Of a stretch of DNA of 64,000 bases, positions 1 through 64,000 are shown in pieces. Source of the DNA: Amphiscolops sp. MND2022. Taxonomy: Eukaryota. The notes below the pieces were generated by a model that was not told the DNA's origin, did not search any database, and was given only the letters and a program-made list of their open reading frames with translations. The stretch is from positions 36,582,001 to 36,646,000 of the forward strand of contig OZ076409.1 in assembly GCA_964187785.1 (NCBI GenBank), in the 5' to 3' direction. Within the stretch, counting starts at the first letter, position 1. Each line of letters starts with the position of its first letter. Position numbers and translations under genes: made by a program.

Positions 1-1497
1 GGGGGCAGAGTATTTAGCTGAGGGTGCCACTGGTGGTGGCAATGTGCCACTTCTCGTTTGGTTACTTAGCATTGGTTGGTTTGGAGGGTCGAAGTTCCCA
101 AACTGCACATGCGGTTGAAATGTCTTATTCATTTGCATCTTCGCTGATGCAGCGTTCGGCGCGAATTGACTGGCCGACGTGCCATCCTTTACCATGGTCG
201 GCTGCGCTGTCTTAGCAGCCAGATGGGACATTTGCGTTGTGTGTGGCAAAGGGTCAGGTTGTGGTTTGATAGGTTCGCTGGCCAGTGCGATTCTGGATAC
301 CTCTTCTCCAAACTTCGTTGTTTTTTTGTCACATCCATTTTCATCAAGCCAAGAAGGTACCTTTTCGAACGGATCGCTGTGGATGGGTATTGGGGAGATG
401 CTTCGCAAACTTGTGCTTGCTCTGCTTCCCTCCGCCCGAGCGATTTCCATTTCCTTCTCTGCGATTCGTTTAGCCCTTGCCTTCTCCTCTTGGAGTTTAG
501 CTATTTCGAGTTCTTCTGTGAGTTTATCCATTTCCTCGTGTTTCTTCCGGATTTCTGCTTCGCGTTTCTTGGCAGCTATTTGTTCATCAATTTCTTCTTG
601 TTTCTTGATTGCTTCCAGTTCGAGGAGCATCATTCGCTTTGTAGTAGTTGACTTTGAACTAACTGATGTTCTGTTGCCCTTTGAATGTGCCTTGCTTGCA
701 CACTGATCTCTTTCTTCAGGTAGCGAATTCACCTCATTAACACAACGATTCTCAAACGAATACGGTCTATCGGTACCTTGTGCCATTTCTTCATTCGCAT
801 TCTTCTGAGGGGAAGTGTCACGGGACTTTAGTTGTTGCTCTTGCCAATTCACCCTGGCCCGGGCCATGATTCCCTCCATACGATGCAATTCACTGTAGAT
901 TGAAGTATCTCCACTGTGTTTCAACAACTCATCCATGTCGGCCACAATTTCATCTCTCCTTTTGAGGGTTTCTTCGTTTGCTTCCACCAATGCTTTGTAA
1001 TCCTCTGAGTTGCAAAGAGTATCCCGATTTTTATTGATTTCATCTTCGTTTTTTTGAAGCATTTCATCACATTTCTCTTTGGAGGTTTGAAGTTGTAGGA
1101 ACTCCTTCAACTGTCCTTCATTCTTTAGGCTTCTCATCATTGTGAGCATCTGACCAATGTTTTTATGTCGTGCTTCCAAGGAGTCTAATTCATTCCGATA
1201 TCTGCAGAAACGGTCGCCTTTATTATCCGCCCATTCTGGCTGATACTTGACTTTCAAGAGTGCTGTGTTCGCCCCGACGAGTCTCTTCCATCTAGGCAGT
1301 AGGTCTTGTCGGTTCGGTAGAAGGTCTGCGAGTTTTTCTTTCGTTACGTCTGCTTTGCGCAGCTCAGCATGTATTTCATCCAATTTTGCCTCAAAGCTTT
1401 GAATTGCTCTCATGTTGCTCTCCCATTGTGGCTTGTCGATAGAACTCTTCAAATGGTTTTCAATTCGTTTGTAATCAATTCTCTTTGGATCAGCCAT
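1..1497 (-). CDS. Gag(-Pol) N-terminus of a BEL/Pao-like LTR retrotransposon, open off the left edge (at least 499 aa)
   Basis: Manual translation from ATG 1497 (MADPKRIDYKRIENHLKSS...) has no stop down to base 1. It contains a Ser/Thr patch followed by an E/K coiled coil (SSKSTTTKRMMLLELEAIKKQEEIDEQIAAKKREAE) resembling BEL/Pao Gag, and lies downstream of a PBS and LTR end. It is absent from the ORF track because no stop lies in the window. Confidence 0.75.
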   Translation of the reverse strand, partial: MADPKRIDYKRIENHLKSSIDKPQWESNMRAIQSFEAKLDEIHAELRKADVTKEKLADLLPNRQDLLPRWKRLVGANTALLKVKYQPEWADNKGDRFCRYRNELDSLEARHKNIGQMLTMMRSLKNEGQLKEFLQLQTSKEKCDEMLQKNEDEINKNRDTLCNSEDYKALVEANEETLKRRDEIVADMDELLKHSGDTSIYSELHRMEGIMARARVNWQEQQLKSRDTSPQKNANEEMAQGTDRPYSFENRCVNEVNSLPEERDQCASKAHSKGNRTSVSSKSTTTKRMMLLELEAIKKQEEIDEQIAAKKREAEIRKKHEEMDKLTEELEIAKLQEEKARAKRIAEKEMEIARAEGSRASTSLRSISPIPIHSDPFEKVPSWLDENGCDKKTTKFGEEVSRIALASEPIKPQPDPLPHTTQMSHLAAKTAQPTMVKDGTSASQFAPNAASAKMQMNKTFQPHVQFGNFDPPNQPMLSNQTRSGTLPPPVAPSAKYSAP

Positions 1498-1505
1498 TTT
1501 TGACC

Positions 1506-1695
1506 TAGCCCAAAACCCCAGAGTACACTAACTAACCACAGGAGTCCAAAATCTGCTGTGAATACAATTTCCCAACAAGCCGATGAAGTAGCCCAAAACC
1601 CCAGAGTACACTATATACCCAAGAGCTCCAGTAATACCACTTCGAATACAAAATCCCAGAGCCTGCAGAAGTAGCCCAAGCCCCAGAGTACACTA
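1506..1695. repeat. Three copies of a ~25-bp unit in the retrotransposon 5' leader
   Basis: TAGCCCAAAACCCCAGAGTACACTA at 1506-1530 and 1589-1613; variant at 1672-1695. Confidence 0.85.
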
Positions 1696-1890
1696 AACAC
1701 AGAGGAGAGCCCAGATGAGACCACGTTGCAGCACACTGTTTTGTATAGATTACCAACAGTCGTCGTTCTGTACACGTTCACTTGTTCGCACAGTGCTGGT
1801 CTGTTTGTGTAGCAATCAGATGATCATCCAGTTGTCCGCCCAATTGATGTTGTCCGCCCAAATGTTGATGTCCGCCTCAAAATGATGATG

Positions 1891-1907
1891 TCCGGGTCGG
1901 CGGACCA
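1891..1907 (-). promoter_or_regulatory. Primer-binding site (tRNA-Tyr-like) of the left BEL/Pao element
   Basis: Minus strand reads GTTACA-TT-TGGTCCGCCGACCCGGA: an LTR-type CA end, a 2-nt spacer, then a TGG-initiated sequence resembling the TGGTCCTTCGAGCCGGA tRNA-Tyr PBS. Confidence 0.7.
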
Positions 1908-1909
1908 AA

Positions 1910-2439
1910 TGTAACGGCTGCTTGATCCCTTCAATTGACCAAACTTTACGCCGCCCTGAATTCGGTGCTCGGCACTGCGGATCGTTACCGAGCACTGCTT
2001 GCTTCGTAGATTAAAAGGACTGTATCTTGACTTAGTAGGATCCAATGATCCCGAATTGCACTTCTTCCTTGTCTCTTAACACGTCCAACTCTCCACAAGT
2101 TGAGAGTAACTAACTTAGTCGCCCTAAGTCTTTGGCGAAAAGTCGAAAAGAGGTGAAGAAATGAATTGAGAATTGAAATGGTCCTAAGACCCAACTTGAC
2201 TACAGCTATTCAGTCGTTAAAATCTCTATCTAATAATGGTATAAACGTGGTTTACAATTCTACAGTAAATATAAGGCGAAGACAAGTTGAAATATGTGGT
2301 ATAAATAAATGACATTTGAGTGAATTATTAAAGTTATTGGCTATGTAAACAAAGCACATGGTGGTTTTAGCATGTTGATTAGGTGGGCTCTAAAGCATGT
2401 TTACACATGGTAAATATCACTAATTTCAACAGAGTTACA
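1910..2439 (-). mobile_element. Probable 5' LTR of the left BEL/Pao element (outer boundary tentative)
   Basis: The inner end TGTAAC (1910) is next to the PBS; the matching inverted GTTACA is at 2434-2439. The partner LTR lies outside the window, so the outer end cannot be confirmed. Confidence 0.5.
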
Positions 2440-3975
2440 TTCTAATGTGGTCATATAGGTAAATATCAACATTTACATTTTTGGTTCAATGACCTTGAAC
2501 AACACACATGTGGGGGGTAAAAGGGGTTATAATGGGTGGATGACCTTGAAACTTGGCCAGTGTGTTTGGGTTATGTATCTGCATGTGTGTGCCAAGTTTC
2601 GTGGCTCTAGGGTTAACAGTCTTGGAGAAAACCCATTTGGGGGGGGGGTTTCCATTTTGGTCCCCCTCATTATTTGATCAAATTTTCATCTAAGTTTTTA
2701 AGAGTTTAAGTTTTGTTTCTCAACCAGCAAGTTCTGAATTGAGTTTCTCTGCCTTCTGATGACTGGCGCCAACAAGAGAAGTTGCATAATGTCGAAAAAC
2801 CAAACCGTCTCACCAAACAAAAAAGGCTTTTCACCTAGTCTAGCTTTGCGAACGTGAAAAAAGTTTGGTCCAGCGCAAGATTTGAACCCACTTTCACCTG
2901 CTTCCCAGCCTCACTCATCACGCATGACCAAACCCAGACTCTCAATCACCGAAGTGTATCTATTATGTTTCAGCGAAATGATTTTTTCAACTGCTACGTT
3001 CCATTAAGTGATTTAAGACAATAATTAGTCGGCTTTAGAGAATTTGGCTTCTACTTGGTTAGTATCAGGTTCGAGTCTCTCTCAACTCACCATTGTGGGA
3101 TATTGAGCATGTCCTTTTACCTTAGCTTAGTGGTATCGTCACGACAAACAAAACCGCCGTGTAGGTCTCAAAAATCTACAACGTTCTAGAAAGCTTCAAA
3201 GTGCAGAACCTATCCGAAAATAGTCTTTCAGGCTTGAAAGACGCGTTTCTTCAACTCCAAACGAAAACCCAAAATTGGAAGTTTTTTTGGAAGTAATTGA
3301 AATTTGAAAACAATCCGCTGCGTGGTTTTTGGAAAAGGTCTGAAAAATTCATTGTCGAATTTAACCCGAGAGGAGCCTTGTTGTGCTCCAAAAAATGTTT
3401 CTCCAAAATCGAAAAATGGAAAACATTGCGGGAAAAACCGAAGAGCTCGAATATTTTGAACAAGTCTCAGTGCCCAAAAATGCTATGGAAATATAAAAAA
3501 ATTCAAACAATCCTGTTTCCCAGTACTACTCGCTTTTTGGACCAAATTTGACGGTTCAGTTTTGTTTTTAGTCGCACTTTTTCTTGTCAGGACACAGAAT
3601 TGTTTGAACAGAGTCTGTTCACGCCACGACCTGGCCCAGTGGTTAGGAAGCGCGCTTGCTGATCAAAAGGTGGCGAGGACAAATGTTTTGATATTTTTCA
3701 AATTTTGACATGATCAGAAGGTTTTTGTTTGTTACTTTTTTCGAAACACATTTTTTAAACGATTTCAGTCAGAGGTTTTGGAGGTCACAAGGCGCACCTT
3801 CTGATTTTGTGGATCGCTGATTGTTATGACAATTTGTTTAAAGCCACTTTGAACCTGTTTATGGGACTTTGCGCCTTTTGAGCTTTAAACGGGGCGTCAA
3901 CTGGCAACTTTCTCGTCGTTATTCTCCCTTTTTGTTAGGTTCTGCCTGAAACTACTTGAAGGTTGGAAACTACTT

Positions 3976-4048
3976 GCCAGTTGGTCTAGGGATTAGAATG
4001 CGGGGTTTTTTAAGCAGGAGTGCTAGAGTTCGAATCCTGCACGGACCA
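3976..4048 (+). other. Degenerate tRNA-derived (SINE-head-like) sequence; related inverted remnant at ~2865-2910
   Basis: A-box-like TGGTCTAGGG and B-box GTTCGAATCC followed by GGACCA; no convincing cloverleaf. Confidence 0.35.
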
Positions 4049-4610
4049 AAGTTTTTATGTTCCGAATGCTATTTTGTTTTTCTGACTATTTGGCTAAATT
4101 TGCCAGTTCGTTCGCCTTTTCAGTTCAGAAAAAAAGATGTTTAGTAAATTCATCATGCTCTCTATTCTCTAATTATAGCTTCTATTTAATTATTCAAAAT
4201 AGATTTAACAGTAATTAAACATTGATAAAGATTTATTGCATGAAATGGGTGGATTGAACATTTGTTTCGAAGGGAAACATTATAAAATGCACACTGTTTT
4301 AGTCGGGGTCAAAGTCCATTGAAAGACCGGGAAACACACGCCGCAAGTTTCTCAATCATTACATAACTTTCCAAGTGACTTTCAAAGTGAAGTTCTTTTG
4401 GACTTTTTCTTCGTAAAGTTATCACCATTAACGTGAGAAATTGACTAGAAGCGAGACTCTAAAAGTTTTGATACCAGCTTTGTTGCTCAATTTTTTTGTG
4501 TGATCCCAATAAAATGTTATCTACTTCAGTTTGGTTTCTGTGTAGTTTGGCAAGCGTATGTCGAGATAAATAATTAGGAAAATGGCGTGAATTGTTGACA
4601 TCTAATGACA

Positions 4611-4940
4611 TTAAAGATCCTCGTCGTCGTCATTTCCCTGATGATTTCCGTTTCCTCCCCCGCTCTCAGTACTGGACCCTGGAGAATATGACATAAGACT
4701 TTCGTCATCATCGTCGTCTCCTACGTCATCAGAGTATGACTCATCGAGGTCAAGCATATCACCAGCAGAACCTTTTCTCAGCAGGTCTGCACAGAGGATA
4801 CTGTCTGAGTTGGCGTTGTCTATTGGGTCTGAGGAGTCATTCAGCGGGTCTAGAGATTTGTCACTTTTGCCGTTAGGTCCTTGTATTTGCTCGCGCATAA
4901 GGTTTCGGCGAAATTTAGCTCTAGCATTTTGGAACCAAAC
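4611..4940 (-). CDS. Lhx2/9: Lhx2/9 last exon: homeodomain helix 3 (VWFQNARAKFRR) and acidic tail
   Basis: Acceptor tttgtttcag at 4941-4942; TAA at 4611-4613; a minus-strand AATAAA at ~4232-4237 is a candidate poly(A) signal. Confidence 0.95.
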   Translation of the reverse strand, partial: VWFQNARAKFRRNLMREQIQGPNGKSDKSLDPLNDSSDPIDNANSDSILCADLLRKGSAGDMLDLDESYSDDVGDDDDDESLMSYSPGSSTESGGGNGNHQGNDDDEDL

Positions 4941-7900
4941 CTGAAACAAAATTTTAAAAGCAATTTCATCACTGTTCAACTCGCTTGATTAGGGTACATT
5001 ATTTATGTTGATAGTTCCACTCAAAATAGTGGACCGGTATCAAAAGTTCTCGGTTTTTTTTTATTTAAGCAAGTTCATCATTTGCTAGTCATTGTTTTGC
5101 TAAAAACATCACATTCTCAGAACTTTTCCGGGACCCTTTCGTCTCGTTTACATCCACATTCAGCATTGGGCAGTATCGATCCCGCCACTTCGGTATCGGT
5201 GAAAAAACTTGCCACGGTAAGAGTCTTGTTGCCGCAGAATTTTTTTGCTAGATTTTTTTCTAAAAAATGTTCTTATGACATAAAATTTCATGCTCCTGAA
5301 CATATTTGCGTGTACAAATTCAAACCAGTGTCATACAATGATGTACATTTGAATGGTGCCATTTGAAATCGAAAGTTAGAAAAAAATGATAGGTTACAAC
5401 AATAATTGAACAATAAGTTGTTGTAAACCCGCGAATCGGATCGCTGCTACGGGTATGCAAACCTTTCCAGAGTAACATCTATCGTTCTGCATAGATTGTC
5501 GCAGAATTTTCAGTCAAAACGTTTTGACGAACAAACTATTCTCTGTTCTATTCAAATTTCAGATTTAAATTTCATTATAACTGTTTCGAGTCTTAGCTTA
5601 GCTTACCTGAAGCACGCGTTTGGTGAGTCCAGTTTTCTGAGCAAGGCTTTTGAGGTCTTTGGCGTCCGGGTTGTGGTTTGCGTTGAAGTACTGTTTCATG
5701 GCCTGCAACTGGTTGTGTTTGAAGCTCGTCCTCATTCGCTTGGACCTCCCGGAGGTATCATTCAACCCCAGCCCCCCTGGACCAGTCATGTACCCGGAAA
5801 GGTGATGGTGGTGGTGTCTATGATGATGTATGGGGTCCAGGCCAAACAGACCTGACTGAAGTCCACTCTCGGCCTCCAAAATACCTGTCGTCACATTTAA
5901 CCAAGTGATCAAAATCAACTTTATTGGATGTTATTAATCGGATGAAGGTATGTGCTAGGGTTTTTCAAATAGATTCACATTTAAAGCTATGGCTTGTATT
6001 GCTTCACTCATACTCAGTGGTTCGTTTTTTTTTGGAAATTTGGGTTCTAATTCCAAATTATTAGGCTCCTGAAAATTTACTGTTTTTTGCTGAAATCCGT
6101 TTTGTTTAAGATGAAATCTTCTGTGTGGTTTCTCTGAGCTATTGCCCCCCCTCCCTCAATGAGTTTTTTTTTCAAAATTCAAATAGAATACGTTGAATAT
6201 AACAAAATTGAACAATTGTTCAGTATCAGCTAAGCTATAAGCCCTTCCTTTTGGTTATCTGGTTATGAAACCAAAACTTAGTTGAATACTAAGTTATAGA
6301 TTATGTTCAATAGGTGTCCTTACCCGCAGCTGTGTAAGGCAGCAAGCTGTGATCATCCAGATGTTTCTTCTTCCTTATCCTGCCTTTGGGAGTACCCGCA
6401 CTGTTTGGCAAGTGACACCCAGCCGGGATCATTTTGAGGAAGTCGAAAGCGGGGTAGTGCGTGGGGGGCAGGGGGTTCGACGGGATCGCAATCAACGAAG
6501 GGGGGTGTGGGGGCATAGGTGAAGCTTGCACGTGACTCATGGGTGTAGGGGGTGCCACCGGGTGAGGAGGTGGGGGTGTCGGCTGGGTGAGTCTTGCATT
6601 CATCACACTCGTAGAAAAAGAAGTCGGCTCTGTGGTATTTTTATTATTTATATTGGTAACATTGTTGCTATTTGCAATTGATTTGATTATATTGCCATTC
6701 TGATCATCTTGAGAGCTCGCTTTGACAATCTCTTGAGGGGCTATTTGTTGATTGTTGACATTGCTTGCAGGAACAGCCAAAGACTGATGAGTTTTGATAT
6801 TGTGAGTCGATGGGTCCGGTTCTTGCATTGACAAGTTGGGAAAATGTGTGAGACAGAAAATTTGATTGTTTTGAAATGCTATTTGGTCGCCGGGTTTGAA
6901 AATTTGATTGCACGTTAGGCACGAGAAGCAGCTGACGTGATAGGGAAAGTTTTTGGCTTTGAGAACGAGTTCTGTGGGCTTGATGGGAACGTCACAGCGA
7001 TTACATCTGCTTTTCGAAAGGACTTCCCTAAAAGAACAGAAATCAGTTCAACGAAAAAAGAAAAAAAGCCCGATGATGCGTTTCAAACTTCTTTATGGCC
7101 ACGCCCGACTGGGTTTCAACGAATGCGTCATTGCCAATTTTCGCAATTAGTTCGCTGGGCAACACGTTCATGATCAGCCAATTCTCCAAACTTTTTTCTG
7201 TTTGTAGGATTGTGTCTTTAAAAGGGGAACAAATTGGTTATCCAAAATTGATTTGTTGTTGATCACAATTTCAGTTTTTTCCACATAACAGAGTCTCCGG
7301 TTTCAAGTTCTCTTGAGAACTAATACGAAATTGATCATACTTTTGAAAAAAATCCCTTTGGGACATACTGGAAAAAGATTTTGAACAGACACGAAAATGT
7401 GAACGTTTTTTCCTTACTGAAAGTAGTCCTTCCTGCAATACACTCTGCCATGTTTGAAGAAACAGGAAGTTTGATCGGACAGATTGATAGAACAGGTGAA
7501 ACATTTGAGACACCTTTCGTGCCAGAACTCCCCATCAGTGCTGAGGTAGACCTGATCATCGATCGGGAGGAGACATCCAGAACACTGCTCCCTCTCTAAC
7601 TTCAAGGGCATCCCCTCCGAAAGGGCGCTGTGCAGACGGTGGTGCTTTGAGGCGGGGCTGCCATCGAATAAAAACGGCTGGCTTTCTTTGCCGCTCAACA
7701 GAGATGCCGCTATTCCCTAAAATGCAAAATCAAAATAGAGAAAACTGGTTTTAAGCCATATGGAGTAATTATCCTAAATTTCAAAAACCTCTAGAAGATA
7801 GAATTATTGCTCTGGAGCAAATTGATTTCGAAGAGAATAATGATTTGCTGAAGCTGTGTCAGCAAATCAATCGGATTTTGGATAATAAACAAGGCTTTGG

Positions 7901-10900
7901 AACATTGAAAGCATTGAAACAATGAAGAAACGTTTTGTGAGAAAAAATTGAATTGTTAAAGCAGTTTACCAACTCAATGCTTATAAGTTGCATTCCCAAC
8001 AGAAGTCATTATAGTCCTCAAGTCTGTTAAAACGAGCTTCCTTTACAGATAATTTCTGTTAATTTTTGGGGATTGATTCCCTCATCTAGGGAAGCTTTCG
8101 GTTTCTTACTGGGCAATGTCTGATATAACGAGGTGACCATGATGAAGCAGTGCTAGTAAAATATGATTTGTTTCCTGTCGTGGTTCCCTCTCAGAAATGC
8201 TCATCTTCCGGAGAAAATGGCCGCATCTAGCCACCAAATACATTTCACCATTGCATCTTGAAATGTACATCGAAACCACCTCTTCTTAAATTTTTATCCA
8301 GCAAAAGTTTCATTTTTAATGAATTTCACACCCAATTTTATCCTTTAGAACTTCGTTATATTTCCGTAATGAATTTTTTGTTATTTTTGGTATAACATTT
8401 CGTTATAACCGAAGTGAAGTGTAATATTTGTGCTGTAGAAAACATGAGCTATTGTTTGGCGAATCTTTTCAAATAATAGTCAGTACTTAGACATTTAGAC
8501 CTTCGGGACGATTTGTTGATTCGATAACAATGCTCTTGAAACTAAAACCTTTTTTGTCGAGTGCTGTACTTTGTTATTTTCCGTGCTCATTTATTCAGTG
8601 AAAATGTTTTCCTGATACTTTCCAGTAAGCTTTAATAATATTAGAAGCACTATGGCGTAAGAGGCATTTTTTCTTGTAAAACTTCCTCTGAACCATTTTC
8701 AATCTTGTTTACTGAGCGCGGCAATCTGGTAAGATAGATCGATCTCATGCGAAGAAAACGAGTATTCCCTATTGACTAATATACCTTTCCCCTTTGGTCA
8801 AGTAACAAAATATGTTGTTCAAGGCTGAAATGTTTTTGATGAAGCTGGTTGACTCTGCACTTGTTAAAACTGAATATTAAAGATTGTCTTGAGTCGTTTG
8901 TCTGGCCTGACGTTGAAGGAACTGATTATCGAAAATTATCGAAAGCAAGGTTTTTAGAATTATAAATAAGCTTTCTGAAGTTTTTCTCGGACTTTTTCCA
9001 GTTGCAGGAATTTAATGGAGTCTTGAAAGGGGGCAGTTTTTTGAGAGCCAGTTTTTGAAAAACGATCATTATCATCGATGTAACTAAGTCGGCTTAGTTA
9101 CCAATCGATGATAAGCATTCTTGAACATTTCGAACTTCAAATGTATGCATTTCTTCGTACCAGACACAAACAGCAAAACAGGCATCAAATTTCTCTTGAA
9201 ACTTTTGGCAAGATCTTGCAAGATCGTACATAATCTTGGTGCTTTTCAAGAAAACTGTCAAGATTCTTCTTAAGGGTTTCACGAAAAAGCAAAAATCCTT
9301 TCATGAATTCCAAAAGATTTCACAATGAGGTTATGGAGATATCCGAATTTGTGGTCAAAATGAAAAATGTCCCAATTTCACATCATTTGTATATTTTTCG
9401 CTTAGTTTCATTCAAATTTTGAAAGTTTTTGCAGACATGGAATGAAGACCAAGGAGTTAGAAATTAGGTTCTTAGCATATTGTTAATAAAGAGGGTTTTT
9501 AAAATGCCGCTCAAAATTAAAGCTACTACAACGAGCCAAAGTGACAAAGTTGTTGCGGTTACAAAACGTTTACTACTATGGCATTTGCTACTAGCCAATT
9601 TGCTACTAGGATCTGTTTGCTACTAAGCAGTTTGCTACTAATTTTAACCCTGAATGTACCATGGTACGATTTCGTACCAGTTAGTTTCTGCAAACTTCTA
9701 AACGCACCAATTGAACGCATGGTAAAGAAAACTTTTGAATAAGATTTTCAGACGATATTACATATCATTGCACGCCTTTTCACGGAATAATGACATGATG
9801 TCTCCGAAATCAAGAAAACTGGACCAAAAAATCCAAAAAAAATTGAGCGCAGATTTTCCGTTTTTCCAGTTTTCGTATGTGACCACTCTATCCCACTGGT
9901 ATCAAGATTGGGTCAAAGTGGGCCTAGCTTGTTTTCATGCATGCTGAAATGCAGTCGGAGACACGAGGCGTGCAAAATTTTGGGGCAAAGCCAGGAGCCA
10001 GTGCCCCCAGCCCAGCAGTTCAAAAATTGATTTGAGACTCAAAATTAGACATCTGGACTAATCGTCCCATAGTTGACAGCTTATATTCCCGTATTTAAAA
10101 TTAGTAGCAACCTACTTAGTAGCAAACAGATCCTAGTAGCAAACTGCCTTGTAGCAAGTGTCCGGACACCGTTGTTTCAGTACTGAGCGAGTGTCTTAAG
10201 ACAATTGTTTACATTTTTGCATTAGCTGATTTTATTGTAACCCCACCAATGCCATTTTTTTCATTATGATCATTCACCAAAATAGCGTTATTGTTTGTTC
10301 TTTTTAGCAATAGACGAACTGAACTTTATTGGCACTAGGCTGTGTTTTAACTTCTGTAATTAATCCTTCGCTGTGAGCTTTTGAAGAAGTTCATTCACTT
10401 CTTTACTAGTAGCACGTAACAAGAATTATAATTTAGATTTGGATGTTTTTAGTGAAACTTATTTATTTTGCATTTTTGCAAAATTCAAAAGCTGTATTTG
10501 CTTGAGAAATCTACTTTAAAAAAGTCTGAATTCTTTTGAAATGACATTTCAACTCATAAAATCTAGGAAATGATCTATTTTTCCATTTGTTGGAAGCTTT
10601 GCAGTTGCAGAATGTTGAACCCTGAAAAAACCGATAGTTTATTCAGTTCTTGGTACCTGCAAATCGTTTCCTTGGACATTTTCCGGCAGCGTAAGACTAG
10701 ATGGTATCAAAAGCTTTCACGTTTAACTCCGTTTTTGCTGCTCCGATAGGACGTTTAAATTTTTCAAATTAATGTTGTTTCTGAACCACTTTTAGAGTTA
10801 AAAATCAGAATTAGTTTAGCTCTACTATAGTTTTTTTAGTATCATTTGTTCCGATAAGTGTGTTTTTAATGAAATTTAAAGAGTAAAATTTTTTGCTGTT

Positions 10901-13900
10901 TTTACAGTATATTTGTTTTTAAAGTCAAAGTTGTTTCTTTATGATGAACGAACGTTTTCAACCTCATATAAAAAAGAATGTAGAAGATTCATTGTGGTTA
11001 GGTGCTATCAAAAATTACTTACTGGGATTCAAAAAATCTTAAATGACCATGCTACTTTTACAGATACAACAGTACCTTTGCTCTTCTTTACCCTTACGAT
11101 CAAAAACGAATGATCAATTAGTCACGGGAAAATCATCGCTAGTCATTCGGAAAAAAGTTAGGAAGCTCCATCCCCAATACTTACTATAAGAACTCAACTT
11201 CGTATCAATGCTAATCCAAAGAGCGCACAACCAGGAATCACGGTATGAAACCTCGTTTTAAAACAACAGGTATGAACGCGCAATTACAGAACCGGTGATG
11301 TCGTAATTTGCCCAGGATTCATAGATTTCCGAGCAATAGAAGTTCTAACGGATGACTTAGGGCAGACTCATCAAATTGTAGAAACCTTTCTTTCCTGCTT
11401 AGATACTCTTCTTCTTTTGTCATTTGTCTACATTGATTTTTAGGAGTCGGAAAAAATTTTCGACTACTTATGCAATCGTGCTGTTTTTTTTTCTCCCGAC
11501 CTTTTCATGAAAATTTTAAATTTCTCAAAAACTGTCCATACGATTTTCACGAAATTTTGCATTCTACACCCAAAGGGGCCCCTGCGTGCGCAAAGGCATC
11601 AAAATCGTATGGTTGGGATGAGAGAAACATAGCCAAAAATGGCCAAAAAACAGCGATTTTTCGTCTTTTTTCGATTTTCTCAAAAACTGTCCATACGATT
11701 CGAACGAAATTTTCTAAAGTTGTTCTACACCATATTAGAGTCTTATATGTGCAATGGCATCAAAATCGTATGACTGGGATGTGAGAAACATAGCCAAAAT
11801 TAGCCTAAAAATGGCCAAAAAACTCATTTTTCGATTTTTTTTCTATTTTCTCAAAAACTGTCCATACGATTCGAATGAAATTTTGTACAGTCATTCTACA
11901 CCATGTTATGGTCCTTTGTGTGTAATTTCAACAAATTCGTATTGCTGGGATGTGAGAAACATAGCCTAAATTAACCCAAAAATGGCCAAAACAGCCATTT
12001 TTCGACTTTTTTTGACTTTTGCTAAAACTGTTCATACGATTCGAAGGAAAATTTTTACAGTCATTTTCTACACCATAGTATGGTCCTATGTGTGCAATTC
12101 CAATAAATTGTTATGACTGGGATTGGGGCGAGTCAGAAGAAAAAAAACCTAAGCCGACTCCTCTACCGCATATGCGGCTCTGGTCATATATGCATCTAAA
12201 TTTTTCTTCTTGCAGAAAATGCATAATTTTTCAACTCATTTTTTCTAGAGTAATCATGTTCAAAAGATTACCGCCTTTTGGTTGATTTAGGCTGAGTAGA
12301 TTTTTGAGTTTTTTCAGAAACAAGACGCCCGCGGACCAGCGGGATATTTTCCGCCCCAAATCTCTTCGAAAAAGACTACTGGACAACAAATTTGTTCCTT
12401 GTTGACTCTTTTCAACATTCCAATCTACGAAGTCTGTCGAAAATTTGACAAAAATTGCATAAAAACTTTGAAAATTGGAAAATTTTGGGTTTTCTGTCAT
12501 TTTCGGTTTCAATTTGATATATTTTTCATTTAGAAAACAGCCATTATCTCTTCGGAAAAGCATACTGGACAACGAATTCCTGCCATTCCTGTCACGCGGA
12601 GCGTTTTCAACATTCTAATCCACGAAGTCTATCGAAAATTTGACAAAAATTGCATAAAAACGTTAAAAATCGAAAAATTTTGGAATTTTTTTTATCATTT
12701 TTGGGGTAATTTTTCTTTTTGAAAAAACGCATTTATCTCCCTAAAGAATACTATTGGACAACGAGTTCGTGTCTTGTTGAACGTTTTCAACATTCTAATC
12801 CACGATGTTTATCGAAAAAATGACAAAAATTGCATTAAAACGTTAAAAGTCGAAAAATTTTGGAATTTTTGTCATTGTTTTGGTAATTTTTCTTTTAAAA
12901 AACCGCATTTATCTCTTCAGAATACTATTGGACAACGAATTCGTGCCTTGTTGAACGTTTTGAACATTCTAATCGACGATGTTTATCGAAAAATGGCAAA
13001 AAATGCATGAAAACGGTGAAAATTGGGAAAGTTTTGAATTTTTGTCATTTTCGGGGTCATTTTTGGGTCATTATGGGGTCATTTCCGTCATTCCCAAAAA
13101 AGTCCAAAAATCTTTACAAATACATATCGCATGGAACTAAATTTATGTCAGTTGAATTCTGTGAATGTACTTCTTCATATTACGTAAACAATAATTCTTG
13201 GCAAATTTTGTATAAAAAAAACCGTTTGATTTAAATATTTTCCTTTCCCATATGAAAGTGAGCCACTTTCATACAATTTTGCTTGATGTTTTTGTTGTTT
13301 TCGGTGAAAAGCAAGACAAATAGCATGTGACTTTCTCAAGTTCGTACTACAAATTCCTCTTTCTCTGCCTTTTTGTACTTCATTTCATTTCAAAATACTT
13401 GAACGAAAGAACTAGTAATTTCAGTTTTCTTTGATATTGAAGATCGTTTTCCGACTTATCTCCTTTGAAACGAAGCTCTTGATGTCTAAATTGAACCAAC
13501 TGAACTTGAACAGATCGAAAAGAGGCATTTGTGGACATTAAGGGTCCATCTGTTAATCCATGATGGGGTTTGATTCTATTTGAGTGTCTTTCGTTTGTAT
13601 CACCGTTTGTCTCCTAAGTTTTCCATATTCCTTCGATGTCGATTTAATTCAAAAGCTAACGAACTATATAGATTCAATTAACGAGCAGATTTTTCAGTCT
13701 TTGTTTCTTTTCCATGAAAAACTTGTTTCAAATTAGCTGTGAACTTCACTTTTGGATGACTTAAAAGATAGGTTGTCGCAAATTTGGCCGACTCTGTTTC
13801 TCAAAAAAAGTCCAATCAAAACCTTTTGATGTAAGAATTCAATCAAATGGACGAGTTGTACTCAAAACATCCTGGCCGGAAAACTGAACAAATAGCATTT

Positions 13901-14877
13901 CAGTGTTATTTGAAGTTGAAGATAGTTTTTTCCGACTTTCATAACTTATTTCTTTTGACTCGTTTCGCGAAATCGCTTTTTTAATCTCGCATTTTATTTG
14001 GGTCTTTTTTGAAAATTAATTACCTTCAAGTTGAATTAAGTGGAGCCGAAGTAAATTAAGTAGCGAAAAATGTTGTCAGTTTATGGCTATTTTAAAGATA
14101 GATGATTTCCCTCCGAATTGTCCTAGCGGTTCCTTTCAAGTAGAGCCTAATCGAAGCCTTCTAATATGTAGTTTGAATCAAGCGAACCAGTTCTGCGAGT
14201 TTTTGCTTCATTTTTAAAATAAATTTTGAATTCCCGAGGAACTATTAGCATTCAGTTAAAATTGTTCGGTGAGCCTTTTGTGCCAACAATGTAAGTGTTA
14301 ACTTATTTCTTTTGGCTAGAAGTCATTTTTGGCGAACAAAAATTTGCCAATAAAACAGTTCTCTCAGTCGTGTGCAAAAGCATTTTTCTCTCGTTTTTCA
14401 TAGGCAAATGAATACATGAAAAGCTTTTATTTTTACTTCAAGTTACCTTTGCAAAAATCCAAGAATCTTATTGAAAACTAGAAAAACTCGTTCTCATCAA
14501 AATTCACTGTTTATCAGTTAAAATAAAATTAAAAGGTCTTTCGTAGACCTTGCCCACCGCCATGAAATTGTTGATTAGTGCTTTTTGCCGTATCTTATAG
14601 GGTGGAAAAAGTGAAAATTTTAATTTTTCAAGTTTGCTCAAAGTTGTTTATTCACCTAAGGCTTTTGTTGATTGTCTGTTTTTTTTTAACGTTGATCCCA
14701 TAATTGATAAAAAATGTATTACACACCAGGGACCGTCTTGCTTAGATTATAACTACATGTAAGTAAACTGAACCTTAAAACCATGTATATGTACCAGCGC
14801 GCAAAATACAAACAATTTATGCATTTTTCACAAATTTTTCAACTTACAGTGATTGTTGGTTCGATGGTGGTCGCCAT
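4611..14877 (-). CDS. Lhx2/9: LIM-homeobox transcription factor of the Lhx2/9 (apterous) class: join of 14848-14877, 7418-7716, 6324-7027, 5607-5884, 4611-4940; 546 aa predicted
   Basis: Two LIM domains, a KGRIRKKK motif (compare Lhx2/9 KGRPRKRK) and the homeodomain KRMRTSFKHNQLQAMKQYFNANHNPDAKDLKSLAQKTGLTKRVLQVWFQNARAKFRR. All introns are GT-AG with matching phases (0,2,1,0); total 1641 nt. The first exon is the least certain part. Confidence 0.93.
5607..5884 (-). CDS. Lhx2/9: Lhx2/9 exon: His tract and homeodomain helices 1-2
   Basis: Acceptor AG 5885-5886; donor CAG|GTAAGC at 5606; encodes HHHRHHHHH and RSKRMRTSFKHNQL...RVLQ. Confidence 0.95.
6324..7027 (-). CDS. Lhx2/9: Lhx2/9 exon: LIM2 domain and Asn/Pro-rich linker
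   Basis: Acceptor ttcttttag at 7028-7029; reads SRCNRCDVPIKPTELVLKAKNFPYHVSCFSCLTCNQIFKPGDQIAFQNNQIFCLTHF; donor G|GTAAG at 6323. Confidence 0.93.
7418..7716 (-). CDS. Lhx2/9: Lhx2/9 exon: LIM1 domain
   Basis: CSGC...WHERCLKCFTC...VYCRKDY; acceptor cattttag at 7717-7718; donor CA|GTAAG at 7417. Confidence 0.93.
9557..10170. mobile_element. Mutator-like foldback MITE with TTGCTACTAG subterminal repeats (in Lhx2/9 intron 1)
   Basis: Inverted arrays of (T)TGCTACTAG / CTAGTAGCAA; termini GGTTAC...GACACC; flanks GTTGTTGC / GTTGTTTC (7/8 match). Confidence 0.7.
11437..12184 (+). mobile_element. Helentron/DINE-1-like non-autonomous element (family 2) with four internal ~170-bp tandem units
   Basis: 5' TTTTT-AGGAGTCGG plus an adjacent partial inverted copy (CGACTACT); 3' subTIR CCGACTCCT (12154-12162) followed by hairpin CCGCATATGCGG (12166-12177). 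Internal units start near 11522, 11678, 11848 and 12019. Confidence 0.7.
12350..13060. repeat. Tandem array of four ~175-190-bp units
   Basis: Recurring GGACAAC...AACATTC(T/C)AATC...TCGAAAA..TG(A/G)CAAAAA.TGCAT units near 12381, 12567, 12757 and 12930. Confidence 0.85.
14848..14877 (-). CDS. Lhx2/9: Candidate first coding exon of Lhx2/9 (MATTIEPTIT)
   Basis: Strong start context GCCATGG, then 10 codons and a phase-0 donor ACT|GTAAGT matching the phase-0 acceptor at 7717. Confidence 0.6.
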
Positions 14878-16150
14878 GGCATTTAGCGAGAGGTGGAAGG
14901 TGCAGGTACAGAGTCAGTTGAAAGATGAATATCCCGAACAGTTGGTGGTTTGCGTTTTGATAATTTGAGTATAGAATCTGGTCTGGGTACTGTTTGTTGT
15001 GTGCCGTCGCGCTCTTAAAGACTGAATTAGAAAAGTAGAGATTTAGAAGAGTAGTAGCGTTGCAGTTTGCTTCGTGCCTTGTTTTTTTAGTCTCAGTGTT
15101 TTTTTCAGCAGCACTACTATTCGGGTCTCCTTAGAGCAAGTTGCAGCTCAATTATTTCAGTTGGTTGTCAATTGGCCCATCAATACAGTGCCCGTGTGAC
15201 GTGAACAGTAAGTGAATAAAATATAACTAATTGGATCGGTAAATTTCGATCGGACGAGGAACAATAAATAAATTTATTCGATACCACAGGCATTTTCTAT
15301 TCATCGTTTGTTTGTAACATACGGATTGTAGCAAAATATTGACAATGTTTAAATAAAATCAGAGTGATGAAATTGCTGTATTTTTTGTTCTCCTCTGAAA
15401 GAAGTTTGGGGGAGCCGAATGAATGGAATGAAACAAGAATTAACAACGGCGATCGGGCAAAAGGGGTTTGATTGGCCAATTACCTGGGGGGATACTTTGT
15501 TGTGCGAAAAAGTAGTCAGAAGGGAGACAATTAGCTCCGATGGGAGAGAAGCAAATTCGGGGTGAGAAGATTCAACAATTAAAATTTAAATTCATTCACT
15601 GCTATAAAGTCGAAATTGTTGACATGAAAGAAAATGCGTAGTTCTTTCAAAACAAATGTAGGAGCTGTGAAACGGAGTTGGCGGCAACGGTAGCAGCGGT
15701 GATGGCAGTGACGGCGGCAATTCACAACACCGGCAAATGGGAGAAAAAGCGCCGCCGAGTAGAGTAGGAAACTGAAAACTGGGAGAGGAGAGGAGAGGAA
15801 AGGGAGAAATGAGAAGCAGAAGAAGAAAAGAGCGCAGAAAATGAAGAAACAAGCTGCTCTAGAGTAGAAGAAGCGAGGAGCAATACCAAAGTCGGTAGAA
15901 GCAGAAGGGCCACCAGGCGATACGCGTTTGAGAGAGCTTGTAAATAGCTCTAATTAGTGCCAACATTTCGTGTATTTTGAGCAGTGTTTACACTTAACAC
16001 AAGATTTAATCGTGTTGTTAACGTCTGATTATTGTCGAAACATTTCCGCTGCTATTGCTCATTAATAACAACACTCACAGCGGACCAGGAGAACTGGGTT
16101 CCAAAAGTCGCTAGCTCTTTTCTTCTCCCGGTATGTTTCTGCTGCTCCTT
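14878..16150 (-). promoter_or_regulatory. Probable 5' UTR/promoter region of Lhx2/9, with a possible UTR intron at 15022-15483
   Basis: No recognisable transposon here; relatively GC-rich, with a CT-rich tract on the minus strand (15770-15900). Donor CAG|GTAAT at 15483 and acceptor tttctaattcag at 15022; ATTGGCCAAT palindrome at 15471-15480. Confidence 0.35.
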
Positions 16151-17153
16151 CTCTCTTCGTAACAACCTCAGAATTTGTAGTAGTTGTACAAAATAACAAC
16201 ACTACTGCTATTCCTCTTCTCAATCATTTTAATTTGGTCGCAACGTTATTATTAGTTGGAGTTCCTTTCTTTTTAAGAGTTAATTAAATTCATGAAATGG
16301 TTCAAAACTTCCGCCCTTGTCAATAGACGTGATACACTTCAACAAAAAATGCGGCTCATTAATATCAAAAATTGAAGATAAGAGCTCTGCTACCTTTTGA
16401 TTCAACAAATGAGCGACCCACGCTAAGCCTTCCTTCAGCCGTTGAGCAACACGATTTGAGGCTGTTTGACGAACTCCGCAATTAGAAGAAACCATGATGC
16501 ATTCAAAATCATGCATGTTCTGCCTGCAGTTTTAGATGACGCAATGGGTGCAGAAACGTCTATAAATTTGAATTAAATCAAAAATATTCGTGTGTGTTTA
16601 GCTTGAAATTGCTTGAAAACTGAGCGGCTGTTATCTGCTTCACGCAAGGTATTGAAAAAATTGGGTGAAATTAATCGAAGATCTATCTATGTTGCTAATA
16701 AAAAGAACGAATGATACATTTGTGTCGAAGTTATGAGAAATTTGAGATAATCGCCTGTTTAAAATGTAGTTGAAAAGCGATTTTACAAGAACACTGAACA
16801 ATACAAATATCATGTAAACTGAAAAGAAGCTTTTAAAAAGATGATAATTGGTTAAAAAACAATTACTGAATAAGACTGTCTATTGATTAGACATGGCATT
16901 TTTCACGATAAAAATATCTTTTTTTTCCGAATGAGGTATTCGAATTTAGGCAAAAAATTCATAATGGCTTTGCTTCTATTGAAAGTTTGATTGCTATACG
17001 ATGGCCTCGATTCACTTTGCAAACTTCTTTTCACAGCAACAGAAAATTCAAGGCATGTAATAAACTACAAAGACCAAACAAACCTACAATTTTTGTTATG
17101 CAATTTCAAACCATCTTAAAAGATTCTTCTAAGATATCCCTGAAGAGAATGTA

Positions 17154-17502
17154 TTTTTAGTCGGCGCTTTTGAACTACGGAGGTTCAAAACACTCGAAAC
17201 CTCAGAACCTCGCCAAAACAAGGGGAAACAAAACAGACGTCCAGAACCTCGGAGACATACTAAGGATACCCCTTTGGCTATCTTGGTGTTTTTCACTTCG
17301 ATTTTTTCGGCACTAAAACTCTTTTTTGAAAATTTTTGGATTGCACAAAAGAGTCCCCCTTCATTTGTTTCGATGTTTTACAACAGAATGGATGTTAAAA
17401 AATCCCAAAGGGTTCCCCTTCTACATTTTTTGGAACTGTGACCCTTCAAAACTTTCTTGGTGACATTTCGAAATTTTTTAAAAGTCTCCAAATGGTCCCC
17501 CC
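17154..17502 (+). mobile_element. Helentron/DINE-1-like family 1 copy, 3'-truncated
   Basis: Starts TTTTTAGTCGGCGC; the body matches the reverse complement of 40720-41050. Confidence 0.65.
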
Positions 17503-18812
17503 TGCAAAGTCTACTAAGAGATGCATCTCGATTGAAAAATCTTTCACGATATGCATGGAATACAGCCGCTATAGTTTGGTTGGCTTGAAAACGTTTGAAA
17601 ACCTACTTGAAAAGCTTGCAAATATGCAGAAAACCTTACCAATTTGAAAAAAAAACATGCCAATGCCTCATCTCGGCGACCATGTTTCATAGTTTAAACA
17701 TAATATGATTCCATTATGTTCCACTGTAAGATCCATCCATCGTTTTCAAAATAAGATCAGAGTACGAGAAACCTTGAAAGTCAGACAAAAATTGAGATTT
17801 CGGACGACAAGCTTTTGTAAACAAAGTTCACCACTTGATTACCGAGTCTTTATGCCGAATTTGTAGGGAGGCACCTAGCTCGTGGGAAACATAGTATATC
17901 ACCTGACAGGACCCACGACAATAGCGTTGTTCGTTTCGCCGATTTGACAAAAGTAGTAATATTATCGTCTCTCTCGGCAGTAAATTTCCGAAACAATTTC
18001 GACAAAATTATGACGAAAATTTTTTTTTATTCGAAATGCGTTTTCTTCAAAAGATGCATAAATTTGAATAATCTTGCAACAAAAGTGTTCTGACAGTGTC
18101 TGGCAAGGTTTTCAAAGGCAAAAGCTTTGCTAAAAAAATTGAAGATTTAGGGTTTCTTGCATCTAGGCACTGCGTCATTTTTTATTTAAATACAATTCTT
18201 TTGACTCATTTCAAATTTTCACCTCGAAATTCAAGAAAATCACACATTGTCCTAAAAACCCACAGAGAATTTCAGTCGATGCTCTTGATAGAAAACGCAA
18301 ACTATTGTAGTTGTTTTTTTAGAGACCACACGAACAGACAGATTCTATAAGGTTATAAAAATCTTTGTGGTTCCGCCATTTCACTTGCGCTTAGCTATTT
18401 GGTTACCGAGAGTGTCTGCGTGGTGACAGTGGCTGAGGAGCAGGAGTAAATGTGTTCCAATCCGTGTTGGTAAACATTTTGAAGCATTTGGAAGACTAGA
18501 ATAGGTCAACTGCCTGCCGTTTCGGTTTTTTATCACTATGCGACTTTTTTGGAAAGATGTTTCTCACAAGTTTGGGCGTTTGGTGTTTTTTTGTGAGAGA
18601 AGTTGAATTTCTGTTTTTCGAGTTGCAAGGGTGCCTTCTTTCGTTTCTCTATAGTCCTGTGAGATGGAGATAGTTTTCTAAGTGATTGTTCTTGGCATAT
18701 TGAAAAACTATGCTTTTTAGGGCCCTAATTTGAGCCGTTCTCTCAATAATTTGTTTCATAAGAGCAAAATTGTGGTATGAGAGAGTTTTTACATTTAGGT
18801 CATTTTCTTGAA

Positions 18813-20462
18813 TTTTACGTCTGCAACTTAAACGGACAATAACACTTACCAAGCTTTACGACGGCCTGGTTGACAACTTGCGAACAAAACTAAAGCTGAT
18901 TTGTCCATGAAAGGCACTTGCAAAATTCACTACACAAAATAAATTTGAGATTTCCTTCCGTTTCAATCATTGGACAATATCTCTAGTAAAGTATCTTGTT
19001 TTTCAGAATAAAGGTAATTCCACTCAATCAGCAGGAGTTCAAATGAACGTTATCCTTCCTCAAGTGCTTTTTGCTAAACACTTGTCTAGAAATTCCGCTG
19101 AATTTCCAGCCTTCTCGACAAGAAGCTAGTAAAGAATTGCTTCTTTTGCTTGATGAGGTTCAAAGTTGCGTAAAGATATACTAAGCACGAAAACCCTTTT
19201 GGTTTTGGTTAATAAAAGATTTACAAGATCGGATATCTGTCAAACTGAATTTTCTGATGTAGTGGCAAACAGGTTGTTACAACCTATAAATAGGACGATG
19301 ATATCATAAAGATGCTTGTGGGTATAAAATTGTAAACCTGTTCAATTTTTGCTCCAGGCAGTAATAAAACGCTAAAGTAAGCAATATCGAGCCCTTTTCC
19401 TTGGGTATCCGAAAATAACAGGTTTCTGGTTTTTGAAACTTTAAAAACATGATATCGCATCGATCTTCAATAAAAAATTCGGCTAGAGTTACTTTGAATA
19501 AGTTCCCGAAGTTGGTGAAGCAATTACTGCATCTTTGACTTTGTACTTATTCTGTTTCACAAACATGAAGTAACTTTGGACTTTTAAACGATGACTATAG
19601 GAATCATTTTAGCTGTCTTGATGAGCGGTAGCGTTGTTGATCTGCTAAACCAAATAACAACTCCAAATCCTTGCGTCCACAATAGCTTTCTCAAGCAGAA
19701 ATATCGCAACCATATGCAATATAGGTAAACTGATGTTGGAATTTCGAAACATAAGAATGTCACTTGCTCAACTCTACAAAAGCTCTTTAATGGCCAGAGT
19801 TAACTGAAATAATCGCTCGAGAAACTTTCAACCTTTCACTTTCTTCAAAACTTGAGTAGCAAAGTCGACCAATTTGAATCTCTACTTTGTTGTGTCTCTT
19901 TTAGAAGTTAACTCTGGTTACTTTAGCATACAGGAAATGCCCCAGGATGGATGTTTATAGTTAAATTTATCATGACCATAAAAGCGCCTTGAAATATAGA
20001 ACCAGTTGATACAAATTTTTTATCTGAGTTGTAAGTATTCACCAAAATATGTAAAAGTATATATAAAAGCATACCTTCAAGCAAAATTAAGGCCTAGATT
20101 TACACTTGTTATTTGCTGTTAAATAATTAGCGATGTTCTCAAATAGTCCTTGTGGGTCCTAGAAACACCGCCGTAGCCCGAATATTGCGTTCATATCCAC
20201 TTAAAGACAATAAACAAATATTAAAGTCCAAATATACAATGACTTTGGATAAATGATCGAAAATGACCCAGAAGACAAGACTTTAATTTTCTGGCTCCGG
20301 TTTCTATTTTTTGGTCTAGATTTCTCATTTAGGTCAAAGTATGTCGAAGGGAAGAAAAACAAGCACTCAAATCCAGTTCCACACATTATTACAGCATTTT
20401 GAAACTAGCCAAATCGACATATTTTTTCTTCTTTTTTCCAAACATAGTTTGAGGCACCAACA
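18813..20462 (-). repeat. 3' LTR (1650 bp)
   Basis: Colinear with 25948-27561; begins TGTTG on the minus strand right after the integrase tail. Confidence 0.9.
18815..19450 (-). pseudogene. SGNH/GDSL esterase-like coding region in the 3' LTR (frameshifted)
   Basis: Reads RNLLFSDTQGKGLDIAYFSVLLLPGAKIEQ, then YDIIVLFIGCNNL and DNVHLN. Confidence 0.7.
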
Positions 20463-23400
20463 CGTTCAAAAAGTGGCGCCAGTTTAACCACAGGTCGTTT
20501 CAAGTTTCCATCGACAGTTTTGATCAATGCTGACCTCACAATACCATTTTTTCCAGGGTAAACTTCCAAGACGCGTGCCATCTTGTAGTGAGACCGTTAT
20601 ACATTGTTTTCTATCAACCAAACAAGATCTCCAATTTCAAGGTTTGGTCTCGATTTGTTCCATTGAGCTCTCGCATTGTTCTGAGGAAGGTATTCTTTAA
20701 CCCATCGCTTCCAAATCATGTCTGCATAAGCTTGGCCTGATCTAAACATCTTTCTATGATTGGCATAAACCTCTGCGGTTGGAAAAAACGGAATACAAAC
20801 ATTCGCACGCCCTACAATAAAATGATTGGATGTAAGTGCTCCAAGATCTTCGGGAACATCGCTTGCTGAAGTAATAGGACGCGCATTCAATGTTTGATCC
20901 ACTAAGCACATAGTAGTTAACTAAACTTCATCTGTAAGTGATCGACTACCCAATATAGCCACCATTTTTTTCTTGCAGCTTTTAACCAATCTCTCCCATA
21001 CACCATCAAAATGTGGCGCCCGAGGAGGGTTAAAGTTGCATAAAATGTGCTTTTGGGCCAACTCTGACGTAGTTTGGTCATGATTCCACGAGTTGATGTA
21101 TTCTTCCAATTCTCTCGCAGATCCAACGAAGTTGGTACCGTTATCACTAATGATAGTCCTCGGCTTGCCCCGTCTAACAAAAAACCTGTTGATAGCTAGC
21201 ACGCAAGAATCTGTGTCAAGGCTTCGGACTTCGTCAATGTGTACTACTCTGGTGATCAAACATGTAAACAAACAGCACCAATGTTTCATATATTTCGTAA
21301 CAATTTAATTTGAAACGGACCAAAATAATCCACCCCGAACTTTGGTAAACGGGTATGATTGATAATCAAGTCACTCTGGGGGTGAATTGGCTTATGAGTG
21401 GGGTTTTATTCTGTGCGCATAATTTCCGACAGAATACACAACTAGTTTTGATACTTCTCAAAGCGTTCCGTAACCCTATTATCCAAAATTTCTGTTGAGT
21501 AACACTTCTCACATACTCAACACCTTCATGGTTGTGTTCCAAGTGTAGATCTCGCAGCATGGTTATCACCATGTCGTGTTTCGTAGATACAACAATACAG
21601 GGTGACGTTGTTCAAATCTTGAATTGGCATGTTTGATGCGACCCCTAATTCTGATAACGCCTTTTTCATCAAAAAAGGGTACAAATTTGAAAGATTCCCT
21701 CCTTTTTTAGATTTACTGAAACTTTCTTTTTCACTGAAAAGTTCTGGGAAAGATTCTTTTTGAATCATTTTCAAAAGTCGTTCTTCTGCTCGGTCCAATG
21801 CTTCAAGGGGTAAAAATTTAAATTGACGTTTATACTTCAAACGCAAACAAAACGAGCTAACACGGACGCATTTTGAGAAACTACGGAATTTATTCCAATA
21901 AATTGGTGGCTCCTGAGTCATACTGTGTTCGCAATTGCTGCAACTTCAGGAAGATGATCAGAACCCACATTAATTGACTGCAAAAATAAAGGCCAATCAT
22001 CAGGATGGTCTTTCAATCAAGAAGGTTCGGTTGACCAATCACTTTCGGGTAACTTTTCCACCGTTAACCAACGAGTTCCAATATCAGATGGATTCAACTC
22101 GCCTCGGATCTGTTTCCATTCATCAATGGTGGAGTTTTCCAGAAATTCAGCTGCTCTGTTGGCAACAAGAACATTTTGTTTTTTGTCCGCTGAGTTTAAC
22201 CATTTCAATACAGTAACGGAATCTGTCCTCTGAGTAACACTTTTGATAGGTATATCGCGTTCTTGAATAATCAACTTTCTCAACCTCACGGAATAAAAGG
22301 CTGCTTGTAGCTCAAGACGTGGAATGGACAACTGTTTGATAGGAGCTGTTCTGCATTTACCTATTACCAACGACACTTCGATGCCATCTTCTACTTTTGC
22401 TCGAAAATTTCAACAATGCACATTGCTTTCAATGAGGCATCACTGAAAATATGTAATTGCACGTTCTTGGGAATATTAGTAAAAAATTTCCGACGAAGAG
22501 TAATCTGCTTAATCGTCTGCTTTTCCTTTAGCCACCCGAAGAAGATTCGCTTATCTTCATCACTGAAGTTTTCATCCCATGACTGTCCAAACGAATCCAA
22601 ATACTCTTCAAAAGCATTCTAATTGGCATGGTAAACGGTGCAAAGATTTCCATGGGATCACATACCGACGAAACAAAAGATAACACGACTCCTTGCGTTA
22701 CTTCTTGTGGACATTCCTCGTTTGGTCCTCGGCAGACTTGAAGAGTATCTGCATCTATAATCCATTCGAGACCTAGGATGGGTGATGATTCAGCACTCGA
22801 AGTAAATTCATTAGATTTCAACAAATCTTCCGAAGGAATACTTTCAAGCACTTCAGGACAATTGCTCGCCCACTCCTTCAAAGTGTAGCCACTGAGCCTC
22901 AGCGTTTCCACCAACTGATGCTAACATTCTAAGGCCTCTTGTGGTGTATAAACACTCATGACAAGATCATCCATATAGAAGTATCTGTCTCTTGTAGCGG
23001 CTGCCACAGGAAACTCCCTTTGGTTATCTCTACCGCTTTGTTGGGAGCCATAATTGGCACACGTTGGAGATTTCTTTGCTCCAAACACATGCCTATTGTA
23101 CTCAAACATTCCCAAGTTATCATCTGGCTTGTCGCACCAGAGAAAACGTAAACTTCTACATTCTTCCTTTGGAACTGCTACTTGTAAAAACATAGACTCT
23201 ATTTCGGCAGTGATTGCTATCTGATATTCTCTGAGCCTAAAAACAATTCAAATAGATTCGGCAATAAGTCAGGTCCACTCAATAGTTTATTATTCAATGA
23301 GATTCCCTTGAACTTTGAGGTTGCGTTGCAAACTCTTCTGATTTTGCCTGGTTTGTTCGGATACTTTGTTGGGTGATGAGGTAAGTACCATTACAAATCT

Positions 23401-24300
23401 TTTTGCGTATTGTCAATCTCTTCTTGATCGAGGTTTCGGACAAAAATATATTCCAAATCTTCAATAGTAACTTTATATGCATTTTTCAATTCAAAGTCTT
23501 TCTCCAGTCTCTTTTCCATCGACAAGAACTGTTGATGACCTGAGTAATAATTCTTAGGCAAATCAGGATTGTCATCAGATCACAATAAACCAATTTAATA
23601 ACGCTCGCCGTTATGTTTAGCTGTTCTTTGTAAAATTGAAAATGGATTCACCACCTTGGATCGACCAGAGACATCACACACTGACGCATATGTCTCTATA
23701 TCCCACCATTTTTTCATCTGATTCGTCAACGGATCGGTTGCAACCGAATTGTTACAAGAAACCGATAAGTTGTTTGTTTCCTTTTTTAGCAAAGCTCCGC
23801 TAATGGTCCAACCCAGTGCTGTTTTAACTGCCCATGGTTGATTTCGTTCGCCCGATTTGTATTCCAGCGGCCTGGTCAAATGATAGGCTAGGCATCCTGA
23901 CCGAGAATGACTATAACATCAGTCATAAAGACTTTAATGTTAGGCAGATCAGAAAGGTAACTGTACTCGTCTTTCAGGTTCCGGAAGACATAGTCTTTTC
24001 CGCCAACATTTCTGTTAGGGTGATTACAGAACGTTACATTATCTCCAGCAGTTTCTGCCTCGCCTAAGTCAAATTTGGCATTTACGATTTAAGTTTTCAA
24101 GTCAGACAAACCATGAATGCCAGCAACAGACGTTACTGAATCTTTACCGTTTAACCGGAGAAGATCAACCGAAGTTTGATCCGTAGAAGAGACTGGATCC
24201 GGTATCACAGAGCGCAATGGTTTCAACCCATCGTTCTTCATTACCTATTGAAATAGGAATCAACTGTAAGAAACCGTTGGTTCCCGTCGACATCATACAA
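20463..24300 (-). pseudogene. pol: BEL/Pao pol (protease, RT, RNase H, integrase) with many stops and frameshifts
   Basis: Protease IALCDTGS (~24200), RT VFGAKKSP and YFYMDDL, RNase H LHIFSDAS and IPRLELQAA, integrase H...H/C..C, VDYFGPF, SDNGTNF, GVWERLVK, and tail RPVVKLAPL. Confidence 0.95.
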
Positions 24301-25900
24301 GTACTGCCGGCCTTGTTCTGAGACGGCGGGTCTTCTGTTTTCTAGTCCTTATCGTCCTTATCTATTTTCTACGCATCAGAGTGTAGATGCCTATTGTGCT
24401 TCTTGATGCAACCTTTCACATCACATACACGTTCTGACTTGCAGTCTTTAATCAGATGGGAATAATAACGATACCTTTTAATATCGCTGTTTTTGTTTTC
24501 ATCAAGTGCGAGAGACATCAGCCTGGGAAAGATTGACGTAGCACTAAATGACTTTTCATTCTCTTCCATTTGCAGTTGTATTTCTTGCTGTTCAAGTGTT
24601 TTTCTGCTTTCCATTCCACCAGTTTCTGCTTCCGCTTCTAACTCGGAAGAGCTTCCGCTTCATTTCCTTTTCCATTTTGTTTCTTCGTTTTTTTCCAAAT
24701 TTAGCTCTCGCTGCTTTTTCTCAATTTCCAACTGAGATTTTTGCTCTAAAACTTTAGCGAGCAACTCTAAACGACTTCGCTCACTCAGCCTTGACAAATC
24801 GGAACCCGCGGTCGTTTGATTCCCGCGGTCGGTAGACATCACTTTTTCGGCAAAGTTCTTGAAGGTGAGATGTCCACTAGTGAACGTTTCTTCACTGTAC
24901 TCAAAGTTGCTGATCCTGGTTTCCGAGGAGCAACTTCCTTAAGATTCTCTTTTTGTCAAACTCGGTAGATTGGTGCACATCTCTCAGCAATTTCAGTTTT
25001 TTTTCCAGCGTATGGTCTGGACTTGTGCGCAAATTACGTGTCTGATAGTCTTCATTGTCATGTAAAGTCGCTGGAATGTCTTTTTGAGAGACAATTCCCT
25101 CCAAGCCATCTGAAGTCGTAGGTTGGTTCCGATGATTTTTCTTCGTTCGAACGATCGACATAGTTCAATAAGTTGGTCGTCGCTTGTTGTATCTTCAAAC
25201 TGAATTCTTAAATATCCTTTTCAAATATTGACAGGCTGCCAACTGATTCCGTTTTCAGCAGGCCACAAGCATTTTCGTAAGCCCTATCAACTTTGTTTTT
25301 GTTTCTGGAAGTTTTTGAAAGGATGATTTCACTTTACTTGACCTATCGTCTTGTTGCATCAAATTGTTAATCGTATCTACTTCACAAGTTAAATTTCGTT
25401 TCAACTTACAAAACTTGAGTAATTCTCTCTCATCTTTCAATATTTTTGGGTGCGAGCTAATATACTCAAGATTGTCGTGATTTTGACATCATTGTTTAAA
25501 CCGCTCTTTGAATTCTAAATTTAGTTTTGTAAGAGCTTCTTGACGATCGTTTTGATACTTTTCTTTCATCATCGGGAGATTGAGTTCGAATTCTTTCTGT
25601 AATTCATCCGTAGATGCCCAATGTTTTAAACAAAAGTGGATCATATCGGTCCACAGGACTGGCATCTTAGAATTCAAATTCTGAGAGTCAATTTCCATAC
25701 TTCGAATGGATGTGACAATTTCATTGACTCGTTTCTCATGATCGATCCAGTCTTGCAACGTGGATGAGTTTTTTAACGAATCCGAAATTGAGACTTTTCT
25801 TCGTGTTCCATTTGTCATCCGTACGATCATATAATGAGGATCATGAAGCCCTCCTTCAGCCTTACTCACAACAGTCAGATAGGTGAATTTCACAATTATC
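24300..25900 (-). pseudogene. gag: BEL/Pao gag remnants, apparently with an internal deletion near 24480
   Basis: Coiled-coil fragments (24660-24842, 24500-24614) abut a Zn-knuckle remnant (CKSERVCDVKGCIKKHNRHLH); no capsid-core-length segment lies between them. Confidence 0.7.
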
Positions 25901-25927
25901 ACATAGATTGAATATGCAGAGTGCCTT

Positions 25928-25944
25928 TCCGGGTCGCTGCACCA
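25928..25944 (-). promoter_or_regulatory. Primer-binding site of the 18813-27561 element
   Basis: TGGTGCAGCGACCCGGA, 3 nt inside the 5' LTR; shares TGGT...CGACCCGGA with the PBS at 1891-1907. Confidence 0.7.
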
Positions 25945-25947
25945 AAA

Positions 25948-27561
25948 CTTTACGTCTGCAATGTAAACGGACAGTAACACTTACCAAGCTTTACGACGGC
26001 TTGATTGACAACTTGCGGACAATATTGAAACTGATTTGTCCAGGAAAGGCACTTGCAAAACCTACTACACACAATAATTTTGAGATGTCCATCCCTTTCA
26101 ATCGCTGGGCAATATCGCTTGTAAAGTATCTTTTTTTTCAGAATAAAGGTAATTCCACTCAATCCGTAGGAGTTTAAATGAACGTTATCCTTCCTCGAGT
26201 GCTTATTGCTAAACACTTGCCTAGAAATTCCTCTGAATTTACAGCCTTCTTGACAAGAAGCTAGTGAAAAGGTAACATCTTTTTCTTGAAGAGGTTGAAA
26301 GTTGCGTGGAGGTATACCAAGCACGAAAACCCTTTTGGCTTTGGTTAATAAAAGATTTGCAAGATCGGACATCTGTCGAACTAAACTTTCTGACTTAGTG
26401 GCAAATAGATTGTTACCACCTATAAATAGAACGATGATATCATAAAGATCCTTTTTGCGTATTAATTCTGCTCCAGGCAATGATGAAAGGTTTAAGTTTG
26501 CAATTTTCTTTGGCTATCCGGAGTTTACAGGTTTCTGGTTTTTGAAACTTTGAATACATGATATTGCATCAATCTTCATCAAAAAATTCGGCTGGAGTTA
26601 CTCTGAGTAAGTTTCCGAAGTTGGTGAAGCAATTACTGCATCTTTGACTTTGTACTTATTCTGTTTCACAAACATGAAGTAACTTTGGACTTTTAAACGA
26701 TGACTATAGGAATCATTTTAGCTGTCTTGATGAGCGGTAGCGTTGTTGATCTGCTAAACGAAATAAAAACTCCAAGTCCTTGCATCCACAATAGCTTTCT
26801 GAAGCAGAAATATCGCAACCATATGCAATATAGGTAAACTGATGTTGGAATTTCGAAACATAAGAATGTCACTTGCTCAACTCTACAAAAGCTCTTTAAT
26901 GGCCAGAGTTAACTGAAATAATCGCTCGAGAAACTTTCAACCTTTCACTTTCTTCAAAACTTGAGTAGCAAAGTCGACCAATTTGAATCTCTACTTTGTT
27001 GTGTCTCTTTTAGAAGTTAACTCTGGTTACTTTAGCATACAGGAAATGCCCCAGAATGGATGTTTATAGTTAAACTTTCTATGACCCTAGAAGCGCCTTG
27101 AAATATAGAACAAGTTGATACAAATTTTTATCTGAGTTGTAAGTATTCACCAAAATATGTAAAAGTATATATCAGAAGCATAGATTTACGCGAAATTAAG
27201 GCATAGATTTACACTTGTTATTTGCTGTTAAACAATTAGTGATGTTCTAAAATAGGCCTCGTGGGTCCTAGGACCACCCATGTAGCCCAAATAAGGCGCT
27301 CAACCATTTATATACAATAAAGAAATACATACACTGACTTTGAAAAAATGATCAAAAATGACCCAGAAGACAAGATTTGAAAATTTTTTGGCTCCGATTT
27401 CCACTTATATGGTCTAAATTTTCCCTTTGGGTCAAAATATGTCGAATGGAACAAAAACTAACACCCAAATCCAATTCCACACATTTTTACAGCTTTTTGA
27501 AACTAGCTAAATTGACCTATTTTTTCTTCCTATTTTCTAAACATAGTTTGAGGCGTCAACA
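25948..27561 (-). repeat. 5' LTR (1614 bp)
   Basis: Colinear with 18813-20462; outer end TGTTG on the minus strand, adjacent to TSD TTGAA. Confidence 0.9.
25950..26560 (-). pseudogene. SGNH/GDSL esterase-like coding region in the 5' LTR (176-aa open frame 25950-26480; block I frameshifted just upstream)
   Basis: GAT AGC CAA (DSQ) at ~26515, then PGA, IIVLFIGGNNL, VFVLGIPPR and DNVHLN..G. Confidence 0.75.
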
Positions 27562-28412
27562 TTGAAACTGGTCAATCGGCTCAAGCGACGAATTGTTTTC
27601 TTTTGGAAACTCTTAAAATGATGACAAAAACACCACTTAGTGGTTTGATTCTGCTTGTCAGTTAATAGTCTAGGAATGCCTAGCAATTTTTAGAGCAATG
27701 TTTGTAAAACTGGTTGTTGGTGGAATCAAGTATTGAATATCACAACAAAAAATCCGAAGTAAAGGCCGATGAAGTTGAGTCTGATTCACACCTCCTGCGG
27801 ACTATATTTATAGAAGAAACTACCAACCTCTCGTGAGTAAAATCAAGTCGTTTTCCGAACGTTTTATTGTGTCTACATTCCGTCTAAACACTTTAAACAG
27901 TCTTATATAAGTTGCCGACAACTCGATTTATCTCGGACCGAAATGGACTTCATCGATTTTTTTTACATCGTTCCTAATTTAGATGAACAAACTTTCAGCT
28001 CAGTTGAACGTCGTGCTTCTCAATTCCACCAATGACAATTAAAAGATATCAATGCTATCACTATTCCAATTGAGATGAATGAAAGCTAACTTTACTTGAG
28101 TAAACAAGGAAGCTAACAAAACTCGGCAGCCAATTAAAAAAGAGTCATTCCAACTTGTCATTTTTATTGAATAAAAATACAATTTACTTGAATAAAATGA
28201 CCGGCAGAGAATCAAGCAGCAGTTCCCCAGGGTAAACGCAGCAAATTCTCAGTCTCAGCGAAAGAAGGAATTATTGGAAATTGGTGATTAATTCTTCTAA
28301 TTGAAATTTTGTTGCGTATTTAGTTTTATCAACAATCGCAGATGCATCTAAAATGATATTTATTCCTTTAGATGGACACCAATTAGCGGGGACAGGTAAA
28401 TGGAACGATTAC

Positions 28413-28816
28413 GGTGTCAGTTACTAAGCAATTTGCTACTAGGTGTTTCGCTAGGACTTGCTACTAGGGGATAAATGCTACTAGGAAATTTGCTACTAAT
28501 TTTAACTTTCAGTGCAAGACTCATATTATAACGTAGTCAGCTATATTCACATACCCCTAGTGCCCTAAATGCTGAGGCGATGCGGAGCGACGTGCCATAT
28601 AGCCATGCCTCATTTTGCTACTTGGCGAAGGGAGCGAAGCGACCGAGCCATACAACAATTATGCTAACCTCTTCTAGGGACCACACTTAGTCAAATTGAG
28701 TAGTAGCAAATGTCCCCTAGTAGCAATTGAACTGTAGTAGCTATTAGCCTAGTAGCAAATTGCCTAGTAGAACATGTCCTAGTAGCAAATTGCCTAGTAG
28801 CAAGTGTCCTGTAATC
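28413..28816. mobile_element. Mutator-like foldback MITE, same family as 9557-10170
   Basis: Inverted TTGCTACTAG arrays; perfect 9-bp TSD AACGATTAC (28404-28412, 28817-28825). Confidence 0.8.
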
Positions 28817-29539
28817 AACGATTACATCTTATTGGTGAATCCATTTACCTTGAAATTTTGTTCATTTAAATTAGAAACAGTGTAATTGTCTTGACCCTAT
28901 ATACACTCCCGTATAATACCAAAACCTCCATTTTAGGTTTTTCACGTTGGTTTCAATTTTTGCTTTCGCTTTAGCTAAACGAAGTTTTGGAAAGGTACTG
29001 TAAATGTATTTCGGGATTGGGAAGCACTTGCGTGCCACGTCACATCTTCAAAATCCATTCTTGTATATTGCTCATGAACAACGTCAGTTTATTCTTTGCC
29101 CTAAATGCAGAATCGACCTGAATCAATAAGTGAAGGATGCGTTTCATAAACATGTTCATTATCTCCAGAGAGTAATCAGAACACTACGCTCCCTGCTAAC
29201 TGCGAACACGGATCTGGAATCAAGTTAGTAGAGAAAAGTTTTCACTTTTTGCCTTCAATCCTTATGGGAAAGCAAAATTAGTCTCTCAGCCGCGTTTTTT
29301 ATTCTTCGAATTTCACCATGTTCAATTTTATGCTCAAAAGATGGAGGTTCTTTCATGGAAATCAAATACAAAATATAGAGTAGTGATATTTCTAAAAGCA
29401 ACAAAAGGCAAATCTCAAAATCGATAATCTCTAAAACAGCAGCTATTTCTGAAAAATGATAAAAGTGAAAGTTTTTAGCTTTTCATCTAGTTTACAAGTA
29501 TCTTTGTTTGAAGAATATACGATGAAAATTATAAAAGAT

Positions 29540-30362
29540 AACTTAGAACAAGAATCTTGTAATTTCCTGAAAGCCTTAGTGGGAATCTTGACAAGATTCT
29601 TACCAAGAGCGCCAAGAATATGTACGATCTTGCAAGATCTTGCCAAGAACTTCAAGAAAAATGCCTAATTTTTTCGACTGAAAAAACGCACAAAAATGGT
29701 TTTTAGTACAAAAAACTTCTCGGGAAAAACAAAAAATTTTGTCAAGAAATCCAAGAAATGCCAAGAATCTTGTCAAGAAATCCAAGAGAATCCAAGAAAT
29801 GCTAAGAATCTTGCCAAGAAATTCGGGAAAATCCAAGAAAAATGCCTCAACTTTCATTTATATTTAGTAAAAGTAATGCTGTTAAGCGCCACTAAAATAG
29901 AGAATTGGTGAACTGAAATTAGTATACTGTATTCAAATACTACAGTTCCATGTCTAAAAAAGATGGTATGTCAATTGATACCAAACTTTGTTTTGTGTTA
30001 TAACAACGTTATTAATCTGATTCAACAATTTGGCTCCAAAATACTTTTGGAAAGATTCCCTGATTTCATCTTCGATATTTTTCCATGTTTCCGCGGGAAA
30101 TTTAATTATAAACAAAATTCGTTCCATACGAACGCTCCTGGTTGGTGTTTGATGAAATGCATAAATTATACCAGACTTGCTAAATGCAGTTCCACCTCCC
30201 GGGTTTCTTGACAAGAATCTTAGCAACATTCCTGTCAAGAATTTCAAGATTTTTCAACGGTCCAAGATAATTCAAGATCTTATCAAGGGTTTCAAGAGGT
30301 AACGGGAATTTGCGGGAAAATCCAAGATCTTGGTAAGAGTTTCAAGATATTTTACAATGGGT
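29540..30362. repeat. Degenerate repeat rich in TCTTG(N)CAAGA palindromes, probably MITE-derived; related remnant at ~9190-9333
   Basis: Numerous CAAGA/TCTTG units; boundaries unclear. Confidence 0.5.
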
Positions 30363-31364
30363 TACGATAGGCCATTTTTAGCTAAATTTAGGTCAAAATT
30401 GAGGTTTTCCTCACTTTTGGTCTAATTTTGCTCAAAATTTGAGAGAAGTTTTGAGAAGTTTTGAGAAGTTTTGTGTTCAATCGACCCCTCTGATTTAACT
30501 GAAGCCGTTGATATGTTTTGATTAAGAAATCATCTTGAAATCGTACAAAAATGCGCTGTAAAATTAGACTTTTTCGAAAATACATGTATTAAGATATGAT
30601 TTTGAAGTTTATCAACTTAAAACAAGCTGATACTAATACAAGTTAACTTATTTTCGAGAAAAAACTATATTGCCAGATTCGTAATGTTTGAGGGAATGTT
30701 TCTGCCAAAATTATTCTGAAATCAAAAAATTGTAAGTAGGTCAAAAATTCAGAAAACTTAAAAAATGATGTTTTCGAAATCGCTCTCGACCAATGAAATG
30801 AGCGCGTGAGACCTTGATCAGCCAATGATATTTGTCTATTTGCTTTCTATCCCCGTGCTATGTTGCTTCTTCTAGAATCACTACTGTAATTTGTCGTAAA
30901 TTTAATTTTGAAAACTTTCGAACATTCAAAAACTGCCTAATAGCACAAAATGGCTCCATAATGTTCTTGAATGTTTCATGAATTTATGTACTATTTTCGA
31001 ATGGTTTTGTTTGTATGAACATTCACAGTTCAAACAAAAAAACCAGCTACGGGGCATAGAAAAATCTTATAGAAAAATCAGACGTTTTCAAAATGAATTG
31101 TGTGCAAAATACAATTTTCCTACCATACTTTTCAAAAAATGTCAAATTTTTGATGTCATTGTTTACCATATTCCATAAACTATTGAATCGTAATCGAACT
31201 ATACTTTAGATGTTTTTTTCAAGAAACATTACCTTCGCTTTTTCAGTTTTTCAAAAGTTTTTGGTACTTGTGGGAGTTCAATAACCTTCACTGTGCAAAT
31301 ATGATATGTCTGCTCCTATAATGATGAATCAGAGCTTCGATTTCAATTCAAAGTCTCAGTGCCA

Positions 31365-31732
31365 TTTTTAGTCGGCGCTTTTCGTAGAAAACGCTGACTA
31401 TAGCAGTGACTTTTTTTAAGACCAACGAAGTGACAGATTTTACAAGTTTCATAAGCTGACTTGCACTAACACTAACTGCCACACTACTTCTACTGGCACT
31501 TGAGATAGAGGTTAATTAGGCTATTTTGAGGTCCCCTTTTACGTTTTTCGGTACTATGCGACTTACCGGAGACCAAGAAAAATTTTGAGAAAAAATTCGA
31601 AAAAAATTCGGAATTTTTGTTCAATTTTTTCCTCATGCGGGTACTGTAGAAGAGAATACTTGACACTTTGAAGTCTTTTTGCTATTTTCGAGCCTTAGAT
31701 ATGGCGCCGACTTATGGCGTTCCCGGCTTGTT
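31365..31732 (+). mobile_element. Helentron/DINE-1-like family 1 copy
   Basis: 5' TTTTTAGTCGGCGC plus hairpin; 3' GGCGCCGACTT plus stem-loop remnant GGCGTTCCCGGC and TTGTT. Confidence 0.75.
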
Positions 31733-32249
31733 TGTTCTTGATAGATCCTCGGAACCTTATATTACACACTGTTATTGGAAACAAATAGCTGAATAAACAC
31801 TTAATCATGTTTATACCATGCTTTTTTCTGGCACCATATCGAAGATTCCGTTCTCTTTCCAGCATTCTTTTTGGGCTTCCATAAAAACCTGCGAAGCGTT
31901 CGTTCACGTTGTGTTCATTTCTTTTTTCAGACAATTGCAGCTGGCTGTTCGATTCCCTGTCAGCTGAAAAGATACAATTTCACACAAAATTTCAATCTTT
32001 TTCCATACCTTGAAAAATAGCTATAGAAATTTATGGTTATAACAGAAGCACAACACCGTGGTACCAAGTTTTCAAATGAACATTTGCATGAAGCATTTGA
32101 AGCTTCTGTTCTCTTTGTTATTCAAGCAACTAACTGATTGATTAGCTGATAGTTCTTCATTAGAGTCGAAGCATCTCAATCCGAGGGCCAACACTGTCTC
32201 GATGTCGCGCAATATAGAGGTAAGTTTCAGGCATCATTATTTCGAGAAC

Positions 32250-32340
32250 ATTATATATACTTTGTATTAAATATACTTCATATACTTTGTATTATATATA
32301 CTTTATATACTTTATATATGTACTTTATATTATATATTTT
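32250..32340. repeat. TATATACTT-type AT-rich minisatellite
   Basis: Visible degenerate tandem units. Confidence 0.8.
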
Positions 32341-32382
32341 CAGATAAGATAACTGAACTATTGGTCATTGCTGTGTTACCCA

Positions 32383-32492
32383 ATAGCTAATGAATACATG
32401 TAGTTTTCTTCAATCTTAATTAAGATTGAAGAGTTTTCTTCAATCTTAAGTTAACGTAAGATTGAAGAAAACTAAAACTATTCATTAGCTAT
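32383..32492. repeat. Nested palindrome (double hairpin inside an outer inverted repeat)
   Basis: ATAGCTAATGAATA...TATTCATTAGCTAT encloses two TCTTCAATCTTA/TAAGATTGAAGA pairs. Confidence 0.9.
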
Positions 32493-33084
32493 ATTTCTTA
32501 AGGCTATAGCATGCTTCGGTATCTCTGTAAGTTTACTCTCTTGTTGCGGGAGCGGTGGTGATTGCGCTCTTTAGGGACAGCCTTGAAAAGGTTTTGAAGG
32601 ATCTAACTTAATTTTATCAAAGACTTCTTCTAAATGGTGAATAGTATTCCAAATAGTGGCTCACTCATGATGATGTGTGCCCATATTGAGCTTTCCTTGA
32701 GAAACCGTACAGATCTGTGAGCCAATTTCCCTTGAGGATCTCTAAAGATCGTGCCACTGCTACGTAAGGACAACTGCAGATCTGCAATGATCTTTACAGA
32801 TTTTTCAGGAAATGTTTCCCTGACATTCTAGGGAAACAATGAATTTCAATTTTGGTCTTCTTCAAGAAGTATTTTAGCTGACCAAGGTTCAGTCAGTTGT
32901 AACTTTTCATCACTCAAAATTCTTGAGCAGGATAGCTTGTCCCCATCACGATAGTGTCGGTGACTGGGCAATGCTTGATATTGTTTTTGCACGGTTATTT
33001 AGCCATTTCACTTGGACTTTCCAGAAATGGTTGTTCAACTTTGAGAGGCTCGTTTGCCATATTGACTTCGATTTGACGGATGGA

Positions 33085-33208
33085 ATTATAATCATATTAT
33101 AATCATAATATATATAATCATTTCATAATCATAATATAATATCATAATATTATATCATAATATATATATATATATCATATGATCATATATAATCATAATT
33201 ATAATCTA
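33085..33208. repeat. ATAATC/AT microsatellite
   Basis: Visible tandem units. Confidence 0.85.
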
Positions 33209-34581
33209 TAGACATGTGGCCACCGACTGGGTTGGTAGAGTTGTTGATAAAGTGCTGCTGTTGTAATATTTCGGGAAGATGGTTTGCTGGAGTAGTTTTA
33301 GTAATTGCTGGAAACTTGGACTACGTTATAGTAATTTATTGGTCTTTTTTGTATGGTTAATTTCCGACAAATCTTGAAATATTTGTCAGGATCTGTACAG
33401 ATCTGTACATTTTCGCACAGAAAATTTTCCAAAACTTCAATTAAAAGTCGTGTTTATCTTGTAGAGCATTTTTAATCAACTATTTCCAACTTCAAAACCG
33501 TATTTATCAGTAGTCAATTTTCAACAAATCCTAGAATATCTGTCAGGATCTGCACTGATTCGCAGGGAGTGCTGAACATGGGTGATTGGTTAGTGATTAC
33601 AAGTTCAACGAAGATGATTGTTCAAAGTTCCAGAACATTCAGATTGGCGAAATGATGACAGTTTATATTCTGGTTCTCTTTAGGATTGGATCATCACTTC
33701 AAAAGTTCAAAGTTTTCGAGGAAAATCATTCTTTAACTCGAGACCACTCCATTGTGTGACAGTAAGAATTTTGAACTAATAATGGAATCTTTTTAAATAG
33801 TATAGCACCAAAGGAAATTTACAGAACTATCGGACTTGTCAACCACTGCACTGTATTCAACTGACATTATATAATGAGTGTTTGGGGAAACTATTCCATT
33901 GCCAGTAAACTTATGTTTTGGTATAACTCTCAAAACAATAACAACGCAGCGTGTTCCTCGTACTTCACAGGGAAAAACAATTATTGTTTTCCAAAATAGT
34001 TCACTGATTGGAGACTGATTTTAGTGAATGTTGATACTTACATGTATGAAGGGCCGCAGAGTGCATGTCAATTAAAAGTAAGCACGTGAAATGACAACTA
34101 ATGCTCTGAATGCCTGGGAAAAGTACTTTTCAGACGGTAGCCAAACTTGAGTCTAAAGTCTACAGGTATTGAACCTTTGCCGTTAAGGACACGGTTTTGA
34201 CTAAATTTATTGTTATTAAATTAAACAGCAAGTAAAGTTCCATACATTCGGGTCATAGATTCGAATTTCCTATTCCCCCAAAGCTTTCGTGTTGGGGGGG
34301 GGGTGTTTGGTATTCGAAACAAGGTGCACCAAGGGAGAATACGAAAAATGATCCGTAGATTTTAAAACTTCTGGTAAAACCTTAGCAATATTATTCAACC
34401 GTAACCTTACTTATTCAGATAAAATTGCGATAGCATAATCTAGAAATCAAAGGTTCAAAGGTAAATTTAGAGTTCCAATTTTCAAGTTCGTTGAAGAAAA
34501 AAATTCAACAGAAAGCCAATGGGAAACTAGCGCTCTACAGAGTCATCATCGAAGTATAAATTAAAAGATATCCCCTGTTTC

Positions 34582-35172
34582 CCGACCAGATTGATCATAC
34601 TTTGACAATATATGGCACCATACAAATCATACATTTTTTCTATGATCTTACCATGATCAATCTGGAATCATATATGATTCAGAGTATGATCAGCCTGGAA
34701 CCATAAACTTCTGTGGTTCATTCAGAAATCATAAACGGGCCAGTCTGAAACCATAAAGAGCGCATACTATGATCAAAATGAAATCGGGAACTTTTAATGC
34801 CCACGCGGGTTCCTGTGAAATGCAATTTAGTGACAAAGTTTCAAATATTGAGAGCCGCCAGCTTTATAGGTTGAATGCAGTACCCATTTTTCAGTGACAT
34901 CTGATCCTTTCGAGAACAATTACCAATATTTCAGCAAAAACTTGATTATTGCGACCTTGGTTTCAGTTTTGTGATTGTATCGGCACTTTGGTTGAGGAAT
35001 ATCTAGTTATTTCATCAGTGTATGTGTTAATTGACTACGTTGTTCTAATTTATGGTCCATATATGGTCCAGAGTATGGTCAGTCTGTAACCATAAACTTT
35101 TATGGTCCATTTTAAGATCTGCCTGGAAGCAATCTTTCTCTATTGTGTCAGAGTATGATCAACCTGTTTTTG
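34582..35172. mobile_element. Degenerate MITE-like element
   Basis: Imperfect inverted ends CAGATTGATCATACTTTGACA / TGTCAGAGTATGATCAACCTG; internal CAGAGTATG and ACCATAAA repeats; no clear TSD. Confidence 0.45.
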
Positions 35173-35229
35173 TATGGTAGTGAAACCCGGTATACTTTAC
35201 TGAAAAGCAGCGATTCAAAAGAATACCTA

Positions 35230-36090
35230 CCCTAGTCTGAGAAAAATTGAAATCTTGCACTTATCTTGCAAGTTTCTTACAAAAAATGTTATTCTTGCAA
35301 GATTCTTGCAAGATGATGCCAGTCTTGCAAGAATCTTGCAAGACGATGAAAATCTTGCAAGATGATGAACAAGAATCTTGCAAGAAATCACTGATTCTTG
35401 CAAGAAACTTGCAAGTTTGAACTTTTATACCTCCAACGACATACAACTCGCAAAAAAGGCCCGGTCCATGCATTATAGTGTCGCACCTAGTGTAGCGAAA
35501 TAATTCATTCATATTGACTCATACAGACCAACTAACGTCGCTAATAATTTGAATTGAAAATAAGTTGAATGGGTAATAAAATCACCAATGGAATAGTGCT
35601 TTAAAATCGACACTGTTTTTGATCTTTGCACTCCAAATCAAACAAATCTTCTAGTCAAACGATTCAGAACCATTGATCGAAAACAAAAACTATTGGATGC
35701 TTATTTTTTAAAAGGATTGCTTGCTGTAATAGTAATGGTGAAACACTACCACCCTGAATGGCAATGATTACTTGTTTATTTTCAAAAACAATTAAGATTT
35801 TTGAAATTCGTAACTTTGTTTTTTCATTGAGCTAAGGAACGTTTGCTTGTAGTGAAAAGGTTCACATTCAAAAAGGAAACAGAGAAAAGTTTTTTACATC
35901 TCGAATTCTCAGTCGAAGCTTGCAAGATTCTTGCAAGTTCCATAGTTAACCTTGCAAGAATCTTGCAAGTGCAATCCATTTCTTGCAAGAATCTTGCAAG
36001 ACAGTTTGCAAGAATAATGCATTGACTTGCAAGATCTTGCAAGACATCTTGCAAGATTTTTTCAAGATTTATATTTTTTTCAACCTAGGG
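35230..36090. mobile_element. MITE with TA target duplication and TCTTGCAAGA palindromic subterminal arrays
   Basis: TA|CCCTAG...CTAGGG|TA termini; arrays at 35250-35420 and 35915-36070. Confidence 0.8.
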
Positions 36091-37345
36091 TATAAATCTT
36101 CACAAAACTTCCTGAATGGATTTTTTTAAACGTCTATAAATTAAATTCAAATACTTAATACCAGTTGGCCGATAAATTGAGTTGTAAACGATTATGAACA
36201 ATCATACGTTCATGTTATTACCTACCAACCTTGAAATGAACATCAAGAAAGCATTGGTCTAAAACACAAATCTATTGGAACAAAAAATATTTTATTGTAC
36301 ACAGCTAGAAATAAATATATTTTATTTATTCACTGTCAATATATTTAAACACGATATATTTTTTACATCCCTGCTGAAAAGCATTTGCTTGCAGAAGCAG
36401 AAAAAAAATGAAATTAGCTTCGCGGTCATACCTGTTTTTTTTGCAATTTTTGTTGCACGTTTCTTTCTTATTTCAGCCGCTATTGTTACCTCCAAGCGAC
36501 CGCTATTTTATTTGCTATTTTGGAAAAAGATCAAGAAATCAGGGTCCTTTTCGCTGGAAGTTTACCCTTTCATTGGCGATTTTTTTTTAAAATATAAAAG
36601 TGGTTTTCGCGTTGGTGCGGGAGTAAGAATCATAGTCCATTTTCTCCGAATTTTCATGAACTTCAAAAAGGAACTTTTTTTTCAAAATTTGAGGGATCTA
36701 CCTAGAGCACTGCAGTAATTTTGAAACTTTCAATGATAGAGTTTGCGATCGAAGTAAAAACACAAATCGGCGGTTTCTGCAGCCAATCGATAGAGACAAT
36801 GGCTTACAGGGGATAACATTAAATTAGTGGAATAAAAGATTGACTAAAGCGTTTGCGCAGAGTTTTAACAATTGAGCAAATCGAGTGTACAATGTGACGT
36901 CATTGAGTGCGATCATGGTTGCAAAATATGTGAAGAATATTTTTAAATTAAAATGTAATTTAAAAAAGCAAATCTTAATTTAAGGTAGCTGTTGGGATAA
37001 AAGTTTTTATTCACAGTTAGCCTTTTCCCAGTCACTATCTTTTGGGCGAAAGTGCTACTAAAGGAATTAAATTTTGAAAAATTTAATTGCCTTGAAATTG
37101 TCCATTATACTTTTTCTGAAATGCCGTATTTGTGTGGGCTAGAAATTTTACCAATTAGCATTATCATTTTTTAAATTCTTGATTCCAGTTCGTTTGCGAT
37201 GAATCCCCAATGTGTTGTTTCTATATTGAATATTGAATAAATGAGCAAATGTTTCAGCGGCCTTACAGACAGGAGAACAAAAGACCCAGATTGGATCCCA
37301 TCGGAACTTTTTTGCCTCAACTACCTCCCCCAAATGTGAGTAAAT

Positions 37346-37605
37346 AGTAGTTAGCGAAATGCCGATTCAGCTCAAGCAATTTTTTTGATGCGATAGCAAG
37401 TTCGCAAAATCCTTAAAAATAAACATATTTTCAATACATATCATCAAAAATTAGCGTTTTTTCGCAACTAAAAAATTAACAGTATGGACGACACGAATGA
37501 TTGAGCAAAAGTTCAAAATCCGGACCATGTGCGAAGCTGCGCGCATCCAAGTGGTGACACAAGTGTGCGCGAAGCTCTGAAAAAATAACCACCACACAAA
37601 TTTTC
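37346..37605 (+). repeat. Polinton left TIR
   Basis: Reverse complement of 58991-59250 with scattered substitutions; begins AGTAGT. Confidence 0.95.
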
Positions 37606-37631
37606 GCAACGCAAAACACAACACATAAATA

Positions 37632-38242
37632 AACAAGACGGGAAAGTCTAAAGTCGGCGCTATATCTAAGGCTCAAAAAGCGCAGAGTTTTCTGAATATG
37701 CCCAGGATGTATTCATGAAAAGCTTTGAAAACACTTTCGAGACACCCAAAGTGTGCCTTTCATGCTCGATATGACTGGAAAATCACTTTTCCCGACTGGA
37801 AACAAAAAAAAAGTTGAATTTTTTTTTGAAAATTTTTTTTGAAATTTTTTTTTTGAAAAAAACTTCGAAAATGTCGCATAGTGCCGAAAAATGAAAAAGG
37901 GGGACCCTTTGGGATTCATTAACATACTTTCTGTTGCAAAATATCAAAAAATCCGAAGGGGGGACTCTTTTGAGACATAAAAAATTTTCGAAAAAAAAAT
38001 TCGCACAGTGCCGAGAAAAAATTGAAAGGGGGGACCGTTTAGCCCCGTCCGGGTTTGTAGGTAACGTTTAAAAAGTAAAGAAATGCGCTCCCCGTTTGCC
38101 TTTGCGGGTCCAGTAGATTAGTACTGTATTTAGTAGTTGAACGTTAATTTTAACGTTCGTCGCTTCGAGTCTGTCTTAAATAAAAAAAAACGAGTGACTG
38201 TAATAGTCGGGCTCTTTTCTTAAGAAAAGCGCCGACTAAAAA
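37632..38242 (-). mobile_element. Helentron/DINE-1-like family 1 copy nested in the Polinton
   Basis: AACAAG...AAGTCGGCGC at the left end and GCGCCGACTAAAAA at the right end. Confidence 0.75.
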
Positions 38243-39304
38243 CTATTGAAAAATTCTGTCAGTTCCAGCGTTCCTCCAAGTAGCAAGTTCCTCGAAACAA
38301 AAAATTACTTCGCAACAATTCCAAGCAATAACAAAAAATGGCCACCATGCCCTATCTCAGGCGATGAAACATTGAAGATGTTTTCGTTTTTCCCACAAAA
38401 TCTCCATTCTAGAGTGGTTTTGAGACACTCGGTAATTTAAAACATGTACGTTTGATTCAAAGCCCTCGGGCAGTTTTCTCAGACACAATTTTTGTTTTAC
38501 CAGCAATGTTTTCGGAAGCTCGCAATTTGGTCAAATTGCTTGAATGATATTAAGTTTATATTTTGTTAAGCTAGAAGTCATAGCATGCATATCTTATACT
38601 TTTTTTGAGATCTCTGCTTTCATTGAACGTATGCACTTGTGAAAAACCTCTTCTTTGCTTTGGAGTCAAATAATTGGTGACTTCATCACGGTGAAAGTTT
38701 TGTATCATTCATTGCTGACTTTCATCAAAAAACAGTTAACTTCCAAAAAACAAAACGTTTTGGAAATCAAGAGGTTATGGGAAATTGTCACACTACTTGG
38801 AGCAAAAACAACCAAGACTTCTTTGCCGAAGAAAATGGATGATTTGCCAGGCGCTCTGAGTAGAACAATTAGACGATTTGCAACTTTTGATGAACAGCGA
38901 TGACCATTAGATGTTAAAGTAGGACCAAGATGGATTTGCAATGGATTAGCAGTGGAGTCACAGTGTAGTGCTAGTGAGGATTCAGCGTGGTTACGACGTT
39001 TTTTTGAACAGTGTCAGTTTGCAGCAGAAGTCAACAGTCCTCGAGGTAGCAATTTTGCGAGTGCACAAGTAACTCTGGAAACGTTGAATTCAAACAGTTC
39101 TTTTCTCCTCTTTCGTTTCGTGGTGTTTTTACTTATAGCTATCGCTTTTTGCAAGTTTGAGTCAAGTCAAAGTGGAGTTGAGTTGAGAGACATTATGTAG
39201 CAAGTTTTCAAAGTAAAAAGTTTGAGGGGATTCAAAATCCAGTTCGTAAAACCATCTCAGAAAATTTACTTAGTCCATAATTTACTGACAGACAGCTTGA
39301 TTCC

Positions 39305-39671
39305 TTTTTAGTCGGCGCTTTTCGTAGGAAAACGCAGACTATAGTTGTGACTTTTTTTGAGACCAACGAAGTGACACACTTTATAAGCTTTATAAGCTGA
39401 CTTTAAGTAACACTAAATGCCACACTACTTCTACTGGAACTTGAGATAGAGGTTAATTAGGCTTTTTGAGGTCTCCTTTTTTATTTTTTGACACTATGCG
39501 ACTTCCTGGGGACCAAAAAAAGTTTGAAAAAAAGTTTGAGAATTTTTTTTTCAAATTGTTTCTCATGCGGGTACTGTAGATACTGTAGAAGAGAATACTT
39601 GACACTTTGAAGTCTTTTTGCTATTTTTGAGCCTCAGAAATGGCGCCGACTTGGGCCATTCCCGGCCTGTT
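39305..39671 (+). mobile_element. Helentron/DINE-1-like family 1 copy nested in the Polinton; close relative of 31365-31732
   Basis: Same termini and colinear body. Confidence 0.75.
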
Positions 39672-39739
39672 TCGAAGATGCTGTAGCTAAAACACTGCTT
39701 GGCCCAGTCAGTACTGGAATGAATTGATTCTGAGTTACG

Positions 39740-40608
39740 TTTTAGAAGGTCTGTCTTTTCCGTTTTTGAATAGGACCTTTCTCGCGTGATTGCAGCGCGT
39801 TCTTAAAGACAATTCCACTAGAACGCAGCTCATGGGGTACAGGATTCACGAGGTTTATGTGATTAGCGTTGGGGGAATTTTGTCATTGAGCAGGGAATGA
39901 ATTTCATCTGTTTGGTATCTTTCTTTTTCTCCAAAATATTTCCGCGGAGTCATCCGTGTGTGGGAATTCGCAATCAATGTCAGAAGTTCTTCATTTTTGC
40001 ACGATAGATTTTCATTTACGTTGAGAGCACTTTCATCACCAGCTTAACACTGTAGCTTAACAATAGCGTTTTCCAACAAGTTGTTTTTGGCATCAAACTT
40101 CTCTTCAGTTTTCACTAGATCGTCGAACAAGGTCCGAGCAGAGTCCATACCCACTTCTTTGCAGAGCAATAGTGACTGTTTTCATTGGTTCCAGAATCTT
40201 CACCAGCTGGCTGCTCATCTTCGAGTTCTTCTTTAGGTGATAGCAAGAATCAATGACAGCAGTTATTTTTCTTATAAAATCCTTTATTTCAGTGAAACGC
40301 TTTAGCATTTGCATGACACTCAACCATCACGTGACACAATAAGGAACTGGATTTAAATTCACGAATTTTCTCAGCTCTGCGGCAGTCATCGGTGCCTTCA
40401 ACATTCTCATTAGAATGTTCATTTTTCGAATGAGTTCGTCTTTGTTGGTCAAGTATATTTCACTGCTAGGGCCAGACGGTGAGAGTGACATCCAACTAGT
40501 GGAACGTTGCAGATATCAGCAAGAGACTTTCAGGTCTCGAAAATTTCGGCGAGTAAAGCAACCACCTTGTCTTCCATCGACATGCAATACTGGCTGAGTG
40601 TAATCTCC
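39740..40608 (-). pseudogene. hAT transposase remnant nested in the Polinton
   Basis: LVGCHSHRLALAV (CxxH motif), VT*WLSVMQMLKRF (TRWxS motif with CGA>TGA), ILEPMKTVTIALQ, and a degenerate PMSCVLVE dimerisation-domain motif. Confidence 0.75.
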
Positions 40609-41139
40609 AACAAGCCGAGAACGGCCAAAGTCGGCGCCATATCTAAGGCTCAAAATTTAAAAGGGGGACCATTCGGGCTTTGTGAAACTCCAGCTGGTTG
40701 CAAAAAATTTGAAAAAAATTGAATGGGGGACCCTTTGGAGACATGAAAAAATTTCCCAAAATTATTTTTAATGAAATTTTTGAATAGTGTCACAGTGCCG
40801 AAAAATGTGAAAGGGGGGACCCTTTGCATTTTTTTGACATCCATTGTGTTGCAAAATATCGAAACAAATGAAGGGGGTACACTCTGGTGCAATCCAAAAA
40901 ACTTCAAAAAAGTGCTGAAAAAAAGTGGGGCTAAGGTGTGTTTTCGACGATGTGGACGTCTATTTTGTTTTTTCTTTTCGTTTTGGACGCGCTTCTGAGG
41001 TTGGAGTTGTTGAGGTTTGAAGTTGTTGAAGTTTGAGGTTGTTGAACAAATGAACAAAAAAGTGGACCTTTCATGTCTAAAAAAAACTACCCACTGTAAT
41101 AGTCGGGCACATTTTCTACTAAAATGCGCCGACTAAAAA
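40609..41139 (-). mobile_element. Helentron/DINE-1-like family 1 copy nested in the Polinton
   Basis: AACAAGCCGAGAACGGCCAAAGTCGGCGCC...GCGCCGACTAAAAA. Confidence 0.8.
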
Positions 41140-41203
41140 TACGAGATCCCAATTTTGGTTTTTCTCAGTTTAAGTGATTTTAACAATGAAAAATAACTAA
41201 TAA

Positions 41204-41614
41204 ATGAAATATTTATTATTCAAAGAATTTATTTAAAAATACAGACTAAAAATGAAGCAACTTCTAATGTAAAAATAAAAGAATTCCTAGACATACTCAA
41301 AATAAACTAAAACCGGGATATACATGAGAGATGATAAATTTACCACTTCCAGTGGTATAGTTAACTTACATCCAACTAAAGGAACACATTGGGTTATGTT
41401 TGTTAACGAGTTTTATTTTGATTCATATGGATGTCCACCTCCAACTAGTATACTTAATCACATTAAAAAAGGTATCTATTCAGAATATCGAATTCAGACC
41501 AACGACAGTTATTGTGCAGCGTATTGGTTGTATGTGTTGTATCTCACAAATATAATTGGCTTCAAAAATGCAGTACTAAATTTGTACTATCAAACTTTCA
41601 AACTTAATAATTGA
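41204..41614 (+). pseudogene. Adenain-like cysteine protease (open frame 41324-41614; disrupted N-terminus)
   Basis: GTHWV, YFDSYG and Q....YC catalytic pattern; probable original start ATAAATG at 41204. Confidence 0.85.
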
Positions 41615-41802
41615 AGAAAAATAATACTTATTCAGCTCAATATAAAATCATACAACCACGTAAAAATAATCCGAATCCACAAAACTTCGCACCGAATCCA
41701 CAAAGCTTCACACCAACGTTGAATAAGGAAAAATTCTCGAAAGATAGGCAAGAATTTATAAAAAACATAGCTGCTAGTGGATTCAAACAATTTAATCTAT
41801 AA
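41611..41802 (+). CDS. Small Polinton hypothetical ORF
   Basis: Tightly packed between the protease and the next gene; duplicated PNPQ(N/S)F unit; non-ATG start in the track. Confidence 0.35.
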   Translation: MKKNNTYSAQYKIIQPRKNNPNPQNFAPNPQSFTPTLNKEKFSKDRQEFIKNIAASGFKQFNL

Positions 41803-41805
41803 TAA

Positions 41806-42866
41806 ATGGATCTATCAACCTTCGTAACATATGATAAAAAAGAATCTTTTCTTTTCAGTATTGCAAAATCTAATCAAGAAATTGTTGAAACTACTCATTC
41901 TAAACCACAAGAAACTCTAGAATTTAAAATGACTGATCAAAAAGAATCTTTCTCATTTGATGTTCCTCTCCAACTAAATGAAAAATGGATGATGGGAGTA
42001 ACAAGTTTAGAAGTATACAACACCGTATATAATATTACTGAAACGAATAACAAACTACCAATTTTCTCAAATATGAACTACTCGATGCACTTGAGTTTGA
42101 CACTGGAGTGGTGCTGAATATGAAAAAGCTATATGAAACTTATAATTTAGAAAATAAAAAAAACTTTACTATGAATTTATAGAAAAAGCTAATATATTTT
42201 TAACTACTAGTTATAAAAAAGAAGAAACTTCCAAAAAAAGATTTTGACTCTTTACAGCAAATAAAGAGCAACATTGCTATAACTATTCCAAACTTTCAAG
42301 TTGAGAATGAGTTTATTGAAATACAGTTAGTACCAGGTGTATACGAACTGATTGAAAAAAATATTGCCATTAAGCAATTAATTACTGATTCGGATTATGA
42401 CTTGGTTGACAAATCAAAATTCAAAAAAGATCTTACAGTTTTTAGTATTGAATTCAACATAATACCCGACACAATATCGATGAAATCAGTTTTAACAAAC
42501 TCATATCCTATTCATTTTAACTCCGAACTTAACAAAGTCCTGGGATTTACAAACAAGGATTACCAAGCAGGAACTCACACTTCAGAAAAACCAGTCATGA
42601 TCACAGCCACAGACAAAGTTCATCTGAAGTGTGACTGCGTAGATGGTTCAATTGTTATTGGTATACGAGAACAAATTTTATTTTCTTTTAATCTTAGTGC
42701 TCCTCCCGGATATAAAATTATAAAAGAACCAACCACTGTTTTGTACAAGCTGATAAACAAAACACGACTGGACACAATCCAATTTTCCCTTGAGGATAGC
42801 AATCATAACCCTGTTGATTTCAACGGAGAGACATTAACATTTACAATTCAAATTATCAAGATTTAA
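41806..42866 (+). pseudogene. Putative minor capsid (penton) protein, fragmented
   Basis: N-terminal FDVPLQLNEKWMMGVTSLEVYNTVYNIT and C-terminal VHLKCDCVDGS...PPGYKI...VDFNGETLTFTI resemble Polinton minor capsid motifs; frameshifts lie between them. Confidence 0.75.
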
Positions 42867-42877
42867 TATATATATAA

Positions 42878-43327
42878 ATGAGCTTTATTAAATTTAAATA
42901 TAATTCATGTTGTGTTGGTGGAAAACATTATTCCGCTACCACAAATCTTCGTGGAGATATTACAGTCAATAAAAAAACTGGTATGCCAGTAAAACTATTT
43001 AGAGGTACTTGTTCAACTTGTAAAGGAAATAAGAGTCTCATTGTTTCTGACCAAACTATACAAGCAGAAGGATTGGGTGACTTCTTTCGTTCGGTAGGAA
43101 AAGCCGCTAAGAATGTTGGAAAGAAAATACTCAATAACCCAGGCCGCGCATTGGAAATAGCAGCAAATATTGGACCTGCAGCAGCAAGTGAAAATCCAAA
43201 ACTTATTGCTGCAACTGCTCCTTATATTATAAAATTTGTTAATCAAGGGAAGGGGTTATACAAAGCTGAAAGTTTGTATCAAGCAGGTAAAGCAGGTAAA
43301 GGCCTGTATCGGGGGAAATTTCATTGA
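42878..43327 (+). CDS. Basic Polinton protein with Cys pairs and an amphipathic GLGDFFRSVGKAAK segment (possible core or membrane-active protein)
   Basis: Intact 149-aa ORF with ATAAATG start; function is inferred. Confidence 0.6.
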   Translation: MSFIKFKYNSCCVGGKHYSATTNLRGDITVNKKTGMPVKLFRGTCSTCKGNKSLIVSDQTIQAEGLGDFFRSVGKAAKNVGKKILNNPGRALEIAANIGPAAASENPKLIAATAPYIIKFVNQGKGLYKAESLYQAGKAGKGLYRGKFH

Positions 43328-44401
43328 ATGTATTCAATAATTATACTTAATAAATGTATTCAATTCATAATCGGGATGACTTGGAAAAATTTTAAAAAAT
43401 TGCAAGAAACAAAACCTTTACTTCACAAAGAAAGATTAAAAGAGAAACTAAGGAAGCAAGACTTTCATTACGATATGGAAAAAGTTTTTGAACCCGTAAC
43501 AGAAAACCAGAAACAAAACATTTCTAAACAACAAAAACTTTCCGAAAAGCAAATACAAGCACTACGAGAGTCGACTCAAACTACAACACAAGCAATACAA
43601 GAACAAACTAGAGCAATACGAGAATCGAGTAACACAATTCAAAAATCAATTGAAGAAGGAATACAAGAATATGATGAAATTTTTACCCGTAATAATCAGA
43701 TACTTACGAATCTTGGTAATTCCAACCAAATTGATTCTAGTATTGTAAAAACACTTTCCAACCTTCTTAATGACAAAAACAAAAGTCAATTTAGTTTAGA
43801 AACAGTTATGGGTAATCCGCGCAGCTCCGCAAATTTATTCACGATTAACCCTTCCAATCCACAACAAGTAATAATTAAAAATACTACACTAACCTTCTTG
43901 GGTAGTGGTAACATATATGATCTAAATGACCCAGATTTTCAATATTTTATAACTAATACACAATTTGATAGACAACTAACAGTTTTTAATTTCTTAAATG
44001 ATATGAATAATAACATAAATTATGGGGATAAAAAATCAATGAGATATTATTTTAACAACGATTTGATTAAGCAATACTATCAACAATCCACAGAGCTTTC
44101 TGCAGAGCTTTCCACGCAGCTTCCCAATCAGGTGCAGGGCTACGCGGGAAGTGGATTAAATGGCGAAGCTGCGCGAAGCTACGCGCCAAAGCTACCGCGA
44201 AGCCATGCAAATCAGTACGTCTTCCTCCCATCTGATCCAGACGAATTAGTGGATCAATTAAAACTTCTTTATTTTGAAAAACTAGGAGGAAATGACAACC
44301 CCCAACTCAATGAACAAATCATAGCAATTGTAGATAAACTATTGGAGTATGAATGCATTACAACAAATCAACATCAAAACATGATCTCCTCAATTATTTA
44401 A
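43328..44401 (+). CDS. Polinton conserved hypothetical protein (357 aa)
   Basis: Coiled-coil N-terminus; C-terminal FLPSDPDELVDQLKLL...GGNDN...IIAIVDKL resembles a motif recurrent in Polinton hypothetical proteins. Confidence 0.65.
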   Translation: MYSIIILNKCIQFIIGMTWKNFKKLQETKPLLHKERLKEKLRKQDFHYDMEKVFEPVTENQKQNISKQQKLSEKQIQALRESTQTTTQAIQEQTRAIRESSNTIQKSIEEGIQEYDEIFTRNNQILTNLGNSNQIDSSIVKTLSNLLNDKNKSQFSLETVMGNPRSSANLFTINPSNPQQVIIKNTTLTFLGSGNIYDLNDPDFQYFITNTQFDRQLTVFNFLNDMNNNINYGDKKSMRYYFNNDLIKQYYQQSTELSAELSTQLPNQVQGYAGSGLNGEAARSYAPKLPRSHANQYVFLPSDPDELVDQLKLLYFEKLGGNDNPQLNEQIIAIVDKLLEYECITTNQHQNMISSII

Positions 44402-44469
44402 AGGATCAGTTTGTGGATTAAAGATCATGTAATTTGGATTAGAATCATTACAAATCCTGTACCTACTCT

Positions 44470-45073
44470 CATTTTTATCTTCCAATCTATTTATTATTAA
44501 TTAATAGAATTTTTTGTTCCATGCCTCTCTGCACAAACTTTTGAATTCCTCATAAGACATATCAAAATCTGCTATGTCCCTATGAATGTGTTCTACATCT
44601 TTCAGTGTTTGTTGAAATAAAATTATTATATTCGAAATGTTTCTAACTGTCTTTTTTGGTGCATCAACATAACTCTGACCTAAATAATAAATATCACACA
44701 ATTTGTGTAATCCTCTAGTAAAAAATGGATCAATCAATTTCTGGTTGGAGTCTAACATATCATCAAAAACTACACAACACCCCCTATACTCTTCCAAATC
44801 CCCCACATTTTCTTCCACTTCTATTCCTCGTGAAGCTCCACCAATATCAAGGTCCTCATATTGTTCCGGACTCCTCCTAATGACACGAATTTGTTTCTCT
44901 GGATCTTCCAAAGGAATCAATCGTAAATTATTCAACAACAAAGGAGTCTTAACACAAAATGATGGACCAACTATTAAAGTTCTATTACACTTATTATCAT
45001 TATCATTATTATTATAATTTAATTTGGTGCGAAGCTGTGCGGGAAGCTGCACAGGAACCTGCACGGGAAGCAA
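44470..45073 (-). pseudogene. A32/FtsK-like packaging ATPase 1
   Basis: TLIVGPSFCVKT (damaged Walker A), VVFDDML (Walker B), FFTRGLH, YLGQSY; open frame 44501-45073. Confidence 0.85.
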
Positions 45074-45133
45074 GTCACCCCCAGTATGTACGAAGCTACG
45101 CGAATAGCCCTGCGAATAGCCCTGCGAATACCC

Positions 45134-45420
45134 CTATGTGGGAACCCGTGCGAATCTATGCGAATAGCCCTGCGGATACAAGTGTTGTTTCTCAATGTGG
45201 GATCCTAAATAACTCTTATTTAATTCCTTTTCACAAAATTCACACCATACCTTTTTATTAAAACATTCTTTACAAGTACTGTACATTTTACCATTTTTGT
45301 ATGAATAGAAATCCATCTTCATCTCATCACAAACTTTCCTTTTTTTTTACTAGAGCAATCATCACACACTTTACTCTCACTACTTTCATTACAGATTAAA
45401 CATCTTGTTATTGTACTCAT
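45134..45420 (-). pseudogene. Small Cys/His zinc-finger protein, frameshifted
   Basis: ATAAATG start at 45420 (MSTITRCLICNESSESKVCDDC), continuing in another frame as CKEC...CEFC...HIEKQH. Confidence 0.55.
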
Positions 45421-45429
45421 TTATTTAGT

Positions 45430-45710
45430 AAAAAAACACTAATAATCACTAAGAATCACTCATTATCACTATGTAATCACTAAGCAATTTTCACTAAATC
45501 ACTATGTATTCACTATACAGTCACTAAGAGCATTTTTTTCTCTGAGATTAAAGAGTATAGTGAAATTTAGAGAAAATAATTGCTCTTAGTAATGCTTAGT
45601 GATTGTATAGTGTTTCTTAGCGAATAATCACTATTTACTCAGATCTCTACGAATCACTAATTAATCACTAAATAATCACTAATTACTCAAGAAATCACTG
45701 ATGTTTCACT
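45430..45710. repeat. Intergenic array of (A)ATCACT(A) motifs in both orientations
   Basis: About a dozen TCACT/AGTGA units in 280 bp. Confidence 0.8.
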
Positions 45711-46684
45711 AAACATTATTTAGCTTATTTTTAGTAAAATTTTTTGCATGATCATATATAATTTTCTTAAAGTCCTCTTTAACTGAATCACTAATTAATG
45801 GTTGTTGCTTACGCTCAACGTAGTTGTCTATTTTGGATTCATCCACTTTTATTTTATTTTGTTTACAACAATATACATAATAAAAAGCTATGTTGTATGA
45901 TGTTATTCCATTTGTCTGGTCAGACATCTCCTCTAAAAATACCTTGAGTTTGTTATTTTCATCACCAGTGAAAAAATAACATTCATAAGCAACATAATCT
46001 TCAGGGCCCCACTTAGTCTGTTCGCTAGAATCATAAATTATATTGTATTTGTTGTTTAATACCTTGTACTTCTGACTCCTAGTGTCAAATTCAATAATAC
46101 CAAAGTCTAACTGATCACGGTATTGTTTCCACTTTGATTGTGTAACTCCGTCTTTGATTGAATACGTTTGTATTATGGTTTCAAAAAAGTTATCTGGGTT
46201 ATTATTTGTTATGTATATTTTGAAACAATTCTCTCTTACAACAGGGAGAACATCCTTTGCATAGTGAGCAAGGTATATCACTTGAATCCCATGATGTCTA
46301 CCAAACCGGAACAAGTCTTCTACTTTTGTTTTAGGACTTTTGTATGCACCTGCATCATCCAGTACAACAATCTTATTAGCAAGTGATTCAATACCTATTT
46401 TTTCTAACTGTAACAAGGGTACAAAGTTGGAAGCAGGAAACTTTTTCATCTCGTCCAAATACTATGTAACTTCGTTGAATCTGTGTTAAATAATGATTGA
46501 GGAAAGATGTCTTCCCTGACGCACTACTTCCATAAATTAACATATGACAGTTTGTATGCGTATTACTGACTGGTTGAGTTAGCGCTCCGCTATGTTCTTC
46601 CAAAGCTCCGCCTTCTTGGTTTGTAAGATGAGAGTATTTGAACCCTTCAAATTGTAATAGTTTTTTATATATTTTTTATACCAT
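45709..46684 (-). pseudogene. A32/FtsK-like ATPase 2, frameshifted near 46450
   Basis: LIYGSSASGKTS (Walker A), IVVLDDAG (Walker B), LFRFGRHHGI, YLAH, VRENC. Confidence 0.85.
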
Positions 46685-46919
46685 TTAGGGCGATTATAAC
46701 GCCAATACATTATGAATATAATTACTATTATAATTTCAAAAATAAAAATAAACATCGAGTAGCTTCGCGCGTTGCTTCGCGGAATAAATTTCCGTAATCA
46801 ACTGGCACGTTCGTTAGTGCGCCAGCTTTCGCCTTTGGACACCTTCGTGGCTTCCACCGAATTCTTGTGAGAAAAACTGTAATAATCATCATTCATTTAT
46901 TTAGAAAAAATTGTTATAA

Positions 46920-47808
46920 ATGAATCAAAATAAAAAGAAATCGCTAAAGCAATCACAAAAGAAATAATCTCTCCTGTAATCAAAAAGTTTAAAAGAATTC
47001 AAATACAAACTCCATATAAACATGAATGTTGGAGTTTTGATTTAATTGATCGCTCAAGTTTAAAAAATACAACAAAAACTACAAGTTTATTTTCACCATA
47101 ATTGACAGTCATACTAAATATGCATGGGCGATTCCCCTCAAAGATAAATCAGGAAAAAGTACAACTGCTGCATTCAAGAAACTGATAGAAACTAGTAAAA
47201 GAAAACCACAAAAAATGTGGAGTGAAATAGGTAAAGAGTTTTACAACCAGACATTTTTACACTACTTAAACGAGCAAAACATTCAATATTATTCAACCCA
47301 TTCAGATTTGAAGGCTGTTGTTGTTGAACGCTTCAATAGAAAATTTTTGGACTTAATCAAAGAACCAATGTATATTGAAGGTACAGGTAACTGGTTGAAT
47401 CACATTAATAATGCCCCGAAAAAAAATAATAATCGTGTCCATGGTACAACAAAAATGACACCATTTGAAATGAGTTTTTGCGCAGCTTCGCAGAGTGCAA
47501 TACCACGATTCTACGCCAATCCGATACCTAATGATAGTAAAAAATTACCCAAGTTCCAAGTGGGGATTTTGTAAGAGTTCCTGACAAACGCAGTGTGTAT
47601 AGTAAAGGTTATACAACAAATTGGAACAGAGAACCTTTCAAAATACACAAAATTAATTCAACGAATCCAGTAACATACACTTTGGAAGATGAAAACAAAA
47701 AATTATTCAAGGAAAATACTATGAGCAAGAACTTTTAAGAAGTATATTCAACTTTGACTCTAACAACAAAACGTTTGAAAGTAAGAATATTTTCCACAAA
47801 ATGGAGTA
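46920..47808 (+). pseudogene. Retroviral-type (RVE) integrase, copy 1
   Basis: FDLID, IDSHTKYAWAIPLKDK, GKEFYN, VERFNR, KGYTTNW; several frameshifts. Confidence 0.92.
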
Positions 47809-47844
47809 AGATTCCAACAGTTTTCCCATAATATTTTTTTATAA

Positions 47845-49037
47845 ATGAATTCTATAATTTCAGAATCAATGTTCTCTTTAAAAAGTAAATACTTACTCGA
47901 AAAACCTATTCATAAAGTGATTTCATTAAATATAGTCCAAGTAGTTTAGCGACAATCAATAATATTACTTCAAACATTTCAATCAGTTTACCAAGAGAAG
48001 ATGCATACATATGTTTGCAACACTCATTCATAAATGTAGAATTCCAAGTTCTTGAAAATGATGATACAAGATTTAATGACGGCGATGAAATAAGCTTGGT
48101 TAAATTTGGGCCCATTGCTCTATTTAGTGAAGCTAAACTGACAACATCTGGTGGAAAACACCTGGAAAAAGTTGACAATTTGCACCCAATTTGTTTATTG
48201 TATAAACATCTGACAAGTAGTCAACAAACTTCCCAATTGATGTATGGGTTTGAAGAAAGTACGACTATCAGAAGACAAGAACTAAGAAACAAAAAGACAG
48301 AGAAAGGAACCTTTTTTGTGAGAATAAAATTAATAGACTTGTTTGGATTTGCTGATCAAGAAAAAATACCTTATGGATTGGGCTACACTCTTACTTTAAA
48401 ACGAAACACTAACAATGATGTTATCATAAGAGGTGCTGGTGTGGATAATGCAAAAGTAGTTGTAAAAGACATAAGTTGGTATATTCCACACTATGTACCA
48501 AATTTAGAAAACCAGCAACTTGTCATGGACCAAATTCTAAATAAAGACCCAACCGAGTTGTACTACACAGAACGTACCGTCTTTAGAAAAGATGTTAACA
48601 CCAATAACAATTGGACATTTGGATTAGGCCATTCGGGTGAATCAACACCAACTTTTGTGATTGTTGGACTTCAAGCTGGAAATAAAATTGATTCACAAAC
48701 ACACGATAATGCAACATTTGATAGCTTTTCGGTTAGTAATGCAGTTTGTAAAACAGGCTCAGAAAAATATCCCGATGATCGAATAGAGTGTGATTACGAC
48801 CGCGACAAATATGATCAAGCATACAGTGAAATCGAAAACTTTTATCACTTAAAAAGTGAAACTAACCTACTCAACCCATTCAATGATTTGCACAAATTCA
48901 GAAGAAGTTATAATTTTCATGTATTTGATTTATCCAAACAAAAAGACCAAATAGCTTCTCAACCAATCAGATTAGAATTTAAATTTAATGCTGCTTTTGG
49001 TGTAGCAGATTATATAGCTTATTTTAATTCTAACTGA
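47845..49037 (+). pseudogene. Putative double-jelly-roll major capsid protein, copy 1 (early frameshift; C-terminus cut by the duplication junction)
   Basis: 340-aa open frame 48015-49037, beta-strand-rich, with ISWYIPH, FVIVG and VFDLSKQ...IRLEF motifs resembling Polinton MCP. Confidence 0.8.
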
Positions 49038-49490
49038 TGACGGTATTGTTTCAACTTTGATTGTGTAACTCCGTCTTTGATTGAATAGGTTTGAATCCCA
49101 TGAGGTCTACCAAACCGGAACAAGTCTTATACTTTTGTTTTAGGACTTTTGTATGCACCTGCATCATCCAGTACAACAATCTTATTAGCAAGTGATTCAA
49201 TACCTATTTTTTCTAACTGTAACAAGGGTACAAAGTTGGAAGCAGGAAACTTTTTCATCTCGTCCAAATACTATGTAACTTCGTTAAATCAGTGTTAAAT
49301 AATGCTTGAGGAAAGATGTCTACCCTGACGCACTACTTCCATAAATTAACTTATGACAGTTTGTATGCGTATTACTGACTGGTTGAGTTAGCGCTCCGCC
49401 ATGTTCTTGCGAAGCTCCGCCTTCTTGGTTTGTAAGATGAGAGTATTTGAACCCTTCAAATTGTAATATTTTTTTATATATTTTTATACC
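49029..49490 (-). pseudogene. Duplicated 5' half of ATPase 2 with a ~115-bp internal deletion
   Basis: Matches 46106-46684 except for ~46171-46286. Confidence 0.9.
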
Positions 49491-49715
49491 ATTTAGGGCG
49501 GTTATAACGCCAATATATTATGAATATAATTACTATTATAATTATAAAAAGAAAAATAAACATTGAGTAGCTTCGCGCGTAGCTTCGCGGAAAAAATTTC
49601 CGTAACCAACTGGCACGTTCGGTAGTGCGCCAGCTTTCGCCTTAGGACACCTTCATGTCTTCCATCGAACAACTGTAATAATCATCATTCATTTATTTAG
49701 AAAAAATTGTTATAA

Positions 49716-50607
49716 ATGAATCAAAATAAAAAGAAATCGCTAAAGCAATCACAAAAGAAATATTCTCTCCTGTAATCGAAAAGTTTAAAAGAATTCAAAT
49801 ACAAACTCCATATAAAGATAAATGTTGGAATTTTGATTTAATTGATTGCTCAAGTTTAAAAAAATACAACAAAAACTACAAGTTTATTTTCACCATAATT
49901 GACAGTCATAATAAATATGCATGGGCGATTCCCCTCAAAGATAAATCAGGAAAAAGTGTAACTGCTGCATTCAAGAAACTAATAGAAACTAGTTAAAAAA
50001 ACCACAAAAAATGTGGATTGATAGAGGTAAAGAGTTTTACAACCAGACATTTTTACACTACTTAAACGAGCAAAACATTCAATTTTATTCAACCCATTCA
50101 GATTTGAGGGCTGTTTTTGTTGAACGCTTCAATAGAACATTTTTGGACTTAATCAAAGAACCAATGTATATTGAAGGTACAGGTAACTGGTTGAATCACA
50201 TTAATAATGCCCCGAAAAAATATAATAATCGTTTCCATGGTACAACAAAAATGACACCATTTGAAATGAGTTTTTGCGCAGCTTCGCAGAGTGCAATACC
50301 ACGAAGCTACGCCAATCCGATACCTAATGATAGTAAAAAATTACCCAAGTTCCAAGTGGGGGATTTTGTAAGAGTTCCTGACAAACGCAGTGTGTATAGT
50401 AAAGGTTATACAACAAATTGGAACAGAGAACCTTTCAAAATACACAACAATAATTCAACGAATCCAGTAACATACGCTTTGGAAGATGAAAACAAAGAAA
50501 TTATTCAAGGAAAATACTATGAACAAGAACTTTTAAGAAGTAAATTTAACTTTGACTCTAACAACAAAACGTAAGAAAGTAAGAATATTTTCCACAAAAT
50601 GGAGTAA
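49716..50607 (+). pseudogene. RVE integrase, copy 2
   Basis: WIDRGKEFYN, VERFNRT, KFQVGDFVR, GKYYEQEL; break near 49993. Confidence 0.92.
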
Positions 50608-50642
50608 GATTCCAACAATTTTCCCATAACATTTTATTATAA

Positions 50643-51887
50643 ATGAATTCTATAATTTCAGAATCAATGTTTTCTTTAAAAAGTAAATACACACTCGAAA
50701 AACATATTCATAAAATTGATTTCAATAAATATAGTCCAAGTAGTTTAGCGACAATCAATAATAATACATCAAACATTTCAATCAGTTTACCAAGAGAAGA
50801 TGCATACATATGTTTGCAACACTCATTCATAAATGTAGAATTTAAAGTTCTTGAAAATGATGATACAAGATTTAATGACGGCGATGAAATAAGCTTGGTT
50901 AAATTTGGGCCCATTGCTCTATTTAGTGAAGCTAAACTGGCAACATCTAGTGGAAAACACCTGGAAAAAGTTGGCAATTTGCACCCAATTTGTTTAATGT
51001 ATAAACATCTGACAAGTAGTCAACAAACTTCCCAATTGATGTATGGGTTTGAAGAAAGTACTACTATCAGAAGACAAGAACTAACAAACAAAAAGACAGA
51101 GAAAAGAACCTTTTTTGTGAGAATAAAATTAAAAGACTTGTTTGGATTTGCTGATCAAGAAAAAATACCCTATGGATTGGGCTACACTCTTACTTTAAAA
51201 CGAAACACTAACAATGATGTTATCATAAGAGGTGCTGGTGTGGATAATGCAAAAGTAGTTGTAAAAGACATAAGTTGGTATATTCCACACTAAGTACCAA
51301 ATTTAGAAAACCAGCAACTTGTCATGGACCAAATTCTAAATAAAGACCCAACCGAGTTGTACTACACAGAACGTACCGTCTTTAGAAAAGATGTTAACAC
51401 CAATAACAATTGGACATTTGGATTAGACCATTCGGGTGAATCAACACCAACTTTTGTGATTGTTGGATTTCAAGCTAGAAATAAAATTGATTCACAAACA
51501 CACGATAATGCAACATTTGATAGTTTTTCGGTTAGTAATGCAGTTTGTAAAACAGGCTCAGAAAAATGTCCCGATGATCGAATAGAGTGTGATTACGACC
51601 GCGACAAATATGATCAAGCATATAGTGAAATCGAAAACTTTTATCACTTGAAAAGTGAAACTAACCTTTTCAACCCATTTAATGATTTGCATAAATTCAG
51701 AAGTTATAATTTTTATGTCTTTGATTTATCCAAACAAAAAGACCAAATAGCTTCTCAACCAATCAGATTAGAATTTAAATTTAATGCTGCTTTTGGTGTA
51801 GCAGATTATATAGCTTATGTCTTAGTTCTAACCCCAAAACTAATAAGTATTAGTAGTGATGGACAAAGGCATCTTGACCTGCTTTAA
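50643..51887 (+). pseudogene. Putative major capsid protein, copy 2 (414 codons, one in-frame TAA at 51291)
   Basis: ORFs 50643-51293 and 51324-51887 are in the same frame; copy 1 has TAT at that codon. Confidence 0.82.
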
Positions 51888-51954
51888 CATGATTTGATAT
51901 GAGAGGAATGATAACAAATGATAATTATAATTAGCGTGTGTGTCACACCAGTTA

Positions 51955-54900
51955 TCACAATAAATGTGCCCGATCACTTATCAGATTCAAAAGATCTTGA
52001 TGATTCAATTTTTCTTTCAGAGTCCAAATGTTATAGTATATTTCTTCATCCCGAATTGGCTTGCCATCCCTTGTGCCCAATTCTCTATATTACAAACCAA
52101 TTAATTTCAAACAATATATATAAGGACAATCGCCTTTCTGGGTGTGTTTATCCCATGATAAACTTTGTATTGGATTCAAGTACAGTCTTTTGTCATCAAA
52201 AGGATTCAAAGCTAGTTTGTCTGGCTTTTGAACAGTTAAATTATGAGCATCTGAACGGATAGAATATTTAGTTGCAGTTGTTGTTTCAGAATTAAATAAT
52301 AAATTTATAAATTGTGTGTAGGGTGGTGTATGTTGTATTCCTTTTTGTTTTGACTTCTGAACTGTCTTTGCGTTAGCTTTTGCGTTGCCCCATAGCTAAC
52401 AGAATAAGATTTAGATCTCAAAGCTACGAAGTTGTCTAATTCAATAATTGGTGATGTTTCCATTTTCATTTTACCTATAACTTTCTTGTTAATAGTACCA
52501 TACATTTCATGATTTTCATCGAGTTCGCTGAAATCAAAATCGTTTTTAAAATATTCCATGTCTTTTATAAGGTCTCCAGTTTTAATACTTAGAATGAATG
52601 AGTCTGTCTTCATATAATGCAGTTTGACTGAGCAGTTGTAGTATGGTTGTAATTTTGATAATAAAACTCATACATTAACAATTTACTCAGTTCTAAAACA
52701 GAGAATCCCAAGTAAATTGGTTTTTCAAAGACTGTCTTCTCTTTATCAAATTTGTATAAACTAAACGTGGAGTAATGCATGTTTATTCCTTTGAAGCTTA
52801 ACTTCGATTGTTTTTTTATTATTTGATCAATATTGGTGTGGGGGATAATCTCTAAGTTTACTCTTTCTCTTACAATTTCCATAGTCTAACCAAAGAAAGC
52901 ATCGTTCATAAGCTTGTAGAGATCCTTTTCAAAGTTTGTTTTTGCTTTGGTGCGTTTTTGGGTGTTATGAATATTATATTTTTCTAACCAAGGGATTTGC
53001 TTGAAGCGGTAGATTGTATGAATGTGTGTTACTTTCATCCCCATTTTAGTGTAAAACTTTAACATCCTGTAATGTATCATATAATTTTGTTTGTTTGTTA
53101 GGTCACACATAAGTTTCTCGGTTGGTTTGTTATTGGGTTGTTTTACACTATTCAAATAATCTGAGAAACACTCTGGATCTGCTTTGGTTTGATAAGGACA
53201 AAGTGGAAAGTTTGCGGTTTTTTCTTTAATTTCAGCTGGTTATTCTAAATCACATTCTATGAAGAATCCATATGGGTTGTAGTCTGGAATAAGTCTCAAA
53301 TCTTCTACTGTTTGTTCTAGTTCATACTGTTGTGGAAAATATAATTTTTCAAACGTGCCTGTAGGAAGGTTTTGACTCATTGCCCATCCATAAAGATTAT
53401 CTGCATCAATGTATAAAAGTTTCGTATTTTCATCTGATTCAATATAACTAGGTTCCATTACACTTGAAATTCCTTCACGAATATTATTTTTAAGAAGTAG
53501 TAGTAGGCCTTCATCTTTTATGAAAACTTATTTAATATTAGTAAGTTTTAAACCAGTTTTCCATGTAAAACCAGGTAGAGAATAGGAGTACAAAGGATTG
53601 ATGCCGTATTCAAGTGTAGCTTTCTCAACGAAGTTTTCGAATACATCAGCTAATTGTAGAACATCCATTTTTCAGTATAACATAGTTAATTCTTGTCCGT
53701 TCTTTACGTTAAACTTTGTAATAATTTCTTGTGTTCGGTTAATTTCTTCATCTGGTGGAGTTGTTTGTTTTAGTGTTGACCAGAAGTCTTCTTTTGTTAG
53801 ATTTAACGGTTCCTGAAAATTACCGAGGTTAACGTATTCGTGAGGATAAGCCAATTTCTTTTTGAATAATTCATCCGCAAATCCATTTTCTTCCATTATT
53901 GGGAAACTGTTTATACTCTTAACTGATTTATCCAAATTGGTGCTTAGAAAACGGTATGAGTCTAAAAACTTTAAACAACCTACTTGCACACCTACATAAT
54001 TTTCCATTGACTTAGGAATTAATTCTGGTTCATACCCAATTTTAAAAGCTTGTGTTATAAGTTCTTCAAATATAATATGACAATCATAACCACTGATATT
54101 ATGGAAAAATTTGGGAACAAACGAACTTGACCTTTTTTACAATTTAAATTTCACCTGTTGTGAGCTGCTCCTCGGTACTTGCCTGTAAGGTGATCATGAT
54201 CTTGAACTGTATCCTCACCGAGTGGATTTTCGCGTAGTGCTTGTTCGCAAAGCCAACACACTTTGGATTGTTGAAAAGATTCTTGCGAAGCTACGCCTTC
54301 TTCGTCAAGAGGAATATTAGTTTCGAAATATTCCGATGCAATTTTTTTCTAAAGTCAACATTTGATTTACAAACCATGTTACGCAGCTTTCGCCGAAGTA
54401 CGAGTAATAACAATTTCAAAATGGTGAAATTAGATCAAAGCCTACTGCAATTGGAATTTGTTCAAATAATACTTTGGGCGCGATAGCTACCGCAACTTCG
54501 CGGTCACCTTTGGGGTCATCTGTTCGTTGATTAATACATTCAAAATCTGCATATACTCTTTTTGGTACAGGAACTTTCATATGATAATCTTCGAACTTTA
54601 AGTGATCCTTCCAACTGATAGTGATATTAGTTGGTTCTTATTTTTGACAACGGTCAATGTAATGATTAAGAATATCCTCAGAACTAAATGCAGTTAGACA
54701 TCTTCTACACACCCATTTCATGTGTGAACTTTTATTTGTTAGACAATGCAGCTTTGTTATTAAGCAATATTGATTTTCAACTAGCAGCAAGTCAATTTGT
54801 GGTTGTGAGTAAATTTTGTTAATATGAATTGGTGTTAACACTGTTCCGGTGAGTTCAAAAACATTTATGTTTAAATTATTCAAGTTTTCAAACTTGGGAA

Positions 54901-55794
54901 TGTCTTTAACTTTCATGAGGAATTCCAATCCTTCCAGGTTGTGTTTATTGAAGTTCATTGAATAATTTGATGTTCTACTTTTATTGTCCCCAACGGGATA
55001 TAAATACGCCAAGATACACCATAGAAAACAGTATTGAGAATCATTTTTTATATTTATAATTGATTTGTTATTTTTCTGGCAACTCAATGTATGAGGAAGC
55101 TTGATTATCATTGACTTTATATATTTCTAATATAACATTGACAATACAGTTTAACACAAAACCTGATCCTTCTAATTGCTCATCATCTAATTTCTGCTTT
55201 AATGTGTTGTGCGAAGCTGCGTGAATTGAATCTTGTGTGTGATTATAATTAAAATCTGATTTAACCCATTTGTGAAATACAACATCTTCTGCGAAGCTCT
55301 GCCCATTATCTATTTTTGAAAACTTAGCTAAATAATCCAATTGATATTTATATCGGGGAAAGTAATTTTTATCTAGTAGTTCATTCGAGATCTTGTAGTG
55401 CCAGTTGGATTTACTCTCAGTTTAATGTATGTTTTTTCATTCACAATTACTTCTACTCCATGCAGCGAAGCTGTATTACCGAAGGTGTTTTGTGTGCTTC
55501 GTGTATCTTGACTAATTTGGTTGTTTTGACTTCTTAACGTGTGGATTTCACTTTGGAAATGTCTTGTTTTATCACTAACGTATTTACCACAATCTTCACA
55601 CCAAACTTGCTGCTGTTTAGTTTTGTTCTTGTGTTGGTCAGAATTTAAATGATTTAACTTATCTGATAGGGGCATAAATTTGTTACATTTTTACAATAAT
55701 ATTGATTTAATTTTTCTAAATGTTTTACTGATTTCAGATGATTAGACTTGAAAGCTTTTTTATAATCATAATTACAGATACTACAGTTCTCCAT
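51955..55794 (-). pseudogene. polB: Protein-primed family B DNA polymerase with N-terminal zinc fingers and an endonuclease-VII-like domain; fragmented
   Basis: YADFEC and FLDSYRFL (exonuclease region), YIDADNLYGWAM, KLMNDAFFG, KTDS, ALRSKSYS, NPFDDKR; CWLC...DHDHLTGKYRGAAH at ~54155-54260. Confidence 0.93.
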
Positions 55795-55907
55795 TTATTT
55801 ACAATAAATATACGAATTTAATAGCAGTTAATTTTTCAATAGTGTATTTTCAATTAATGAGTGTTAATTTTTATTTTATTTTTTTTTGTTAAAATTGAAG
55901 AAATTAA

Positions 55908-56534
55908 TTATAAAAAACTGTGTGATTCAAGTTGTATTGTTGGTGGTGTGTGGGAAGCTACGCGTGAAGTTGTGTGGATGTGTGATTTTGTTTGTGATTT
56001 TGTGAATGAAGCTACGTGCGAAGCTACGCGATAGTTTTGATACATATTCACAAATCGGTCATATTCTTTTTCATCTATGTGATCATCTTTTAGACTAGTG
56101 GTAAATAATTGTCTAAAGTCGTCAAGTGTCTTCTGAATAATAGTGTACTTAAGTTTATAATTTTGCTCCTTTTTCTTCAAATAACTGGAACAAATTTTAA
56201 CGAGAATACCAGTTGCACAACCAACTTTTGCAGTGATTGGAAGAACTATAATGCCCACACCAGTAATACTTAGTGTAACGGATGTTGAAGTTGTTCCTAT
56301 TATTATAAAACCATCTGTCGAGTTAATTATGTTATTTATTAGCTTGTATTTGGTGTATTTTTTCTTATATTTATTTTCTTCCAATTCATAATATTTCATC
56401 ATTAGACTAATGTTTTGAGTAGAATTATTGAAGCTAGATACTTTTTGTAATTCGCTTTGCAATCGCTTATTTATCATTGAGTCTACATCATACGGTTTTG
56501 AGGGGGTCATTGAGGGATGGAGTTTTTGTTCCAT
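55908..56534 (-). CDS. Polinton protein with a central hydrophobic hairpin flanked by Lys-rich coils (208 aa)
   Basis: FIIIGTTSTSVTLSITGVGIIVLPITAKVGCATGILVKIC; ATAAATG start. Confidence 0.7.
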   Translation of the reverse strand: MEQKLHPSMTPSKPYDVDSMINKRLQSELQKVSSFNNSTQNISLMMKYYELEENKYKKKYTKYKLINNIINSTDGFIIIGTTSTSVTLSITGVGIIVLPITAKVGCATGILVKICSSYLKKKEQNYKLKYTIIQKTLDDFRQLFTTSLKDDHIDEKEYDRFVNMYQNYRVASHVASFTKSQTKSHIHTTSRVASHTPPTIQLESHSFL

Positions 56535-56537
56535 TTA

Positions 56538-57337
56538 TTAATCATATAAAATGAAATTTATTTCCGTTGGTGTTAATTTCATTCTGTGTTTCATATCAAC
56601 AAAGTCTTTATAGGAATTTTTTTTCAATGACTCCAGAATTGATTGTCTGGTAGAATATTCTAAAACAGACAGATATAATTCACCGTCTGAAGTAGGTATT
56701 GTTTTTCCATACTTTTCCTTTAAATAGGTTTCACTGAAAGTTAGATAATTTGCAAAAGCGTGATCTTTATTGGGAAAAGAATCAAACAAACCTTTGTTAT
56801 AAAGCAGTTGAATTATGTTGTTAGTTATAGTAATTTTCTTTTGATCTAGGCTATTAAGAATATTCTTTATTTCATTTTCATTTAAAATCATTCCAGCTTG
56901 ACCCGGAGTTGACATAAACTTTAGGTTACGGACTGTTAACATTTCAAAACTATTGTTGTGTATTAAATTTAGTACTTCATTTACTAAAGTAGTTCTTTGT
57001 TCAGCGAAAGATTTTTTCATATTTAGTTCTAACTTATTTATGGTTTTTGGAAGGTCTGAAAACTTGGAATAAATATCATTGATCAACTTTGTGTTTAAAA
57101 AAACATTTTGAACTTCCTGTGGGTCTAGTATTTGGTGTAGCATTTTTCTTCTTTTAATTTCCCATGATTTTCTATGTCATTTTCAAAATCGCGTTGCAAA
57201 TCATCTTTTAATTTGGAATGCTTTATTTGGGCTAATTTTTCTTGGCTTTTTATCATATCTTTTAGCTCCTGATATTCTCTCAGTTTTAGCTGTTCACTAG
57301 AATAACCAAACTTATGAAGAGACGAAGTTTCATACAT
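56538..57337 (-). pseudogene. Polinton hypothetical protein, probably one gene split by a frameshift near 57135
   Basis: Overlapping ORFs 57125-57337 and 56538-57143; only the first has an ATAAATG start. Confidence 0.5.
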
Positions 57338-57340
57338 TTA

Positions 57341-57589
57341 TTAAGTTGAAAAAGTTAAAAGGGTGTCGAGAAAAATGTAATATTCAAATTTATCGAACTC
57401 TGGCAAATATTCTTCAATGTCGAATAAATAATTAATATTGGAACGTAGCACATGAAGTGGCATTGAAGACTTGTAAACATTTGGATGCCTACGTTGAACA
57501 TTATAGAGTTTTATTGGAAAGTTTGCCCATGCCCTGGAGTATCCCGCACCACGAAAAGCTTCGTCGAACTTCTTGAATCTTTTCGACAC
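57341..57589 (-). CDS. Polinton hypothetical ORF fragment
   Basis: Stop abuts the next start (TAATAAATG); the 5' end may be interrupted by the insertion at 57655. Confidence 0.4.
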   Translation of the reverse strand: MSKRFKKFDEAFRGAGYSRAWANFPIKLYNVQRRHPNVYKSSMPLHVLRSNINYLFDIEEYLPEFDKFEYYIFLDTLLTFST

Positions 57590-57654
57590 CCAGAAAAGCC
57601 TTCCAAGCTCAAAACTTTTTTGAAGGACAGTGTTAGAAGATTTGTCCAGTTGTC

Positions 57655-58028
57655 TTTTTAGTCGGCGTTTTCGAAGAAAATCCCGACTCTTACAGTAGCT
57701 AGTTTTTTTTTCGTCAGTTCAACGCGTACGTCCACTTTTTGTGCATTTATCCAATTAATGCACATTTACCAACTTTTACCATATGTACTTAGTACTTCAT
57801 TTTCAACGCATCCAAAGCGTCTAACATGAGATAAAAAGCGTCCAACTTTTTACATTTTTTGGCAATATGCGACTTACCGGAAACTTCGAAAAAAATTCAA
57901 AAAAAGTCGGATTTTTTTTTAATTTTTAGTTTTTTGAGAGCTTTTGTTGTCTCCAGTTGTAGAAAAAGTGGTTTTCGAGTCTTTTTGAGATTAGATATGG
58001 CGCCGACTTGGGCCGTTCCCGGCTTGTT
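57655..58028 (+). mobile_element. Helentron/DINE-1-like family 1 copy nested in the Polinton
   Basis: TTTTTAGTCGGCG...GGCGCCGACTTGGGCCGTTCCCGGCTTGTT. Confidence 0.8.
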
Positions 58029-58389
58029 GTTTCTTTTATTGCTTCCAATAAATCGGAGAAAGAATGGTATTGAGTTATAACTACAGTGGACGAGTTTTCG
58101 GGTGGTGTAGATTTCAGTGATTCCTTGAGTGCTTTATAAAATTAATGTCGTCTTTTTTCTTCTTTTACCATCAATGACTCGTCAGTTTCATTGGAATCAT
58201 CAGCCTCCATGGTAACATCATCATCATCATTATCATTTGGAGTAGTCAAATGCTGGTGTTTATATTTTACGAAAATTTCCAACACTTTACTCTGCTTATC
58301 AGCATCAACGTATAGACGTATAGAAGAACCTCTTTTGCAAGAGAATCCAAATGATCGCAACTCATTTCAACTTCCTAAATATTATTGCT

Positions 58390-58885
58390 TCTGGTTTTTA
58401 CTATATATGGTATTTTTAGATACTATAGTATCTACTTTTGCATTCTTGGTTTTTTTAAACCAAATATGGTATTTTTAGGTACTATAGTATCTACTTTTTG
58501 TATTTTCAACTTGATATTCACATTTACATTCTCAACTGTTTGCTACTGATGGTTCTGGTTTTTACTATAAATGGCATTTTCAGATACTATAGTATCTACT
58601 GAGCTATTTTCTATTCTCAACGTATCTTAAATGTCACCAGAGCTGAAACATAAAGTGCACAGTCAAATGAAAAATTTCAACTCAAAACTTCTTACTGCGC
58701 ACCGTTAATTCCATAAACTGCATCAAAAATATAAAAATAAACCCACAAAACCAAAATTCGATGATTTTCTCTTGATCCAGGAATAATTGTACGCCCAGGA
58801 AGATCCTAGAATATCCAGGAATAATTGTACGCCCAAGAATATCCAGGAACAATTGTACGCCCAAGAATATCCAGCCAAGAATACA
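58390..58885. repeat. Subterminal tandem repeats of the Polinton
   Basis: Three units containing TACTATAGTATCTACT (58390-58600) and three TCCAGGAA(T/C)AATTGTACGCCCA units (58775-58870). Confidence 0.85.
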
Positions 58886-58990
58886 CCGTAGGGAATATTC
58901 GTGTTGTTGGAATATTGGTTACATACAAGCACTGAAAAAGAAACAATTTAGTTGCTGGTTTATAAAATGTAAAGTGTTTTTCTACGCGTT

Positions 58991-59250
58991 GAAAATTTGT
59001 GTGGTGGGTATTTTTTCAGAGCTTCGCAAACACTTGTGTCACCACTTGGATGCGCGCAGCTTCGCACATGGTCCGGATTGTGAACTTTTTCTCAGTCATT
59101 CGTGTCTTCCATACTGTTAATTTTTTAGTTGCGAAAAAACGCTATTTTTTGATGATATGTATTGAAAATATGTTTATTTTTAAGGATTTTACGAACTTGC
59201 TATCACATCAAAAAATTTGCTTAAGCCGAATCGGCATTTCGCTAACTACT
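58991..59250 (-). repeat. Polinton right TIR
   Basis: Reverse complement of 37346-37605; ends ACTACT before TSD GTAAAT. Confidence 0.95.
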
Positions 59251-59746
59251 GTAAATGACTAAATTGCATCACTATCATTCAAACGTTCCAATTTTTCCCT
59301 CCTATTTTCATGTTAGTTTTTTTTGTTGTAAACTTTATAAACAAATAAGAAACTACTATTAGTTGTGGAAACTCTTTTTCCTCTCTAGGTAAAATTTTTA
59401 AATGCTGACTTTTACCAAGATATATGCAAATTAGTCAAGGGTACTAAAGCAATTATTATTGCATTCGTGAGCCATCGTCCATTTTTTGGGCATTTTTTGT
59501 TCGTCGGTACGTTAACACCAGCGCTCTTCAGTAAAAAAATATAGACAATACTCTGATCTCACAATAGAAAATCCATACTTTCAAGAATTTTCTCAATAAC
59601 TGGAAATATATATTATAACTGGAAATATAACTGAAAATGTTATTTTTGGAGAAATTCTAATGAGATAATTTGCTCACTACGATAAGGTTTCAAAAAGGAT
59701 TCTCTCTCGTCTCAATAAGATTCAAGTTTTTGGATACAAAGTAAGA

Positions 59747-59801
59747 GAATAATAATAATGATAAAAATAAAAATAATAATAATAATAAAAATAATAATAA
59801 T
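59747..59801. repeat. (AAT)n microsatellite
   Basis: Visible. Confidence 0.85.
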
Positions 59802-60754
59802 TCAATTTATCAGAGGGCATAAATTACAGCCATTATATTATATTAAACAGCGAATTTACAATGCAGCCCCTAAAAAGGACCCCTAAAAGCACTTGGCTTT
59901 TCAAGAGGGATCCTTATTATTGGAACAAAAATAATCGCTTTTTTGTGTGGTAGAGATTTCACATGTAGTACTCAACTTTTATTAAGTTGTAATCAGATTG
60001 ATCAGTTCTTTCTAGCCGAAAATATCAATTTTTGAATGTTCACGAACGGTTCTATAAACTACCGGTTTTGTTTACAAAACCTCGACCTCAAACCACTTTA
60101 GAGGGAGAAAATACAAAACAAGTTTTCTGCTAATACAAAGGCTATGCACATACAGTATGTATTGCTTAATTCTGTGATAGAAATTCGCTGACACATGAGA
60201 CGTGTCTGAAGTTCATTGGCATTGAGGGCAAATTGATGATGCCACTGCTGCTCTAAAAACATAAAAACAGAACTGCATTTTATTGAAATCTGCAAAACTT
60301 TGTGGCTCTTTTGCCGCCAAATTTAAACAGCATTTTAGAGGCAACTTGATAAATTGCTTGGCAACCTAGAAAACTTGAAAAATGTTCAAGCAGTTTAACG
60401 AGGGCAATTTGTTTGTCTTAAGCGTCATATTCTTGAATTTTTCATATTTGTTTCTGGAATTTATAAGTTCTGGCGAAGGAATTGAATTTCTTTGCATGAA
60501 CATTCAACAGGTGACAGCTGTCCAAAAATTAACAGAAACTGAGTTCACCATTGGTCTTTCACGGTATACGTTTTTGACTGTTAGTTAGAGCTTCATGAAG
60601 TGAAACGTGACTATACTATTGACTCTTTTTTTTCTCAGTCCAGAGGATTTGACCAGAATAGTTCTACAAAGTTCTACAATTTTTTGTGGTGTGATATTGG
60701 ACCATTTGGCTCAAGGAACTGGAATTGTTCCTTTTTTCAGCCTAAGATACAATA

Positions 60755-61173
60755 CCGGGCTAGACTAAAGGGTCCCCTTTTTCAGTTTTTTTTCGGCCTT
60801 GTGAGACTTTGTTTCGAAGAATGTTTTTCTCCAAAAGGTCCCTTTTTAATTTGTTGATGTTTTGCGACCGAATGGATGTTGGAAAATCCCTAACAGTCCC
60901 TCATTTTTGTAGTTTTTCGGCAATGAGAGACTTTTTTTCGAAAAATTGTAAATGGCTTCTAAGGGTGCCCTTCTTTTTTTTTTCATATTTTGCAACAGAA
61001 TGGATGTTGAAAAAAACGAAAGCGTCCAACTTTTTAGCGAGCCTTTTTAGCAGGCTACCTTTTTAGCGCGCCATTTCGATCCAACTTTTGGGTTTTTCAG
61101 GTACTGTAAAAGATAATACTTGACATTTTGAAGTCCTTTTGCTATTTTTGAGCCTTTTATATGGCGCCGACTT
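60755..61173 (+). mobile_element. Helentron/DINE-1-like family 1 partial copy; inverted 3'-end fragment at 61507-61554
   Basis: Shared block GGTACTGTA...ATGGCGCCGACTT. Confidence 0.7.
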
Positions 61174-61682
61174 ATACCTTTCTTTGTCTTCCTTGATTTT
61201 GAATTCTTGCTTTGGTGTAGATACTAAATTTTTTAAATGATTATTTTTGAAAATAGACGTAATGAATGTTGAAATTCCATCCTCCAAAAAATGTTTTCGG
61301 AAATTTTCTGCTTGAAAACTTACGCTCTTTCAAAATTTTCTGCCTAAGCTGGAACAATATAGAAACGCTAATCGTTAGTTTCTTCAGTGACAGAAAGCTA
61401 CTGTCTTATTATTTGCCTTACCAACTAATTAACGAACCAACCTATTAGTCCAAGACTCGGATGCTTTCAATTGAACTACCAGGTTCGCAAATCTTTAGCA
61501 ATATTCAACAAGCCGACACAGGCCCAAGTCGGCGCCATATCTAAGGCTCAAAAATATCATATTTTCAAAGGTGATTTTCCAAAGGTCAGTTTTGCTTTAA
61601 TTACACAAGGGACAAACTGTCTTGAATGACTACATTCAAAGTTGAATTTGAGATCCCTTTGAGGAGTTGTTCTATATTTTAG

Positions 61683-63903
61683 ATCCGTCAACCTCCAAAA
61701 TGGTCAAACAACCCACCCGTCTTCAACTTGGCACGCTCCAACACAATAGCAACGCAGGATTCAGATTTGAATGGAAGTACTTACTCAAGTGAGTGTTCAC
61801 TTTCACAGGTCAAAAGTATGAATTTATTACTCGATCTTTCGTTATCTGGAAAAGGTAAAGAGTTTGACACGATTCGAAGATGTCATTTCCAGATGAAATT
61901 GTTATCAGAGAGGTGGATTGAAATTTATTGATTTTTCGCGAATTGGGAAAATTAGGAAACTAAGAATACGGATAATTTTTTTCGTCTCAGACAATTCTCA
62001 TGACGGGGACAAATATGGGCTTGCGTTACGATCATTGAACAAAACCTGTGGCCCCAGAAACTCTGGTAGCCATTTGTTTTCAGTTTTCTTTTAAACAACA
62101 CTTCTAGTATATGGTACTTTTTTCAACATTGAAAAATTAAACGGCGTTGGACGTTTTCTTTTTCGGTGATTTTGACGTGAACACTAAAACTGTTAGTTCA
62201 TACATTTTGTTAAGCAGTCAGAAATTAGGTCACTTTGTTTTTGCAAGATGCCAATGCAACAACCTTTCCGTCGATATCCCGGCCAACCCCCAATGCGAGT
62301 GCCAGCACCAGTCTAGGTACAAACTTCCAGAGTTCTCTGGAACAAGGAAAGAGGGTGAATTTAGCTGCCAGCTGGCCAGTGAAGGAGAAGCCCATCAAAA
62401 TAGCTGAGCTTGAGAAAGAGCTGGCCCACAAGTTGTTGCAAGACATGATCGAAAGCACTGCTGGTGAGTTGTGTTACAATTTCTCTCCACACAAATTTGA
62501 ACTTATGTCTTATTCAAGGAAAAGATTTGAACGAACTTTCGAGAAGGTTGCATCTTTTTTTAAAATAAAGATAAAAAACACAATAAAGAAAATTGTTTGT
62601 CGTAGAAAAAAAAACGAGAATTTCTATCCAGAACTAGGGCTGTGCATCTTCACGCTGAATGCTAGTGCATGGATGTGAGAAACCGACATCAAGGTTTTCA
62701 GACTTGTACACCGACCTCGTAGTAGCTGATTTTACTTTTGGTCAGCGAGGTAGCTTGAACTTTTTACATGCTGCATGGAAAACTGCAGGCTAATTTTTTT
62801 TTTACAAAACATGGCAAAGAAAAACTCACGGAGCATGCATGGAATAAATTTGTAGGATTACAATGCAGCTTCCACTATTCCAATTAAAACTGAAAAGATT
62901 TCAACTTCTTCGCCGTCACAATAACTTTCTTTGCACGCTTAATTTTCCCAAATAAGCAATATGACGATGCTTTGAAACCTATAATGTGGCTGAAGATAAT
63001 CTGCATTGAAATGACGGCAAAATTGAAAAGGTCTCAGCTGCTCTCAAAACTGGAACTGCTTCCTAATGAACTCTGCAAAGCTTTGCGCGTTCGAATTGCT
63101 ACCAACTTTAGGATGCATCTTATAGATAAAATCTTATAGATAATGTTCAAGCAGTTCCAACAAGGTCATAATTTGTTGTAACTGAAAAATCGGTTTATCT
63201 TAAACACGCAGTGAGCAAAGCATCATTTACCAAAGTTCTTGTTATATCAATTTTGTTTGTTGGATACGCAAGAAGAATGAATTGGGTGTGAAGCTGAGTT
63301 TCAGAGCTTGAAAATTTTTCCGTTGGTGAGATTCGTATCCACCACTTGCTCCCTGGCTAAAGAATGTATGTTGTTTCGTAGCAAAAAACCAAAAGATAGC
63401 AAAAAATGACGGCGGACCAGCGTACAAACGAGCGTTAAAAAATAGAACCACGCGTTTAAAAGATGATCAAAAAAGAGCACGCAAAGTAGATGCGCAAAAC
63501 AATTATGTTGAAGAAAACAGGACCTTGAGAAAACTGCAATCTCGGGGAGTTAGAAAAGTAAGCTAATATCTTATCTTAAACAAAATAGAACGCCTGAAAA
63601 CAAGCTAAAGCTTAGCAATTCTTCCTTGAATCGAAACCGCTCTTTTGATGAAGTTTTGAGCGCAAATTTAGCACAGTAGCTAAAGTAAGTTGAGGAATTT
63701 GGACGTAGTAAGCTACGCTCGATGTTGATGTAAGGTCAACATAGCCGTTCGAAAAGAACCAAACACAAGACCCACTAGGTACGTTCCATATCTTGTGAGA
63801 GTTATGGGTTGCCGCTGTGTGTGAACAGTGCTTCCCCAATATTTCCAGTGAATGTTCTGTCTTAGAATTACAGGTGAAAGAGGAGAGTGGAGAAAAAGTC
63901 TAA
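61683..63903 (+). CDS. Tentative spliced host gene of unknown function: 61683-61788, 62248-62463, 63305-63325, 63382-63557, 63874-63903
   Basis: GT-AG introns with compatible phases (1,1,1,0) give a stop-free frame ending VKEESGEKV*. No start codon or domain recognised; one acceptor is a weak AAG. Confidence 0.35.
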
Positions 63904-64000
63904 AGCGAGCAAATCCCTGTCATTGATTTGCTTTTAGAAAGTTCACTATCTGATCATAGATCAGTGAAAATTCTATTTTTTCTTGATTTGTGAGTCCGCG

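Follow-up and report, generated by a model that had tools for sequence, protein, structure and literature searches.

An SGNH esterase gene under selection in the long terminal repeats of BEL/Pao retrotransposons of Amphiscolops sp., with relatives in Gypsy, Copia, and LINE elements

We found that BEL/Pao retrotransposons in the genome of Amphiscolops sp. MND2022 carry a gene for an SGNH-type esterase inside each of their long terminal repeats (LTRs) and that related stand-alone esterase genes occur in retrotransposons of other classes. The starting point was a stretch of 64,000 nucleotides (assembly GCA_964187785.1, contig OZ076409.1, positions 36,582,001-36,646,000; hereafter the window, in which all positions without further specification are given), and the analysis was extended to relatives across the genome. 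The best explanation overall, to which we assign a probability of about 0.7, is that the esterase is a conserved gene of the LTR, probably of its U5 part, that it would be the first open reading frame (ORF) of the element RNA, from which ribosomes would reach gag-pol by leaky scanning, and that its product would be a trans-acting enzyme directed at membrane lipid.

Results

The window contains an old BEL/Pao element with a broken esterase gene in each LTR

The window carries a minus-strand LTR element that spans positions 27561-18813, with a total length of 8.75 kb and a 5-bp target site duplication (TSD). Its features are as follows.

27562..27566, plus strand: TSD TTGAA, 5' LTR side
25948..27561, minus strand: 5' LTR, 1614 bp
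5' LTR, putative division: U3, about the first 430 nt; R, about nt 430-520; U5, the remainder
27160..27171, minus strand: TATA-like motif, candidate promoter, in a block conserved across subfamilies
26025..26569, minus strand: SGNH esterase pseudogene of the 5' LTR, start codon at 26569, 72% identical to the intact relative L007
25956..25984, minus strand: splice-donor-like GTAAGT and acceptor-like TTGCAG near the 5' LTR end, a conserved motif
25927..25944, minus strand: primer-binding site (PBS); the family PBS matches the 3' end of host tRNA-Phe(GAA)
20480..25920, minus strand: broken gag-pol with gag N-terminus, protease region, RT, Pao RNase H, integrase, and DUF5641
18813..20462, minus strand: 3' LTR, 1650 bp
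18890..19460, minus strand: SGNH esterase pseudogene of the 3' LTR, in three frames with internal stops
18821..18849, minus strand: donor/acceptor-like GTAAGT..TTGCAG motif, 3' LTR copy
18808..18812, plus strand: TSD TTGAA, 3' LTR side

The division into U3, R, and U5 is based on the TATA-like motif and on recombination breakpoints in relatives. As originally predicted, both LTRs were found with TTGAA on each outer side and a PBS at 25944-25927. A domain scan of the internal region gave matches to Peptidase_A17 (Pao), RVT_1, rve, and DUF5641, and the BEL/Pao order of gag followed by PR-RT-RH-INT with Pao-type domains is present in the window element as well as in its relative L061. The length and the TSD agree with the 4.2-10 kb and the TSD described for whole BEL/Pao elements (PMC8742986). 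In the ICTV profile of BEL/Pao, the 18-nt PBS is assigned to tRNA Arg or Gly, whereas here it matches host tRNA-Phe(GAA). A polypurine tract before the 3' LTR is absent from the window copy, and a purine-rich tract is present in relatives. The two LTRs are 90.7% identical over ungapped columns, and we conclude that the window element is an old BEL/Pao copy. Their identity is uneven, with 94-100% over the central 500 nt (27060-26580 versus 19960-19480) and mostly 84-93% in those flanking bins that have no large gaps, which suggests gene conversion or a recombinant origin.

Both esterase copies of the window element are dead. In the 5' LTR, the copy is interrupted by an early stop immediately ahead of block I, has shifted frame, and lacks an internal segment, and it has lost the family stop at 26027-26025, so that the frame continues to 25950; the copy in the 3' LTR keeps its stop at 18892-18890. 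It had been claimed that all four SGNH blocks (I, II, III, and V) are present in both LTRs, and they are recognizable in each, but neither copy is intact: block I of the 5' copy, given as LLFSDSQ, reads TPDSQ, and block III of the 3' copy, given as LFIGGNNL, reads LFIGCNNL. The stop codon at 25950-25952 does sit 2 nt from the 5' LTR end but is not the family stop, which in intact relatives is found 47-81 nt before the LTR end. Because the 5' copy has lost that stop, the additional cysteines of the Cys-rich tail described earlier are read-through, and the true tail has the form C-x3-5-C-x-C. Scanned alone, the window ORF matches the SGNH profile PF13472 with E=0.048, below the cut-off, and it is the intact relatives and the predicted structure that carry the assignment.

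Intact copies are found in younger relatives across the genome

A protein-level search of the genome gave at least 150 matches (150 scored of 1214 candidates) with identities of 43-100%, many of them open and paired at a spacing of ~8 kb, and a DNA search gave at least 43 matches (40 scored of 521 candidates). Given the number of protein-level matches, the esterase signal of the window is not due to chance. The clearest case is a young element (L061/L062) with LTRs of 1266 bp that are 99.84% identical, a single gag-pol ORF of 2226 aa running from DUF1759 through DUF5641, and an intact esterase ORF of 198 aa in each LTR, which bears out the proposal of an esterase in a BEL LTR that is copied to both ends. 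More generally, younger relatives have intact esterase ORFs of 188-198 aa in both LTRs and in solo LTRs, including elements with LTRs >98% identical, and the ORF is intact in 19 of the 30 LTR loci fetched for the L061 subfamily. The 30 loci of the window family comprise seven solo LTRs with TSD, five 5' LTRs, three 3' LTRs, and three unclassed loci, the ends of the remaining 12 not having been found by the motif test; L002 and L015 of this family have open frames of 188 aa. The expected retention of the esterase in solo LTRs is thus confirmed.

The family PBS occurs as an exact match 338 times in the genome. A tandem array of tRNA-Phe(GAA) genes with a spacing of ~190 bp lies on C5 from ~61.24 Mb (L174, L175), and the tRNA-Phe(GAA) pattern has 659 matches genome-wide.

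LTRs with the esterase measure 1.27-1.68 kb, compared with a typical, descriptive range of 0.2-1.2 kb for BEL/Pao (PMC8742986), the excess being the esterase; LTRs without it measure ~1.15 kb. The latter were seen in 13 of 16 close BEL relatives, a sample that was chosen by integrase similarity, favored long open frames, and included one known positive. In these 13, ~500 nt of the esterase ORF are missing and both ends of the ORF are kept; of the other three, two represent a family without any trace of an esterase and one carries the esterase. The short-LTR forms are young (LTRs 96.9-99.9% alike), and the pol of some is near-identical to that of esterase-bearing elements. An LTR search gave at least 40 near-identical matches, which do not span the deletion junction. 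Short LTRs in other family members had been named beforehand as grounds for abandoning the idea of an LTR-borne gene. Such members do exist, but they keep both ORF ends and are therefore deletion derivatives rather than the state before capture.

At least two independent esterase deletions gave LTRs of 1.15 kb (L157-L163, L166-L168, L170-L172). In one deletion type, the orphaned start codon is also lost in four of four copies examined, as expected if upstream AUGs are counter-selected. An origin of the short LTRs as retro-copies of spliced RNA was considered, but their junctions are not clean GT-AG joints and are blurred by divergence, and the idea was set aside as unproven. A check for a second conserved ORF upstream in the LTR was negative.

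The esterase has a predicted SGNH fold and is a selected gene

An AlphaFold model built from an alignment of 40 sequences reached a pLDDT of 92.9 and a pTM of 0.90; it replaced an earlier model from 25 close sequences (pLDDT 60), which, weaker as it was, likewise gave an SGNH fold. The best Foldseek matches of the model are SGNH hydrolases (PAF-AH, E 3e-6), and VIA aligned it with sialate O-acetylesterase (Z 16.8, rmsd 2.1 Å over 156 residues). The modeled structure of the esterase is thus an alpha/beta SGNH fold. Residues Ser-19, Gly-36, Asn-62, Asp-143, and His-146 are at least 90% invariant in the 40 sequences, at a mean column identity of 34%, and the catalytic S, G, N, and DxxH of blocks I, II, III, and V are present in each lineage and broken in the window copies.

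Sequence profiles detect this kinship weakly. Among 14 esterases scanned against Pfam, one passes a curated cut-off (P0064, PF00657); the other 13 match PF13472 or PF00657 at E values of 7e-7 to 0.3, apart from one with no match. A PDB sequence search with one protein found nothing, and profile searches gave weak matches only (best E 0.18 and 0.031). One profile search collected 530 proteins at E <=0.001, and the Atlas matches, which come without alignment, are GDSL-like clusters. The nearest longer relatives found, four in number, resemble ORF1 proteins that combine PHD/coiled-coil and esterase parts (in some cases with CCHC), at 22-30% identity; they suggest, without proving it, an origin among LINE esterases. 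The sequence link to the esterase of the LINE ZfL2-1 (PDB 4c1b) is weak (E=0.094); 4c1b was not among the fold matches listed, which is no evidence against kinship.

Genome-wide copies and their dN/dS had been proposed as a check on the gene, and it came out in its favor, with intact ORFs in many copies and dN/dS values between subfamilies of 0.09-0.24. Of the 17 pairs computed, one is saturated; six between-subfamily pairs range over 0.09-0.14, and the pair L063-L061 gives 0.24, compared with 0.27 for the N-terminus of gag as the control. Pairs within the window family gave 0.29-0.43. The six closest pairs scatter from 0.21 to 3.9 on few changes (including 1.18 and 3.9), as expected from decay after insertion, and pN/pS within the L061 subfamily is 0.43-0.52. 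These values bear on the alternative that the esterase is a passively carried fragment of a host gene, or a local duplication, without function. The two broken copies in the window and the many family members that have deleted the esterase would fit such a passenger, but dN/dS of ~0.1 between subfamilies largely refutes it, and conserved catalytic residues and intact copies in elements with LTRs >98% identical also speak against it; we regard it as negligibly probable. We conclude that the esterase is almost certainly a real, selected gene.

Stand-alone esterase genes are shared with Gypsy, Copia, and LINE elements

The same stand-alone esterase ORF was found in BEL, Gypsy, Copia, and LINE elements of this genome, with identities of 43-52% between element classes. 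Two Gypsy families (L069-72, L135-138) have it between the 5' LTR and gag, a Copia family (L075/76, L118) has it 3' of the PBS and upstream of gag, and three LINE lineages (L065-68, L149, L141) have it ahead of ORF1. In a second BEL family (L131-134), it is located between a 265-bp LTR and gag, and in a third (L116/117), it is located between pol and a 258-bp 3' LTR. In Gypsy L069/L070 and L135-L138, the LTRs measure 130-150 bp, and a PBS of the TGG type is absent upstream of the esterase start.

A phylogeny of 41 rows places the in-LTR esterases in a single clade (96/82) that excludes the post-pol copies, and it joins the esterases of the leader-BEL family to LINE2 (98/97). Because of these groupings, the three BEL placements look independent. 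The base of the tree is without resolution, and neither a donor nor an order of transfers is assigned. Both the sharing with Gypsy, Copia, and LINE elements and the AUG-free signature described below had been missed by the original prediction.

Two further observations concern the spread of the gene. On the minus strand of L139 (4263-8400), an esterase lies upstream of an ORF of 1099 codons with SET and DUF1258/Transposase_21 matches, and a second place with a similar esterase and a SET/Transposase_21-like ORF was seen on C7; on the strength of these two copies, a DNA-transposon carrier of the esterase is possible. Further, Gypsy1 (L071/L125) and the post-pol BEL family (L116) have a short repeated motif in common 3' of the esterase stop, possibly a trace of cassette transfer.

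Depletion of ATG suggests a U5 location and leaky scanning

In the 570 nt after the esterase start, all 24 copies located in LTRs, in leaders, or otherwise upstream have 0-2 ATG in any frame (expected 7.1-10.8), the leader lineages among them being not fully independent because of common cassette ancestry, whereas all six post-pol copies, which represent a single lineage, have 6-10 (expected 9.5-9.8). Summed over ten LTR/leader representatives, 4 ATG were observed compared with 91.4 expected, and a post-pol representative has 10 compared with 9.7. CAT, the reverse complement of ATG, is not depleted. From the esterase start to gag or ORF1, the counts compared with dinucleotide shuffles are 0 versus 7.7, 0 versus 12.1, and 2 versus 9.8 in BEL, 0 versus 8.8 in LINE, and 1 versus 5.0 and 1 versus 5.4 in Gypsy; in Copia, one ATG only precedes the gag start. 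Equal lengths of gag, treated in the same way, are not depleted. At the protein level, internal Met amounts to 0.30% in 40 esterase homologues compared with 1.2-1.9% in three polyproteins. The esterase start stands in a weak context, position -3 being a pyrimidine in most lineages, and the gag/ORF1 starts of BEL and LINE1 are strong (purine at -3, G at +4). A weak upstream start together with the absence of AUG up to the next ORF is the sequence hallmark of leaky scanning.

The in-LTR copies are depleted like the leader copies, and from this we infer that they are located in U5. Recombinant relatives agree with this placement. The sequence common to L079 and L157 is confined to the interval between LTR nt ~390 and the PBS end, and the differences between L063 and L170/171/162 are confined to LTR nt ~520 to 1610. 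Exchange of R-U5 at minus-strand transfer would be expected to leave such a pattern; in one recombinant pair, the downstream breakpoint is ~60 nt inside the LTR and not at the PBS. The TATA-like block lies at LTR nt ~400-430. We consider it likely, as judged from these sequence features, that the esterase resides in U5 and that gag-pol is reached by leaky scanning. Transcription would start near LTR nt 430-520 and place the esterase ORF on the R-U5 part, which is copied first in reverse transcription, and the esterase would in this way come to lie in both LTRs. Some ribosomes would start at the weak esterase AUG, and others would scan ~700 AUG-free nt to the stronger AUG of gag. The putative leader has several ATGs upstream of the esterase start, and plain cap-scanning would therefore need reinitiation after short uORFs, splicing, or a later transcription start site.

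Splicing and a U3 location as possible alternatives

A different account of the leader position makes splicing the principal route to gag-pol: the esterase start would be lost with an intron, the rest of the ORF would remain as an AUG-free 5' UTR, and the unspliced RNA would serve as esterase message and genome. RNA evidence comes from two contig sets of one seawater metatranscriptome sample, which have a word share of 0.06-0.08, include flanking DNA, and cannot show start, end, strand, or level. Two of the contigs jump from L061 positions 1835 and 1921, respectively, to the same AG at 2228-2229; one joint has GT..AG ends, and both remove the esterase ATG at 2157. It is in keeping with splicing that 38 of the 40 genomic LTR copies scored (of 59 candidates) are near full length and two partial and that a donor-like GT(A/G)AG lies at most 50 nt after the esterase stop in five lineages. 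Against it, the contigs come from a single sample, are ~90% alike to the reference, and stem from a library with flanking DNA, and they may reflect deletions or cryptic splicing in another strain; moreover, no conservation of the acceptor is visible in other subfamilies, and the stretch from the esterase start to that acceptor is also AUG-free. The joints are a hint of a splicing route to gag-pol, and splicing as the main route seems doubtful to us. Alongside leaky scanning, alternative splicing that removes the esterase start could provide a second route.

In BEL-LTR, Gypsy1, Gypsy2, LINE2, and L141, acceptor-like tracts follow GT(A/G)AG after the esterase stop. The 29-nt GTAAGT..TTGCAG motif was considered as a micro-intron of host type, but this found no support, since the exon-match gaps in RNA polymerase subunit genes are 0.4-1.2 kb or longer.

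U3 is usually the longest part of an LTR, and the esterase could lie there, having moved in from the env position; a spliced or internal message would then express it from the RNA's 3' end, in the manner of retroviral nef or MMTV sag. The BEL family with its esterase between pol and the 3' LTR provides a precedent for the position. On the other side, only the 47-81 nt mentioned above follow the esterase stop and contain no TATA-like motif, the LTR copies share the AUG depletion of the leader copies and not the composition of the post-pol copy, the LTR esterases branch separately from the post-pol ones, and the swapped module, which begins at LTR nt 390-520, does not depend on the first 400 nt. 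A U3 location is hence quite unlikely, and U5 remains the preferred placement.

The esterase is a candidate trans-acting enzyme

The 11 intact proteins analyzed are basic (pI 8.7-10.3) with a polar N-terminus, and their maximum hydropathy over 19 residues is 1.05-1.73; in this hydropathy scan, neither a clear transmembrane stretch or anchor nor a signal peptide was evident. The product would be a basic, soluble esterase of the cytoplasm and would most likely bind and hydrolyze acyl esters at host membranes, as ZfL2-1 does, the esterase of which binds negatively charged phospholipids according to the accessible text of PMC3905857. In this way, it would help particles of unrelated element types to assemble or traffic, and since it could act in trans, esterase-less deletion derivatives would keep spreading. 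That the gene is selected yet dispensable in cis agrees with an accessory enzyme that works in trans, not with a substitute for an envelope. Taking ZfL2-1 as the model, we tentatively choose membrane lipid as the target, at somewhat less than even odds.

Ranking next is a general counter-defense role, in which the esterase would remove acyl groups from a component of host silencing or immunity. Selection on the gene is retained in element types that have no particle in common, the gene is dispensable in cis as expected of a shared public good, and at two places it is associated with a SET/Transposase_21-like ORF; the DNA-transposon link amounts to two copies, however. We rate this role as rather unlikely.

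The original prediction had regarded the esterase as a possible membrane-interacting replacement of env; such a replacement would let particles leave or enter cells. One BEL family does carry its esterase in the env position, and membrane binding and a speculation on vesicles are on record for LINE esterases (accessible part of PMC3905857). That position, between pol and the 3' LTR, occurs only in the L116 family, whereas in the clade of the window element the esterase is inside the LTR. The polar, basic N-terminus and the low hydropathy maxima argue against such a role, as do the presence of the esterase in LINEs and its deletion in 13 of the 16 sampled relatives, which are young all the same; the part of PMC5408684 available to us also argues against an env-like role of GDSL ORF3s that lack transmembrane or coiled-coil parts. 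The env reading is very unlikely, and a trans-acting accessory enzyme is preferred.

A broader reading, to which we give an even chance, holds that one mobile esterase cassette, an "ORF0," has moved among BEL, Gypsy, Copia, LINE, and perhaps DNA transposons, always into the 5' leader and with a weak start and an AUG-free body, so that no promoter of its own is needed. Within one BEL clade, the cassette would represent the first case of an enzyme gene housed in U5; it would be exchanged at strand transfer and would serve esterase-less relatives as a public good in trans.

Comparison with known systems

Protein coding in an LTR is known from HIV nef and MMTV sag, which are located in U3; the esterase likewise is coded in the LTR, but in the putative U5. 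In the rice element Retrosat2, an extra ORF0 lies upstream of gag-pol, but the element is of gypsy type and, in the accessible text of PMC3485330, ORF0 has no assigned homologue.

Esterases are already known from LINE ORF1p, from gypsy ORF3, and on fish Helitrons, and the present case adds a selected enzyme gene in an LTR, probably in U5, that belongs to a cassette shared by four classes. The ORF1p esterases of CR1/L2/RTEX elements, such as ZfL2-1, are also transposon-borne and have an SGNH fold and a basic surface (PMC3905857, accessible part). There, the esterase is a domain fused with a coiled coil, whereas the present protein stands alone in all lineages examined, measures ~195 aa, and has a C-x3-5-C-x-C tail of its own; even the LINEs of this genome code for it in an ORF0, which precedes a PHD/CCHC ORF1. 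The GDSL ORF3 of Vesta (Ty3/gypsy) in bdelloid rotifers, as described in the available portion of PMC5408684, resembles the present esterase in being a stand-alone accessory ORF with intact catalytic residues and no transmembrane part, and also in cross-class sharing, since unrelated Athena/Terminon PLEs of one host have it in common. It differs in position, for it follows pol in gypsy, whereas the esterases here are inside the LTR or ahead of gag and extend across four classes; the phrase "within the LTR" is absent from PMC5408684. The texim SGNH genes of fish Helitrons are, likewise, mobilized by transposons and not required by most copies, but each is an intron-containing gene on a rolling-circle DNA transposon, unlike the retrotransposon esterase (PMC4021074, accessible part).

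For the proposed mode of expression, the closest parallel is in badnaviruses and tungroviruses, where, according to the part of PMC5902531 that is available, upstream accessory ORFs are AUG-free for leaky scanning and the downstream one is reached by splicing. ORFs I and II of these viruses have weak starts and cleared internal AUGs ahead of the replicative polyprotein, as the esterase does, and the downstream accessory ORF does without leaky scanning, as the post-pol esterase copy would. These are plant pararetroviruses without LTRs and with unrelated proteins, and the mechanism is experimental there and deduced from sequence here.

We found no report of an esterase in BEL/Pao, of one in an LTR, or of this pattern of sharing in the literature searched, which did not extend to Repbase, subscription journals, and supplements. 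The words "esterase" and "hydrolase" are absent from the BEL/Pao survey PMC3118150, "esterase," "SGNH," and "GDSL" are absent from PMC6338049, and the accessible text of PMC5718144 mentions only the rotifer ORF3.

Annotation tools discard LTRs, which are regarded as non-coding, yet here one houses a selected enzyme gene, so that any solo LTR may be a copy of the gene. What transposon esterases do, a question raised since they were found in LINE ORF1, becomes directly testable with a small stand-alone version that is present in four retrotransposon classes, and natural variants with and without the esterase exist on nearly identical pol backgrounds. The position-dependent clearance of AUG, with the post-pol copies as the control, represents a natural test of leaky scanning in animal retrotransposons.

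Other features of the window

Host exons of a LIM-homeobox gene (LIM PF00412, homeodomain PF00046), which resembles the Lhx2/9-apterous type, lie on the minus strand at 4611-7047, ~12 kb from the element. Degenerate tandem repeats of ~170-195 bp occupy 11625-13043. Farther along, a Polinton/Maverick-like element at ~42200-57200 has a double jelly-roll capsid (PF21738), an A32-like ATPase, an rve integrase, fragments that by eye resemble a protein-primed DNA polymerase, and a 2.8-kb tandem duplication at ~46280-51820.
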